Shown here piece by piece: positions 1-64,000 of a stretch of 64,000 nucleotides of DNA. The position numbers were made by a program, and so were the translations under genes. Positions within the stretch are counted from its first letter, which is position 1; the number at the start of each line of letters is the position of its first letter. Below the pieces are notes generated by a model. It worked only from the letters and a program-made list of their open reading frames with translations, searched no databases and had not been told where the DNA came from. This DNA is from Amoebophrya sp. A120 (Eukaryota > Protista > Dinoflagellata): positions 1,998,391 to 2,062,390 of the forward strand of contig CAJINV010000004.1 in NCBI GenBank assembly GCA_905178155.1. The letters run 5' to 3'.

Positions 1-3000
1 ACGTCCTTGCTCGTGCCGAAATTTTCGCCCAATAAAGCAGAAGTAGAGAGTTTTTCTCGCGCGGCGACAGCATTATTTGATTCATCATCGACGAGCATTT
101 CATGATCCTCTTGCGACGCGGTGGGGCGAGCGGGTGGCTCCAGCCGGTCTGCGTCTGGTTTTGGTTTCTTCACTTCCAGCTCTTCGGATTGAGGTTGTGG
201 TGCCAAATCTGCGGTAGTTCGGAGGACGCTCATTTTGTGGTCCACCACCGCTTCCTGTCCTCGCGAGTTATCCGTGCTGTTTCCCGTCTCGGTAAGTGGG
301 TTTCCGTGGTCACCTGCTGCTGCAGGACCTGCGGCTCCAGAAGCAGATTCCGATCGTTTCGGGGCCACCTGGAGAGGTGCCGAAGAGGTTGGGAACAACG
401 CTTCAACATTCGGTTCTACTTCGATCGGGTCGTCCAACGGAAAGACGATTCTGCCGAGCGGAAATTCCTCGCACACGCCGTCTTCGAGACGCACAAACAC
501 GGTGGCGCCGAACAGCTCGCGCCGTATCCGGCGGAAAAACGGCCCCCGCCGAGCGAAGTCATGTATGTACTTAAGTAGCGAACCTGCAATCCTATAAGCG
601 TCTCGCATGTGGACCCAGTTGCTGTTATGAAGCAACATCATTTTCGCATGCTATCAAGCTCGAATCAGGGTCCAAAGCGGCACCAAATTTGTGATGCGGC
701 TGCACTTGCTAAGCACGCTCACACTGCAAGCCTTGGTTTGTGTCATGCAGAACAGCCAAGCCTTGTTGATCTCTACAGCAGATTCTTTATCTTGACTTCA
801 GGGCGGGGACGTTTATACGCTGGATATGCTGCTCGCGATGGTCTTCCAGACTGCTGATCTTGCTGTCGTAGCTGAAATCGATACGGTCTGTGCGCGACAG
901 CAGTCCCGGGTGTCTATCCAAAAAAAATGCTACTTAAGTGGAGCGACTTTCTGTTGCAGGCGATACAAGATCGCTAAGCTTGTCATGCTAACTATGCGTC
1001 ATAGCCTAGCAGAATGCTGAATATGCGTTTCGTACGTGTTTTTACGTAGCTAGTACTACTATCTACACATGACAAATTTTTACTGTCATGCCAAAAGGAG
1101 ATTTCGAACATACGAATGAATTTTTCTCGGATAGTCTCTTTTCGCCGCATATTCGTTGGCAGAAACGATGTGCCCGAAAAGCCAGTCACCTGTTCAAAGT
1201 AGTTTTGACTTCACGACTTTGCTGATTTCTCAGATAAGCGAAATAACATACAATATTAAGTGTGGACTTGTAATACGAGAAGCAAAGCATACATTCTTTC
1301 CCGATCCGGAATATCACCATCAAATCAAGAAGGTATAATTGTCGTGCCAAGAACTCAGGTGAAAGAATGAGAACATCATACAGATCCGACTTTGCGCTCA
1401 GCAATACTGCAGCTCAATAAAATACTTATATTTATACCACTGCTGCATGCTTCGACGCGTTTCCCCACGGCCAGCCACTTCGGGTCCTGCTCCGCCCGTG
1501 CCAAGTGCTCCTTGGCACGGTCGCGCTGCTGCTCCAGCCGCACCAGGGTCGACCCGCGCTTCTGCCGCACCTGGTGGGGGATGCGGGGGAACACGCATAT
1601 GGATTGTAAAAATGTCTGGGGCTGGAAGGTTGGGACTTGTAATGCTAGCTTTCCATACCTAGAAAATCTGTATTGCATAACGAACAAAAGTCGCAGCCTC
1701 TTTTGTCATGCAAAAACGCACTTTCTCATGCGGATTGAGAAAGCGTTTTGGGAAGTTGTCATGCCGGACTGCATTCGGAAGTGTTTTCATCATGCACATT
1801 TTAGCATCACAAGTTTCCCGACCCAGACATTTTTGCATTTCATAACGCAGTCTCCGTCACCGTACCGGTCCTCGAGAAAGAGCCGCTCGACGATCTCCCC
1901 CATAGTCAGGTGTTCGTGACGGCAGAACTTAACCTATGACAGTGCACAACCCCCCCTCCCACTCATTTGTCATGCAAAGTAACTCACCCTTTGCCTCTTG
2001 GCACTGTTTGCATGACAAGTTCTGGTAGCTACTTATACTCCAGTGCAAATTTGTCATGCAAAACCAGCATCCTTGCTGATGCTTGTATTGCCATTCATGC
2101 TGTACAAATGAGGGAGAGGGGGAGTTGTGCACTGTTGTATGACCTCCTGCCGGTCCAAAAAAAAGGACGAGTACCAGGCCCACTTGTATCCCACGAAAAA
2201 ACTGCTTCGCTGTGATTGATGACAATTTTGCAAGATCTGCATCACAAGTTTGTTAGACTCGACTACACAGAAAATTTGCCCCATGCGTGCTGGCTTGTTC
2301 CCAACGGAAATATCAAAGAAACGCTCTTAAAAATAGCCAATCGCTCTGTTGCAAGTGTAGCGAAAGACAAATAGCTAAGGGCTCCTTTGTGTTCCATTTT
2401 ATGCATCACAAGTTCACAATGCAACAGTTTTTTCTCGCGATAACATGCGCTCGTGGTCTAATACGAAGCGGATCAACACGAAACCCAGCAGCCGGGCGTA
2501 CGGGTATTCCAGCAAAAAAAAGCTGTGTTAGTGTAGCTCTCTTGGGGTGACAGCATGACAAATCAGCTCTGCGTGACGGAGGAAGCCTGTCATGCGCATC
2601 TAGTACGTGAAAACACGTATAAAACAGGACTTCATGGCCAGCTAGCATGCCAAGTGCAACTGTGTTGACAGGTTTCCATCACAGACTTACACCTACACAG
2701 TTTTTTTTTTTTGCGTAAGGGGTTCTCTGTGTTCAGCAGAATGTCCTTCAACTCCTCGCCCGTGGGCTTGAGCAAGAGCAGCCGCATATCCCAAGGAAAA
2801 AAGCTACCAGTATTATATCTTCACGGTCGTACATACGCCTACAATAAAGTAAATCAAATTTTATGTCTTCTGCATACTGACTGAACCAGCGTGCTGTGGT
2901 ATCGCCGATAACAGATTTGCGTTTATCTTTTCCTCGGGCGGCGTATTCATTTTTGCATGTAGCACTTCTTAATACAGATGCGATAAACTACACTTTTTCT

Positions 3001-5051
3001 CTACTCAGGGATACCTTAGCAGACAGGCCATGAAGCTGGAGGTCTCCGTGAACGAGTGGTGAAGGTACACATCGCAGTTGTCAAGCACCCGAACCGCCTT
3101 TCCCACCAGCCTGCCCACGGTGTCGCACTTCCCGTCCCGCGCCCCCCCGCCGGGGAGGTGCGCGGCCTCGCCCAACGTTGAAAGCCCGTTCTGCAGCTCG
3201 TGGAAAAAGGTCGACTTCTCGATCTGCCCCAGCACGAGCATCGGCAGGTTGAACGTCTTTTCGTTCGTGTAGGGCAGCTTCAGCAGTTGTTGATGATGTG
3301 CACTCATGTTGTAAGCGCCAGCAGCTGCCCCTCCTGCTCGTGCCAACGAAAGCATCTGCTGCGGATCGCCGCCCGCGGTCGGCAGGCCCCCGGCACCAGC
3401 AGCGCCGAGCATCACAAGATGACTGTGGTTTGGCTGAAAGGCGTGCAGTATCCCACAGAAAAAAGCAGGCAGGGCATATTTGTAATGCAAAAATGAATAC
3501 ACAGAAAAATCTGTCATGGGCGGCCCCATAGCGTGGGTTTGTGTGTTTATTTTTGCATTACAAATCTGACCTGCCTGCTTTTTTCTGTGTGATATGCAGC
3601 AGCTGGTGCCCGGAGGCAGAAGTGGTTGTACTCCTCGGTCCTGCTCCGGCGCCACCACTTTGCGCCTGCAGGATCCCTTGCGCGAGTGCGGCGCCCTGTT
3701 GTTGCAGCGCCTCCAGTTTGCTGTTGGTCTCCCGGGCGACCTCCTCGATCTGCAGGTTCGCTTGCTCCACGTCGGTGGCATACTTCAAGCAGAACTTGCA
3801 CTTTCTCGGCACCGGCTTGGTGTGCAGGTGGCACTTTTTCAGACTGTGGAGCGTTCTGCGTTTCTGGTCCTCCTGGTACTTCAGCAACTCCTGCTTTTTC
3901 GTCTCCATCATTCGCTTCTCCATGATCTTTTCCGGAATCGTCTTCGCCCCGATACTTGTTGTACTTGCCGCAGCTCCAGCCGGCGCCAGCAATACGTTGG
4001 TGGCCGAAGAAGTTGCCCCTCCTGCTCCTGCGACCCCCATGACCGGCCGCGCTGCTCCTGCGCCGGTCGTCGTGTTGGCCTGCTGTTGCATCAAAGCTGC
4101 TGCCACCGTGGAGGACGCTGTACTAGCAGTAGTACTAGTCGTCGCGCCGGCCAAGGCGCCGGGCATTAGCATCGCCCCGGGCGCGATTCCACCCATCAGC
4201 GGCACACTTCCCGCTTTCGCCTGCGCCTGCTGCACCAAATTTTGCGCGAGGAGAGGAGGCTGCTGTGCCAGCGTTGGTGCCTGTGCTGCTGCTGGTGGTC
4301 CTCCAGCACTTGGAACTACAGAAGCTGTGGATGCTGCACCAGTTGACGCTGATGGCGTAGCTGATGCCCCAGGAGCTAGATTGCCACCGGCGCTAGTAGA
4401 TGAAGTACCACTAGGCAAATTCTGCGGCACCGGCTGCTGTTGATGTCGTTCTACTCCTCCAGAGAGTTGCAGGTGCGTCTGCGCCGGCGGTGCTACTCCT
4501 GCGGCCCCTGCGGCGAAGGTGCGCAACTTCTGCTGCTGCTCCTGCAAGTTTCTTGCGGCGGCCAAGGAAAAGTTCATTTGCTGCTGCGCGGCCACCTGCT
4601 GCGCGGCGAAGTGCTGGAGCTGCTGTGCCTGGGCAGCGGCCAACATGGGATTGCTCGCTTGGGCAGCGGCCAGCATGGGATTGCTCGCCTGGGCCGCGGC
4701 CAGCATGGGATTGCTCGCCTGGGCGGCTGTCTGCATCATGGAAAAATTCGCGTTCGCTTGGGCCGCCAGCATGGGATTGCTCGCCATCAGATTGCGCTGC
4801 TGATTCAGCATCATTTGTTGCATCAACATCATTTGCTGCGCCCCGGAAGCAGGCGTCATCGGCGCCATCATCGGTGGAGGAGGACGGAAGGGCAACGCCG
4901 CTGTGGGAGGTGCGGATGCTCCGGCAAGATGTTGAGCTTGAGCCGTCATATTGTTATTATACAACGGTTGTGAAGCTCCTGCATTGGGTCCTGCTGCACC
5001 CGGCATTTGCGGCGCGCCTTGGTGCTGGTGGTGGTTCGCGTTACCACTCAT
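1..5051 (-). CDS. PRP38: PRP38-family (PRPF38B-like) pre-mRNA splicing factor; multi-exon, 3' end runs off the window
   Basis: Hand-spliced exons give LPYTNEKTFNLPMLVLGQIEKSTFF...FMACLLRLLLLKPTGEELKDILLNTENP-ARLLGFVLIRF...WAWYSSFFLDRQEV...LTMGEIVERLFLEDRYGDGDCVFPRIPHQVRQK. This is colinear with PRPF38B motifs (NEKTMNL, SPYIRALGFMYIRY, LWDWF, MTIGE, FPRIP). Q/A/M-rich N-terminus from ATG 5051. Confidence 0.85.
1598..1844. mobile_element. Introner, family A (TIR TATGGATTGTAAAAATGTCTGGG...CCCAGACATTTTTGCATTTCATA)
   Basis: ACGCA direct repeat at 1593-1597 and 1845-1849. Removing the element plus one copy restores DCVFPRIP. Confidence 0.9.
1935..2139. mobile_element. Introner, family D (TATGACAGTGCACAACCCCC...GGGAGTTGTGCACTGTTGTA)
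   Basis: Terminal inverted repeat with near-direct repeat TAACC/TGACC. Removal restores QEVKFCRHEH. Confidence 0.85.
3449..3594. mobile_element. Short fold-back introner (TATCCCACAGAAAAAAGCAGGCAGG...CCTGCCTGCTTTTTTCTGTGTGATA)
   Basis: TGCAG direct repeats at 3444-3448 and 3595-3599. Removal joins ORF 3558..5111 in frame with ORF 3005..3781. Confidence 0.9.
4627..4785 (-). repeat. Coding tandem repeat, 30-nt unit (AAQASNPMLA): three tandem copies plus one displaced copy
   Basis: gcc/ttgggcagcggccagcatgggattgctc repeated in frame within the PRP38 N-terminal region. Confidence 0.9.
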
Positions 5052-6568
5052 TATTTTCAAGATGATTTCCCCCAAGGCGACTCCAGGTGGCACAGCTGTG
5101 CTACAGTACAACTACGCTTCCCCGCGGCAGCCCAGGAAATCACAGAAACAAAGTCCCTTGCTTCTATTAAAGAATGTGCCCAAAAAATGATCCCTGCATC
5201 CTCCACCGCTGCTGCTCCCACGACGGTCTTCTGGCTGCGTCTTCACAACACGTCGGCGCGCTGGAGATGCCACTACACCGCTGGCTCATCTGCATCACTA
5301 GCTGCCGGCTTTCAGCACGTCCTGGCGAGTAAAACCTACGTGTGGCTAGTGGACGGTGCGGCTCGTCTTCATTTTGATGTACTACACACGTAAGTAACAC
5401 GTCGTTTCTTTTTTCAAGTCAGTGGTGATGGAGGTGTCGGTACAACTCGTCGGCTTGGACAGTACGGTTTCAAACCGCAACCCAAAGCCGATACAAGGAG
5501 AATAGATGATTTGCAGCAACTTAAAATACATCCGATACTCACGTTCCGCCGCTGTTGTAAATCGATCTTTTCCGCATGCGTACTAACACTTTGCTTGTAG
5601 TTGTTTTTAGACGTAGGAACAAAAAATAGGAGCGGCACTACCTAGTATAGCACTGACAACATCATCAGATCCTCTTGAACTTGATAAAACACTACAAACG
5701 CCCGTGGTGCGAAAGACTTCAAATTCTGTGTGCAAGATGAATCCTTGAAATTTCACATCCTTCCGAAGCAAGTAGAAAGTCGTGCGATTATAAAGCTATA
5801 GAGTAGTGAAGGGTGATTCTGCTTCTACTTTCTGCACAGGGCGATTTTTCAGAAACATCGCCCCCATCCAGGTAAACTGCAGGTAAAATGAAAATGATAC
5901 CAGACAGAGATCTCCATTGCGAAGGCACACATCATCATTTTTCTCGATTTTTCTTTTGTTTTGCGCATCACCATCAGCGTCGCCAACCGAAACGAGGAGG
6001 TCTTGTCGAACAAGCAACCACAAAGACGAGTGTGCCACTAGTATGAAAAAGAACTACCATGGAACAGGAACATCTTTTGTATCTGTCGTGCAAGTTTGCA
6101 CGCGGTCATTTTTCCTTCTGGTTGGGAGCGAAGACATGTACACCCACTTGACTTTCTTGCTAGGTCGCAAAATGAATGGAAAAAGAATTGCGGTTTCAAG
6201 TAGTAAGTTAGTGGATCGAATTGGAAAAAAATTCAGCTTACAAACCAAAATCTGCGGAGACTGTACAACTGCCTCGTGCATATTAACACTTTCATCATTG
6301 TATTGAGAGAAAAGCATCACGACAGCACCACTTACACACCTTTATTGCCCCTTTAGCAACACAGATTTGATCTGAGTGACTAGATCTACTGCAATACGAA
6401 GATTACACAAGAAGGCATGCATCAAGCGATGCTCCGGAGCATCTTCCGCATATAACGTAGCTTCGTTCTCTGTGTTGACCAAGTTTCTTCTGCATCACAA
6501 TCTTTGTGTGTAAACTAGAGGAAACACTTTCCTCTTCGTGTTTATTGCTCAGGAGATAACTGTCAATT

Positions 6569-7695
6569 TTAACAGTATTCCACAGTGAAGCTCTCCACGA
6601 GGTTCCCCTGCGCCTGCGGAAGGTCGTAACACGTGCACGAGTCCGTTGATTTGACCGCGTTGTGTATCGTCGGTAAAAACGTCACCACGACCCCTAGCTA
6701 GAAGATTTGCAGCAAACTTGCATGCTCAGGATGTTTCTCACGCGGAGTCCCAAATCATCAAAAAATGAAAAACATTTTCTAATGGTATGATTTCGGAATT
6801 AAAGGTCCTGCAATCCAAATACATGTTTGTTATGCGGGATTTATAAGTACCAACGCACGACTACTTACAGTGGGCAGTATCCAAATTTGTCGCGCGGAGT
6901 TCGCAATAAAACCTCTGGATTTATGCAGCGAACAATTTCCCATCTTGACCATCTTCGAATCGTGGGGACGTTTTTACCCCAAGGTATTGTCCTGCTCGCA
7001 CCGCCGGATGCCGCCCAAAATCGCTCGTTGGTCCATGTCTGGCGTCGAGTAGTACCAGAAGGTACTTTGCCCGCAAATGGTCACCGAGTGCGTGTTGTGG
7101 ATGTAGGGCTGAAAGTCCTGGTAGAAAGCGTTTCCACCACTCGTAAACTCCGCGCCCCGGTCGTCGCAGTTCATCAGTTGGTGCAAATAGATTTTCTGCG
7201 TCGGCTATGCGTCGCAAATGCATCTAGGACGGGAGAAAGGTTGAATTTGTAACGCTGGTCGCACACTCCCAGAAAATCTGTAACAAGTACTTATTGCATA
7301 ACCCGCAAGCGCGCAGTTTCGTTTTTCATCGCAAAAACGCAGTTCGTCAGAGATATTAAGCACAGGTAAAAACTTGCGCTCCGTGGCTGCATCGGAAAAT
7401 GTTTCATCACCGTCCGTGCTTCAGCATCCAAACTTCCAGGTGGCCCAGACATATTTGCTATTGGTATCGGTAGCTCATTCGACTCTGACACCGGCGGATT
7501 TTCGGGCAGCTGGAAACTTTTCGTCAGCGCTGGTTCCTGCACAGGCTGCTTTGCGAGAAACGCAACGGCGCTCACATTCGTAGAAGTAAAGGAAAGCAAT
7601 ACCCCGACGAGCGCGGCGGAAAACAGACGACAAGATTGCCGAGCGCAGCCCAAAGACCACGTCTTCCACCGCGGTCGGTCCCCGCTACGCGCCAT
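6569..7695 (-). CDS. Small putative secreted Cys-containing protein (3 exons), weak beta/gamma-crystallin-like pattern
   Basis: Hydrophobic signal-like stretch LFSAALVGVLLSF. Removing decayed introners at ~7206-7467 and ~6674-6977 gives ELPTQKIYLHQLMNCDDRGAEF...HNTHSVTICGQSTFWYYSTPDM...PTIHNAVKSTDSCTCYDLPQAQGNLVESFTVEYC*. The second junction is not resolved exactly. Confidence 0.6.
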
Positions 7696-8100
7696 GGGTT
7701 TGCGTGGTGCTCAGAAAATCTTACACAACGAACGCATCGGTGATGGATCTAGTTGGTAGTGGTCGGTGCGCGTTTGAAGTTGTACCGGTTGAAAACCAAT
7801 GTCCTCTCCACGAGTTGTGTGCCGGAATGAAGCAGATCTCAAAGAACCACCAACGACGGTTGAAATTGAGACTACGTCGAAGAGGCGGCGCACAAGAATA
7901 AACAGCAGCAATCACGCAGTAGAACACGTTCCAAACGAGGGTCTGCGACCTGATGCAGCACGGTTGCTGCTCCACCTTGTCTTTCACAACAATACTTTTC
8001 TTCGAGGAGAAGTGAACAAATTTCATCGAAGATAGAGATCAGATCGGCACACGGTGTTTGAGCTGCAAACACACACAAATTTCCTCTCTTTCTTTGGTTT

Positions 8101-9384
8101 TTAGTCGTCTTCATCAAATTCATCAGCGTCCATGTGGAGCAGGTTCTTCTTTTTCGCCACGGCCTTGGGAGAACCAGATCGCTTCCGCTTTTTGCTCCCT
8201 TCTGCGCCTCCGTCCGCTTCTGGCATATCGCCCGTGCTGGCTCCAACTCCCGGTTGTCGTACAGAAGAAGCTTCGTCCACTTGCGCTTTCGCGGCTCCCC
8301 GTGGTGACGTTGCACCAACTGTTGTAGTCGCTGGCAGCAAGTCTCGTGCAGCAGTCGACCCTCCTGTCTGCCCGACCGCGCCACTGTCGTTGTGAAGTTC
8401 AGTCGCTCTCTTGTGATTCACTGCTGCTTTCTTGCCGTCGCTGGTATTCTTCTTACCAGGTGAAGCCGGCCTTGCCTTCGCCCCACCCGCAGGTGGTCGC
8501 ACTGCCGCTCCCGAGAGAGTGGCGGCGGACGGAAAGGGGACGTCTCCCTGCTCCATTTGCCGATCGCCCGTCGCCCGCTCAGCGAAGCCCTGATGATCCA
8601 GCGTGTGGGCAGCGGTCGTTGTAGTGCTGTTGGTCATATCTACGTTTGGAGTCGCTGTCTGCTGCGCCTGTCGCTGCTGCAATAGTTCCTCGCGCTGCCG
8701 TTTACGTCTTTCCGCCGCGTCGCGTAGCCGCTTCTTGTCGCGTAGCGACGTCTGCATCTCGTGCATCAGAAAGTTGTGGTACAGTAAACTGCCCTTGTTC
8801 AAGAACACCTTGTGGTCTAGGTCGCAAATGAAGAGCGTGTCCTCGGGGTGGAGGACTTCAAAATCCTCGATTATATGCTCCTGTCCGAATGCCGTGTAGG
8901 AACCTGAACATCGGATTACTGATATCGACAAATAGCAGTTTTTTCAGCGGTTTCATTCAATCGTGTCTCATTCAGGAAATCATGTAGAAAATTACCAGTC
9001 TTCACTGCTTCCGTGGCCGCATCGATACTGAGCAAATGAAATCCAGGAAGCGACCGTGCCCGACCTTGAATATGGAGTGCGCACGGGGACTTGCCGTACA
9101 CGGCTGGGATCATTCACGCGTGCAAATAAAACTTCTACCTACCGCATTATTTTCATTCTGCACTGGTGCAAAGAGCCGACAATGCTTCATACTAACGATT
9201 CTGGAGTGTCGGAACAACCCACTCTCTCTGACGCAGCCATGAGCGACAAATCCACGGAGGCACCAACATAATCCGGACAGATCGGTGCATGTTTGACTGG
9301 ACACATGGCTATCACTTCGTCCTTGTCCACCAGGGTGGCAATCTGGACGTTGGCAGCAGCAGCGCCAACACCTCCTTTCTTCAT
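8101..9384 (-). CDS. Hypothetical protein with acidic/basic low-complexity C-terminus; weak resemblance to RNase H2 subunit C
   Basis: Long last exon (ORF 8101..8931) with an AG acceptor near 8904. Upstream segments MKKGG...HAPICPDYVG and MIPAVYGKSPCALHIQG|SYTAFGQEH. The family resemblance is by eye only. Confidence 0.45.
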
Positions 9385-10219
9385 TCTGATTTCGCCGCCA
9401 ACTTACTGGGTTTCGGTTTTAGGATTGGCTCTACGGAAAAACCGCAACTTTTCCAGTGCGCAAACCAGCTACGCCATGATATTAATTCCTCCTCGTGGAT
9501 TATCTATCGAGGCGGCGGTCGGCCGTAGGGGAGCGCATTCATTCTTGTACGAGGAGACGTATTCATTCATTGTGCGAGGATACTTTTTTTTAGACGCATT
9601 CATTCATTCGTTCATGACTTATTTCTATTTCATCGCAGATCTACAACCAGTTCTTCTATCTATCGATCTTAATGACCTGACGTCGATAGTAGTTGAATCA
9701 TGATCGCAACTGCGAGTAGTCGAAAACACTAGGAAAACCACACCTGCCAATACTTCAGTCACTATCACTGCGTGCAATGATCGCATAATAATCATATACA
9801 CACGATCATAATTGAGATCCTTCCTCATCTGATCGAGAGGTCGTGGGTGCACCAGATGCAAAGCTAGATTCCGGATCATGTTTGCACGCTACCATCGAAA
9901 ATAGCTCTCGTGATCAACAAATCCCAAAAGAAGAACTGTAGGTATGGCGCGAGTGATCTTATGATCCGATATGCAGCACTCAGTGTGCTCGGAACACTGA
10001 GGTTTCAGTAAAACAGCAGGAGATGTACTCCTCCTTGTCTGAAGTGCGGAGATTGTCGGAGCAGTATCGCATCGTAGAACGTACCTACGATGGAAATTTT
10101 TGTCACGACAAAATGCAAAGGCTTCAGCTTCAAGCACAAGTGGAAAGACCACTACGTGCGAGCGCCTTTGTCCCCACACTAGGGGACCTCATCGCTAGTT
10201 AGTCATGGACTGAACAAGC

Positions 10220-10303
10220 TTACTTCTTCTTCATGGCCATCATCTTGGACATCTTCTTCATCGGCTTCGCCGCCGCCTTCATGGACATCATCATCTTGGC
10301 CAT
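10220..10303 (-). CDS. 27-aa Met/Lys-rich basic micro-protein MAKMMMSMKAAAKPMKKMSKMMAMKKK
   Basis: Intact ATG...TAA below the ORF-track cutoff. Shares the ATGGCCAAGATGATG start and AAGTAAG end with the neighbouring DVNP; all Lys codons are AAG. Confidence 0.75.
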   Translation of the reverse strand: MAKMMMSMKAAAKPMKKMSKMMAMKKK

Positions 10304-10751
10304 TTTGAGGAAGATGTTTGTTGTTTTTCTAACGAAAACCAGCCCTACAATTGCAGTTGGAGAAAGCGGTCACAGAAGGTAGTGATAGGGACGCAAATTT
10401 TCTACAAACTGACTCGTGGCAGAGCTTCGCTACCATTTTCTCTCTTTACATCCGCATCGTTCGCGTCACTCATATCTTTTGCGTCACTCATGTCACATGA
10501 CGCTCGTTACTGAGGCGTGATGAACACCCAGGAGCACATACCACGAAGGGAAGCAGATACCTCCAAAGCTGTTTCGTTTATTGAGAGCAACCAGGTATTA
10601 GCCGTGTAGGCAACCTACAATAGGCAAAAAGTGGTGCTGTCACCAACCTCTAGCATTAGCTCAGACCGGCATGGATATACCACGACCAGGAGCGCTAGAG
10701 CACGCTACATTAGCGGCATTGTTCTTCGAAGAAAGATGTAGCTTGCGCCAC

Positions 10752-10844
10752 TTACTTCTTCTTCATGGCCATCATCTTCTTCATGGACATCTTCTTCATG
10801 ACCGGTGCCGGGGCGGCAGCCATCATCTTCATCATCTTGGCCAT
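10752..10844 (-). CDS. 30-aa Met/Lys-rich basic micro-protein MAKMMKMMAAAPAPVMKKMSMKKMMAMKKK
   Basis: Intact ORF, paralogous to 10220-10303. Length differences between the two preserve frame, while the flanks are dissimilar. Confidence 0.75.
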   Translation of the reverse strand: MAKMMKMMAAAPAPVMKKMSMKKMMAMKKK

Positions 10845-11784
10845 TGTGTTGGTGGTGTTTTTTGGAATAAATCCCTTTGTCCCTACAGTTTATTATGGTT
10901 CATCCCAGTTGTGATTCATGTTCCAAATGCCTTCGCGCATTTTACCGCTCAGGACGAATCTCTGCTTGTGATCATTTCACTTCTGTGTTGGTTTATCTCA
11001 CTTTGCGTTATCACTCATTCATGTCCAACAAAAGGTGTCTTTCATTTATCCTTATGTTTGACGCTCACCATTCTCTCTTCTGTGCATCATGTTTCGCGCA
11101 TATATTGACTGTTACATGTAACGTGCACAAGGGATTCTATGACACTAGCGACGAAGAACAACATCTATGCGAGGATCTTCTGCTGCGGCCACATACCTGC
11201 AGACACGCGCTGGTGCGTGAGCGACCTGCGTACTTAATCATCGGTCGCCACCGACTGGAATGGAATTCACACCACATCCAGGACGGGAAAACACGATCGA
11301 TTTTGGATTCCGAGTCACGTGATCCGCTGGGCCTCTTCGTACGAAGACGACCCTCAATACATCATTTTGGTTCCTGTCCTTTACGGACCTTCCTTTGCGG
11401 AGGGAGGAGACGTTGCGGTTGATGTAGGCGGCGACATCGCGTAGAGCAACGGGTCTACGAGAAGAATACCGCGTCGTATGAAGAACGAAATCGCGCTTCA
11501 ATCTGTGTAATGCGAATAGGTTGTTGCTCGTCCGCTTCACAGCTAACACGATCGCTCTTCTTAATGATGTCGGTTTTGACTTTCCCTCATTCAGGCACAT
11601 GTCGCATACTTGGTGTAACGCTTTGCGACCTGGCTCTCAACTCATGCAAATTCGATCCGCACTGTTTGAAGGCGTGATTACATTCTGATAGCAGGCGGAT
11701 TTCTTCTCAGCTGGCCAGCAAGATGCACATGAGCACGAATTTTCCGACAACGTTCATCTCATGGGTCATCGTCGTAAGGCACGC

Positions 11785-12147
11785 TTACTTCTTCTTGTAG
11801 ATCATGCCCAGCTTCTCGTGCTTCTTGCCCACGTAGGTGCTGCCGTTGTAGACGAAACTCGCCTTGCCGGCCTTCTTGGCGGCGAGCATCAACACGAAGT
11901 ACGCGTTGAGCTTCTTCTGTAATGGTTTTGACAAAGAAGAGTGATATGCTGGAAGTGGAAAGTTCCTTCTGTAGGAGAAACATGTTGGTACAAATGTAGA
12001 GAAAGTTTTCAGTTTTCATGTTTGAAACAGACTGGAACTCAAGGAAAACAACGTTCATCCAGAAAAAATTACCATGCCGCTCATCTTCTTCATGGACATC
12101 TTCGCCATCTTCATGGACGACATCTTCATCGACATCATCTTGGCCAT
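11785..12147 (-). CDS. 68-aa basic protein: MK-rich tail plus non-DVNP basic domain KKLNAYFVLMLAAKKAGKASFVYNGSTYVGKKHEKLGMIYKKK
   Basis: Exon 1 12073-12147 (MAKMMSMKMSSMKMAKMSMKKMSGM), phase-0 GT-AG intron 11917-12072, exon 2 11785-11916. Strong G/C third-position codon bias. Confidence 0.85.
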
Positions 12148-12688
12148 CTTTGCGGAGGTTTTGTTATGTCAAGGACACAACAGACTGCTTCTCAATCTAC
12201 GTTTTCCAAACACAACAGAAAATGCCGCTTTGATCTGTACCTCAAAGTCAAAGCCAAATCTTCCACTCTCACATTGGCAATGGTTCCTGCACTGGCTCTA
12301 AGCTGATGCTCCAACACTTCCTCCCTCTCAGAAATACGGTCTCTCTGTGAGGAACAGAACCTGCTCCCAGCAACACAGCACCGCCCGCAACACGGGTGGA
12401 TTTTGAAGAACGCGCCAGGCGCAGTAGTGTATACTTATCCATCCTTTTTCAATGGTGTTACCACAGAAGACGGACATATCATGTTTCACACGGGAACTAT
12501 GGATGAACCACTTGTTCTACCGCGGGCCCAGGAGCCAAACCGTGCAAAAGTCTGCCACCATTGTGTGCACAGCGTCACAACCACAGGTCACAGAACTTTT
12601 CATCAGAAGGTCGAGGGACCAGAGGCGATCTTGATTTGCCAACACTCCATCAAGCACTGCGGATAAGACGATGTGTCTGAGTGTCCAC

Positions 12689-13244
12689 TTACTTGTAGAA
12701 GGACTTGGCCTTGGCCAAGAAGGCCTTGCCCTTGGCGGTCTTGCCACCGACCGGGACGAAGCCCTTGATGCCCAAGGCCTTGCGGGCCTTGCTGACGGCG
12801 GCGTTCCAGGCGGAGATGCGCTTGTAGGCCTTCTTGCCGGCGGCGGACTTCTTGATGGACACGATCTTTCCGGACTTGCTCTTCTTCAAGTCGGACTTCT
12901 TGAGGCCACCGGAGGTCTTCACCTTGGTGCCCTTGAAGACGGAGGATTTGCCGCGCTTGCCCTTGGCGATGGTGGACTTCTTCATGGCCATCTTCTTCAT
13001 GCCCATCTGTGTGTTTGAGTTTGATTGTTCCGTTCGAATGAATTGTGCGCACACATCACGCATTTAGTGATCGTCCAATAATATGCTGATACTTAGCATC
13101 ATTTCTCATGTACCAACAGGAAAAAACATGATACGACAGCATCAAAACAAGAAAATCAAGTACCTTCATGGACATCATCTTCATCTTCATGGACATCATC
13201 TTCATGCCCATCTTCATGGACATCATCTTCATCATCTTGGCCAT
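12689..13244 (-). CDS. DVNP: Dinoflagellate/viral nucleoprotein (132 aa)
   Basis: Exon 1 13164-13244 (MK-rich tail), GT-AG intron 13007-13163, exon 2 12689-13006. Carries the hallmark STIAKGKRGKSSVFKGTKVKTSGGLKKSDLKKSKSGKIVSIKKS...WNAAVSKARKALGIKGFVPVGGK. Confidence 0.97.
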
Positions 13245-14249
13245 CTTGATGGGGTGTTTTGTGTGGCAAAAAATCACTCAGCTACGGTTTTTGATTGAAG
13301 TTCAGAATGAAAAGATGTTGTGTCAAGACTGTGAATGCGCCCATGATACTTCGCAACGTGCCTAAAGTATTTACATGATAAGTAGCTCCTTCGCCCTTGG
13401 CCGTTTGGATTCTATTCTCTCTGTATCCGTATTGCTAGCGACATATCATGACCTGGCTCGCTCACTCAATCTCTCTCTCTCCGTCGCGCAATGCCTTGTA
13501 CTATACTGGCTTGTCAATTGCTAGGAAGCTTCAAAAAACAAACCACCATCGATTACTTCATATTGGCAGCCTCAGGTTCACAAGGTGGCATTTACAGTCT
13601 GCAATACCAATATCCAGTGCACGGTGCAAATATATAATCTGACATAGAAAGTACCGACTTCATCGAACAGACAGCATCAACGCCACGGCCTTCTTCTGCG
13701 CTCTTCTGGACTGTCGATAAGCAAATCGACAAATTCTCACCTGCGCGACAGAAACTTCAGGCACGTATGCGTCCTCTATAAGGGTCAGAATTCCCTATCA
13801 CAGTAGCTCAGGTGCGTGCACTCGGGTCGTAAAACCAGAAGAGCCATTGTGTATCCAGAGCGGTCGCTCCAACACGGAAAAACGCAGTCGAAGACTCCGA
13901 GCCCCAATCTCTGCTGCAATCCTACACTCCAGTGTCTGCTGCGATGCCGTTCCCACAGCTCTACTGCGACACCGTACCCCGCCGCACCTCTACTGCGAGG
14001 CCGCACCGCAATGTCACATCCACATTCCGTCTCTACTGCCATGCCGTACCCACAGCCTTGCTGCGATGATAGGGTGCGCGTGGTGCTCGTCTCGCATACG
14101 TCTTACCAGTTAAGTCGCAGGACACGCGGGAGACGGAGGGCTAGCGGCGACGCCTTAGTACTTAATACCAAGCGTGCACAGTTCCACTACCAACAGGCCC
14201 AGGTACCGGAGAGGGCAGTCGTGTGACAGCAGCGCAAGCAGGCGGATGC

Positions 14250-17200
14250 TACTGCTCATAGGTGCACGCGCACCACGGCATTAACACCACTTCTCGAAAC
14301 TGGCGAAAATCATCTCCTGGTGTGGACGGCGAGGATGCGGTCATGGCGAAACCAGTGACGGCATGAGAAGTTGAATTTGGCTGGCTTTTCCGAAGGAAGC
14401 TCTGTACGCATCGTCGACAGCAGGCCGTGTACCAAAATGCCCAGCTGGAGACTTCCAACGCTGGCGAACCAGCAGAGCAGCTGGCCCAGTCCAGATGCAG
14501 TGGTGGTTTGAGATTCTTTCAGGAAGTCCTGCTCGCAGCACCCTTTCGTAGGTTGCTCAAGGTAGTCGCACGGATCCACCAGCAATTCCACCCTTCATTC
14601 GTGTTTCCCGCAATGTGGACACACACACATCGCACTTAGGGATTGCAATTGCCCCACTCCGCAAAGCAGGGTGGTTGCCGTGAACAGGATGGCGAAGAGG
14701 TCAATAGTGTTCACCGGCACGTCGAACCTCGTTTCCAGACACGAGACAAGATTGGCACTCCAGTGAAGACGCGCAAACTCGGCCCACCAGTCATCCGTAA
14801 TCACGTCTTCAGTTTTCGGTAGCAGCACGACACCAGCGCCAATTCCAAGAGGCTCAGTCGAGTCGCTTGTCCTCCCGTGGTCCGCACAGAAATCCGTCAT
14901 GTAACTAACACTTCCGTCTTTCCCGCAGAACAATCTCTGCGATCAACAGAGGGACCGCACTAGAATGGGTTTGATTTTCCAGTAAAGCGGGTACGTAGGA
15001 CGCTGCTTCAGCCGGTTTACAACTGGAAGGGTGTTCTGTTCCAGAACCAGACAATGTTTCAATGGCGCTCGGTTGCACAGCGTCTTCTCAAACACGCAGT
15101 CGGCAGCATCGTCCACCGCAAGCACGTACACGGCGGCAGCGTTGGTCCACAGTAGCTGCGTCACGGTGGAACCCCTCGGCCACTCACCAATGCAAAGGGT
15201 TTTCGAGCACGTCGTGCAACACCACCGTTTTGCCAGCGCACTGACGTAATGGCGGTCGGTACGTCCCGCGCACACGCGGAAACTCCACTACGGTAGGATC
15301 GCTCCAGGCATTCAGCTCCGTTTGTGTGTGCAACGATGGGAAACGACAAAAGTTCCCACCAGCACGCAGATGTCGAAGTGTCCACTCGTTCGCCTGTGCA
15401 GACAGAGTCACAGTCTGTCCTGCCGTATCTTCCATCGCGTCCGGGTACTGCCTTTGGCAGATGGGGCAGGACCACCTTCAACCACACCAATCCGCCTCGG
15501 GTCGTACAATCCACCTACCACGACGAGATCAAGTTCTGTACGAGACCGTGGTATTCCGCAGCACCACAAATAGAGATGCGTTATCGCGGGTCCCCGAAGT
15601 GCATCACGTCATGAACCGAGGACAGGTGGAGTGTTCAGTAGCAAGTCGTGCGAAGCCAAGGACGCACGCCGAGCCGAAGGTTGCGCTGCTGCACAACGTG
15701 TGCAGCAGAAATCCGTGTCACAGCAAAGTCCCGCCCCTCGAGAGCGAGCCCGCAGCGAACCTCTTTCTTCTGCGAGCAGGTATCAACGGATAGATTCGCC
15801 TTCAGGAAAAAGAGTTGGCGCATCGAGTCGCCTGCTGGTACCAGTTTTCGTATCTGACCACTCCGGGCAACTCGTTCCTCTGCAGTGTCGGTCGCGGTTG
15901 CAGGTAGCGCGGAGTGCTGAGTTTGGATGCTGGTTCCTGCGAAAACTACGTCACATCAGCAGTAGTCACTGCAATCCATTCACGGAACCGTCGTTGTTGT
16001 GAAACGAGGCCAGAGCATTCCCAACGTAACGTTCCACCGTTAAGAGCGCTGGCAAGACACCACTGGTAAGACGGGCTGTTGTACCTAAGTACTTACTTAC
16101 CCGATTGTCGTTGCGAGATTTCCATCATGATGACGCACATGTTGCGCCAGCAGACCGCAGGTGTAAGTGAGGCCCTGTGTCAGCAAACCAGACGGTAGAT
16201 CACGCCCAGCCTGAAATTGCAGCCATCGGTCCTCGTGTTGATCTTGGTCTGCTGCTTGGACAGAAGTGAGAATGTTGACAAACGATGTGTACAAGTCTTG
16301 ATCTTCGCGTACGAAGAGTTCGAAACGTTTCAGGTACCTACGACAGCGATCACCCGTCACTGCGCAGTCTGCTCCGCGACCATTCGAACTTCCCCGTTGG
16401 TGAGGTAGCTGGCCTCCCGGTCCGCGACGAAACTAGGATTTTCCGCATACAGCCGTCGCCGAATCTCGTCTTCCCGCTCGTAGCTTTCGTCGCTGCTCGC
16501 GCGAGGCGTCACTCCGCGCAGAATGTCCCGGATGATGGACGGATCGGCCTCCGGTGGCGTCCAGCCCCCCTATGCATCGCAAAAAGCAACACAGCCTCGA
16601 TAATTATTCTGCCACGTTGCTGCAGGTGCACGTTCTCAAAAGTACCCAGCGGACCTTCCTTGGCAGAATTAACTGCTCCGCACAGCGTGCTGACTGTACG
16701 TGGTCGGAGGAGGTCAATCACACACGCGTCCACGAACGTGAAATGTTGAAGTCATCGACTTTTACTATATTTCGGACGTTACTTTTTTTCGCAAATGTTG
16801 AAATGCAAGTACTATATCCAAAACTCTTACAGAAAGAACCCAAGATTGGTTGCTTTTCACCCTGAATACCCAGCGGAAGTAGTTCATCCACCGCATCTGC
16901 AGGTCGGGCTGCATGCCAACCAACAGGATGATGATCGGCAGCAACGTGGTCATCAGTGCGTATTTCCGCAGAAACCCCGTCTGCCCCCGCTGTCCGCGCT
17001 TATCCAGGGGAGAAAAAGTGCGTGGCGATACGTAGGTGTAGAAGAAACGCAGGCTGTGTTGAAAGAAACTGGATGGGAAACAAGACGCAGAAATCAACTG
17101 CTCACTTGGGAATGAAACTTCTGTCCGTGCCCATGTACGGTATTAACGGTCGTCGCAGAGAATTCAAGACGGCAGTGCACCGCACAGGTTCTTCTCGAGA

Positions 17201-17700
17201 ACTGGAACTCCCTGCGAGGATCATCAAAATGATGTTTCATCGATACCTACGTACGTAACCACACACTTTTTTCTCCGCCTACCGACCTTGCTTGTTGTAC
17301 CCGTGATGCCAGACGTAGTGCGGAATCGGTGACGCCCGGTACACTCCAAAAAGTCGCCGCTGACCCGGAACAAGTCGTGCCATGAGCTCCGCCGGTCCGC
17401 TCCTCTTATGCGCGGATACCACGACCAGGTTGCCTGCTCGGGGTGGAAACGCCACTCCCACAACTGCCGCACCGGTGGTTGATCGTGATGAAGGCGCCAG
17501 GCAGCGTGTACCTGCCACCCAGTTCTGGTTTTCCGAGGGTTGCATCCGCGGCACGAAGCCCGAAGTGATACTTGCAGTTACGCCGGGGTACCACCGCGGT
17601 GACGAAGCGGAGATACTTCCAAGATAAAACCGGCGAGCCGCGGAAGCTCGGCACACTTGCAGAAGCGACATGTTGCGACAGTCTTCTGTGCACCGGGGGC
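14250..17700 (-). mobile_element. Decayed retroelement (RT plus RNase H remnants, DIRS/Ngaro-like); boundaries approximate
   Basis: Frameshifted fragments resemble RNase H motifs (MTDFC...GIGAGVVL...VPVNTIDLFAIL...LLVD/TTLSNLRKG...CWFASVGS) and RT motifs (MHFG, *VD). Many stops; no introners. Confidence 0.45.
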
Positions 17701-18417
17701 ACTCTCCCGTGCAGAGATCGGGGCTGGACGAAGCAAGAAAGGACTTGACGCTGCTATTGGAAAGTTTCTTTTTTGTTGTAACTGCTATCTACCAACAATT
17801 CTGTATCACGCACGGCTCGTCGAGTACTATCGTACTCGACCACTGTCAACAACATGTAGTAGATGAAATTCTTTCACAAGGACGTGAACAAACACGTTTT
17901 CATTGTTGAAGCCCGACTTTCCTTGCAAGTGCAGTTCTTTCTCCCTGAATTTCAATGTCGTAATAAACGCACCATCTCTAGTTGGTAGCATTTCAACTTC
18001 CAGGGTTCTCGAGGACATGCAGCTATGTGTAAACCTAAAGAGTTTGTGAATTCATCATCGACATCAACTGGGATTGAAAATCCCGCCATTCCCAACTGCC
18101 GCGTTGCATCTCGCGAATCCTGTCGCAGAATCCTGCGAGTTTTCGCGCTGGGAATCAGGGACTTCCGAATCCCACCACGGGATTTCCGAAGCGCTACCGC
18201 CTTCCAGGTTCTGTTGCCAACGACGACCCTCTGTACTGCCCGAGTACGTGTGCCAGCATGTGCAGTAGTCGGGAAAAACGGCCAGTGCGGCGCAGCTCTG
18301 CATCACACCTCCGTAGAGTATTTGCTGTCGACGACCACTCCATGACTGTACTAAAACAGTCGCTGTGCTCACCTGTTGGTTCACGCTGTTTTACGGCCGC
18401 GGTCGTGTAACAAACTA

Positions 18418-21400
18418 TCACTTTTTCATCACGTCGCCGTTGCTCTCCGCCTCGTCGGGATGGTCTGCCACCCAGCGGCTCACCGCCGCGGCAACTGCGT
18501 CCGCGGCCTCTTCGATTTCGGCGTCGGTGGTGTAGCGTCCGACCGTGAAGCGGACGGTTCCCGCCATCTGCCGCACGGTTCGCTTCATGGCCTCCAGCAC
18601 GTGCGAGGTCGCGTGCCCGTCCGAATGGCACGCCGCCCCCGCGGACGCGGCCACGTGGCTGCCGAGGTAGGCGGGACCCAGAAACGCCTTCGCGTCGGTC
18701 ACTCGCAGGAAAGACAGCGAACTCGTGTTGGGCAATCGCCGCGGTGGCGCCGGGACGGCTTGATCGGTCTGCCGCGTCACCGTTCCCTGTGCCGACGAGC
18801 TGCCGGCGTGCTTGTTTCCCCTCTTGATGTTCTGCTCGTCCCCAACTTCTAGATCCGCCTCGCCGCTTCTTGGAAGGTCGAGGACCACGAAATGCCCCAT
18901 ATCAACCACAAACATGTCTGGATCACGACCTGGAAACTTGTTTACTACGTGGGGCTGGGGTTATAATTGAGAACACTACTTCTAAGCGCAGCCGAAATAG
19001 AATGCTAAACTGCTTTTTTGCATGAAGATGAAGAAGGAACGCTGCGCGTTGTTTAATATCATGCAATACAAATCTCTATTTCCACACGAGGAATCATGCG
19101 CCCGGAGCCGCGCGTGCCAAGATCCTTACATCCTCCCCTTTCACGACCCTGACACGTCTCTGCCTTTGATACTCCAGCTTTTTCACCGATTCCTCCGTCA
19201 AATGGTCGGATTCTTTCACCGCGCAGGTGGAACTCCCGTTTTGCGCCGCCCCGCTCTCGGACTTGGCGGAGCTGCCCGGTATTTTTCCACCGCCTCCATT
19301 CACAACCACGTGCTCCGGACCGACCGCCCGCAAGACGCGGGCCTCAAAGGCGTCCCGCTTGCGCCGGAGCTCCTCCGAGATCCGCGCGTCAAAGATCGTT
19401 TTTTTCGTTGTCTCAGCACGACCACTATGGGTTGCAAAAGGGTCTGGGTCTGGAAGAGTAAGTGCAAACTTGTGATGCGCATTTCAGAACACCTAGAAAT
19501 CTCTCATGCATAGGCAGCAAAAGTTGCCCACTTTCTGTCACCAAAGTCAGGGATTTGTCATGAGGATTAGGCATTGCAGAACCTTCTCGAAGTCTGTGAT
19601 GCTAGGGCTTCCATGCCAGATGACCTTCTGCGTCATGCAAAAACAGCATGCGTGACATCTTCCAGACCCAGACATATTTGCAATGCATACTCGTCGGCGA
19701 CCTGCAATGTCAACTCGCACGCCTTCCCCAGCCCGACGCAGTAGGCCACGTTCTCCGTGGACGCCCGCAGCTTTTTTTCCTGTCCCGCGCCGTGCAGAAA
19801 GGGTGGCAGAATTGGGCTGCAGTTGGCCACCAACAGGGAATCGTCTTTCGGCAGCAACACAAACGCCGTGTCCAGGTTCCTCGCGTGCTGCTGTGCGAGC
19901 AGGGCTTGGTTTTCCGCCACGGTCTCGGACACCTTCTTCAACAGTTTCCGCACGTCCGTCGCTGAGAGTTCCGTGGGCATAATATCCGCTCGCACCAAAG
20001 GTTGCTCGCCGGCACCCTCGATTTCGTCACCATCCGCCGGTGATGCCGATTTGGACACCGCCACCGACTTCGTACCCTTCGTCGCCTGGTCCGAACGCGT
20101 TGCCTTCTGCAGCTTTTCCTCCCGCGCCGCGGCCTTATGCATTGGAAAAGTATTTTTAAAGTGTACTTACGCAATACAAATCGTATGTGATGACAAAGTT
20201 TTTCAAGAACAGAGTCGGAATGTGTCTCCTGTCATGCACTATAACAGGCCAGTTATGAGCAGATCTGTTCTATTATATGGCTCAGATTTTTAGATTTCAA
20301 GTACAACGAGTACGATACTTTCGCGATGTGGATACGCTTGGGACCCCACCAACTGGTTCAGGAAGGGCGTGAAAACCTGGCTGAAAAAAGTGTCCAGTAG
20401 CGAACTCCGCACGTACAGGGCCCCCACGCCCTTGGGCGCGTACACCTTGTGACCGGCGACCGTGAGGTAATCACAGTTCAGCGCCTGCACGTCCACGGGT
20501 AGTTTGCCCACCGACTGGCTCGCGTTCCTATCGCACGAAAAAATGCAGAGGGCACTGCAGCACAATACAAATAGGACACTGATGAAACTTACGAGCGTAG
20601 ATGAACTACAAGTGCTGGATCACTGCGAATAAGTGCGATTTTGTATATGCAAGGTGGTAGAAAACTATTCGCAATATCAGCGCCCTGCAAAAGCATCACA
20701 AAGCTGCGAAACTCCTCCACAGGGTAAGAATATTCTTCGTGCGATAATCCACGTGAAAATAGCAATGGGTCAGAAATTCCCGTTGCGGCAGCTGATTGTC
20801 GTGTAGTTAGGTGATTTTGAGATGATGATACGTAGGAGAACAAGGGATAAACGTGACTACGGCTCCAACTGTGAGACAAGATCCTTGCTGCGTATCAATT
20901 AATCGAATTCTTGGGTGAATCATCAGTCTTCCATCCTTTTGTGGAAGCAAAGCCACACTTTGGAGGTTGTGCGACTGGTTCCACGAAAATACCAGAATTT
21001 TAGCAAAGACGCCAAAAGAAGTCACGGGACAGTCGATCAGGTGAAGTTGCGCAATTCGAGTTGTACATTTTTTTCATCATTTTTAACATTATCGCGAAGA
21101 TTAGGTCCACTTATTGAATATATTCCTCGTTAATCGAAAAATATTTTGATACGGATACCGTGTCCGGGTTATAGTTCCGGGGGGTGGCGCCGCGCATGGG
21201 CGACCTGGGCCGCGGCTGGAGGTATCAAGATGAAACATCCATCCTCCCGATAATTCGAAAGGCGACCTGATGTTCTGCTACTGCTGCTGGCCATTTGGAT
21301 AAAAAAAAACAAAATAAAATTCTAATATGGCAAAAGGCAAATAAGGATGCGTACGGCATTCGCATTGCTGTGAGGCATGGAAATAAAGCGGTGCATGTTC

Positions 21401-24400
21401 GGCATGACGGGAACCAGCCGCATCTTTTCGGCATTGCCGGGAATATGATCAGCGTCTTGACAAATCCATCGCGCTAGACTAGGACGCCTCTTTGGCTTTG
21501 CCTTTTAGCACTACAAATCGACCTCTTCGTGTATGCAAATTAGAATCCCGCGTGAGCAGCAGTTTCTCATCGAATTTATGGGGACAACGGATTTTTCCTC
21601 ACGATAGGGAGGGAGTCCCGCGCCGGCTCCGACTCCGCCCCAGTCGGGGGGTCTGAATGTACGCGCGCCGCCACAGACTGGGAACCCTCTCCTTGTGCAG
21701 GTTATGGAAGCGCCAGGTTTAAAATAGACAAAGTTGAATAAATGATTTGTCATGCATAAAATGCAAGGCATGACGTGCCTGTCTTGCGGGGATGGCAAGT
21801 GAGGCCGACTGTCAGCCTGTTTAGGGTTTGAAATAGAGCTGCTAAAGTAGCATGACAAAAGCAGTCTTCTGTGCCCAAACAGCATGACAAATTGCATTCC
21901 GGAGCTCGGAAAAATTGTCATGCAACGCTTGGGAATTGGGCTTCCAACTGGTATAGATTTTATGCATTACAAGTTACTACTACTTTGTCGATTTCGATCC
22001 TGACAGTTCCATACAGGTGCGCGGTCGCGTACATGACGCAGTTGCGCTGCTGAATCCGGCGCGCGATTTCCGCTTATCAACTGTAAAACTGTCTGGGTCT
22101 GCAAGAATCCAACTTGTCGCGCTGATTTTGGATTCTAAAAAAAATCTGTATTGCATGAGCAGCAAAGAGAGTCCAAGTTTTGCTACACGGAAAGAGCATT
22201 TGTCATGCGGTATAGGCATCAGGAAGCCCTCACAAAATCTGTGATGCTAGGGCATGCATCACAGACATCAGGAGTCATGCAATAAAATGTGCATGACAAA
22301 CCTGAGGGCCTTGTGTTCCGGCTACTCCGGATCGCAATCGATGGAGGGCGGGACCTGCACCGGCGACAGGCGCTATCCAACCAACCAACCAAACCTGGCA
22401 ATCTTCCAGACCCAGACATTTTTACATTTGATACCGCTATTGGCTGTACCACCCCGGTCTCGTTATTGGCGTGCTGGATCGATACGAGAAACGTGTCGGG
22501 CCGCAGCGCCGCCGCCACGGTTTATTCATTGCAACCATGTTTGGCTCGGGAAAAAAGCGAGGTTTGTCACGCTCGGCCAGCATGCCCCGTAAATCTGTCA
22601 TGCACGACGTTACCCAGCCTGTAATAGATACCGACCGAATTTTCTGCCATGCATAACCGCAGGCTGCCATACAGATGAATAGGCAAAAACTTGCTACGCT
22701 TGCTGGTGGTCGTCATTCGCAGCGTCCTGATGATTGTCCAACTTATATCACAAGCTTCCAGAGCCAGACATATATCCAAGGTCTGGAATGCGGGACCTAG
22801 CATGACAAACTCTGTGAGGTTTTTGTCATGCCTATACTGCATGAGAAATCCCCTCCGAACTTGGCCGAAAGTGGGCAGCTTTTGGCACTCATGCAACACA
22901 GATTTTCGCATGATTCAGATTTAGCACGACAAGTTGCAATCTTCCAGAGCCAGACATATTTGCAATCCGTACGGACTCCGGATCCACGACGCCATGCTCG
23001 TCCACGTCGAGGTAGGTAATCCTGTGTGAGAACGTCCCCGCCATCTTCCCAGAGTTGTCATGCAAATCTGCATGATGAAGATGTTTCTCCTGCGCAGCCC
23101 CGAGGACCCTTTTCTAAGATGCCAGATCTGGGATGTTGACCTTGTCTTGCTATAGTACGGATGAAATGATCGATTTGTGACGCGGCTGCTGCACTAGCCA
23201 CACACGACTATACTCTGAGCTCAAATTTGTCATGCGCAACAGCCAAACCTTCTTGATTTGTGTAAGCAGACTCCCCATGATCTTGGCTATAGGGGGTGCG
23301 TAAGTACGTTATTTCACAGGATACACGTAACGCTGACATTATCCCACATCTCCAGGGCCTTGCAAACTTCCAGCACTGCGACGTGTTCCGTTTTCTGCGT
23401 AATCACGTGCCCGCGCTGGAAGTTGTTTTTCGAACAGCCAAAAAAGCAGTGGTTAATGGTTTCGGTTCCGTTGGACATGAAGAGCACCTCGTCCCCCTCC
23501 CGGACGTTGAGGCAGACCCGCACGCGGGTCCGCGCGAGCTCCAGCGCCGCCTTCGCCCGCTGCCCGAACACGTGCGAGCTGCTGGCATTGCCCCAATACC
23601 CGGGTTTGCTGGCGGACAGCAGAAAGGGCTCCATTTCCTCCATCACGCGTGCGTCCACGGGCGCTATCCAGAGTAAAAACGTCCCCACCCCCGCGTTGTG
23701 GTTCTTGTCATGCAAATCTGCATGCCCAGTGGAACATCTGTCATGCGGCTCCGCGTGGCGGGCATTCATCTCCAATCGTGTTTGGTAATCTGTCATGCGC
23801 GAATCAAGGAGTAATAGAATGGATTTGCGAAGTGGAACACGCGTCATCTGGGCCGCTACTTAGGCAGGACCTCTATACTGCGTCGCCAAAGTTGTCATGC
23901 ACGACCAATCGCAAATAAAGTTGTAGATTTATTGTCTAGCAGATTACTTCCCTCCATCTTGGCTATGGGCTGGAGCTGTTTTTACACAGGGTAGGTGTGG
24001 TGCCATTGTAGTCAAGATAAATCGGGTCTTCTGGGGCGAAGTATAGGGGGTTGGACCTTGTTTTTTGGAGGCCGGGATAGATGGCCAGGCTGTGAAAAAA
24101 AAACAAAGCAAAATACTTTCTCAGATTTGAATAAACTGCACACTATTCTAGCATCGCCGTTGAACCGCTTCGCGGCTTAAGTATCGCTATTAAGACGTCA
24201 GATGCATCTCCTCTAGCCGTCGGGTGCCACATGAGAGAGAAGTCCTTAGAACCTCTCAGCCAGACTGGATTTTTAGAGCTTGTTGTATTGTAAGTAAGTA
24301 CTTACCTGGGAGGCGCGACGGCGGGCTCAACCACAACCGGTGGGGCCATGGGTTCGGGAACCGGATTTACCGCCAAATCGTGCAGGTCCGCGCGGATATC

Positions 24401-26998
24401 CTCCGCCAAGAGCTTCAGCGTTTCCAGCACGTTGAGTCCCCACTTGGCACTGATTTCTGTCAGGGCGCAGTTGAGTTCCTTCTTCAGCCTATCGAATGCA
24501 AACATGTCTTTGTCTGGGAGAGTGTGATGCTGTTTGAGCATGAGGCAGAGGGTCTGGCATGCAAAGCCTAGCATCACAGGTTGTGAGGAGGTGTAAGTAG
24601 CGATGCCTAATCCACATCACAAATCCCCTACTTCGGTACTGACAGGAAATGAGCAACTTATTTTGCAGCCTATGCATGACAGAATGTTGTGTGATCCGAA
24701 ATGCGCATCACAAGTTTACACGTTTCCAGACCCGGACATATTTGCAATCCATACAGCACCTCTGCTACGTCGTTGTACTGGGCGAAGCCGGACGTATCCT
24801 GTGCAAAAGTATCGCACTCGTATAAATGCAAGTCTTGCATTACAAATCTTGCTCTTAAGGAAAACCCGCATTACAAATTGTATTTCTCATGCTGAGGAAA
24901 TTTGTAATGCATTTATACGAGTACGATACTTTTGCATTGCATAGGACGCAAGGGCCAGCAAGTCGGCCTTGTTCCCTGCGACGATTCTTTTCGGGAACGT
25001 GCCGTATCAACTGTAAAAATGTCTGGGTCTGGAAGATTCTGAAACTTGTCATGCACGTTTTGCATGGGCCACGATGTCTGTGATGCATGCCCTAGCATCT
25101 CAGACTTTTTGAGGGCTTCGCGATACCTATTCCGCATGACAAATGCCTTCTCAGCGTAGCAAAAATTGCATTTCCTTTGCTACTCATGCAATACAGATTT
25201 TTTTTGGAATCCAAATGCAGCATCACAAGTTGCATTCTTCCAGACCCAGACAGTTTTACATTTGATATGCCGGGCGTTTGCCGGATTTTCTGTCCCTCCA
25301 GGATCGCGGCTCTCGAGGCGGTATCAACTGTAAAAATGTCTGGGTCTGGAAGAATTCATGTTTGTCATGCTTGTCTGGCATGACTCTTAAATCTGTCATG
25401 CACGTTACCCAAGAGCTCCGTTTTTCTGTGATGCAGAGCCGCAGTTTGTCATGCTGAATAGGCAACACCTAGGAGCTCAGAAACTTGTCATGCAGAGCCA
25501 GTATTCGTAGCCTCATCATGAGACGCCACCCAGCATCACAAGTTTCCAGACCCAGACATTTTTACTTTTGATAGGCGGCGGCGACGTGGTGACAACCGGC
25601 GTAGGCCTCGCGCGCCAACGGCTCCCGTATGCTGGGGTGCTCAAGCGTTAATACGTTCCCAGCTGTTACGTAAATTTGTGATGTGCTCTACCATTGATTT
25701 AGGAAAAGTGAAAGGGGAAACCTTGCGCGGCTCCTAATACTCATTTGACGCGGCAAATAATCATAACTCCCTCCGTGAAAATAAAACGACTTCGAGAATT
25801 TGTCATGCGAAGTAGCCGTGTGGCCGCTGCACTGGTTCGTTCTCGTACTGTACTCGTTGTAATTTTTTTGCATGACAATGACAAATCTTGTGACAGCAAA
25901 CCATGTACACGTTTGAGACCAGTCTCATATCCCACATGGTGAGAATGTGCTCGAAGGACTCGTCTACGAGCAGATCGTACAAGTACAGGATCCTGCATGC
26001 TAATGCACAACTCCCCCTCTCCCTCATTTGTCATGCGAAGAGCCAAATTCTGTGTTGGCCTTTTGGCGATACTTGCATGGGAAGCTCTGCTCCAACAAGA
26101 AGAAGCCCGAGGTGCACTACGGTTCTTCGGGCACAAAGAGTTTGTCAGGCGAAAGTGCCATCTTGTTCCCTCGGGTTGTTTATTTCTGTTGCACCAAATA
26201 AAACGAATGCATTTATTCAGATGAACGCTGAGGGGGAGGAGCTGAGTTCACTATCATATTCCGTGCGGCGGCTCCTGCACCCCTACCTCGTTCGCCGAAC
26301 TTGAGCCCCCACCGCCGCTGCCGGACGCGGCGGTAGTCCTTGCTCCGGTGCTGCCAAAGACCTGGGCCCCGTACGATGATGTGGACGCAGCTGCTCCCCC
26401 TGCAGCGGCCGTCCCTCCGGTGGTCACAGTATCTTCCAGCAGCAGCTCCACCTCGACCCCGCTATCGAGTTTCACCACGACTACCTGCGTTTCCTCGGAA
26501 TGGGCCGCCATCTCCGCGAGGTCCTTGGCTGTGGTGGGAAGGTAATGCTCGGGAAAAAAGTCGCGGACGGCACGGCTATGCAGTTGAAACATTAGATATG
26601 TCTGAATCTGGATTTCGATTTTTTGTCAGGTCTTCATCTACGAAAATGCATCTTTAAATAGGTGTCGCCACCTTGTTGTTTCTCGTCGTCGTGCTGGATG
26701 TTCTTGCCAGTAGTTGGTCGTGCGTTCTTTTACGAGAAATGGAACTGCAATTATGAGTAGCCTGGAAGCACTTCTGGTACTGCCATGCGGTACAACAAGC
26801 GGCTACGTACTCTGGCACGATTCGTATCCGAGTACTATCAGCAACACAAATTTTCAGACCCAGACATGATGAAATTTGCAATGCATAACGGCTGAGAAAC
26901 GCCGATTTGCCGGTCTTCGCATCGCCGACCAGCAGGATGCGGTAGCGGTCCCGCAACTGGCGTAGCGGTCCCGCAGCAGAGGAGGAGGACGATGCCAT
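18418..26998 (-). CDS. Fusion: N-terminal Rab/Ras-like small GTPase domain plus selenocysteine lyase / NifS-type cysteine desulfurase
   Basis: GTPase part: [46 protein letters not shown] phase-2 GT-AG intron at 24090-24305 joins it in frame to [56 protein letters not shown] and SAGAACHS. Confidence 0.85.
22075..22433. mobile_element. Introner, family A
   Basis: TIR TATCAACTGTAAAACTGTCTGGGTCTG...CCAGACATTTTTACATTTGATA; CCGCT direct repeats. Confidence 0.9.
23665..23993. mobile_element. Introner, family C (TATCCAGAGTAAAAACGTCCCCACCCC type)
   Basis: Splits the YNGTT|PVD motif; direct repeat GGCGC/GGTGT. Confidence 0.85.
24490..25573. mobile_element. Four consecutive introners (24490-24753 A, 24795-24943 B, 25005-25267 A, 25322-25573 A) separated by micro-exons
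   Basis: Direct repeats CAGCC/CAGCA, GGACG, TGCCG and GGCGG. Removal restores the GTPase G4/G5 region. Confidence 0.9.
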
Positions 26999-29011
26999 GT
27001 CAGTGTTGCATCACAACTTTTGATCTATGATAGTATGTCCTCTTCGGTTCAGATTTACAGCGCATTCACTTCGTACTTCAGCTCGATGAAAATAAATAAA
27101 TAAAATGCAGACTTAATATACAAAGATAGGTACAGGCAGTTCACTGTCCATCGTGTTCAAAAACTGGTCACTACCATCATAGCTTCATCGCTCCCTGAGT
27201 ACTTCTAAATAACGGTAAGGTACCAAAACGAAATCAAAATCGCTACCGTCTCCTTCAGGAAGAGGCGTAGGCCAACGTCTGGGCTGCACCTCGTCTGTGG
27301 GATCTACTTACTTCGTGAGAGCACTACAGTGGTACGGCTTCACTTCCTCTACTCGTCACTCTCCCTCTCGTCTTGTACTACAACTTATCAGGGGTAGGGG
27401 AAAACTATATTGAATTTTTCGGATCCTTCGTTTGCAACTGGCACTGGACAGATAGTGAGATTCGCACATGTTTGTTCACACGAAGACGAAATACGTAATA
27501 CGTACTAAGTACGCCTCGCGCTCGCCATGATCTCAAAGCGGAGAGAGAAAACACCCGAGAAGAAAAATCCCAGGTCGACATGCTGGTTCCTATGGAACCA
27601 CTGCGGCCTTCGACAGTCGCTTCATCGTGTCGGTCCAGCCAGGACATGATTCGTTCATCCTTTTCTCTCTGGATGTCATCTCAAAATGATCGCAACATTC
27701 CTCGGCGGTCGCGTTCGTTATTTTGTCCAACGAAAAGAAGTCCTGCAGTGCTGTTGAAGTAGGTTCCATTTGGAGGTCCTCGAGGATCAAAAAGCGCGAC
27801 AATTTCAAAAATTCATCGGGGCAGGGGAGGGGGCAGCAAGGGTTTTGTGGAGGGGCGGGATGACCTGTGTTAGTTGTAAAGATGCCTGGTGGCCGCAGGA
27901 GCGCTACCTAGTAGTTTTTCAACAAATATCTGCTTCTGGCGCGGACAGATTCTACTTGTTGTTCGTTGTGTACTGCCTGTACTAGTCCCTTCTAATTTTG
28001 TCGTTTGCTTCTGTTGTCTTCTAAATATCTTCCCCCGGACATAAAGAATACTTTTTGTACATGAAAAAACCTCGACGTCGGTCAAGGAACCGTTCCATAG
28101 TAGTACCCACACGGATCATGACCAACACGGATGACCACAGCTGCGACTGGACAGCGGTGGGATGATGGTGCCCAAAGGCAAAGTAGATACAGATTCACAT
28201 TATTCAAGTTTCAAAGTGTAATACAAGAAAGAAAGAGCCACTACTCTTTACAACTTCTCTTATAGTGAGGGCTGCAACGAAAAAGCTTTTCTAGGCAAGC
28301 CAATTGTGCTTTAATATTTGCGTGATAAATACAGTGGGTACAAGGAACAAAAGCAATCGGAAGATCTCCTGTTGAAAACAAGATTTGCTGTGGACAAGAA
28401 GTGTGGCGTGAATAATCATCCGGCAAAAAACAGGAGGTCGCTTCGTAGTATTTTATATTTATTTCATCCTTCCAGCAGACAAAAATAGAGCAATTGGAGT
28501 CGCTCTTGCCTTCCTGCTTTTTCATCTTCTTCGAAAGTAAGCAAGTGTAGAAAATGCTTTCAGAAGGTTGTAATCTAGGAGGTTGTTCATACGTCGCTGT
28601 GGATAGTGGCAGGCTACGTAACCTGCAGCTCCACGTGACGACCAAGTGACCTTGTTTTTTTCATAGCACACAGCAGCACCAGGCAATCTAAATTTCCAAC
28701 GCCGCTACATTCTTGTACAATTATATCAAGTCCTGTTTATTTAGGGTAGAAAACAACTTTGCATCACATTCAGTCCGTCGACGTTGACATTTTTTGTTCA
28801 GGAGAAAGAACTGGAGCCGGCTACTAACTAAAGGTCGAGGACAAAGATGTTGTGATTGTGTAAAAGAAGATATATAAAAGTCAAAGCTTCCTGCCGTAAG
28901 AGGAGGGGGCAACAGAGGAAGGAGTAGTCGCATCAAGTAAGTACTAGAGAAGGTGTTCATCAGAACTTTTTGTCGTCTCGACAGGCGCTCAACATCAGAT
29001 CTTGATGTTTT

Positions 29012-32000
29012 TTACCGCTTCAAGTAGTTCGACAGCATGTCTTTCATCTTTTCCGCGTATCAAATGCAAAAGTGTCTGGGTCTGGAAGAATGCAAGATTT
29101 GTCATGCATATTTCTCATGTCCCATGATACCTGTAATGCTTGAACTAGCATCACAGATTTTTAGAGGGCTCCCTGATGCACCTTCCGCATGAGAAATGGC
29201 CTGTCTGTGTAGCAAAAGCTGTGCCCATCTTGCTGGCCAGGCAATACAAATTTTTTTAGAGTCCAAAAACAGCACGACAAGTTGCAATCTTCCCGACCCA
29301 GACATTTTTACATTTGATACCGCGCCCTGCCTTGCCATCTCCTGTCCCTTGTCCATGTACTGCGCCAGTTTGTCGCTGCCTTGCGATATACACTGCAAAA
29401 GCACCGCACTAGTATAAATTGCAACACAAAGTAGCTCAGCATTACAAATTGAATTTGTAATGCGGATTTCTTTGCCTTAAGTCAAAGATTTGTAATGCAT
29501 AAAAGCAATTAGTACGAGTACGATACTTTTGCACAGGATATGCGACCGCGGCTCTGCCTCGTCCTGCCCGAAGAGCGCCGCCGATCCGAACGCGGTCTTG
29601 TTTCGGAAGAAGGGGTCGGCGCTCGCTATCAAATGCAAATACGACTGGAAACTTGTGATGCATGTCAATGAATGATGAAAGCGCACTGTAATGCATCGCG
29701 AAGCACTACAGATCTTATTTTCGATTTCGTGGCTCTGTATTGTGCATTCTGCATGAGAAAGAACTGCGTTTATTCCGCATTACAGACAGGAGGAATTCTT
29801 CGTGACCACGCAATACAGAGCGCGGAGGCGTGCCAGACTAGCATGACAAACTCCCCAAATCTTCAAGACCCAGACATATTTGCAATGCATACTCGCCTGC
29901 GGAGCCCCATTGGAGACCGCGCCGTTGGAAAAGAGGTCGTCGGACCTGAGGGTTGCGTGGTTTGTTCATTTTTTTGTAGATATTAATTTGCTTTGTCTCT
30001 GCCCCAGCACGCGAGGAACATAATAAAAACAATAGGTACTTAACTCTTGGTACTTATTCTATCATGTTTTTCTGCATGGTCCCTCGCGCCGTCAACAGTC
30101 AAACAACATTTACAGAAAGCAACGGAAAAAAGTAAGTACCCGAACCCCTTTTTCTGGCTGAGTTGCGCGGAAACAGCGACTGGTGCCGGTGGCGCAGCTG
30201 CAGTTGATATGCACAGCAAATACTTCGTCAACAGTGTATGGAGCGTTTCTTGCAAGGGATTTTTAAGATAGCTTGGGTAGTTCTTGCACCACGCTGTGCG
30301 AATTATACCTCTTTGATGCATTACATTGGCAATAGAGCACGGAAGATGCAAGCAGATCAACGCTGTAGTTGGAGGTGGTGCAGCTACCACTTGTAGCAGT
30401 GTCGTGGTGACGCAGGAGACATCCACGGTTTCGTTAGATTTTATTCCATTTATTCCATGCAGCACTTTGATGCGCCAGAGCAGTAAGCCTGCCTACTCCA
30501 GATCAGATCCACAGTACGAGATACTTGCTTTCCATAGCTGGCGCGCCGAACCCAAACACCTGGGGCTTACTCGTGTATCCGGCAGAAAAAAGAAATTGCG
30601 CCAGTTCTTGTGTAACCAGTTTGTTTTGCACGACGATGCCAGATGACACTTAAATCAATACAATAAGCTAAAATAATTCTCGTCCTCGAAGTGGTACATA
30701 TGTACGAGTTTCGCAGCGACACCACGTACTTTGTAGCCACGGTATGTTGTTCATGCCGCTCCCACTAGCTGTTCACTTGGATTTGCTTTCCCGGATTGAA
30801 TTCGTCATCTGGAGTTTTCTTCGCAGAACAAAATTGTAATGCTGTAGCTGTACAGCAACTGCTGTAAACAAGTATACATACACGACTAGACGCACTTTTT
30901 TTCCCTGGATACTATCTCCTGGTCGGCCACTGTTTGAGCCTGTATTGGGACGGGACGTATGCCCTGCAAAAATTGCCCCGCGGACTTCGAGAGCGCGTAC
31001 TTTATTCTACGAGAATGCTGTCATCCGTGCCAGTAACTAAGTTGTCATTGTCGCCATCATAAATATATCCAATCAAGTATTCTTGTGGAGTTATTAACTT
31101 TGTCGTAATCACGCGACTGCACTAGCTTTGTCAAAGTATCATGCAAAATTTTGTCTTGCACTACACATTGATACTTCCGTGCGTGTAGAAATAGTTCTTG
31201 CGCTGGTCTCGTAAGTGATTTTTGCAGTGCATAAGCGCTGGCGTGGAGTCCGGCAGTCCATATGTGGCTTCGACAGGCCTGGAGTCCAAAACTTTGGTCT
31301 CTATCGGTTTTGTCGCTTCCTGTAACAATGTAGTTGAGGAATCCAGAAGGAAACTAAAGACGTAGATGAGCAAGGTACTTAGTTAGTTGCTCTGTCATTT
31401 CCTTGGCCTGGAATCGGAATCCGAATCGTGATCAAAAATCAATCATCAGCCATAATGATGATCAGTATCAGTATCAGTATAACGCATTATCCTGTTTCCG
31501 ATTCAACTTCTCTTTCAACTCGATGGAATCGTGGATGTGCGTGCATTACTATCATTGGTCTTTCTCCCAAGGGGTGGGGGTTCGTTAACGGGCTCGTTAG
31601 CGCAGGACGATGATCTTACACAACCCATTCTTGATACGTAGTACCGCATGACACAGCAACATCCCTGGCGTATCAACTGGACCGCCAGGCAGAAGCTGAA
31701 GCATATTTTCTTTTTTTATAGTTGTACTTTATAATTTTTCTACCTGTTCGAAAAAGTCGAAGTCGAAATCGTCCGCGAGTTCCGTTGCTTATGCATTGCA
31801 AATATGTCTGCGTCTGGAAGATTGCCAAGCCCAGGCTTGTCATGCATATTTTGCATGACCCATGATTGTCTGGGATTTATGCCCTAGCATCACAGATTTT
31901 TAGAACCCTTCCTGATGCCCATTCTGCATGAGAAATGCGCTCCCCGCGTTGCACAAAGAACTGGACTCCACTTATTGCTGGCCCTGCAAAAATGCAGATT

Positions 32001-35000
32001 TTTTTAGAGTCCAAAGACAGCATCACAAGTTCCGACCTTCCAGACATCCAGACATACTTGCAATTGATATTGCTTTCGCTGTGGCGATTTTGCCTCCGCC
32101 ACTGGCCGCGAAGTGCGTGGTTTCCGTCGCTAGTGTGGGTTGGTGGTCGCTGACGTGGGAGGAGGTTCTCCCGGGCGGGAGACTCATGGTCGACAACACC
32201 GGCGCAGCCTGGGCAGCTGTGCCAGTGCCACCTCCCGGAGGGCCGTTTTGGCTATCCGTTATCCCCACGGCAGGTTTGTTGAAGCCTTTGAAGGGCCTAT
32301 CCTGTGCAAAAACGACACGCGTGCTTACTACAATCCAGCACGAACAACCGATGGCCAAGTTCGAGGTCCACCCCGTGTGAGGTACTCAAGTCTTGGAACA
32401 AGATTTGGAAGGATTTGTTCTGCGGTCCTCTTCACCCAATGACAACTCTCCTTCTCAACATATTAGTCGTAGTATAATTCTTGACCATGACAAAGAGTAT
32501 TTTCACAAACGACTACTAGTAGAAGCCGCCCTGCATTTCAGAAGGCGCGTGCGGGAGATGCGCTGAGCGTTCAAACCTGCATGCCAACGCTGGGGCGCTG
32601 GGGACATCTTCGAGATTTTTTCTGCACAGGATAGAGCTCGTTCGCCAATTCGTTGGCCGTTGGTGTGTTCTCCGCCGAGAGTATCCAAAGGAAAGCTCCC
32701 CCCTCCCCATATCAAAACGAAATTTCTGATGCCGGGTTTGGATACGCAAATCAAATTTGTGTCGCAGAAGAGGAACGCACGCAGATCTTGAGCCTAGGAG
32801 GCGGCCTTTTGGTGTAGGCGCCTAGCATGGTAGACGGCTACCCTGTAGGCCGTACACCATTACAAATCGCCTGCATAACGGGGCGGACAGCCTGAGTGTG
32901 CCTTGTTGCAAGACAGACCCGATTTGTGATCACAAATCTGCATGACAAATTTTCAGAAGGATGCGTTTTCAGCATGGGGAGGGGGGATTTTTCCTTTTGA
33001 TAGAGAGGGGCTTCGTGCTGGAGTCGGTCAGCGCTGTGGAGATCATTGGTGGGGGCTGTGTCTGTTGCCCGGGCTGCGGGAACGTGGAGCTTGTCGCGGG
33101 CTCGAAGCTCGAGGTGGGTGGGGAGGGGCCGCCGGCCGCCGCATATGGAAGTGAGCAAATTTCCCTCCCTTTCGTTGGAAGGGATGAACAGCAACAGAGA
33201 TCAGGGCAGAAACAAATGTAGCTTCTGCACGACGAATATTCGCGCAGACTGTAGTACTGTATGGGTTCATTCCCACTTTGTCATGCAAGATAGCGTGCTG
33301 ACGCAGCAGCTGGAGTTTCGTTTTTGCATGACAAATGAGGGGGAGGGGAAGTTGTGCACTCTCATACCGCAGCTGCAGCAGCGACTTGTATACCCAGCGC
33401 CTGCAGGGGCGTATTGAGTGATTGAGTGTAAAAATTTTTATGGGCTCACGTTGATGTTAACCTCCCAGGATCATATCTTCAAACTAGATTGTTCAGAAAC
33501 TGAAAGTGAAACAGTACCAACATTATAATTTCACTCACCTTGCATTGCGTGTGCGTTTCCTTTTCCAGCTGCTGGCGATACTTTCGGGTATGCAAGGAAA
33601 AAGAGAGGTCGTGCACTGAAAGAACTTCTTCTGCCTTTGCAAAACCCTTCTACCACACGGACTCTTAGCTTCTTTCGAATATGGACCAGCATGATGACGG
33701 ATTACGACTCAATAGCACTGCTTCAGTACTGATAGATACTACACAGAAAAATTCAGCGCATGGAAGTACTTCTACCAGGAGGTACATCTTCATTTCTGGA
33801 ACGAGTACGAGAACTTACATACTTACTATTCTCTACGGCAGAAGTTGTTCAACACACCTCCCCCGCGCAGTTGGTTTCTTGCTCGGATACAGAGTGCTTT
33901 TGTCGTAGTAGTCGCACTGTGTTGTGTTGTGTTCTTGATCATGTGTACTAAAACTCACAATTGCTGGAAGGACTTGAGCTCCGAATCCTCTTGAAGTAAT
34001 ATCTTATCCATGAGCAGCAAGAAAAGTTACACACTTTCTCAGTGAACAATTTTGCAAACCGAATGACCATAGGTGTTGTGCCAAAACTATACCTTCCTGC
34101 CGCTGCCATCGGCATCTTTCCTCTTCCCCTCGATGCCGATGGATTTTAGATAGCTCCGCGCCTTTCCGTATCCGGTGTAAAAACGTGCTTACCCACCCTA
34201 TTGTCAAAGTGGGATTTCTGCAAGACAACCTCATGAGGTTTGGGACGGAGGAGTCACGCGTGACAAAATGATCCGGTCCGTCGTGCAGTACTGACGAGCA
34301 AGCGCATTGCGAAGGAGCCATCTGCTTATCTTATTTACAGCATTACGCATTTTCTAAAACGTTCAAACATGGGGACGCAGCGCATCACAAATGTTCAGTC
34401 CCTGTAGATGCAAATCTGCATGACCAGCACAACTCTGGCGTGGGTACTCCTAGTTTTTGTCCAGGATATTCCGTTTCCGCCCACAATCATCTGCACCAAT
34501 TGCTCCTTGGTGAAGCTGTCCAGCTCAACACTCCGCACAAAACTTATGTGCACCCCCATGCGGCGGTGCTCCCCAGAGCAGACGAGGCACACGTAGCACC
34601 TGGTGTGAGCAAAATTCCAGTCTTTTTCCATGAACTCAATGAACTGGCTCCTGCCCTTCACGTGTAATATTTGTCACATTGATCTCCAAAAAAACGAAAC
34701 GAGTCCTGATAGCGGGAAAGAAATTATCACCATACGTATCATCAAACTTTCGGTGATGTAGTTATCCTCCTGTGCCGATAGTACAGTGCCATGCATGACC
34801 TTCAAAAGCCGGCGCATGGGATGTGAAGATTTTCTTGAACGTAGCAAGCACCAAATAGTCCTCCTTACCCATGGCTGAGCGAGAGCCAGGTCGGATTTCT
34901 CGCCGGGCAGTCGAAGCAGGTGCGGTTTTCTTGTCTTGCCCTTAACTTCCGGAAGATCTGGGTGCGAAGCTCGTCGGGCACGTAACCCTTCTTGTGTATG

Positions 35001-35421
35001 GAACAGAAGAAAAATGATCCCGACGCGTTGAGTTTTGGTTATCTTCTTCTTCATGCCCCTTGTTCGCACAGCTATTATCTGCGGCGCAGCAGAAGTACCA
35101 CCTCTGTTCAACGATTTCTATTAACAGCATGACGTCAAGCTTGGTCGCTCGTTGCTGCAAAAAAATTCTACTTTCATCCTCTTGTTGTACTAACTCATGC
35201 TTTGATGCCACTTGTGCTTGTCCACCTAGCAAAGGCAAAGTCGGGACGCGGCTCGTGGGTGCAAGAAAAGTAGGTGTCGTGGTACAAGAAGTGGTGAAAT
35301 GGGACTCATCCAGTCCAACGGTCGTCGTGCATTTTCTTTCATCTCGCATACCATTGACAGTCGCGTTTTCCACTTCCGTGAGCAGCAAATTGTTTTCCGC
35401 GTCGTGCGCGCCCATTGCCAT
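29012..35421 (-). CDS. ARFGAP2: ADP-ribosylation factor GTPase-activating protein, ArfGAP2/3 (Glo3) type
   Basis: [29 protein letters not shown]|[29 protein letters not shown] (zinc finger with catalytic Arg). C-terminal Glo3 motifs KKGFGSDDLF and [11 protein letters not shown], ending [12 protein letters not shown]. Confidence 0.9.
29058..29891. mobile_element. Three consecutive introners (29058-29319 A, 29387-29540 B, 29627-29891 A)
   Basis: Perfect 5-bp direct repeats CCGCG, TGCGA and CTCGC. Confidence 0.9.
31790..32069. mobile_element. Introner, family A
   Basis: TTGCT direct repeats; interior homologous to 25005-25267 and 29058-29319. Confidence 0.9.
32682..33002. mobile_element. Introner, family E (…CCCCCTCCCCATA / ATGGGGAGGGGGG…TTTTGATA)
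   Basis: GAGAG direct repeats; related to 42475-42799. Confidence 0.85.
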
Positions 35422-35502
35422 TTTCCTCGGGTGCAGCAGCAACGAGACACGCAGAGATCGTTCCGAGAACCGCAAAAATCTTGCACCTCGCTACCGTCCG
35501 TA

Positions 35503-36647
35503 GTTGCAGCGGCGTGATTCTATCTATTGACTCCGAGGACTGCTGGTCATTTCTACTGCACTTTGATGTTCATTGTCTTTCCCCAGCTATATAAATCGCC
35601 GCGGCGTGGACAAATTTCTTTAGGATTTCGTCGCAAGCCTCCCCTATAGTGATCAGGCGACATGTATCTTCGTGTACCGAATACCCTCCGACCTAATGAA
35701 TGAATATATGTACCAAATACCTCCCGAGAGTCAGAACAAGCGAGCAGGCGCTCTTGGCCTTGATTAGGCATACCCGCAAACGTTTTAAGAATGCACGCAA
35801 TCCCAAAGTCGGCCACTACCGCAAGAGTTTTCCCCTCAGCGAGCTTCTTGTACAAGATGTTTTCGGGCTTGATGTCTCGGCTGCACCGGGACGCAGGGTC
35901 GGGGAGCATACTGGATGTGGAAACGCGAAGTTTCTATACATCGGGTCAAAAAAACAGCCCTAAGCTACAACCTTGAAACCCCAGCATCGACCCTATCTGC
36001 GCCAGTCACGTTGCAGGGGCGTGCGGACTACTGGAGAAGATGTGGCGTCGCATTACTGAAATGGAGAAGATCCACTGTAGCTGCGCTGGCCACGGTGCAT
36101 GGAGATGCGGATTACTGGAAGGAGAAAGATGCATCTTCGCCCAGGAGAGGTGGCTAGATGGAAGGAGAGAGGTGGCGAAACACATTTTACACGAAGAAAG
36201 ACAAAAAGCCTGCTTGATGGTGCCAGTTTTTTAAAGAAGGAGAAGGTGAAAGGGGGACTCAAGGAAAGCGATCAAAGAACCTGTAAGACATACGAACGGA
36301 AGTCCACGGCGTGCGCACTCCCTGATCTTCTAAAGCTTCCGACGCCAAGCTGAAAAATTGAGATCAGGGTGTTGAGCGAATACTTCCGCACTCGATAAAC
36401 GCCCGTCCTCGTTAATCTGCTTTGCTTACTTCGCGCCAGTGTGTGAGTCGCAAAGATCCTCCCGCAGGCATTACTGACACCCAAGGAAAACCACAATCGC
36501 CTGGCTTGCCTAGTGCACTGCATCAACACGGTGCCAGATTTGCTGAGAGACTGGCACAAACTAATTATTTCCCCCATCTATTGCAGCGGCGTGATTCTAT
36601 CTATTGACTCCGAGGACTGCTGGTCATTTCAGCACTTTAATGTTCAT
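35503..36647. repeat. ~65-70 bp direct duplication (35503-35573 and 36581-36647)
   Basis: ttgcagcggcgtgattctatctattgactccgaggactgctggtcatttc...gcacttt.atgttcat is present twice. Confidence 0.9.
35553..35930 (-). pseudogene. Protein kinase fragment (subdomains VIb-IX)
   Basis: RDIKPEN, VADFG, GTRRYMSP, GDLYSWG. The HRD motif appears broken by an extra base (GTG CAG C CGA GAC), there is an early stop, and no N-lobe was found. Confidence 0.65.
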
Positions 36648-37466
36648 GTGCGCGGCTGAATTTGCTACTGAATGCTCGAGCTAATTAGGCAAAAATAAAA
36701 TTAGTATCTTTTAATTAAGAAGTACACATCAAAGCCACCACTCAGAAAAGAAAAGGGGCTGCAACAAATCTCGAAAGTGATTGAAAAAGAAGCCACCCCA
36801 AGATCTTAAATCGTTGGCCGCTGATGAATAAAGACATCCTCAAGAATCTAAACTTCTTTCTGTCGCTCGTAGAATAGTACTTAAGTTGTACTATACGACT
36901 TCAACAATTCATCGTCACATATTTCGGATATGGAATTTTCATTTCAAGAAGAGGAGAGAACCGTCCACCTGGATAGTTTTCGCTTCTCATTTTGATGCAC
37001 TCAAAAGATTGTCCGACGCTGTGGACCTCGGCAGGTTCTTGAGAACATCATGACGGTGAATATTAAAGGACTCCCAGGTCGCTCTCGATTTTTTCCAGAT
37101 CTTACCTTTGAATTTTTTAACAGGTGTCCGGGGACAAGGAGTATAATATATTGCCACTTGCCCTTGCGATAAGTCATCTACAATCATTTACGCACCCCGA
37201 CCTGTGAGGCTGATGAGGGACTCACAGAAAACATTTTGCAAAAGAATATGGACATATTTTGTACCGAAGTGCTGTTCCAGCTTTGAGTGCAGTTTGTGAT
37301 GCGAAACCAAGGGCAAGGCCTAGTAGGTATAATAAAAAGTCGGTGCGTAAAATTCCAAAAAATGCCGTACTTTAACAAACTATTTTTCAACATCGACATC
37401 TTTGGTTTGAGTCATAAATTATTGTCCACATAGCGATTATACCGATATTCGTGTGTCATCAAATCT

Positions 37467-40400
37467 TCAAGAGTCGTACTTGTCCGCAAGTGCCTCAAGC
37501 TGATCGCTCCGGTTTGAGGCACCCGCAAGTTCAGCTTTTTTTTTCCGGTTCCGTCGCAGTTCGTCCGCACTCTCCGCTGCAGCCTGCGCCTGCCGCAGCG
37601 CAAACGCGGGGAGATACCCCTTGCGCACCGCTTCGAGGAGCCGATCGAACAGCAAGCGGTCTAGCTCCGCGGCAGAAACGGGGGCGAGATTCAGGTATTA
37701 CAGTGAAAAATGCCCCCAGCCCGGAATTTGCAAAAGTTTCTCATGTAAAGTTTCCAAATGAAAGCTTTTTGTCTTGCATGAAAGGACTACGAGCCTCTCC
37801 GACCCAGAATCTAGGTGCGCAAGGCATCTTTTGCATAACAGATCCGGCTAGTGTTGGTCTCCTTTGCAACACAGATCTGAGCTATTCGACATGAAAAATT
37901 TGTGATGCTGATATATGCAAGACGGGGAATGTTTCTATTGGAAATTGCAATACAAATGCCTTCGAGTTCTGGGGTGGGGGCATTTTTCATTGTAATATCA
38001 GGTATTGAAAGTACTCGACCCAGGACTCCAGACCGCCGCCGCCCTCGCGAAATTTCTTGAAAAACTCCGTCAAGCGATTATCCTATGAAAAAACGTCGGC
38101 GCCCCATAGTCGAGATGGCAGATCTGCTAGACAAACCAATCAGCTTTGACTGTCGCGCATGACAAGTTTGGCACCGTAGCGATATACTGTTTAGCTAGTT
38201 AAGCAGCATCACAGATCTCGTATATCATGCTGATTGGAGCATCACACACTCCAAAACACCACTAGAAAATACTTATCACGGGGCTCCGCATGAGAAACAT
38301 TTCGTTTCCAGCATGCAGATTTGCATTACAACTAAGGGGTGGGGACGATTTTACTTGGGATAGCGATTAACGACGGCTCTGTCGGGTTTTCCCTTCGTGG
38401 CGTTGTACTGTTGCAGTCGGAGCTTGTATGGTGGGAAAAGTGTTTCACGGTAAAAAGGATTTCGCTTTTGCAAGTTGTGCATTACAAATCACAAATGGCA
38501 AATAAAACTTGCCATGCGTACTTCCTAAGTGAAAACACGGTGTTGCATGTGTAGCAAGACAAATGCGTCTGTGTTGCTGCATTCTATGCATCACAAGTTT
38601 ACAGCGAAACAGTTTTTTCTTGCGATAGCTTTGGGAAGGACGAAAACCCGGTCCTTTCCATTGCGGTCCCGGCAAGGTGGATCCCCGCAGCGCCGGCGGT
38701 CCGCTGCGCGGCGGCGGCGGCCAACACCGCCTCTTGACTGGTCTCTCGTCGAAACACCACATTGCGGAGGAACCAGACATTGAAGACCAAAAGCCGAACA
38801 TCGTATTTAAAAATGTCCCCACCCCAGAGTTAAAAATGGTTGTCATGCGGAGCCCCACGAGAAGCATTTTCCAGTTGTGTTTTGGAATTTTCCATGCTCC
38901 AATTAGCATGATATACTAGATCTGTGATGCTGCTCAGATAGCTCAAACAGCACTACGCTACGAGTCGAAATTTGTCATGCAAAACAGCCAAACCTTGTGG
39001 ATTTGTCTACCCGAATCCCCGTCTTGACTATGGGGTGGGGACGTTTTTACATAGGATACCGAATGCTGACGATGGATGCCAGGAACGTCTTTTCGAGGCG
39101 AAACGGCTCGGAGCAGCTGCTAGTGGCGAGCTTCGGGTACGGTCCCAGCGTCCAGCCCGCGTTTCGGTCCAGCGTTTATCAACTGCAACTCTGTCTGGGT
39201 CTGGAATAAACTTGTGATGCGGAACGCTGAAGATTAGATTTGGAAGGAACACTACATTTGTGGGTGCAGACAAGCATGACAAGTTTTGAGAACGGCTGCT
39301 CACTTGTGCGAGCAAACTGCTACTCCGCTTGTGCATGAACCAATGTATTTTTGCCGGTCATGCAATACAGATGCGAGACGTGCATTCCACCAATGCAAGA
39401 CGAGCATTGCACGTTCAACCTTTCCAGAGGACCCAGACATATTTGCAATGGATAGCGTCTCCCGCAGCACAATCGCGGCCACGTCGTCCCAGGAGTACTT
39501 TTCGCTAACGGACAGCAAGTATGGATTGCAAAAATGTCTGGATCTGGAAGATTGCAACTTGTCACGCTAAATCCGAATAATGCAAAAATCTGTGTTGCAT
39601 GAGTGCCACAAGCTGTCCACTTTCGACCAAGTTGGGAGGGAGTTTCTCATGCAGGATAGGCATGGCAGAGACCTCGCAGAATCTGTCATGCTAGGTCCCG
39701 CATTCCAGACCTCCTGGGTCAAGGGTCATGGAAAACCTCCTGCATGACAAGTTTACACCCCTCCAGACCCAGGCATATTTGCATTTGATAGCAAGCACAG
39801 AAACTCGCCAAGATTCGGCACAAATTTCTTGGTCCGAAACTCCTCGCCCTGCACAAAGCTGGTCAGTTTGTTCTCGATTTTTCGCTGCAGGCTCGGGAAC
39901 TTCGCCAGCACCGAGAGAAACAGATGGTGGAAGCCGATGTAGCCCTCGAGTGCTTTCTCCGAGTGATGCAGTTCGCCCTTCAGCAGAAACACCACCTGCG
40001 AGTTCATCAGCTTTGGCAGCACGTCCAGCGCATACTCGAAATCGCCCTCGGTTAGCGTAGGTCGACTTTGCGGCACGACGGGACAAACAGGATGATCGGG
40101 CTCTACTTTATTTCGGTCGTGTTCTTCTTCTCGATCCCGGAGCATCTCTGCCGTTGCGTCGCCGCCAGTAGAATTCTTTTCCGTCGTCTCTGTTGCAGCA
40201 GCAGACGCAGCGCGCTTGGCCAGAGCTATAGCCTTCGCCTCTTCCTTCTGCTTTTTCCACTCGTCCAAAGAGCAAATCTTGCCCCCGCCCCGCACCGCCT
40301 CGCGCATCTGCGCGCCCGCGTGGAAGGCCTTGCTGCCCTGTTGCGTCCCGTAGGACCGCGTTTTCGCGGCGACGTCACTGTTACCGAGCTGCTGGAACAG

Positions 40401-43400
40401 GTCGGCGAGATACTTGATGGCGCGCTCGAAGTGCTCTGCATCCACTGCGGCCGGCATCCAGAAGGCGATGCGGTCGTTCCACACGCTCGTGCGGACCCCG
40501 AAGTCGTAGAAGCCCTCCTTGCTGATCAGGTCGAAGCTGCAGTGAAAGGCCAGCCGGTCGCTGTTCGCGGCTTCCGGGCGGATCTCCAGCCCCACCCCGA
40601 GCACGGCCTGCTTGTAGCACAGCCCGGTCACAAAGCACGCCTGCGCGTCGTAGTGTTTGGTCTCGATGGTGAACAACGTTTTCCGCAGCGCCGCCACGTC
40701 CACAACCGAGCGGTGCGGGTACCGGCTCCGCTCTTCCTCGAGCCGCTGGAGGCATTCCCGGTGCCATTTCTGCCGGGCCTGCATCTCCTCCTTATGAAGA
40801 GAAAAAAGTTTGTCAGCATTACAAATTTTTTTAGCATCACAACTTCTCCTTGTATTGCAGAAACACTAGGGAAATCCCTTATGAAGTGTGGCTGTGATGC
40901 ATTTCTACGCATGACAGACAATTTTGTATTGCAAAAATGTCCATGAGTGATCGTGACGAGCTTTTTTCTTTTGATACTCCTCGATCTTTTTGTAGTACAA
41001 GACTCCGGCCTCCAGCGCCTCCCGCTCCTCTTTCGGCATTTTGCGCCGGTGTTCGCTCTATCAAGTGCAAATATGTCTGGGTCTGGAAGGATGCCAGATT
41101 TGTCGTGCAGGTTTCCCATGACCGATGACGTCTGGAATGCAGCACCTAGCATGACAAATTCTGTGAGACCTCAATCATGCCTATCCTGCATGAGAGACTC
41201 CTTCTCAACTTGGTAAAAAAGGCCGGCTGTTGGTAAACCTGCGATACAGATTTTTATGCATGATTCAGATTTAGCATGACAAGGCGCAACCTTCCAGACC
41301 CAGACATATTTGCAATTCGTACGCTCTCCAAGTGCTGCTGCAGCTTCTTCTCCAGTGCCGCTTTCTTCGCCTTTTCCTCCTTCGTAAAGTCGAATTGGAA
41401 CGCGCGGTAGTCCAGCAATTTGGCATCCTCTTCGGCCGACAAAACGTGCGGGTAGCAGGACGCCGCCTGCTTCAGCCACTGGCTGCTATGCATTGCAAAC
41501 ATGTTGTCTAGGTCTGGAAGATTGGTCATGCGTGCCTGACATGACTCGGAAATCTTCTGTCACGCGTAGATGCAAAAAGATCGTCTTGTCTGTAATGCAA
41601 AAGCGCAGTCTGCTATGCGGAATACGCAGCAACACTAGCAGCTTGAAAGCTTATCACGCTTGCTGGCCAAGGTTTATTTTTACAGTGTGCCCGTTATTCT
41701 CTGGCTTGCATCACAAGTTTCCAGACCCAGACATATTTGCGTTTGATAGCTGTGCTTCAGCTGCAGCTGTTTGTCCGAAACGCAGCACGCGGCATCGTAG
41801 TCGAAGTGCTGAGCAGCAGTCGTGGGGGAATAATTGTGATAAGTGCAACTCGTGCTGGTGCCAGGATGTAGTTGCACAAATCGAGTGGCATCTTGTTCGT
41901 CCTTTCTACAAGTACCTGGGACGACTTTTTTCTCAGCAGGCGGATGATCTTCGTGGTCTGCACTTCTTGTTCTTTCCTCTAGTTCTAATTGGCAAGTTTG
42001 TCCGTGGACCGCTGGATTTACCATTTCGGGACCAGTCTGCAAATGTTCTCGCTTCGGCTTCTCGACCAAAATGAAACTTTCGTCCTTTTTCTCGCAAGAG
42101 GTCGGCGTGACAAGCGTCGACATCTGAGTCTGTGCAAAACTCTCGCGTTTGATTTCCGGTTCTTTTTTCGACGGAACTGGAGCGCGCAGCGGCCGGACCA
42201 TGTATTCCCAGCGGGCTTTCCGCATGCTGGTAGAGTGCTGGTCGAGGGACAGGTCCAGCTTGAACGGACGATGCTTTATTTTTGCAGTTTTTTCACTCGC
42301 GTCGCAAGACGTAGCTGTCGCAGTGCCACTCGCGGTCGTCGTCGTCCAGTGTACCACCCACACGGAGACGCGGTCGCCGACGCAGAACCGCGCGGTCTTC
42401 CGGTCCGTCCAGAGACTGTGCCTGGCCGAGGTCGAAGCCCCCCAATAGTGCGACTCAGAAGAGCAGTCGTCGGTTATCGTGAGGAAAAATCCCCCCTCCC
42501 CATATTGAAAAGGTATGTAGTTCCCGAAAATTTGTGTTGCTGATTTGAGGTCACAAATCACGTCTGTCTTGCAAGAAGACAAGTGCAGGGGCTCTCGCGC
42601 CCTTATGGAAGCGATTTGGCATGCTGTCGGGCCTAAAGGGGGGCCGTTTGCCATGCTGAGCAACTAGACCCAATTGCCCCCACCTAGCCTGGGGATCTGG
42701 CCGCAATGCCTTTCTGCAACACAAATCTGATTTGTGTATCCAAATCCAGCATCAGAAATTTCTTTTCGATATGGGGAGGGGGGATGTTTCCTTTTGATAT
42801 CGGTCAACACTACATTCCCGGCGGTTTCTCCGTACTCGTACTTCCGCACCAGACCGACGATGGTGTCGCTGACCGCGACAAAAATCCCGAGCGTTTTCTC
42901 CTTCCGGACATCCATCACGATCCCCTCGAGGCGCTGGCCGGGCTGGAACATGTCTGCTTTGGGGCAGCACAAAGTTCCGCCGTCATTTCTGATTTCTCCG
43001 GCAAAAGTGGGCAGGAGCGAGAAAGTCAACATCAGTTTCTGTTGCGCAGCAGACTCCTCTGGTAGTTGTTCTGCAGGTGAACTTCTACAACTCTTTGCGG
43101 GGTGCTCGTTATGTTCTCGTTCCTGCACGAGGACCATCGGGCTCTTTATTCCATCGACATTCATCGCAGAAGCTCTTTTCAATTTCATCTTCCCTGCCGA
43201 GGTACTACAACTATCGGAACAAAGTCTGACCTGTTTCACATACAGTGGAAAGTCGTCAAACAAAAAGTCGGGATCGCCGTCGAGCACCGACTTTAGCCGC
43301 GGCCCGAGGGCCGTCCCTCCTGCTCGGTTGCGGTATTCCGCCATGACCGTTTTGCACCGCCAGATTTGCTTCAACGGGTTCGGAAGTCCGATCGTGGTGG

Positions 43401-46400
43401 TGACAGTAGAAGTACTACTCCTACTTTCTTCAAAATCCGCTGCGTCCTCTCCCCTTGCGCTTCTTCTGCTCTGCACTCGAGCATGTTCCTTCTCCTTTTC
43501 GGCGAAGAAAAGCTTCATCCATGGCGCGAAGGGGAGCAACCCCTCAATCTTCGATTTTGTACTTTTGGTCGTGCTTCTTCTTCCAAATAATCCGCGAGAG
43601 CAGTGCGTCGAGTTTTCATCTTCCTCGCGTTCCGGTCGTTCTCCAGGTTTTTCTTGAGCGCTCTCATCTTCCAGCCTGAAGAAACAGCCAAAATCGCAGA
43701 CGTTACGCAGCTTGGAATCAAAAAGCGGCACGTTGTGCACGCGAAGCTCGTCGAGAAAATGGCGATGCAATTTAACCTGCTGAGATAGGCATAAGTGTTC
43801 TACTTGCGCGGCCAGAGGAATCTTCTGCAGCCAGGAAACAGCCGGTCTCTCACTACTGTTCCGCAACGTCGCGCTCGACGAAGTTGCGCTGAGACTGACC
43901 AGATCCCCGTCGCCAAGGCTCCACACGTCGAAGTCCGCGTGTTGGAGCAGCAAACCAGTTGGCGGAGCAGTAGAATCTTCTTCTGCGCTCGAAGCGGCTT
44001 CATCTACTTCGATTACATTTTCCGCTACTTCTGGATCATGATCACCAGATGCGTTAGAAACCGTTTCACCGTTATTTCGTCGTCTTCTCCCCGCAGGAGA
44101 AGCAGCGACTTGTCCTCCGCCTGCACTAGTGAATAAAGCGCAGTTCTGCATCTTTTTGCCATCAGATACATCTGCGCGACCAGGTGTTGAAGAAGATTTT
44201 TTATCATTTAAAACCGCAAACGATTCCTCCGACGACAGTTCTTCCAGCAGGCGGCTGGCGCCCCAGCTGGAGAGGGACCGCGCGTCGCTGACCAGGACGA
44301 AACTGCTCTTCTCCGTGCGCAAATCGGATAGAGAAATAACGTCTTCCGAAATTACAGAAAAGGAAGAATCTCGGGAGGAAAGAACCGCTGATCGTTTGTT
44401 CCGTTCAGAAGTACCGGCTTTGTGCGAGGTAGCAGGAGCGGCGTCGTGAAAACAAGAAGCATCTGTATCCTCCTCGACGACTCGCATCAGCACCGTCCCC
44501 GTGTCCTTCTTCAAATTGTACGACTTTGCCACCGTCGGCACTGTAGTGGCACCACCACTTCTGCCGTCCACCCCGGAGGCGTAGTTCCTGCGCTGATTAT
44601 TTCCCCCGAAGACGACGTCCTGCTGCCTGGTACCTGCCCGGCCGGTGGTGCAAGCTGGTGGCAATTCCCAGGCCGGCCGCATGCCTGTCTCGCAATAGTT
44701 CTCGACCAGCGCGACGCGGCTGAGCGGCACGTTCTTCAACAAAACACACTGGAGCAGCGGTAGTTCATCTTGCGGGCTTCTGGATAACATCTTCATTGTT
44801 CCCTGACGATTGATGGCACGGCTACCAGCATTCGATTGGCTCATCACGTCCGGCAAGGGCTTCACCGGGTGGCTGCGCCCACACGCACTGGTGACAGCGT
44901 GGTTGTAGTCGGGCTGTGCATGCTTCCCGTGCACAAGATGCGCGTACTTCACGACGACTGCGTTTTCATCTTCTTCCAGGCCTATTCCGGCTTCTTCTAG
45001 TGGCTCGAGCGGAGCAGGAGCGTCGTCACAGACTTGATTCGCGACCTTTTCATCGGTTGGGACTCCTTCTATATGACCAGTTCTTCGTTCTTTATTCCCC
45101 TGTATACATTCGCAAAAGTATCGCTTTAGCAGTAGAGATGCCATCAAAAAAAAATACTTAATTCCGATCATACTTAGTAGTTGCAATGCAATGCATTTTG
45201 CATGATGGCGATTACTAGCTACGCGATACTTCATAGAGGATATCTTGGCCGAGACCGCGAAACACGTGACCCGGGACGTAGTCCACGCAAAAACTTGCGT
45301 TCTTTTTCCCCGCAGTTTTGTGGTTCCCCGTGTGACCACCAACTGCCCCTTTCTTCTTGTACAAACGACTGGCGGTCGTGGCCATGATTTTGTCGTACAA
45401 AACGTCTCCGTACAAGGCTTTTACAGCTGCTTTCTCATTGTCGTCCAGCACCGCAGTGGCGGTCCGCCTCCCGTGTTGACTTGCATTCTTCGCGACGTCT
45501 TCCGTCCAGCTTAGCATGGTTTGGTTTTTCGGCGCGAACGCGCTTTGAAGCGCCGCGCTTGTTGCCGGTGTTGCCCTGCTGCTCACATTCCCCGCGGCGG
45601 TGGTGGCAGGAGAAGTGCTCCCCGCAGCTACCGCGGAGATATTATTGCTCGACGTCCCAGAAGGAGTAGTTTTGGTTGAATCTTTTGTATTCAAATCACG
45701 AACTCCATCCTGATCAGCATCATCCTTCTCCACGAAAAAGTAACAATCGCAGCAAAGTTCATCCGGCTTGACGCGCCCCACGATCGCAAACTTGACGAAA
45801 GCGCCGCGCAGCTCCAAGTAGGACGCGGAAGCAGAACGACCTCCGTGTCGGTCCGGTCGGATGTGATTTTTGCTTCTCACCAGCACGCCGTCCCTCCTCC
45901 GCACAAAGTCCTGGTACTTCTGGGCAGCTGAGGCTGACACAGCCCCCCCTGCGATCATTGTGCTACCAGATAAGGAAAGTAGACCGTCGGCATTTTTTTC
46001 CTTCTCCTCTTCCTTCTTTGACAGCATGACGTGCTTTCCCTGGATGCAGTCGAAGAGATTCTGCGTTTTTTCCTTGGAAAATCCGAAATTGAAAATGTCC
46101 AGGTTCTCGTTGATATTCATCCGGCTGCGGTAGGACACATCAGGGACGCCGAAAAACCGCAGAGACACCAGATCTCCAGTCTGCAGCACTCCGGGCACGC
46201 GGGTCGGGATAGACAGGGTTTTTTTGATCGCTCTGCCTGTTCCCTCGCCGGGGGCAGAATGAAGATCCTCCTCGTCGCAATTGTCGAAAAACAGGTTCGG
46301 GTCATCGTCGCAGAGAGCGGCGGGAGCACGAGCATCCTCTACTGCCAGTGCATTGCGGTCTTTGTCACATTCATCCGTGCTGTCTTTGTTCGGACCACGG

Positions 46401-48521
46401 CCTGCTGTGCCGGCAGCACAACTTCCTTCCCTTGCATTCTTTTCCTCGTGCGGAACCACGGAGTCGACAGGTAGCAGGAGCTCCTCCCCGTTCTTCAGTA
46501 CTTCTGCCGAATCTGTTTCTATTTCTGTGGCCGCGTCTTTTTGATGTTCGGCTATCTTATCATTTACATTTCGGGCTGGGGGGAGATGATCCCCCGTCAT
46601 CTCCTCCGGAAGTTCAAGCGCGTCAACTAAACTGGACGTAGCGGTAACAACAGTGGACTCCGTGGTCTTCGAGTCACTCGCGGTGAAACCTGAATTCGCG
46701 GCCTCATCTTCTTTCGCCCCGGTTGCCGGCGCTCCTTTTGGATCGCCATTTCCCAAAGAGTATTTTTCGAACAAAAAGTTTCGTCCCCGGTAGCCGCAGT
46801 CCTCGCAGACGCAGTTGTCTGAATCCTGCTGAGCCTTGTGCAGGGCTGCGCACACCTGGGCCGCAGACTTCCGGTGGTCGCCGGAATAGTAGTCCCAGAG
46901 CGTGTTCTATGGCGAGAAAAAACTGTCTCAATTTTTGTCATGCTCGACACGCAAGAACAAACAAGGCATTTGTCATATAATGTCTCTTCCTCCCTTCTTG
47001 TGCTTGACGCATCACAGGTAGTTGCGTGTGTGTCATGCTGACCGAATCTGTGTAAGTAAGTTGCGGAGAAGTCTGCAAAGGTTTATTGAGGACAGTTGTT
47101 TTCTTCCTGCTCGGATAGGTTCCTTTTCGTGACGCCGTCCTCGAGGTAGATTTCCCGGTCGAAGAGCAAGCACTGCAACTGCACCAGCACCGACTCCACT
47201 GAGTAGCTGGGACTCCACCCGGAATACCGGCTGTTCGCCCGGGTCGGCAGCGTCATATCCAAACAAAAAACCGTGTAAGTAAGTGTAACTTTCTTCGGTT
47301 GACAGCATCACAAATTTGCTCTACATGACAGAGAAAACCTGTCAAGCGCTGCTTGCAAGGGAAGACACACATGAAAAAAGGACTTCGTGGTTGTGCGGCA
47401 CGACAGGCGTAACTCTGTTGCATATTCTGCATTACAGAGTTACACTTACGCAGTTTTTCTTCTCGCATACGTCAGTAGGTCCGTGCAGAGCTCATAAGTC
47501 TTCTTCACCCGGCCGTTTATGCCCTGGGCGTAACTAATCGTATCAAATGCAAATATGTCTGGGTCTGGAAAGGTAGAACTTGTAATGCGTGTCATGCATG
47601 CCTGGAAAATCTGTGTTGCATGAGCAGCAACTGGGCTGCAGCTTCCCTTGTCATGCAAAAACGCAGTTTGTAATGCGTGTTAGGCACCATCAGTGGGCGC
47701 TTCGGAAGCCTGTCATGCTTCGCTGCCATTGAAAGCGTTGCAATCATGCACAATTCAGCATGACAGATTTCCAGACCCCGACATATTTGCATTTCGTAGC
47801 TCGTGTTGTAGAGCCAGGTGGACAGGTTGTTCCAGACGCAGCAGTGCGGGAGGTAGTTTTGCAGTCCCACTTTCGGTATAAAATGCAAACGTGTCTGGGT
47901 CTGGAACAGTTTGTCATGCATTTTCTGAAATGGATACATAGATGGTCTGGAATGCGAATGCACGTGAAGCATGACAATTTTTGCGATTCTTGCGATTGCT
48001 TTTTAATGCATATCCTGCATGTTGAGGAGCTCGCCATTATTTGTGTGGCAAAACGTGGGCAGCGTTCATTGGCACTCATCTGCAAAAATTCAGATTTTTC
48101 CCCGCTCGAGATTTCGCATCACACAACTCACACCCTTGTTCCAGACCCAGCCATATTTGCAAACAATATTCGGCGGCTTCTTCGGGTAGTCCTCGGGAAA
48201 AAGGACGATCAGGTGCACTTTCAATCCTGTGAAGTGCCCGGACAAGGGCGCAATGGTCACGTGCCATTCGTACAGATTGCTCTCCTTCACGTGGAGGCTA
48301 ACGCCGGGGAGCGGGTGCTTCGTCAAGTAGTCCAGATCTTTCAGCAGTCGGTACTGGACCAAAACTTTCTCCTTCTTGTGCAAGTTCGACAACGAAGTGT
48401 AGCTGCCTAGTGGGTTCGCGGCCGTGCCGGGGCTGGAGACGGGTGCTGGGACAGGGGCGGTAGTTGGTCCCGTAGGGTTATTTGTCGCGGAAGTTGTTGT
48501 AGGGGAGGACATGTTTTGCAT
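37467..48521 (-). CDS. Large multidomain protein: N-terminal ubiquitin-conjugating (E2/UBC) domain, S1/OB-like repeats, conserved C-terminal domain
   Basis: RLLKDL...NLYEWHVTI...LFPEDYPKKPPKV...YLPHCC...YELCTDLL (catalytic Cys position)...GWSPSYSVESVLVQLQCLL. S1-like segments: FQPGQRLEGIVMDVR...GIFVAVSDTIVGLV and VGDRVSVWV...LDLSL. C-terminal part: SFDLISKEGF...GVRTSVW, HHSEKALEGYIGFHHLF, VPNLGEFL. Confidence 0.75.
37696..39790. mobile_element. Introner cluster (37696-37997 F, 38079-38362 C, 38799-39058 C, 39177-39454 A, 39520-39790 A)
   Basis: Direct repeats TCAGG, GCGAT, CCGAA, GCGTT/GCGTC and GCAAG. Confidence 0.88.
41059..42799. mobile_element. Introners 41059-41321 A, 41487-41748 A, 42475-42799 E
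   Basis: Direct repeats CGCTC, GCTGC/GCTGT and TCGGT. Confidence 0.88.
47541..48168. mobile_element. Introners 47541-47798 A and 47877-48168 A within the UBC domain
   Basis: Family A TIRs; direct repeats AATCG/GCTCG and TTCGG. Confidence 0.88.
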
Positions 48522-49534
48522 TTTGATTCTCTTTCGTTTGATTTTTACGTCAACCAATATTAGTAGGATCTTCCAGGATCTTGGAAATACTTTAGGTTTA
48601 CGAAATAGAGAGATGCAGATTAGAACCAGAAGGGTGCAGCGCCGATTAAAACGTTGGTTCTAGAAATAATAAATAACATCCAGCAGGAACGGCAACTCCT
48701 GGCTCCGTCAGCACAAACAAGTTTACATCGTTTTCTTTCGTTTTGTCAAAGCCAAGTGCTCACCGAAAGAAATCAACAGAAAATGAGCATCCAAAGAATT
48801 ACCGAAAACCCCAACGTATGATGCTTCTCGTTCTACAGGGAGGGGAAAATACTAAAGCGGGTTGCCGCGGGGGCAGCTAACGAAGAGGAGGTGTTTGCGA
48901 ATGTTCTTGTAGAGAAGAGGCGATAAAGCAAATGCAAAATGAAACAACTACCGACGAAACAAATGTCATGTCGAAACAGATTCCCTGCGGTGTGGTGAAG
49001 CAAACTCCAGCTGGTAGGTAGGATCTGATCGCGCTCAAATCAGGGTGGACAAGATCGCGGATTTTCGAAGTGTTCTCGTGAGCAAGAGTGCCGACTTTAG
49101 CCGTTGACATGCAGACATGAAGGAGAGCCCGCGTGGACGACCGGTTTGAATACCAATAGATCATGTGTCGGGTTGCTGGTGTAATACTGACAAGGAACTC
49201 AGTTACACCTTCGTTTAAAGCCTCGAAGATGAGGTGTAAGCAAATAACTACGTCGGAAAACCGAAAAAAACGAGCGAGAGCAGCGAGAAACAAACAATCA
49301 GGCGAACAAAATGTGAACAAGACGTCCTTGCAAGCGACAAGGAAACGCAGTGCGTCGGTAGCGATGGTAATGGTTAATCTCGGTACCTCGAAAAAAAAAT
49401 AAGTGGAATGGGAATCCAGTACATCAATGAGATTTACGTTCATAGGTGTCGTGACTCAAAAGCGCACTACTCGTCAGTCGTCACTTTTTCTCATTGCGCG
49501 TGGAATCTTTAGAGACCGGCTACTTATCTGCTTC

Positions 49535-51741
49535 TTAGTGTTTGCCTTTTGTTCCTTTGCCGAATCCATCGTGTTCGGTGCAAACACAGCACGCGTGGCA
49601 CCATATAATGACCTTCTCCTTGGCTCCGAAGAAGATATCGCCTTCATTCAAATTGTTTTCACCTTTATTGTCGTATTTGTACTCATTCAATCCACCTTTC
49701 GCGAAGATCGCGGCGCCGGAGTCGGAATCTTTGGCTTTGCCTTTGCCTTTGCGATCGCGGTAAGAATGGTACATCTTTGCGAATGTCTCGCCGCACACCG
49801 AAACCGAATGTAATTTTTTGCCTTTGCTACTGTGGAAAGTGTAGATATTCCTTCCGTACGTTTCCCGGGGTTCAAGTTCAACGTAAGTTACTCGGTCATA
49901 ATCTTTGCAGTTCATCAACTCGCCGAATCCAGGAGGCTCGCCGCGTGAGAGGAATATCTCCATGTCGGCCGTTTCCGAGATTTCGCATTTTCCGTACAAC
50001 TCGTAGGCGTGCGCGTAACCTTGCACTAAGGTTTCGGGGCCGGTGCCTTCTCCGCTGCTGCCACCTTCGCTGGGGTTGCCCCGCTGCTGACAAGGAGCGG
50101 AGGTATGCGGATAGTTGCTCAGAAACAGAGAGATCGCCTCGTCCACAGTCAGGCCAGCGAGTTTCGAGCAAGTGCGGCTAGTTGCAGTTAGCGAGCGGTC
50201 CGTTGTAGTCCCTGCCATAGTCTTATTTTCCAAGCTCTTTATCACCTCTTCCAAACACGAGAAGTACTTGCGGAGCAAACCAATGTTTTCGTCGGCGAAA
50301 AGTCGCAATGCGCTCCACCGCTCGCTGAAAGGCAATACCTCGCCTATGAGTACCGCATTGCGACCCTTGTGGCAGTGTGAACACTCTGCCACGTCCTCTA
50401 TTTTTCCTTTTCCTTTCTTCCCTGTGCTGCTTAAAATCCAGGCCGACTTTTCCCAGAAAAAATTCTGAAAAAAGTGGCGCTTTTCCAATTCTTCGAAAAG
50501 CTGCGCCAGTCCGTCTTTCCGCGCGACGCAGCCCAGCAGAACTTGCATACATTCCCGGTACTTCGGCGCAAGCCAAGACGAGGATCCGATTTTGAAGCAC
50601 CTGTGGAGAGTTTGAGTTTTCGTATGTAGCAATGTACTTCACCAGCAAGAGATTGATGCATAACACCAAATCAATTTCGCTATCCATCAACTAATAGATA
50701 CTGTATTTGATCAGGGAGCACCTACTTGAAAGCGAGAATATACTTGCCAAGGAAGTCCGCAACGACAGCAGGGATTATTTCCTCCGCTTCCAGCTGGAGA
50801 GCCTGCTTTGCCAGTTCGAAGCAGCGGCCTTCAGCTTCATCAAGGCGGTCCCACTCCAAAACCCCCAGCGCTACTTCCAAGCAAAAACTCTGTCTCTGGG
50901 ACACCGGAAAAAGTTGTCCGCCGCTCTGCTCTTCGTGTTTCTTCCACTCCGAAGGAGGAAGTTCCACGATTGCGCGGCACAGATCTGTGAACCCACTGGT
51001 AACTAGGTAGCAACCGCCCAGGAGACAAGGAAAGCAGTTCCCCCCAAGCGCCGACCTCCTCTCTTTTTCCGGATCCTGCAGGTAGACGCGGTCGTAGATG
51101 AAAGTGCGCGCCTTCTCGACGGTGTTCAGGTCCTTGATCAGCTGCCGCACTCGCTTCCTCCAATCGATCCACTCCCTCGACCCATCGCCATCCTCCTCGA
51201 GCGTGAGCCCGCTACTCACGATGACAAATTGGTACACGATGTGACTATTTTCGAAATTCAGTGCGGTGTCCGGAGATAAAAACGCGTCTGCAGCGGAGGA
51301 AGATGAATGCTCGTTGTCCTTTGTCCCACCGTCGCCACTAGCTTGCCCTGGGAGTGCCTCTTCCTCGCCCGTTCCGTCACTCGCCGGCCCGAAAACGCTG
51401 ACGGCATCCTCGTGCTCCGACAGCATGCTGCAGTCTTCTTCAATTTCCCCCTCCGCATCCTCGTCTTCGCCCACGCCACACGACTCCGCGTCCTCAGCGT
51501 CTTCCACCATAAGCCACCGCAATAGCGAAGCCGGCGGAAAGAGCGGACCGTCGGGGCCGAAGAAGGGGGCTAAGATCGTTCCTGATATTGCGGATAGATC
51601 GTGGACGGTTTTGGTCTTTGTAGGGTCCAGTGTGACAACATGCTCCGCACCGGTGAAATTTCGCACGCGGAGGCTCACGGTAGCAGGCGGGGACGGCAGG
51701 GCTTCCTGCGGTTCAGGCTGTGATGCTGATGGCGTCGACAT
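49535..51741 (-). CDS. Uncharacterised family, paralog 1 (ubiquitin-like N-terminus); 2 exons
   Basis: SLRVRNFTGAEHVVTLDPTKTKTVHDL. A GT-AG intron at 50601-50725 joins ORFs 50722..51741 and 49535..50632 in frame; YRECMQVLLGCVARKDGL matches the other paralogs. Confidence 0.75.
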
Positions 51742-52500
51742 TTTTTCGTTGGGAAGAGAGCGAGAAATCCACTAGTTTCCAGTTGTAAATGATGAACGGC
51801 AACACGCCCCAAGATATTTTTTCACTGCGGTAGCAGTACTTCTCTGTTTTTATTGATATTGATCATTTACTGCTAGAAGCGAACGAGAAACCTGAATGAC
51901 CGAATATGGATTCTTCTATTGGTGAACGCGTCCGTGTGTGAAGCGATAAAATTAACTTTTACTTGGATAAAAATTTGTCGTCGTAAACGCAAACTTGTCT
52001 TTGGTCATCCGAGAGAAAAACTCAACCATGATAAGAATACTAAGCTGCTGCAGTTGTTGCCAAAAAACCTGACCTGAGCGGTCGTTTGTGCCACTTAAAG
52101 CCTGTCGCATCTCATCTTGCATTACCTGCACGGCGAAATGCTATTGCGTGAAAGATCTCACTTTGTTTTCTTGCGTAGAGCAGACATTGATCAGAAGATA
52201 ATATCGCACTACATGTACAGTCTATTGCGGACGAACCGCGCAACGTAGATCGACCGTGAAATGGAGGAAAAGATCCTTTACGCTGTGCTGCGCCAGCTCC
52301 AGTACGAGAACAACCAAATTGTGCGATAAGTCCATCGCAAGCACAACGACCGGAAGCCTGTGTGCAAATCTTTTTTGCCTTTCTTTGCACTGCTAGAAAT
52401 CAGAACTTGAACTTCAGTCGTGATCGAAAGAAAACTTGTAAGTACACTGCTTCTGTCTGGCCTGCTTTGTCAATATCTTGAGTGTGGAAGTGATCTCCTG

Positions 52501-53937
52501 CTAAATTACCAACACTGCAGAGGAGTCGTTAAGCAGGGTCAGCCACAGTTCTTCGACGTCAGTCCACGACACGCCCGCTTCGTGCTTGGCCAATGCCTGG
52601 CGGAAACAATCTTGGAGATTTAAGTACTCGATTTGTCTTCTCAGTGGCTGCAGTTTCGCGAGGTCGGACAATGCGCTAAATTCTAAGTCGTAGCTGATTT
52701 TCAGCTCGTTCAAGAGGTCCTGCAGACGCGTGTAGCAATCTAGGTGGGCGCGCAGCTGTACAGTAAGGCTGGCCCTTAGGCCGTTAACAACGTGCGAAAT
52801 GTCGTAGCGTAGCTGCTCGTCTTCGTTGCTGCTATCGTCCGCTGTGGATGTTGAAGCATACCCGCGACTAACTTCCGCTAGCCACTTTCCTTGTGTGTTT
52901 AAAAGATGCTCCCAGTGGCTGCGGCAGACATCCAGGCCCAGCAGCTTTTCTTCGAGCCGGGAAAAAAACTGCACTACTGCGCCGCGGCTGGCAATGTGTT
53001 TGAGCAGCGCCCTGATGTACGATGGTGAAGAGGTGATATACACGGAGAAAAACACATCAGCCACACAAATATGATCAACATCCGCCACGGCTAGTGCCTG
53101 CTCAAGTACGGCCTCATCCTCGTCCTGCCAGTAGCTGTCACGCAGGCCGTTCGCGACGTACCGCGCGTACTGCTGGCGCTCCGCCACGACGAAGGCCCGG
53201 CCGTTGCTGCGGCGTTCATGCTTTTCCCACTCGGACGAACCGAGTCTCAACGCGGCGTGTGCTAGGTGCACCCACCCTTGCGTCACTACTGCTCTACCAG
53301 TGGCAACATGACTGGACTTGTAGGGAAGGAGAACGTATCCACTTGACCAAACTGGCTCGCTGCGACAGGCGTCCTCGAACTTCCTGTCTTCGTGGGCACC
53401 GCAAAAAAAAAATTCGTGCGCGTCCGCCACGGACGTAATGCTTCCGTCGAGCTCCAAGCAGATCCTTTCTGCGTGCGCGCGCTCCGATTCGCCCTCCCGG
53501 CGCTGCAGGATTGGCGCAAGAGGGGTATACGCGATCGTGAATTGGTACACGTAGCTCGAGATTCCAAACTCAAGCTCCGTCCCTGACGCAAGGAATTCGC
53601 TCGGGATTGCGTCCTCCTCTGCCGGTGTGTTCTCTTCTAGCCCGCGGCGTTCCTCGTCGTCCTCCGCGTCCGTCGCGTGATCGTCGCGGACCAGGAGCCA
53701 CCGAAGTAAGGTGCTCGGCGGTACGAGGTCGGTCGTGAAGTCGAAAAACGGCGCGAGTAGTCTTCGCGGATCGCGCGACAAGTCGCGGATGGTTTTCACC
53801 TGTGCGGGATCCACGTCAATTGCGTGTTCCACACCATTGAGATTCCGGATTCGGAGCGAACAACTCCCTGTCGGCTCAGCCGGCGGCTGAGCCTGCGGGT
53901 CGGAGGAGGCTGAAGCTCTGCCGTCGGGGGCTGCCAT
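52501..53937 (-). CDS. Uncharacterised family, paralog 2 (ubiquitin-like N-terminus)
   Basis: Intronless ORF; SLRIRNLNGVEHAIDVDPAQVKTIRDL, YQFTIA, EWEKHERRSNG, WTDVEELW. Confidence 0.8.
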   Translation of the reverse strand: MAAPDGRASASSDPQAQPPAEPTGSCSLRIRNLNGVEHAIDVDPAQVKTIRDLSRDPRRLLAPFFDFTTDLVPPSTLLRWLLVRDDHATDAEDDEERRGLEENTPAEEDAIPSEFLASGTELEFGISSYVYQFTIAYTPLAPILQRREGESERAHAERICLELDGSITSVADAHEFFFCGAHEDRKFEDACRSEPVWSSGYVLLPYKSSHVATGRAVVTQGWVHLAHAALRLGSSEWEKHERRSNGRAFVVAERQQYARYVANGLRDSYWQDEDEAVLEQALAVADVDHICVADVFFSVYITSSPSYIRALLKHIASRGAVVQFFSRLEEKLLGLDVCRSHWEHLLNTQGKWLAEVSRGYASTSTADDSSNEDEQLRYDISHVVNGLRASLTVQLRAHLDCYTRLQDLLNELKISYDLEFSALSDLAKLQPLRRQIEYLNLQDCFRQALAKHEAGVSWTDVEELWLTLLNDSSAVLVI

Positions 53938-54493
53938 ATCTTTTTTCTTACTCGACTGATCCGTTGTGATTTTCGTTTTCCTCTTAGTGTAATAAAAAAA
54001 AGTCAAGCAGATTCCAACTAAAAATCACTCTTTCTTCGCGACATTGGATTGCCGAAGCAGACGAACCTCTCTCAAGTTCGTTTGGAGATGACGAGGAATT
54101 CGAATTACTTAGATCTGCTACAGAAGTACTCCCCATGCCATCCTGGCTCTCTCTTGCAACGAACAAGGAAAGAATACAACTAACTACACTGAGGCGCTCT
54201 CCTTTGAGTTCTCTCATCTCGTGCAAAAGCGATACAACCTTCTTGGAGTTGGGAAAACACATGCAGCGCACCATGCCTACTGCCCATGTGCGACTACCGA
54301 GATGGATGTCTTGGTGGTAGTAGAAGTTCATCCTGCATTACAAGGATTCACAGCACATCGAAATAAAGCGATTCGGCTTTTCGTACGAATATAAAATTTG
54401 AAATTATCAAGTCACTAATTCGCTGAAGAGTCCTACACAACTGATGCTGTATGTATACTCGTCTGAAATCCGGAGCAACTATGTCTCCCGCCA

Positions 54494-56150
54494 TCAGTGT
54501 TTCCCGCTGATCTGATAATCTAAAATCCGCCTGATGAAAGCGAATTCCGTGTAGCGGACGTCCTCCCGATCCCAGCCGCCGGCCGCCAATTTACGCCCGT
54601 ACCCCTTCTCCGCCAGCCAGCCCTCCGGGCCCCACGCGGCAAACTTGCGCTGCTCGACCTCGCTGCCACACAGGTCCGCGGCGTCGTGTTTGAATTGCTG
54701 CAGCGCCTCCAGGTCGCTCCCCAGCGGAGAGAAGTGGGTCAGCGGGCCGAAGTGGTGGGCGCACGCACCCAGCGTGGCGTCAATCAGGAGTTTGTCCACG
54801 TCCTCTTCCGTCACAACTGGCTCCTGCATGGAATCGTGAAATTCGTCAAACTTCTTCACTGCTTCCAAATAGCTTCTCAGAAACGCTCTCCTCATGTCGC
54901 GCACGTCGTCGCGGGCGAGGGTCCGCTGCTCCCGCGGCATGTCTTCGTAGTGAAAACACACGTATCCCAGATCGTTCCACGCCGCTGCGGCGGTTGTGAA
55001 CTCCAAGTCCAAAAAACGGAGACTGCGAGGGTCATCTTGATCTTCACGAGCATTTTTATCATTCCCGTCAACTTCATCGCGGGATGAAGCCGCGGAGGAT
55101 GTCGTGCCAGAAGTGCCAGTCACTTTACCTTCAAAAATCCTGGCTTCCCCCCCATCCGCTGTACCATTTCCAAAAATCGCCACCATGTTTCCCGCGTGCA
55201 AGTCGCCATGGCACGTGACGATTTTCCCGCCGGCCGCGGTCAACGGTGTGAACATCGGCTCTACGTATTCAGCCAGCCATTTCGCGGCCTCCGATCCTGG
55301 TGCTTGCTTAGCTTGCAAGACCGCCTCGCCCAAGAGCTGCTCCGTGCGACAGCTATAGATACCACCAAATATGGGAGGCGTTAGGATCGCGATCCGATCG
55401 AGATGTTGAGACGGAAGAAGTAGACAACTCGTCCTTTGTAATATCCCTGTACGACTGCCCCAACGGCGGAAATTGCTTCTTCAACCTTTCGCGGAACGGC
55501 TCGTACCAAGTTGGAGGGACGGATTGATGCAGCCGCGCGACCTCGCGCCCCAGAAGTTTCATGTCGGCGATGGTTTGTAGTGCGAAGAATGGAGGTTCGA
55601 CGGTTTCGTTTGTTCCTTTCTCCTGGTCAGCATCTTGCCGTTCTCCTAACTGCAACCACTCGTTAAGAAACCAATCTACGCCGCTCGCAACGTGCTTTGG
55701 GAAGAGGTTTTTCTCGCTCATGATTTGAATGGCGGCGATGGTGCGCTCTTCCGAGTCGGGGTCCAGTTCCGGGTCGCGCGAGCAGAATCCCAGAGTCAGG
55801 GTTTGTCTTTCTTTTGCAAGGGTAGAAGAAGCAGATGAACTTGCTCCACCCTCGCTCGCGGTAGGACGAGCAGTGGTTGATACTGCATTTTTTCCATCTT
55901 CAATTACTACACCCTCGCTGGGGCTGGCCACAGAGGGTTTATTGTCAACAGTAAACTCCAAACTGATCTTGTAAGTCTTGCTCCCACCGCATCCGCTCCG
56001 GTCGTGTACTTGGATGGAATCGTGTAGAATGGTGTGCTTGGCCGGGTCAAAGAGATCACTCGGATGTTCTGAGAGGATCTTCGCCACAAAAATACCAAGG
56101 CTTTCAAGATCCTCGCGAAGAGGGAAAGATTTGGTGTTGGCTGTCGACAT
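54494..56150 (-). CDS. Choline/ethanolamine kinase / APH-like phosphotransferase, interrupted by a frameshift near 55355
   Basis: SGCGGSKTYKI, VTCHGDLHAGNM (Brenner motif), FLDLEF...NDLGY. The two ORFs are offset at TGG TGG TATC TAT AGC. Confidence 0.7.
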
Positions 56151-56977
56151 GTCGTATTTCGCTTTAAGAGAAGTGTGATAAGCTATCTTGTGCCAGAGTT
56201 ATTGTGTATTTTCAGCGGCGCTGCCGTACAGCTGGATTAAGAAACTAGTAGCGCGGCGGGTGCCGTCACGAGACCGAATCAATTGTAGTTTCCTATGAGC
56301 AGAGGATGATCATGACCTGAAAACAAACACTTCTACTCGTGATAGTTCGTGATCGTGACAGTATGCCATACTTACAGTATTCGCTTGCTTTCATCTTCCA
56401 ATCGTACTTCAGATATTAAATGTGCGAAAGGAGGGAGAAAACCGATCGGTGCAGACAAATTTTTCACATCACAATGGACCGAGAAGTGTTTTTTTTTTTG
56501 AAATTAACCGAGAATCTTCTTCACGCAATACAAGCAGAAATCTTCCCGATGATATTGATAAATGGAGAATGGCAGTCGCATCAACTTTTCCTATGCACTC
56601 GTGGAACTGGGAAGATGGAAGATGACCTTAATCAGCTTTTTTTCTGGTTGACTAAAGGATGTTGAAACTGAAGTACTTACAGCTTCATGTTCATTATCCA
56701 CGTAGGAAATCAGACTTCTCAACTTCAAAAATACTTCAAGGGCATTAGCTGGCCGCGCCATTTATATTTACTCTTTGTCAATTGTCCACATGGTCCTTTG
56801 CTGATGACCGGATGTCTGAAGATCAAGATTTGAAACTCGCGCATCTGGCCCCTTCATCTTTTTCGGTCTTGCGCCCAAGCCGGCGCTTAGTTGCGCTTTC
56901 TAGTGACAACGATTCACCGTCTGGAGACTCACTGCACTCGTGCCTTCGGTTTTAGCTGTTGCCGTTTGGCCCAAAAG

Positions 56978-59767
56978 TTACAACTTATGCTGCTCCATCA
57001 TCGCGCGCAGCTCCTCCGATGCCACTTCGGACAGGATCCCCTCGGCGACCTCTATCAAGTTTGCGGGCTTTTCCGTCGAACCCTGGCCTGCGCCGGTTTC
57101 CCCGCAGAAAAAAATCTTTTCCAGTTCTCGCCGAGTTTCCCAGCGCATCTGTATCCCGGTGGGAAATCCACTTTTTGTTTTTCGCTTTTTTCTAGTTTAT
57201 GCTGAGCTGTGTAAATGACAGAGACCGAAATCTTTGCTGCAGTTCTTCTTCTAATATGTCCAAATTTAAAACAACTTTTTTTCCATTGTCTCTGAATGTA
57301 AAGGAGCCCTTTCGATGATCCAGCAACACGACAGAGCGGTCGTGACTTCTGTGAAGATATTTTTTTATACTTCTGAACAAGGACTGACGTGAAAAACAAA
57401 TTGGTGGATTTCCCCTGTCTACCCTGTCCCAGCAGCTCGAAAGCCATCGGCTGGGAAAAGCCGAGTATGCGCAGGGCCGTGTACCCGACTATGCCGGTCC
57501 GGTGCAAGCCGGCAGAGCAATGAACCGCTACTGTTTTTCCGCGCAGCAAGCTCGCGGCCACCAAGGCCGCGGCCCGTGTCACCGCGGTTCGATCTTTCTC
57601 CGCATCCTGCATTGCTGCGCCTGAGATGGGGAGATGTACCCACTCTGGTCTTCTTCTATTCGGGAGGACTGCGAGGTCTTCATTTTCGAAAGGAACTTTC
57701 GGTGTTGACGTGGAGTCGACCTCTTCAGGTGCATCAGCAATCAATGCAGGAGGCTCGGCCTGAACCTCTTTTGGAGAGGAACAGGGTCGTCGGCCACGTA
57801 GAAATCTTGTTGAAATACAGTGGCCAAGAGACAGAATTTCTGAAGACTCATCGTGATTTCTTTGATCAGCACTCCATTCGTCTCCATCGGCACACACGGT
57901 GTTTGCCACCGCCGCGAAGCTCAACCCCCGTTGCTGCAACTCGTCGTCCCGAAGTAGCGTCACGACGAAATCCAGTCCCTTGGCCCAACTCTCCAAAGTT
58001 TTCATTCCGGGCGCCCCACATAGCACCAGCCTGCCTTTGCGGACTGGGAAACAAGAACCGGGTCTGCTCGTCGGTTTTTTAGACGCAGAAGGTTGATGTT
58101 CTTCGATAACTCTAGTAGTACCAGCCTTGCTAGAACTTGAGCTCGTGGCTGCTGCTATAAAACTACCGCCCACGATAATTTCCTTTGCCGCTAACAGCCG
58201 CGCCTCGGGGGAAGCAAACCAAGTAACTCTGATCTTTTCTTCATCAGTCTGCTCAACAGCAGATGCAGTAGAATTCTGGTTGGAGCTACCACTCCCGCTT
58301 TTCTTTTTTGCCGCGAGCCACGCGAAAAGAATCGTCTTGGTGCCTTTGTTCATCGCGTCCTGTGCCATCAATCCGACTTCCTTCGGGGAAGAGAAATTGG
58401 GCGCAACTGTATCCCGCAAAAACTCCAATTCCTTGTCTGCGAGTTCCACGCGCTCCTGCAACAGACGCTCCGCGACTGCACCGTAATCCAACACGCCACA
58501 ATTCCGCATTTTCACCACCGCCTCCTCCACACCGGCCCAAGATTTGGCCCCGGCAATTACGTGGTCGAGCCACTGCTTTGTCGGCTGCGGCACGCCGCTG
58601 CGCGCCAATTTCTTGTACACCGCGCTCTTCACCTTGTACTTTTTTAGAAGCGGCACTGCCATCTCGACCACGAACCCCTCCCGCAGGTCCGCCAGGGTCC
58701 CGCAGCGGTCCAGCACCGCCAGCTTCTCGCGCAATTCCGCCACCGTGCACACCTCACAGGGCGCGTGGGTGCTGGGCGCGGTAAGCTTTATTTTTCGTGC
58801 GACCGCTTCCAAATTCGTGGAGGATATAACTTCGCCGGTACTAGCGTCGCAGGCGTAGAGCAAGACGAGCCTGTTTTCCCCGCGGTTGTTTTCCACCTTG
58901 GCATCCTTGTCGTGAATCAACTCGAAACCAAGGGTCCAGGCCTCCATTTGTTCGGAAAGGATTAGAGCCGTCTCTTCCGACAGCAACTCCCTCGCCAGCT
59001 GCGTCTGCAACGTCCGGATCGCCCCACGGGTGAATAGAAGCAGCTCCCCGCGGAAGACCGTGACGAGGACACAGCTACCGTCAAACTTTTGCATACAGGT
59101 CACCGGCAGTTGCTGTCCTCGGGGAGAGTCAGGAGAACCACTCGATGCATCGGGTTCTTGGGTTGGTGGTTTCCTGGAATCGGGTTTGAAAGCGTCGCTC
59201 CCATCGGTGTGTGCAACCGCCGACTCAAAAATGTACCGCTTCGCCTCCGCACAGTGTTCGTACCCGTGGAACTTGACCATCGGTTTCACCACGATTTCTG
59301 GGGGACAACCGGATTTCTTGAACAGCACGCACCCCCGCGCCACTTGCAGTATGCAGAAGCAAAAGCGTTGATAAATATAGTCGTGGAATATGCATATCAG
59401 TACAGTATTCTTCAACTACGGGCTGCGTCAGGTTTTAGAATGGAAAAACAAAAAACAATGACAAATTTTCCATGGTAGAAAAAACTATGTACTTACTTAC
59501 TCTTAGTCCTACTCACAACAAGCGGCCCACCATAATGTCAATCGCTTTGTAATGCGTACCCATGCGCCAGTCCCAGTTTTCCGGCGGGGTGGACTCGTTG
59601 TAGCTGTCGGTGTAGTTAACGACCAAAAGCTCGCCGTCCCGAAAATCGGAGCAGGTAATCTTGACGTGGTTTCGTTTCTCCTGCTCCCGGTAGTACGCGA
59701 GCAATCCGCGCAGGGCCTCCGCATCGCCCGATCTGGCAAGGTCCGCGAGCGGGTGCAGAGTAGTCAT
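56978..59767 (-). CDS. T4 Rnl1-like ATP-dependent RNA ligase fused to a C-terminal cysteine (PTP/DSP-type) phosphatase
   Basis: LLVVNYT, ARGCVL, KPMVKFH, motif I QKFDGS, GFELIH, motif IV EGFVV, motif V KVKS; phosphatase P-loop VHCSAGLHRTG. GT-AG intron at 59343-59559. The 3' exons are approximate. Confidence 0.8.
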
Positions 59768-60488
59768 GGTTTTGCCAAAAGCAAAAAAACATGTGTAGAA
59801 CAAAACATCCAGACCTCAAAGATAAATACAGGCTCGCCAGACATAGAAAAGAGCTACTTCCAAATGTTTGCCGTGGACTCGCCGTGGATCGTCATAACAG
59901 ACTGATAAATCTATTATTTGGTTGTAAACATCCGCATGCTTGTACCTAAAGCTGACAAACTACCGCCCCACACTCGGTTCAAAACTGATGAACGCGAGAA
60001 GTGCGCGAGATCCTTCTTGTAGGCCGCAGATCTCGTCGTGAGGATCGGTTTCCAACTCTCATGATCCTGCTCTAACTCTGGAAAGTCTCAGGACTCACCA
60101 GCTCCAGACCTGTGTACAGAGTGATTACTTTTGCAGAGCCGAGGAATCTTCCGTGGATGAGCGGCAGCAATGACGATCTATTTGCTGGATATCAAAATCA
60201 GCAGAGACCTTTTTACATACCTCCAGGTGCGATCAAGTTCCACTCTTAGCGATGGCGAAGACGACGCGCAACAAAATGAAGATGCCATGAAAGCTCTTGC
60301 AGGACTTCGCGAAACCCCACTTGCTTTCGCTTTTCTTTATTTCGCAACTTGCCAAGAAATCAGAAAAAAGCTCGCAAGGTCCAGGAAAGCATCAGTTGCC
60401 TTTTCCTCTTCAAATACGAGTTCATTTTTTGGACAATGTCCTGCTTTGCTTCATTGGCTTCTTAGCAGTGCGGACGCACTGAGCCAAG

Positions 60489-62060
60489 TCACACATTCCG
60501 CCACAGATCCTCGACATCAGACCACTTTAACCAAGTGAGATCGTACTTTTCGCATTCTCGCTCCATCAATTCGCGGAAATGGGCAGTTACTCCAGCGTGT
60601 TCGAGCCTTTCTCCGTTGGTCTTGAGATCCTCGACCTCTTGTAGCGGCTGCATGATTGGCTGGAGATCATGGTCGATGTCCAGCTCCTGGAGCAGCGCAG
60701 AGAGGTATCGCCAAGCTTTCAGAAGCATTTTCATCTTCGCGTCCATTTGGTGGACAATGTGCACCCGGAGTGTGTTCTCGAGGTCTTTGCGTGCAGACGC
60801 GACATCGTATACGAGCGGCTTTGTCCTCAGGCGTGCCAGAAAGAGGCATGCGTGTGGCGAGAGGCATTTTTTCAACGTTCTGCAGCCGAGATGCTTAGCT
60901 TCGATAGCAGAGGACATCTCCGCCAAGCGGCCTTTGCTCGCAATGCATTGGATGAGCAATTTCATGTAGTCGCGGAAACGGTCTGCAGTACCACGATCAT
61001 TCGCATCGCAAACGATTCTCAATGCCACCCAATCGAAATCCACGGCAGCTATTCCCAATTCGAGCGTCTGCTGCAACAGGGCGAGGTAGACTTCCCTGCT
61101 GGTGCTCATCCCGGCGAGGTCGTGGCCCTTGTCTCCCTCGTTCTCGTGGTCCTCGTCTACCTCGAACTCGTAACGATTACCGAAGACTTCCCTTGCGACC
61201 TTAAAGCAGAAATCTTCGCGAAGCGCTAAACTAAAGTACAGCCCACCACTCTGCAGCTCGTGCTTTCGCCACTCCTCAGCGCTCATCGCAACAGCTGCAC
61301 GCACTAGATTCCATTGGCCCCGCGAATCCGGTAAAGGTTGCGACGCAGCAGCACGTGGTGGCTCATTCTGGACCAGGTGCGCGACCGGTATGCAACCGTT
61401 CCCGACGTACAGGAGGTCCCAATCTTTCGCCGGTATATTGGCGTAGATGCGGTCGTAGATGAACGCTTGCGCGTCTTCCACGGTTGTCAGACTGTCAACC
61501 ACCCCGACCGTACGAGTTTCCCACTCCTCCGGCGATTCCTCCTTCGCGCGAGGACGCAGGTTGAACCCGCTGTGCGCGATGACGAACTGGTACGCAATTT
61601 CTCTGCCGAACTCCATCTCCGATCCCGCATCAAGAAAAGCACTCGGCGTCGCATCACTGTGCTTATCTCCTGCTGTTTCGCCTTGTTTTCCGTCCGCGGT
61701 GGCTTCTTCCCCAGAACTATCCCCGGCTTCGCTGCTGCCATCACTATGATTCGTGTAGTCAAGATCTGCGCCATCATCACACCAACTGTTCGCACCGTCT
61801 GAGTCGTCCGCCTCCACCTCATCGCGAATTTGGATCCAGCGGACCAAGGAGGGCGACGGAACCAGGTCCGTCTCCAGGTTGAGGAACAGCGAGAAGAAAT
61901 TCGTGCTGTAGAGGTCGCCCACTTTCGACACCTTGCTAGGGTCAACCGTGATGGTGTGCTCGGTGCCGGTGAAATTCCGGATCCTGATGCGTGCTGTTGA
62001 TGAGTGCGTGCTGGCGTCCACCGGGGACGCACCACGGAGTTTTTCTGAAGCTTGACTCAT
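60489..62060 (-). CDS. Uncharacterised family, paralog 3 (ubiquitin-like N-terminus)
   Basis: 523-aa intronless ORF; RIRIRNFTGTEHTITVDPSKVSKVGDL, YQFVIA, EWRKHELQSGG, WSDVEDLW. Confidence 0.8.
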   Translation of the reverse strand: MSQASEKLRGASPVDASTHSSTARIRIRNFTGTEHTITVDPSKVSKVGDLYSTNFFSLFLNLETDLVPSPSLVRWIQIRDEVEADDSDGANSWCDDGADLDYTNHSDGSSEAGDSSGEEATADGKQGETAGDKHSDATPSAFLDAGSEMEFGREIAYQFVIAHSGFNLRPRAKEESPEEWETRTVGVVDSLTTVEDAQAFIYDRIYANIPAKDWDLLYVGNGCIPVAHLVQNEPPRAAASQPLPDSRGQWNLVRAAVAMSAEEWRKHELQSGGLYFSLALREDFCFKVAREVFGNRYEFEVDEDHENEGDKGHDLAGMSTSREVYLALLQQTLELGIAAVDFDWVALRIVCDANDRGTADRFRDYMKLLIQCIASKGRLAEMSSAIEAKHLGCRTLKKCLSPHACLFLARLRTKPLVYDVASARKDLENTLRVHIVHQMDAKMKMLLKAWRYLSALLQELDIDHDLQPIMQPLQEVEDLKTNGERLEHAGVTAHFRELMERECEKYDLTWLKWSDVEDLWRNV

Positions 62061-63234
62061 TGCCAGAGCAATAAAAAATCAATATACTTTTCTGGTTCAA
62101 TAATGTAGCTAAACACTCACGGAAGTTCTAAACTTCGCTGCAATTCGTCCTTCGAGCGAGGAGACCAAAAAGCGGCCGAGCGGATTCAAAAAGCAAACGA
62201 AGCCGACGAATCGACGACCAAGATTTTCAAAGAGAGCAGTCACTCCTTCTGTCCCTCTCGTCTCTCGCCAAGATGTCTTCTTTCTCAGCACGATAACAAT
62301 GATGAACAATCAAACCAGATCGATGTAATAATGTGTTCGCATAAAGCCGCGGTGAATCCTCAGGAAATGGGGAATACTCAGTCGATGTACCTTTTATGGT
62401 CAGAATGAGGAAACAAGAATGAGCACTCCAGGAGAGTGGTGATTGAATGAGGATTTTTGAATGGAATGGTTACGGAGCATGTCGCGCAGCACGGAGAAGC
62501 CCTGCAACCCGCGTCAGCGATTTCCGTTGCCCGGAATTCGCCCAGCGAGGCTCGGTTCTCGTGACACAATAAATTTGGTTTGTTGATACTCCTCTGTCAC
62601 TAGCACAATCTCGCGATGAACTGGCGATTTTTCCGACGAGAAACGCTAGTCAACCGCTACTGTGAGTGGTAGAGGTATGAAATCGAAAATATCAAATCGT
62701 AGCCAGTTCTATCAAAAAAATCAGGTAGAGCTTTTGCAACGAAACATCGTAGTTCCGCAATAATAGTGCGACACTAAGAGCGTCACACCTGTGAAGGAGT
62801 TTGATGGTAGATAGACCTTTGTTCGGACCTCTACATGGAGGTTTAGAAGTTACGGCTTGTTGCCTTGCTCACGAGGAGCCACCTTAGGATTCGCTCTCGA
62901 AAAGGGTGATACCCTGGGGTCCACTCAACAAGCTAGGAATCATACAATAATTACCAGATATAATTTCTCGCATCAGAATAGTTAACTGCTCGAAAGTGCT
63001 GGAATCACAAGGATCATACAAGTTCAAATTCGTGTCTTGGTCTCGGAAACATGCATGGACAATTGTTATTTTCTTGAAACTATGACTCTGCTTCTGTTCT
63101 CCGGTGAAAGAAGAGGATGAACAGGAACAAAAAACTTACATAGTTATATCGAGAACAGAGAACCGTAAGAATGCACAAATAGGAGCTCAAAGACTGAAAT
63201 AAATGCAGTCTTTTCATCTTGTCGTACCTCGTCC

Positions 63235-64000
63235 CTAACGCGAACGGAGCTTGCCCCTTCCCTTCCCACCCGCGCGAGCCGCGCCGGCGCCCTGCATGCG
63301 CTCCAACTCGTCGGCTACGAGTTCCTCAACGCCGGCAGCCGGCTGCAGACACACGGCCACCTTGGTGCACTTTTTCCCGACGCTGGCCCACATGGTGGAC
63401 CTGTTTGCCATGCACTTACTGTTGCCGACGATGGTGAGCGACTCTTTCGCCCGGGACAGGGCCACGTTGCAGCGGTTCGGATTGCTGCAAAACCCGATGG
63501 TTCCCTCGGCGTTGGACCGGGAAGTGAGCAGGATGATGTGGTCGGCTTCCGAACCCTGGCAGGCGTCCACCGACACGATTTGCAACCTGTTTCCTGCAAG
63601 TTCATCTAGACCCGCCTTCCGCCACACCGCTTGCGCCAACCGCACCTGCGGCTTGTACATGCAGATCACGTACACGCTGCTGTTTGCACAGGCCTTCAGC
63701 TTGCGGGCCGCCTCGCGGACGGCGACCACCGTCTGGGCCGCGTTACAGAAGGACGTGCCCACCTTCGCTTCCGCTCCAGACACCTCGACCCAGCGGAGCC
63801 GGGGGTCACCCGCCGCGTCCTTCGTACCGCGCAGCCGCTGCTTGTTCTTCCCGGTGCGGAGCTGCTTTTGGTAGAACAACTCGGACACCAAATCGCAGAT
63901 TTCCGGGGGCATCCGGTACTGCTCCTTCAAACTTTGCTGGTCCGCCCCCGCGTCGCCGCACCGCTCCATCAAACTGCGGTCGATCTGATACTCGCGGGGC
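63235..64000 (-). CDS. UPF1/NAM7-like superfamily 1 helicase, C-terminal RecA2 domain (5' part outside the window)
   Basis: SLMER, LKEQYRMPPEI, SELFY, SVDACQGSEAD, IGF...NRCNVALSRAKESLTIVGN. Confidence 0.9.
   Translation of the reverse strand, partial: PREYQIDRSLMERCGDAGADQQSLKEQYRMPPEICDLVSELFYQKQLRTGKNKQRLRGTKDAAGDPRLRWVEVSGAEAKVGTSFCNAAQTVVAVREAARKLKACANSSVYVICMYKPQVRLAQAVWRKAGLDELAGNRLQIVSVDACQGSEADHIILLTSRSNAEGTIGFCSNPNRCNVALSRAKESLTIVGNSKCMANRSTMWASVGKKCTKVAVCLQPAAGVEELVADELERMQGAGAARAGGKGRGKLRSR

Follow-up and report, generated by a model that had tools for sequence, protein, structure and literature searches.

A Met/Lys tail on two basic cores and alone in a tandem gene cluster of Amoebophrya sp. 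A120: a candidate DNA-packing set

It has long been debated how DNA is packed in dinoflagellates and related parasites, which do so without nucleosomes. A review of October 2026 lists residual histones, HCc/MBNP-type proteins and DVNPs as dinoflagellate packers (PMC13725142), and passages of other accounts name only histones, HLP/HCc and DVNP (PMC6313786, PMC10624901, PMC13693241, PMC5906630); nucleoproteins are not mentioned in PMC12005148 and PMC6394959. HLPs are given as absent outside core dinoflagellates (PMC10624901), which would leave room for other packers; syndinians thus lacking HLPs, DVNP is so far their only known bulk candidate. A Lys-rich N-terminal extension of DVNP is in print (PMC6723414), virions of PkV RF02 contain a DVNP (PMC11953307) and tandem DVNPs, up to three copies, were reported from Amoebophrya (bioRxiv 2024.02.09.579734). 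Amoebophrya chromatin is described as condensed in dinospores and open in trophonts, and dinoflagellate chromosomes as sulfur-rich, for which the authors suggest Cys/Met-rich proteins (PMC9478091). In the open-access literature searched, we found neither a second nucleoprotein shared with viruses nor peptides consisting of the tail alone described.

In this work, we analysed a window of 64,000 nt of contig CAJINV010000004.1 of Amoebophrya sp. A120, in which four tandem minus-strand genes starting with MAKMM had been predicted from sequence alone. Coordinates and codon counts agreed with this description. On the minus strand, ATGGCCAAGATGATG was matched exactly four times, at 13244, 12147, 10844 and 10303 (genes 1 to 4, respectively), with 0.07 matches expected by chance even when two mismatches are allowed; none of 100 shuffles reached 6. 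The spliced products are 132, 68, 30 and 27 aa long and all four genes end with AAG-TAA-G. AAG encodes 36/37, 17/17, 9/9 and 9/9 of their lysines (71/72 in total) vs 149/300 in 12 long ORFs of the window, a background that may include non-coding ends; synonymous third-position GC is 108/112, 54/55, 17/19 and 17/17 vs 0.60 in the same background. The Met/Lys modules share 55-71 identical bases pairwise. Nowhere else in the window was a comparable Met/Lys gene found, the three other matches of the scan being short chance runs, nor was there any Rfam match within it. Every ATG-started ORF of at least 300 aa in the window (10/10) is on the minus strand, in agreement with the blocks of co-oriented genes known from Amoebophrya (PMC7789003).

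Gene 1 consists of an exon of 27 codons of Met/Lys/Ser tail (13164..13244, minus strand, as for all gene features below unless indicated), a phase-0 GT-AG intron of 157 nt (13007..13163) and a second exon carrying the end of the tail, the DVNP core and the stop (12689..13006). The joint 13006/13164 was seen in contigs of runs X1 and X7 only, with short sides of 26 and 22 letters. Within exon 2, at about 12725-12952, the Pfam DVNP family PF19060 is matched with 69.5 bits (E 3.5e-19; curated cut-off 25), which bears out the DVNP identity originally proposed for the 132-aa gene; genes 2, 3 and 4 have no Pfam match. Among the 1148 homologues of gene 1, the only organisms named in the best 120 matches listed are Amoebophrya sp. 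A25 (74%) and A120 (72%), and 106 of these 120 carry a tail with three or more Met. The Met/Lys module is therefore present on the DVNP core as claimed, and is not a remarkable feature of it. Nor is it strictly a separate exon in gene 1, since about ten more residues of the same kind open exon 2. Gene 1 also has the Lys-rich N-terminal extension that is absent from viral forms. On homology, it is an ordinary DVNP, and the Met/Lys tail is usual for the family; it may already be included in the DVNP gene set of the bioRxiv 2024.02.09.579734 supplement. Its placement in a DVNP tree was without support. The gene 1 3' UTR spans 12430..12688, contigs of X7 and X10 ending at 12430 and one of X5 at 12434; 12430 is likely its poly(A) site.

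Transcription was assessed in 8 of the 23 runs listed. X5 is poly(A) RNA on record, whereas X1 and X7 are RNA by guess. X18 shows an even depth of about 42x over 10815-12730 with no splicing, and thus behaves as DNA; it has no depth in a bin inside the gene 1 intron, a hole that proves nothing.

Gene 2 has the same layout, i.e. 25 codons of Met/Lys/Ser tail in exon 1 (12073..12147), a phase-0 GT-AG intron of 156 nt (11917..12072) and a 43-aa basic domain in exon 2 (11785..11916). The intron is spliced in X5, X1 and X7 and unspliced in X18, its removal in X5 being free of mismatches; an alternative acceptor was discarded as it breaks the frame. The sizes of both introns stood as predicted. We place little weight on their near-equality, the similarity between the intron sequences being weak (alignment score 49 vs 25.7 +/- 9.2, with 3/300 shuffles as high). 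Downstream, a 219-nt stretch (11473..11691, no strand assigned) is skipped in contigs of X1, X5, X7 and X10, and not in X18. It reads CT..AC at its ends on the gene 2 strand and GT..AG on the opposite strand, and no ORF crosses the joint; it is either a non-canonical intron of the gene 2 3' UTR or an intron of an antisense RNA. The last part of the gene 2 3' UTR likely lies at 11272..11472, contigs of X7 and X10 ending at 11272 and one of X5 at 11237, and 11272 is likely the poly(A) site.

The mRNA of gene 3 is about 307 nt long (10577..10883). Its 5' end at 10883 lies directly beside the library adapter in 4 reads of X21 and 10 reads of X23, the adapter being presumably the template-switch oligo, and 5 reads of X23 carry a poly(A) tail at 10577. 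On reads at this 5' end, no spliced leader was seen. The CDS (10752..10844) encodes 30 aa with 11 Met and 9 Lys (pI 10.9). That of gene 4 (10220..10303) encodes 27 aa with 10 Met and 9 Lys (pI 10.9); exact-match contigs lie beside or extend into it in X5 and X1, and its raw depth is about 1-2x in X21 and X23. Upstream of each ATG stands a GTAG, at 37 nt for gene 1 (13282..13285), 49 nt for gene 2 (12197..12200, an X7 contig reaching 12195), 38 nt for gene 3 (10883..10886, its last base being the mapped 5' end) and 41 nt for gene 4 (10345..10348). GTAG is likely a transcript-start motif; by chance it is expected about 0.04 times per gene, in an interval chosen afterwards. All four genes are thus transcribed, at least genes 1-3 as separate transcripts. 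The ratio is not fixed: X7 covers genes 1, 2 and 4 and not gene 3, gene 3 prevails in X21-X23, and neither gene 4 nor the CDS of gene 2 is covered in X22, contig depth being in any case a poor measure of expression level. Co-expression, as originally predicted, consequently holds for the presence of all four transcripts and not for a constant proportion between them.

It may be argued that duplication of the DVNP tail left genes 3 and 4 as transcribed by-products without a function of their own, gene 2 being a viral gene that was captured and does something unrelated: the modules share many bases pairwise, the tail is an easily duplicated exon, and its repeats of 15-21 nt would favour 3-nt slippage even without selection. 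We consider this rather improbable, given the kept codon bias, the clean stops, and the separate start and poly(A) site of gene 3. Moreover, at least seven different flanks follow a gene-3-like stop among the loose ends listed (X1, X5, X18, X21, X22, X23), and the changes listed inside gene 3 in the 8 runs include no frame-breaking indel; they comprise three indels of 3 nt, two synonymous substitutions and an Ala-to-Ser replacement. Extra X18 contigs pile up to 600-800x on gene 3 vs 42x, although they may include other Met/Lys tails. These data fit a maintained, frame-keeping multigene family of tail-only genes to which gene 3 would belong; gene 4 appears similar, with weaker support. The prediction that the three non-DVNP genes are live rather than dead duplicates is upheld by their transcription, the splicing of gene 2 and the in-frame variants listed for gene 3. 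The exact gene 3 and gene 4 peptides are absent from a collection of 15 billion proteins, and the tail-only pattern had no match in viral contigs.

The composition of these peptides opens two other possibilities. Both contain 37% Met and no Arg, and methionine is an oxidant scavenger, so that they could mainly serve a non-feeding spore as a reserve of sulfur and nitrogen or a sink for oxidants, or else be decoys buffering import or modification of the DVNP tail. This is quite improbable in our view, because it leaves unexplained the conserved 43-aa folded domain of gene 2 and its Met-poor viral relatives, and because a KKK ending and a shared start motif are needless for a store. As cationic products, they could also be released into the host nucleus, there loosening host chromosomes or damaging membranes during infection. 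Amoebophrya does grow in the host nucleus and digests host chromosomes (PMC9478091), and DVNP displaces nucleosomes in yeast (PMC13725142). The sequences show no visible hydrophobic leader, however, and helical amphipathicity is no higher than that of shuffles, 864 and 91 of 1000 being as amphipathic for the two peptides; amphipathic membrane-active peptides are thus unsupported, and we regard a host-directed role as very improbable.

We then considered the relatives of the gene 2 domain. A single-sequence word search gave only one match, so HMMER and profile searches were needed. Among representatives at 50% identity, 89 matches were obtained, including a few spurious long proteins, and the profile search gave 419 relatives, mostly on AT-rich giant-virus contigs and with Arg/Lys-rich tails. 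No match was found in Pfam, NCBIfam or PHROGs, the best hit among PDB sequences was non-significant (E 0.22), and no relative was found in phage records. A pattern-limited scan of prokaryote genomes returned 37 candidate stretches, none of which was confirmed as a relative. One Asn, one Phe and three Tyr positions are 99-100% conserved in 194 trimmed domains, which were themselves picked by a pattern requiring some of these residues. The 'different basic domain' of the 68-aa gene is distinct from DVNP, as predicted, and can now be described more sharply as a member of an unnamed family encountered mostly on giant-virus contigs.

The genomic context of the relatives points the same way. Three scans of viral collections gave 11, 16 and 2 loci, partly overlapping (29 loci), all with a GC content of 23-29% and many named GVMAG. 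Many viral loci share a repeated block of SNF2 helicase, Nudix, Erv1, gene 2 family, HNH and lectin genes. Of three contigs searched as a whole, the long one had six NCLDV capsid matches and the two fragments none. Atlas clusters of the family carry the label Nucleocytoviricota (0.86 and 0.77), which we take as leads only. We conclude from gene content and composition that relatives of the gene 2 core are encoded on giant-virus contigs.

Among metagenome loci, 63/64 were below 42% GC. The exception (L017) has 47% GC, a villin-like gene, a tRNA-Val and two tandem copies of the gene 2 family; in these copies the Met/Lys tail is split over phase-0 exons and GTAG stands 37 and 39 nt before the ATG. 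Judged by this context, L017 is eukaryotic, and it is the one tailed relative so placed. Overall, 10 of the 178 relatives with a scorable tail have a Met-rich one, including one from a source labelled mmetsp. The remaining 168 have none and average 34% Lys+Arg; 63 of them carry a QxGG motif, which, we assume, resembles viral core-protein cleavage sites. The style of GG followed by a basic run is also found in some viral DVNPs. A pattern reflecting the GC-rich codons of the eukaryotic copies had no match in metagenomes, and a word search for the family motifs in the PkV/HeV supplements, the tables of which may hold no sequences, gave none either. The eukaryotic range of the family must be read with the under-calling of intron-bearing genes by databases in mind.

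Both cores thus have viral forms without the Met/Lys tail and eukaryotic forms with it, so that gene 2 repeats the DVNP pattern. In view of the diversity of the family, its absence in the prokaryote and phage searches and the precedent of DVNP, we infer that the gene 2 core passed from virus to host. A tree of 52 family members (12 tailed and 40 diverse others, of 211; 44 columns) had 6/49 supported branches and scattered the tailed members (8 changes; AU p 0.045 against one clade); as these occupy several places, neither a single capture nor its direction is established by the tree. A joint capture of the two families, linked in a virus, found no support, since they were never neighbours in the flanks fetched: DVNP was found at 0/75 and 0/16 gene 2 family loci, and the gene 2 family at 0/20 DVNP loci, all of these being fragments.

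AlphaFold predicted the gene 2 domain as a helix (5-16) followed by three strands (pLDDT 93). Fold searches gave no significant match (best Z 3.6; best Foldseek E 1.2 and 0.28), which does not show that the predicted fold is new. The top Foldseek rows, at the non-significant E of 1.2, were the domain of ribosome-associated factor Y. As basic peptides of low complexity have no less affinity for RNA than for DNA, one could propose from both points that genes 2-4 encode RNA- or ribosome-binding proteins, which might keep mRNA in store or ribosomes idle in the dinospore. Such a role is unlikely, as the same tail is borne by DVNP, a shown DNA-binding nuclear protein with which these genes lie in tandem, and the fold match is not significant.

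We therefore favour, with a little better than an even chance, that the four genes form a DNA-condensing set of an Amoebophrya-like syndinian, in which one tail is used on two virus-shared cores and also alone, the gene 2 core being likely taken from marine giant viruses. In this set, lysines of the tail would neutralise DNA phosphate and serve as a nuclear-targeting signal, and its methionines would make soft hydrophobic contacts between tails. The two folded cores, of DVNP and of gene 2, would hold on to DNA or bend it, and the free tails of genes 3 and 4 would supply cheap, adjustable charge, like a linker-histone tail or a protamine, tightening chromatin in the dinospore, where it is condensed. 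The viral forms of the gene 2 domain may serve to pack the genome, a role also proposed for viral DVNP. That the products are translated, reach the nucleus, bind DNA and act at this stage is presumed, as is a histone-replacement or protamine role. A fuller scenario, which we advance tentatively and at somewhat less than even probability, is that parasites of the dinoflagellate line captured, perhaps repeatedly, a second and so far unrecognised genome-packing protein of giant viruses and gave it the same tail exon, and that the tail alone yielded a multigene family of protamine-like micro-proteins condensing spore chromatin.

The locus adds two further packing candidates, with masses of 3.1, 3.4 and 7.7 kDa, and suggests more than one capture of packing proteins from viruses. 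Gene 2 also defines an unnamed, widespread family of basic proteins of giant viruses. If the fuller scenario is true, these would be a third and a fourth class of histone replacement, overlooked by gene callers and by trypsin proteomics.

Compared with known systems, gene 2 resembles DVNP (PF19060) in being a small basic giant-virus core to which a Lys-rich tail seems to have been added in a eukaryote; genes 3 and 4 differ from it in having no core. The gene 2 core itself is not a DVNP relative, as it has no Pfam match and hhalign gave a probability of 0.05-0.1% (E 0.66-0.79); a likeness by eye between its helix and the C-terminal helix of DVNP was dismissed on the same comparison. Like HLP/HCc, which derive from HU, gene 2 would be a further basic protein acquired horizontally in addition to DVNP. 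HLPs are of bacterial origin and occur in core dinoflagellates only (PMC10624901), whereas the relatives found for gene 2 are viral, not bacterial. Gene 2 was rejected as an HLP/HU by sequence, there being no Pfam/NCBIfam match and no confirmed prokaryote relative in the pattern-limited scan; HU chains appeared in one fold search at non-significant values (E 2.4-3.6) and were absent from the 50 rows of another. An HMG box was likewise set aside, the prediction being a helix plus three strands rather than three helices, with SOX9 matched at E 0.28. Protamines, protamine-like sperm proteins and tail-only protist linker histones are very short, about one third basic and without a folded core. Genes 3 and 4 are likewise short and coreless and, with 9/30 and 9/27 Lys, about 30% basic; they differ in being Lys/Met-rich without Arg, where protamines are arginine-rich, and in apparently deriving from a DVNP tail. 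The viral gene 2 family can be likened in style to baculovirus P6.9 and adenovirus protein VII, being equally small with long Arg/Lys/Ser runs. Gene 2 thus suggests that, besides DVNP itself, another basic protein shared with giant viruses received the DVNP tail, with a putative function in DNA packing.

A GTAG motif was found 37-49 nt upstream of the ATG in all six genes considered, namely the four tandem MAKMM genes of the window (window 13282-13285, 12197-12200, 10883-10886 and 10345-10348) and the two tailed gene-2-family copies carried by the eukaryotic metagenome contig L017 (at about 3230 and 4830). The mapped 5' ends of gene 3, which encodes a tail-only peptide, coincide with this motif, and we propose GTAG as a candidate transcript-start motif of highly expressed syndinian genes.

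Near gene 2, a 219-nt stretch (window 11473-11691) is removed by splicing in four RNA-like runs. Its ends read GT..AG solely on the strand opposite gene 2, and no ORF was found in an antisense RNA across it. The stretch is either a non-canonical 3' UTR intron or part of a spliced antisense RNA devoid of ORF.

Among relatives of gene 2, the basic protein of this family lies in a conserved giant-virus gene block (L078, L081, L084, L089 and L009-L011), together with genes for an SNF2 helicase, Nudix, Erv1 and HNH proteins and three lectin-domain genes. The AT-rich metagenome contigs L012 and L013 hold protamine-like expansions of the family: in each contig the domain is matched at two sites, and the Ser/Lys/Arg-rich tails are very long, exceeding 200 residues.

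Elsewhere in the window, a minus-strand 741-aa ORF (57055-59280) combines a C-terminal dual-specificity/tyrosine phosphatase domain (Pfam) with an N-terminal KFDG motif, which we take to be nucleotidyltransferase/RNA-ligase-like; the ORF may be a ligase-phosphatase fusion. Three minus-strand ORFs (50722-51741, 52501-53937 and 60489-62060), without any match in Pfam, look paralogous by eye, sharing an N-terminal 'RNxxGxEH' motif and an acidic linker. Also on the minus strand are a choline/aminoglycoside kinase-like gene divided between two ORFs (54494-56150), likely by an intron, and aminotransferase class V exons spaced by about 2.7 kb (20293-23859). Other weak matches correspond to a protein kinase (35556-35933) and a ubiquitin-conjugating enzyme (48093-48659).

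Contig L017, of marine eukaryote origin, additionally bears a villin/gelsolin-like gene (513-2725; Gelsolin and VHP matches in Pfam). Five TAG/TGA codons interrupt its reading frame, which also shifts by +1 at three places, each at the word TAGT (579, 1201 and 1592). Despite these internal breaks its terminal stop is TAA, and the residues expected at the breaks, compared by eye with a villin consensus, look nearer Ala than Gln or Trp. Either the gene is a pseudogene or has been misassembled, or its stop codons are recoded, accompanied by frameshifts like those of Euplotes.

Follow-up and report, generated by a model that had tools for sequence, protein, structure and literature searches.

A 64-kb stretch of DNA from Amoebophrya sp. 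A120 (64,000 nucleotides, hereafter the window) carries, on the minus strand at 12147–11785, a spliced two-exon gene whose product belongs to a large, unnamed protein family that is also encoded in viral contigs; the gene is real, and its product probably belongs with the virus-shared dinoflagellate nucleoproteins. The best explanation, and a reasonably probable one, is that a viral core DNA-binding module was captured by dinoflagellates, was fitted with a tail of the DVNP type, and serves as a minor chromatin protein beside DVNP. DNA binding, a nuclear location, a role in virions, and the direction of transfer are the parts of this explanation that we infer from the observations set out below.

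Gene structure and transcription

Exon 1 (12147–12073) encodes a 25-codon Met/Lys/Ser tail of the DVNP type and is spliced in RNA contigs to exon 2 (11916–11785), which encodes a 43-residue basic domain of one helix and three strands that is shared with viruses and is followed by a TAA stop; the two are separated, at the boundary of tail and domain, by a 156-nt phase-0 GT-AG intron (12072–11917). The splice joint 11916/12073 is present in contigs of runs X1, X5, and X7 from three studies, where X5 is RNA by its record and X1 and X7 are RNA by an automated guess; the two-exon gene that had been drawn from the letters alone is thereby confirmed in its exons, its intron, and its joint. The DNA-like run X18 covers positions 10815–12730 at even depth and unspliced, with the intron retained. 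The spliced product is a protein of 68 aa containing 17 Lys, 13 Met, and a single acidic residue (pI 10.4), and the GC3 of its gene is 0.99, compared with 0.54–0.83 in 7 other long ORFs of the window.

Run X18, on which the copy number rests, also contains a second genomic copy of the gene, in diverged form, and run X10 contains diverged transcribed copies. The raw-read depth over the gene is below 1 in X21, near 0 in X22, and about 4 in X23, and its RNA cover lies far below that of DVNP and of the tail-only peptides described below, depth being a poor measure here. Next to the gene, a 219-nt skip at 11473–11691, with GT..AG on the plus strand, is seen as joint 11472/11692 in X1, X5, X7, and X10 (four RNA runs from four studies) and is absent from X18; it probably marks an intron in an antisense transcript, one with no evident ORF that runs over the 3′ end of the 68-aa gene, or, alternatively, it may be a non-canonical sense intron.

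The gene cluster with DVNP

The neighbouring DVNP gene (13244–12689, minus strand; PF19060, E 3.5e-19) consists of a tail exon (13244–13164), a 157-nt phase-0 intron (13163–13007), and a core exon (13006–12689), and its joint 13006/13164 is found in X1 and X7. This succession of tail exon, phase-0 intron, and globular exon is the layout of the 68-aa gene as well, and the tail exons of the two genes align with each other; the sequence-only reading was thus right to describe a DVNP-style MK tail on a gene lying directly downstream of DVNP. It had further proposed exon shuffling, a putative mechanism. The phase-0 intron falls at the boundary of tail and domain as it does in DVNP, whereas the introns and 200-nt flanks of the two genes align no better than shuffles, so that any duplication or common origin of the layout would have to be old. 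In eukaryotes, DVNP is reported from dinoflagellates only, according to the sections consulted of PMC6723414.

DVNP and the 68-aa gene are followed, head to tail on the minus strand, by two tail-only Met/Lys peptide genes, which refine the earlier description since they were absent from it; one encodes 30 aa (10844–10752), is transcribed (raw reads in X21, X22, and X23), and has paralogs elsewhere, and the other encodes 27 aa (10303–10220) and has RNA cover in X1 and X5. An identical 12-mer opens all four genes of the cluster and is found nowhere else within the 64-kb window. Both peptide genes are intronless and without a Pfam match, and their products are candidate protamine- or H1-like peptides. 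The 30-aa gene has the deepest raw-read cover in the cluster, with loose read ends from its many other copies; its transcript has a poly(A) near 10577 and a 5′ end near 10883 that sits directly on a library adaptor, which we take to be a template-switch oligo, and no spliced leader was seen at this 5′ end.

The gene order of the window as a whole is compact and mostly one-stranded (compare the parts consulted of PMC7789003), which, with the presence of DVNP, points to a probable early-branching dinoflagellate of syndinian type. Three further minus-strand ORFs (50725–51771, 52504–54024, and 60492–62078) are paralogous, with 26–34% identity at E<1e-30, a similar N-terminal stretch, and no Pfam match; three others on the same strand, at 63238–63999, 57058–59415, and 54497–55480, give AAA_12 helicase, dual-specificity phosphatase-like, and choline-kinase-like matches, respectively. 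Rfam gave no match in the window.

The 43-residue domain

An AlphaFold2 model built on 72 sequences (pLDDT 92) places a helix at residues 5–16 and strands at 20–23, 26–33, and 37–42. Across 314 distinct domains, N4, F21, Y23, and Y28 are conserved at 99–100%, several Lys/Arg positions are conserved above 90%, and the median net charge is +11; the predicted fold is accordingly described as a helix with three strands, a conserved aromatic core, and a basic surface. The initial picture of a compact basic domain made of a helix and a beta-hairpin-like element holds for the helix, the compactness, and the basic character, and gives way in the model to three strands in place of one hairpin. A model of a two-copy complex, for which the alignment was not used, was uninformative (score 0.01).

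Searches against known families placed the domain in none of them. Exon 2 has no Pfam match at E<=10 and no match in PHROGs, where two phage-type copies reach only E 0.07–0.09; the 72 family members have no Pfam family in common, ribosomal and RNA-binding families included, and none of them matches HU/IHF; NCBIfam returned 0 families in 25 members. Among the 25 of 46 weak Pfam families listed for the 72 members, HU/HLP, histone-fold, MC1, and ribosomal families do not occur, except for one L18p match (E 0.02) in one member. The first impression that the domain lacks any DVNP, histone-fold, or HU/HLP motif is therefore borne out by the Pfam and NCBIfam scans and by the domain HMM scores, and the Pfam, NCBIfam, and PHROGs searches likewise assigned the domain to no known non-chromatin family, the outcome that would have spoken against a chromatin protein.

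Structural comparison was similarly unproductive. A PDB sequence search with the domain gave one chance row (E 0.22); VIA-align with the 43-residue model reached a best Z of 3.6 (rmsd 2.6, 40 aligned) and no Z>=5 among 48,161 chains; and Foldseek gave no E<=0.001 in BFVD or PDB, with weak HU rows at E 2.4–3.6. With a model of 43 residues, such fold searches cannot be read as evidence for a new fold or for a different one, and the Atlas feature matches for exon 2, all below 0.9, serve as leads only.

Occurrence of the family

A phmmer search of 1.84 billion representatives returned 89 matches, of which 86 contain the domain, and a domain profile search returned 596 clusters. The pI is at least 10 in 196 of 202 domain proteins, and the domain forms the C-terminal end in 178 of them. 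The Atlas clusters for one member are 100% viral and mostly Nucleocytoviricota, and GVMAG-named loci make up 9/11 and 20/43 of two IMG/VR locus sets. In giant-virus homologs, Lys/Arg tails precede the domain; their loci have a GC mostly of 0.22–0.36, have capping enzyme, Erv1/Alr, NUDIX, topoisomerase II, and ribonucleotide reductase genes as neighbours, and encode copies with up to 79% identity to the window protein. Architectural variety includes a coiled-coil-like N-terminal motif in 45 of 398 distinct proteins, three domain copies in tandem at locus L018, and natural fusions to an HMG box (P0019, E 1e-7), to DVNP (P0092, E 1e-5), and to a PLA2-like domain (P0048, E 1e-3).

The claim that the protein is shared with viruses thus stands, homologs having been found in giant-virus, Polinton-like, and phage-like contigs; the narrower expectation that matches would be limited to giant viruses and dinoflagellates fails, as the family extends into the latter two groups. 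Contigs L119 and L122/L173 have a Polinton-like gene content (packaging-type ATPase, D5 primase, GIY-YIG, and capsid-like genes) and are putatively assigned to Polinton-like viruses on this content together with capsid motifs presumed to be diagnostic. In L173, the domain gene is followed by a second small basic ORF, rich in His and Lys (L173:10145–10336), and in L119 such an ORF is, by eye, apparently fused behind the domain (L119:5001–5285). Bare domain ORFs (<=55 aa) account for 46 of the 94 IMG/VR domain ORFs, many of them near membrane-protein, lysin, and packaging-ATPase genes; in the phage-like contigs (L112, L136–L172) of up to ~100 kb, a bare ORF of 42–47 aa lies among small membrane-protein, lysin, and ATPase genes.

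The phage-like contigs merit a separate remark. In L112, L136–L169, L172, and L179 (IMG/VR, up to 102 kb), genes for many small membrane proteins and for lysins occur together with those for a packaging-type ATPase and for a conserved, jelly-roll-like protein of ~230 aa that is a candidate capsid protein; these contigs possibly represent an undescribed group of large tailless phages. The model of the putative capsid protein has a pLDDT of 47, and it matches only generic jelly-roll-type structures (best Z 5.7). A tblastn search with a phage-type copy found nothing in 50,697 named phages. Among 185,579 prokaryote genomes, two loci were retrieved, one of which lacks the domain by HMM, the other lying in a phage-like contig.

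The Met/Lys tail, by comparison, was found in 0 of the 94 IMG/VR domain ORFs and in 0 of 82 metagenome-contig domain ORFs (some contigs being entered twice); two degenerate DNA patterns for the junction of tail and domain, searched as exact matches, hit 0 viral contigs; and no DVNP-like ORF lies near the domain in 129 loci. About 30 Met/Lys-tailed or junction-matched proteins were recovered, mostly from contigs of 0.5–1.1 kb whose records carry no taxon names; one derives from MMETSP and two from a marine-eukaryote catalogue, so that the family may be unevenly distributed among cultured dinoflagellates. Several candidates were dropped as spurious, namely P0005, P0084, and P0088, which lack the domain by HMM, locus L129, and long unrelated cluster mates (e.g., P0003).

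The QxGG motif in viral tails

The tails other than Met/Lys tails are rich in a short motif: QxGG occurs 129 times in 192 such tails, against 4.7 occurrences expected from shuffles (~27-fold), and 72 of the 192 carry it, giant-virus tails such as those at L001, L009, and L095 included; in a control of 805 neighbouring ORFs, it occurs 59 times against 42 expected. None of the 7 tailed host-type rows of sufficient length contains QxGG, and Gln and Gly are nearly missing from their tails. The adenovirus protease, as described in the parts consulted of PMC4246237, cleaves the precursors of core proteins behind XGG motifs, with Gln accepted at P4. Taken together, the enrichment and the adenoviral cleavage pattern suggest maturation sites in virion-core proteins, and QxGG in giant-virus tails is proposed as a candidate site of a maturation protease. 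A literature search on the motif gave nothing relevant.

Phylogeny and direction of transfer

A tree was computed from 82 labelled domains over 43 columns; it is unrooted, its support values are rough, and ~232 unlabelled rows were left out. The labels were set partly by hand, with P0065 removed and P0002, P0004, P0209, and P0224 added (P0002 and P0004 by the junction only). The window protein falls in one subfamily, together with the majority of the tailed rows and 16 giant-virus rows; the other holds most phage-like rows, both Polinton-like rows, 11 giant-virus rows, and 4 tailed rows. The tailed rows as one clade are rejected (AU p 0.003), and 7 changes are needed on these 43 columns without a root, which speaks against one simple capture. 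This pattern fits repeated capture with tail grafting, and it would also fit poor resolution or mislabelled rows. A virus-to-host direction is suggested because the spread of the domain is wider and its architecture richer in viruses.

Comparison with known systems

The closest parallel is DVNP (PF19060). Both proteins are small and very basic and have a globular core in common with giant viruses. DVNP bears a lysine-rich host tail that is lacking in its viral copies (PMC6723414, in the sections consulted), and the host copy of the present family likewise bears a lysine-rich N-terminal tail, with exon 1 aligning to the DVNP tail exon and 0/94 IMG/VR domain ORFs having a Met/Lys tail; exon layout, start 12-mer, and adjacent position complete the resemblance. 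Unlike DVNP, however, the 68-aa protein has a core of half the length and without Pfam, HMM, or profile relation to that of DVNP (no match of exon 2 at E<=10; hhalign 0.2% against a four-sequence profile), its domain also occurs in Polinton-like and phage-like contigs, and its RNA level is apparently much lower.

The bacterial HU-like HLP/HCc proteins offer a second comparison, as laterally gained, small, basic nuclear proteins, which the 68-aa protein would join if its presumed nuclear location is correct; the present family differs from them in having no HU/IHF Pfam match in 72 members and in having viral relatives, with one true match in 185,579 prokaryote genomes. HLPs are reported absent from early-branching dinoflagellates in the sections consulted of PMC6723414. 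Among DNA viruses, mimivirus gp275 (MC1-like; bioRxiv 10.1101/2024.02.22.580433), ascovirus P64 (PMC6163548), and adenovirus VII and mu (PMC4246237) are described, in the portions of these sources consulted, as basic virion-core proteins, and they share with the present family the combination of a small domain and cationic tracts. The adenovirus precursors are cut at XGG, and QxGG is enriched in the viral tails here, in a family of putative core proteins; this family has no sequence match to any of the proteins just named in Pfam or in PDB sequences. Finally, the HMG box (PF00505) is a basic architectural DNA-binding domain, as is predicted here, and P0019 fuses an HMG box to the domain; the two differ, nevertheless, in showing no HMM similarity and in having a helix with three strands versus three helices, and only the separate N-terminal part of P0019 matches HMG (1/72).

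Alternative explanations

Other explanations account for parts of these data. It is conceivable, though unlikely, that the protein is nuclear with a domain that binds RNA or another protein, in a nucleolar, ribosomal, or splicing role, and with a tail that alone touches DNA or acts as an import signal. The basic charge of the protein fits RNA binding equally well; the present model, in which a helix lies on a sheet of three strands and aromatic and basic residues are exposed, has a layout that is common in RNA binding; and the low RNA depth suits a regulator rather than a bulk packager. Set against this are the fusions of the domain to HMG-box and DVNP, the clustering of the gene with DVNP and tail-only peptides, the bare copies that phage-like contigs carry among genes of virion type, and the lack of a ribosomal or RNA-binding Pfam family common to the 72 members. 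The distribution of QxGG, enriched in viral tails and absent from seven tailed host-type rows, would also be expected of an antiviral decoy, that is, a captured viral core protein without QxGG that is packaged with viral DNA and blocks core maturation, and repeated capture from two subfamilies resembles recurrent antiviral domestication; seven rows are few, however, and their tails are almost free of Gln or Gly, and the gene lies within a DVNP cluster whose start and codon bias it matches and is transcribed in several unrelated samples, all of which makes such a decoy quite improbable.

It is highly improbable that strong divergence has merely disguised the domain as a member of a known family, be it the helix-strand segment at the C-terminus of DVNP or the first helix of an HMG box. 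Scores of the domain HMM are close to zero on the DVNP of the window and likewise on the HMG portion of P0019 and the DVNP portion of P0092, two proteins that contain HMG and DVNP, respectively, as domains separate from the 43-residue one; the model combines a single helix with three strands, and HMG boxes are all-helical. What favours this explanation is an hhalign placement of 21 columns on the helix-to-strand segment of DVNP, which carries the 0.2% probability given above (E 0.25, the DVNP profile being built from just 4 sequences), and an N-terminal motif that we take to resemble the start of an HMG box. Hardly credible, lastly, is a recent endogenous-virus relic whose tail was acquired fortuitously and which serves no function in the cell: the identity to giant-virus copies, as high as 79%, and the low RNA depth would agree with it, but the host-type GT-AG intron is spliced, the GC3 of 0.99 stands far from the GC of giant-virus loci (mostly 0.22–0.36), no viral genes were detected in the 18 other long window ORFs scanned, diverged copies exist in X18 and, transcribed, in X10, and about 30 tailed homologs have a conserved junction.

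Implications for dinoflagellate chromatin

Under the preferred explanation, in which a captured viral module became a minor chromatin protein, the folded domain would grip DNA without sequence preference, its basic surface and sheet lying on the DNA backbone. In viruses, it would act as a DNA-binding module of the virion core, either bare or behind Lys/Arg tails that may be trimmed at QxGG by a maturation protease. After transfer from virus to host, possibly more than once, the host would have swapped the viral tail for its own Met/Lys tail exon, a module used also on DVNP and as free peptides; this tail could contribute nuclear import, charge neutralisation, DNA bridging, and help in compaction.

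Literature searches, with most subscription papers outside their scope, found no description of the family, and a prior mention is possible; the parts searched of the DVNP surveys (PMC11953307 with its supplements, bioRxiv 10.1101/2024.02.09.579734, and PMC13693241) contain nothing on the domain. The protein players named in the consulted sections of reviews are histones, DVNP, and HLP/HCc (PMC6723414, PMC13725142, and PMC10449503). A wider reading, offered tentatively and with less than even confidence, is that a single Met/Lys tail exon of the host, which is also expressed by itself as protamine-like peptides, was joined repeatedly to viral DNA-binding cores for the post-nucleosome chromatin of early dinoflagellates, with DVNP as one product; the unnamed domain would then be an ancient virion-core module of giant viruses, Polinton-like viruses, and tailless phages that was captured at least 2 times, and the four-gene cluster would be a counterpart of the histone gene cluster.

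The finding touches the question of how dinoflagellates pack their DNA without bulk nucleosomes. For the viruses, the widespread small domain is a candidate genome-packaging protein in those giant viruses for which none is known. For the dinoflagellates, if the explanation is true, a further and unrelated virus-shared component with a DVNP tail would mean that proteins were captured from viruses repeatedly and that the tail serves as a portable module of domestication.

Follow-up and report, generated by a model that had tools for sequence, protein, structure and literature searches.

The closest described relatives of the gene analysed here are the NifS-SPS (NifS-SelD) fusions of bacteria, Acanthamoeba and Naegleria, which the accessible part of their description presents as bacterial fusions passed to protists, with NifS-like proteins serving as selenium donors to SPS (PMC4561486). 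In our homologue search such fusions also appear in Noctiluca, Biecheleria and Gymnodinium. Enzymes of similar fold include IscS, NFS1 and mammalian SCLY (PDB 3gzc, 3a9x); Asp146 of SCLY is necessary for selenocysteine (Sec) specificity, this position being Asp in Sec-specific lyases and Lys in group I desulfurases (PMC3266270). For a GTPase domain with broken G motifs, the comparison is with pseudoGTPases, which have a GTPase fold without GTP hydrolysis or binding: as far as the accessible excerpts go, the GTPase domain of AAGAB is a protein-binding module (PMC12490416), Entamoeba EhRabX10 lacks the G3 glycine (PMC8514894), and for neither is a fusion with a PLP enzyme described.

The locus described here, in Amoebophrya sp. 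A120, encodes a fusion of a Rab-like domain with a NifS-type PLP enzyme. Its PLP domain belongs to the same clade as that of the NifS-SelD proteins and shares their motifs; unlike them, the protein has no SelD (AIRS + AIRS_C); what it has in place of this are a Rab-like domain at the N-terminus and two large inserts. Within the window, by which we mean the whole stretch of 64,000 nucleotides analysed, 20 minus-strand exons rebuild a single spliced frame of 994 codons, with the ATG at 26998 and the stop codon ending at 18418, whose translation is identical to the A120 protein P0007 (Table 1). Fourteen of the 19 joints are listed from contig alignments, and the other five were set by record coordinates, depth bins and direct repeats. 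Several introns have inverted repeats at their termini and direct repeats of 4-6 nt, as in introner elements, which have been described for this organism (PMC7789003). Outside this gene, 29 long open frames of the window yielded no Se/S-related family, and Rfam gave no match in the window.

Table 1. Features of the fusion gene in window coordinates; exon borders that lie in direct repeats may move by as much as 6 nt.
Feature	Position	Strand	Detail or basis
Whole coding region	18418..26998	minus	20 exons, 994 aa, identical to P0007
Exons 1-10, 5' to 3'	26998-26888, 26571-26258, 25989-25930, 25622-25577, 25319-25268, 24999-24944, 24789-24754, 24484-24306, 24056-23994, 23659-23325	minus	
Exons 11-20, 5' to 3'	23013-22971, 22516-22434, 22069-22014, 21697-21607, 21217-21159, 20791-20748, 20524-20336, 20131-19691, 19421-19172, 18894-18418	minus	
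19 introns	18895..26887	minus	17 without a possible GT-AG
Junction intron between Rab-side and enzyme-side exons	24057..24305	minus	canonical GT-AG, 249 nt
Pyrimidine-rich in-frame AG	24090..24091	minus	contigs show no use
Rab1-like G domain, residues 18-262	24374..26947	minus	Pfam Ras E 7.3e-9; profile; Atlas model
G1 GDAKTGKS	26926-26903	minus	sequence
Switch I YLPTT	26544-26530	minus	sequence
Degenerate G3 EDTVTTGG	26436-26413	minus	sequence
Gly/Ser/Ala/Thr-rich insert in switch II, residues 88-137	26272..26421	minus	not conserved
G4 NKAD	24973-24962	minus	sequence
G5 EISAK	24457-24443	minus	sequence
Pro-rich linker, residues 263-294	24029..24373	minus	spans junction intron
Group I NifS-like PLP enzyme domain, residues 295-980	18463..24028	minus	Pfam, PDB sequence matches, fold
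Insert A, residues 469-540, four small exons	20756..22043	minus	basic, Arg-rich
PLP lysine motif (GHK)	20454-20446	minus	sequence
Insert B, residues 584-712	19813..20403	minus	predicted pair of long helices
Catalytic cysteine motif (AACHS)	18636-18622	minus	sequence

Seven of ten runs were compared with the window (X6, X9 and X10 were left out); none of those listed is on record as RNA, and the four spliced ones, from one study and two samples, are putative RNA in the form of contigs, not reads, and may share source data with the public gene model. X3 (3647 nt, the length of the rebuilt transcript) and X4 (3532 nt) each join the Rab and enzyme exons in a single contig from which the introns are gone. 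The X5 contig runs continuously over 23777-24818, X7 consists of short unspliced pieces, and the matches of raw-read run X8 are confined to introner repeats.

Were the intron at the joint linking the two halves retained, the frame would stop at once. The contigs splice donor 24305 to acceptor 24057; the joint is recorded as 24054/24304 (CT..AC after a 2-base shift) in three of four runs, the fourth being X8 with its introner repeats, has a shorter side of 61 nt, and X4 gives the same 61-nt exon by its record coordinates. Depth of X3 and X4 in the bin 23980-24141 corresponds to no more than this exon, and 24142-24303 has none. The original prediction placed the intron at 24090-24305; its donor holds, and the acceptor used lies 33 nt beyond. 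Neither X3 nor X4, contigs of a kind that drops rare variants, shows use of the AG at 24090, which we reject as acceptor since it would insert 11 residues missing from both orthologues. For the same reason CCCAG/CCTGGCC, proposed as the junction to look for in reads, was the wrong probe.

Two genes, joined by annotation or rare read-through only, are a highly improbable account of these data. Contigs cannot prove one transcript, the organism does trans-splice (PMC7789003), and the pyrimidine-rich AG at 24090, with no apparent use in splicing, would fit such an arrangement; however, the spliced joint recurs in three runs, X3 and X4 show no intron depth, and both orthologues carry the fusion, with the linker end preserved. 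Furthermore, an mRNA beginning at 24090 would meet an out-of-frame ATG first, and translation from its in-frame start would leave out the conserved DYNGTTP strand. We reject separate genes as largely refuted by the spliced contigs and the two fused orthologues, and the separate transcripts envisaged as a counter-case in the original prediction are likewise improbable.

The two further fused proteins, 41-44% identical to P0007, are P0009 of Amoebophrya A25 (41%) and the environmental sequence P0008, whose frame of 1140 aa lies on a contig of 3658 nt. On the spliced protein, Pfam matches Aminotran_5 at E 2.4e-56 and Ras at E 7.3e-9, each better than its curated cut-off; with the same two-domain protein occurring in two other sequences as well, the fusion is not due to chance. 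None of the rest of the 179 homologues fetched has this architecture; the representative search covered the best 150 of 30692 matches, and a distant fusion could rank lower. A G-domain alignment search found no stand-alone relative among 7991 candidates, and scans that reach intron-rich genes poorly gave 24 loci in metagenome contigs, none with a G domain, and no match in viral contigs. We found no description of a Rab-NifS fusion in the literature searched, which excluded subscription papers and figures, nor the fusion gene ids in the accessible part of one supplement (PMC7789003). Both domains are known parts, and their pairing appears, as judged from these searches, only in the three sequences.

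The enzyme half retains every catalytic residue checked: PLP Lys569 and stacking His398, Asp543 and Gln546, substrate Arg951, and Cys925 in a long group I loop, with His398, Asp543, Cys925 and Arg951 invariant in 101 aligned sequences. The PLP lysine and catalytic cysteine motifs pointed out originally are both in the 994-codon frame. The AlphaFold core exceeds pLDDT 90 over 348 residues, and Foldseek gives TM 0.91 to human NFS1 and 0.90 to rat SCL (for SCLY 0.84-0.90, by target). All NCBIfam scores fall under their own cut-offs, partly because of the inserts. By motif mapping from PMC3266270, the SCLY Asp146 and Val256 equivalents are Val399 and Ala566, and the His389 equivalent, after the catalytic cysteine, is present as His926; SCLY itself has no G domain. 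The label selenocysteine lyase, first given to the enzyme alongside cysteine desulfurase, is rejected, if taken strictly as the mammalian type, on these two replacements and because the enzyme branches with NifS-SelD. IscS and NFS1 share its fold and catalytic residues, but the Amoebophrya enzyme has AACHS for their SACTS and Val for Lys after the PLP-stacking His.

The two inserts interrupt this domain. Insert A is identical at 47 of 72 positions in the three proteins, more conserved than the N-terminal half of the enzyme, and contains each protein's only CDK-type [ST]Px[KR] site (SPMR at 21203-21192, minus strand, in P0007); in a scan of 190 proteins the remaining 187 lack it, and it has no usable Atlas match. 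Insert B is partly conserved in its last 37 residues (17/37).

In the tree, the three fusions form a clade (support 100/99) that is sister to P0056, which carries a SelD piece, plus P0091 (99/95); this joint clade is in turn sister to dinoflagellate NifS-SelD (100/98), nested in bacterial NifS-SelD. The 50 rows were picked from 172, a quick tree of all 172 giving the same grouping, with an outgroup chosen by its EHK motif and with no named NFS1 or SCLY. Among the matches fetched, the next-best proteins of fused length number 23, and every one carries the SelD domain PF00586; EHVAV and SAGAACHSD, present in the Rab fusion, recur in the 12 of them that are of eukaryote type. Four SelD domains gave no match to the three proteins or the window, and Pfam shows none in the fusion. 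Since the enzyme half branches with dinoflagellate NifS-SelD fusions, it is likely that this lineage lost SelD and gained Rab. The accessible part of a supplement (PMC7789003) records detection of the Sec-to-protein pathway in both A25 and A120. Se/S mobilisation by the enzyme half would fit its intact active site and ancestry; the choice between Sec and Cys is not fixed by sequence, the Val being neither of the Asp nor of the Lys type.

It is possible, if unlikely, that the protein is instead a cytosolic or nuclear cysteine desulfurase serving tRNA thiolation, molybdopterin or Fe-S assembly, with the Rab domain and the basic insert A for targeting. Such a role agrees with the missing Asp146 equivalent, the lost SelD half, the AlaX-type tRNA_SAD domain carried by five related proteins, the basic character of insert A, and PDB sequence matches that favour IscS (E 5e-56) and NFS1 (8e-54) over SCLY (1.6e-40). 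The tree, however, groups the protein with NifS-SelD and apart from the EHK IscS-like set, the residue after the catalytic Cys is His, like that of Sec lyases, and a mitochondrial-type N-terminus is not apparent by eye.

In the N-terminal half, intron removal places G1, switch I, G4 and G5 in the frame as predicted, and the best match of a profile built from the domains of the three proteins is Rab1A (E 3.3e-14). The domain resembles Rab1 GTPases in G1, G4, G5 and an AHG-like PHG before strand 4, but differs in lacking DTAGQ and C-terminal prenyl cysteines, in its switch inserts and in being fused to an enzyme. An Atlas model (residues ~11-266) aligns to Rab/Ras/Rho models over ~180 residues (TM at most 0.80, by row); AlphaFold pLDDT is below 50 over residues 1-202, so that the Rab fold rests on the profile matches and the Atlas model. 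By motif test, G1 GxxxxGK[ST], G4 [NT]KxD and G5 ExSAK are present in all three proteins (the A25 G5 being EVSVK), and the G2 Thr in P0007 and P0008 but not in P0009. The degeneracy noted at G3 extends to all three copies: the Gly and Gln are missing from each, and DxxG is found nowhere in the P0007 and P0009 G domains and only inside a low-complexity insert in P0008. The Gly/Ser/Ala insert that follows G3 is confirmed but not conserved, residues 53-139 being identical at 6 of 87 positions versus 27 of 66 for residues 197-262. No CC/CxC/CaaX-type C-terminus or Gly2 occurs in the three proteins; lipid anchoring is rejected, and the proposed membrane targeting is not supported.

A GTP switch or membrane anchor is thus unlikely, as the G3 Gly and Gln and a prenylation motif are missing in all three copies. 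An atypical working Rab switch, whose GDP/GTP state would turn Se/S release on and off, is accordingly improbable, and the nucleotide gating first suggested is weakened. In its favour, the nucleotide-pocket motifs persist despite 41-44% overall identity, the first G3 residue stays acidic (Asp, Asp and Glu, by eye), which leaves some nucleotide sensing possible, and an Entamoeba Rab without G2 still hydrolyses GTP, according to the accessible text (PMC8514894). Against it weigh the missing DxxG, the G2 Thr absent from A25, and the switch regions, which show the lowest conservation within the domain and hold long unrelated inserts (switch I in P0008 and P0009, switch II in P0007). Compared with AAGAB and EhRabX10, which in the available excerpts share the GTPase fold and broken G motifs, the Amoebophrya domain keeps G1, G4 and G5, and nucleotide binding is likely kept (PMC12490416, PMC8514894).

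Perhaps the Rab half is a passenger from an early fusion of neighbouring genes, the halves being independent or the Rab half merely stabilising the protein. Fusions arise readily in the NifS clade, whose partners among 33 long homologues are SelD, AlaX-type, Maf, methyltransferase, TusA and Rrf2, and the linker is Pro-rich and of variable length. A passenger would be expected to lose its nucleotide-pocket motifs, yet these and the linker end PPRS[ND]PxYF are conserved in three distant sequences; we consider this reading quite improbable.

We tentatively favour a G3-less Rab1-like docking module joined to a NifS-type enzyme that probably releases Se from Sec for a separate selenophosphate synthetase. 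This reading builds on the observed frame, spliced contigs, three copies, motifs and tree position. From family knowledge, PLP on Lys569 would cleave Sec or Cys to alanine in a homodimer, Se or S staying on Cys925. The ancestor would have been a bacteria-derived NifS-SelD fusion, still kept by core dinoflagellates, and the lineage would have dropped the SelD half and acquired an N-terminal Rab1-like copy. Judging by the motifs, G1, G4 and G5 may still bind GDP or GTP; with no Gly60/Gln61 equivalents and a scrambled switch II, gamma-phosphate sensing and hydrolysis would be lost, and with no lipid anchor the domain would position the enzyme through protein contacts. The Rab domain would then be a nucleotide-loaded, non-switching docking module in place of the SelD half of related dinoflagellate proteins. 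More speculatively, insert A with its conserved CDK-type site may add nuclear or cell-cycle control.

Of the original prediction, the frame, the motifs and the fusion hold and the 24090 acceptor does not; its interpretation survives as a single polypeptide, shorn of membrane targeting and the strict lyase label and with a weaker case for gating, and it had overlooked both the origin from NifS-SelD and the conserved basic insert. A bolder and rather unlikely idea makes the Rab domain a regulatory head: bound guanine nucleotide, or else a partner of Rab type, would act with cell-cycle phosphorylation of the conserved basic insert to time and place Se/S hand-over, taking over from the covalent NifS-SelD channel that other dinoflagellates have.

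Amoebophrya is a marine parasite that helps end algal blooms, and this gene would record a domain swap in the horizontally acquired selenium module of a parasite. Its Val, common to dinoflagellate NifS-SelD, represents a third residue state at the position setting specificity for Se over S, and the protein may offer a compact, expressible test case of a G3-less Rab tied to a metabolic enzyme.

The minus strand of the window carries an intron-rich gene encoding P0007, a protein of Amoebophrya sp. A120 without a name, in which a Rab-like G domain is joined to a NifS-type PLP enzyme. Comparison with seven of the ten listed runs, of which the spliced ones are guessed to be RNA and consist of contigs rather than reads, gave 14 splice joints from X1, X2 and X3 (three of the four runs in the first comparison); one more joint row links two introner repeats and lies outside these 14. 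Five further joints were placed by combining record coordinates with depth bins and direct repeats, and the reconstructed transcript of 3647 nt holds a 994-aa frame identical to P0007. Single contigs of X3 (3647 nt) and X4 (3532 nt, Rab-side and enzyme-side exons both present) bear out the originally predicted union of the two domains in one gene, and two separate genes are hardly credible. Because a single study supplied the spliced runs, as two samples, and the public gene model may derive from these runs, runs and model count as one line of evidence; the fusion gene is likely expressed.

At the junction, the contigs use a different acceptor from the one first proposed, and this choice is backed independently by the linker end, PPRSDPRYF in the orthologues versus PPRSNPLYF in P0007. 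GT-AG is possible in just 2 of 19 introns, and many show the terminal inverted repeats and short direct repeats described for the introners of this organism in an excerpt of PMC7789003.

Features of the fusion gene, its transcripts and the rest of the window (window positions)
Feature	Strand	Position	Remark
Fusion gene	-	18418-26998	20 exons
Junction intron	-	24305 to 24057	donor to AG used in contigs
Acceptor first proposed	-	24090	in frame, as is 24057; would insert 11 extra residues
X5 record 14		23777-24818	unbroken over junction
X3 contig		27164 to 17922	5' start to left end
X2 contig		27206 to 18173	5' start to left end
X1 contig (5993 nt)		27181	5' start
X1 extension		17800-18417	continues ~4 kb beyond left end of compared stretch; either read-through or overlap with neighbouring transcript
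Upstream frame	-	27000-27015	three codons (ATG and two more, then TGA); stops one base short of start codon 26998
Introner pair		22072-22282; 25060-25270	same family, opposite orientation; 84% complementary over 211 nt
Long open frame	-	54497-55480	weak Pfam match, choline kinase, E 2.6e-5
Long open frame	-	57058-59415	weak Pfam match, dual-specificity phosphatase, E 4.2e-5

The fusion is real and lineage-restricted. Ras and Aminotran_5 co-occur in 3 of 32 matches of 546-1740 aa, namely P0007, P0008 (1140 aa encoded on a 3658-nt contig, 44% identity) and P0009 (Amoebophrya A25, 943 aa, 41% identity); the next 23 are NifS-SelD fusions, in which the enzyme is joined to selenophosphate synthetase. 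HMMER against 1.84 billion representatives placed the same three on top, followed by a drop from 716 to 268 bits (best 150 of 30692). A profile built from all three G domains matched 3 of 179 fetched proteins, and none of 33 long matches had a Ras domain. The matches listed include no fusion from other Syndiniales, which does not amount to absence there; literature searches, judged from their listings, returned no description of this fusion, and the excerpted PMC13693241 mentions only a Hematodinium IscS.

The PLP domain is complete though interrupted by inserts (Pfam E 2.4e-56; best PDB sequence matches IscS and NFS1), with His398, Asp543, Cys925 and Arg951 invariant across 101 rows, and its confidently modelled core is predicted to resemble NFS1, IscS and SCL (TM 0.84-0.92 by target). 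The proposed selenocysteine lyase/cysteine desulfurase stands as a PLP enzyme with catalytic residues. Its strict SCLY identity does not: at the three positions of human SCL studied in an excerpt of PMC3266270 (Asp146, Val256 and His389), P0007 has Val, Ala and His, and the first two replacements led us to reject that label. Dinoflagellate NifS-SelD proteins have the same Val/Ala/His set.

In a 50-row tree of the insert-free core, built without named NFS1 or SCLY and rooted on a motif-picked IscS-like set, the three fusions form one clade (support 100/99) with P0056 and P0091 as sister (99/95); together these are sister to dinoflagellate NifS-SelD (100/98; organism names Noctiluca, Biecheleria and Gymnodinium), and the whole is nested in bacterial NifS-SelD proteins. 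The same grouping, with P0045 added, came from a quick tree built on 172 rows after 7 short ones of the 179 were dropped. P0056 carries part of SelD, and SelD similarity was found neither in the three fusions nor in the window. We read the fusion enzyme as the NifS portion left over from an earlier NifS-SelD; most simply, its lineage would have lost SelD and gained Rab. An excerpt of PMC4561486 describes NifS-SPS as a bacterial fusion handed to protists, naming among protists only Acanthamoeba and Naegleria, and our literature search on dinoflagellate NifS-SelD found no paper.

Several relatives have architectures of their own. P0056 (1202 aa), which may be a gene-call artefact, has ~550 N-terminal residues without an assigned domain before NifS and partial SelD, and P0010-P0021 with P0040 form a well-supported dinoflagellate-type NifS-SelD clade with a Cys-type SelD motif. 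On related branches, P0036, P0066, P0084, P0159 and P0173 combine NifS-like and AlaX-type tRNA_SAD domains, which may mark a system linking tRNA with sulfur or selenium; other partners are Maf (P0048), a methyltransferase (P0068), TusA (P0122) and Rrf2 (P0145).

Pfam Ras scores above cut-off in all three fused proteins, the best solved relative of the G-domain profile is Rab1A (E 3.3e-14), and the Atlas model predicts a small-GTPase fold. The motif test recovered the predicted pattern of degenerate G3 with G1, G4 and G5 retained. It found no DxxG at G3 in the three proteins, in which visual inspection shows the strand 2-3 hairpin terminating in EDTV, YDVV and VETT, with the acidic residue kept and Gly and Gln lost; MAFFT left the hairpin unaligned because inserts sit on different sides of it. 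The Gly60 and Gln61 equivalents are required for gamma-phosphate sensing and hydrolysis. This role of G3 is stated in an excerpt of PMC8514894. The G2 Thr is missing in P0009, and identity across the three is 12/35 from G1 to switch I, 6/87 over residues 53-139 and 27/66 over G4-G5-helix 5. The domain is a putatively switch-deficient, Rab1-like one that would behave like a nucleotide-binding member of the pseudoGTPases (introduction of PMC12490416). A working gate, as in the nucleotide-gated mobilisation first envisaged, is therefore unlikely. Membrane targeting had also been suggested; no prenylation or myristoylation motif was found in the fusion proteins.

Insert A (residues 469-540 of P0007, inside the enzyme half) is identical at 47 of 72 positions across the fusions, a higher share than in the enzyme's N-terminal half (92/174). 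Basic in P0007 (15 Arg/Lys versus 3 Asp/Glu), it is modelled with low confidence, and a search gave no usable look-alike. It harbors the sole [ST]Px[KR] site of each fusion protein, which at a chance expectation of one per 1000 residues shows conservation only; a role as CDK site or nuclear signal is conjecture.

As for substrate, sequence leaves selenium versus sulfur unsettled. The PMC7789003 supplement records Sec-to-protein metabolism as detected in both A25 and A120, and Fe-S biosynthesis, in the plastid context, as not detected; an excerpt of PMC6394959 reports selenoproteins and Sec tRNA in another Amoebophrya. That the enzyme is a sulfur donor seems doubtful, and a passenger role for the Rab domain is more improbable still. 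Trypanosome SCLY and SPS, separate proteins that bind each other (PMC7595633, in excerpt), offer a model for a split pair, and our best reading, held tentatively, is that the Amoebophrya fusion may be a selenium donor with a fixed docking module.
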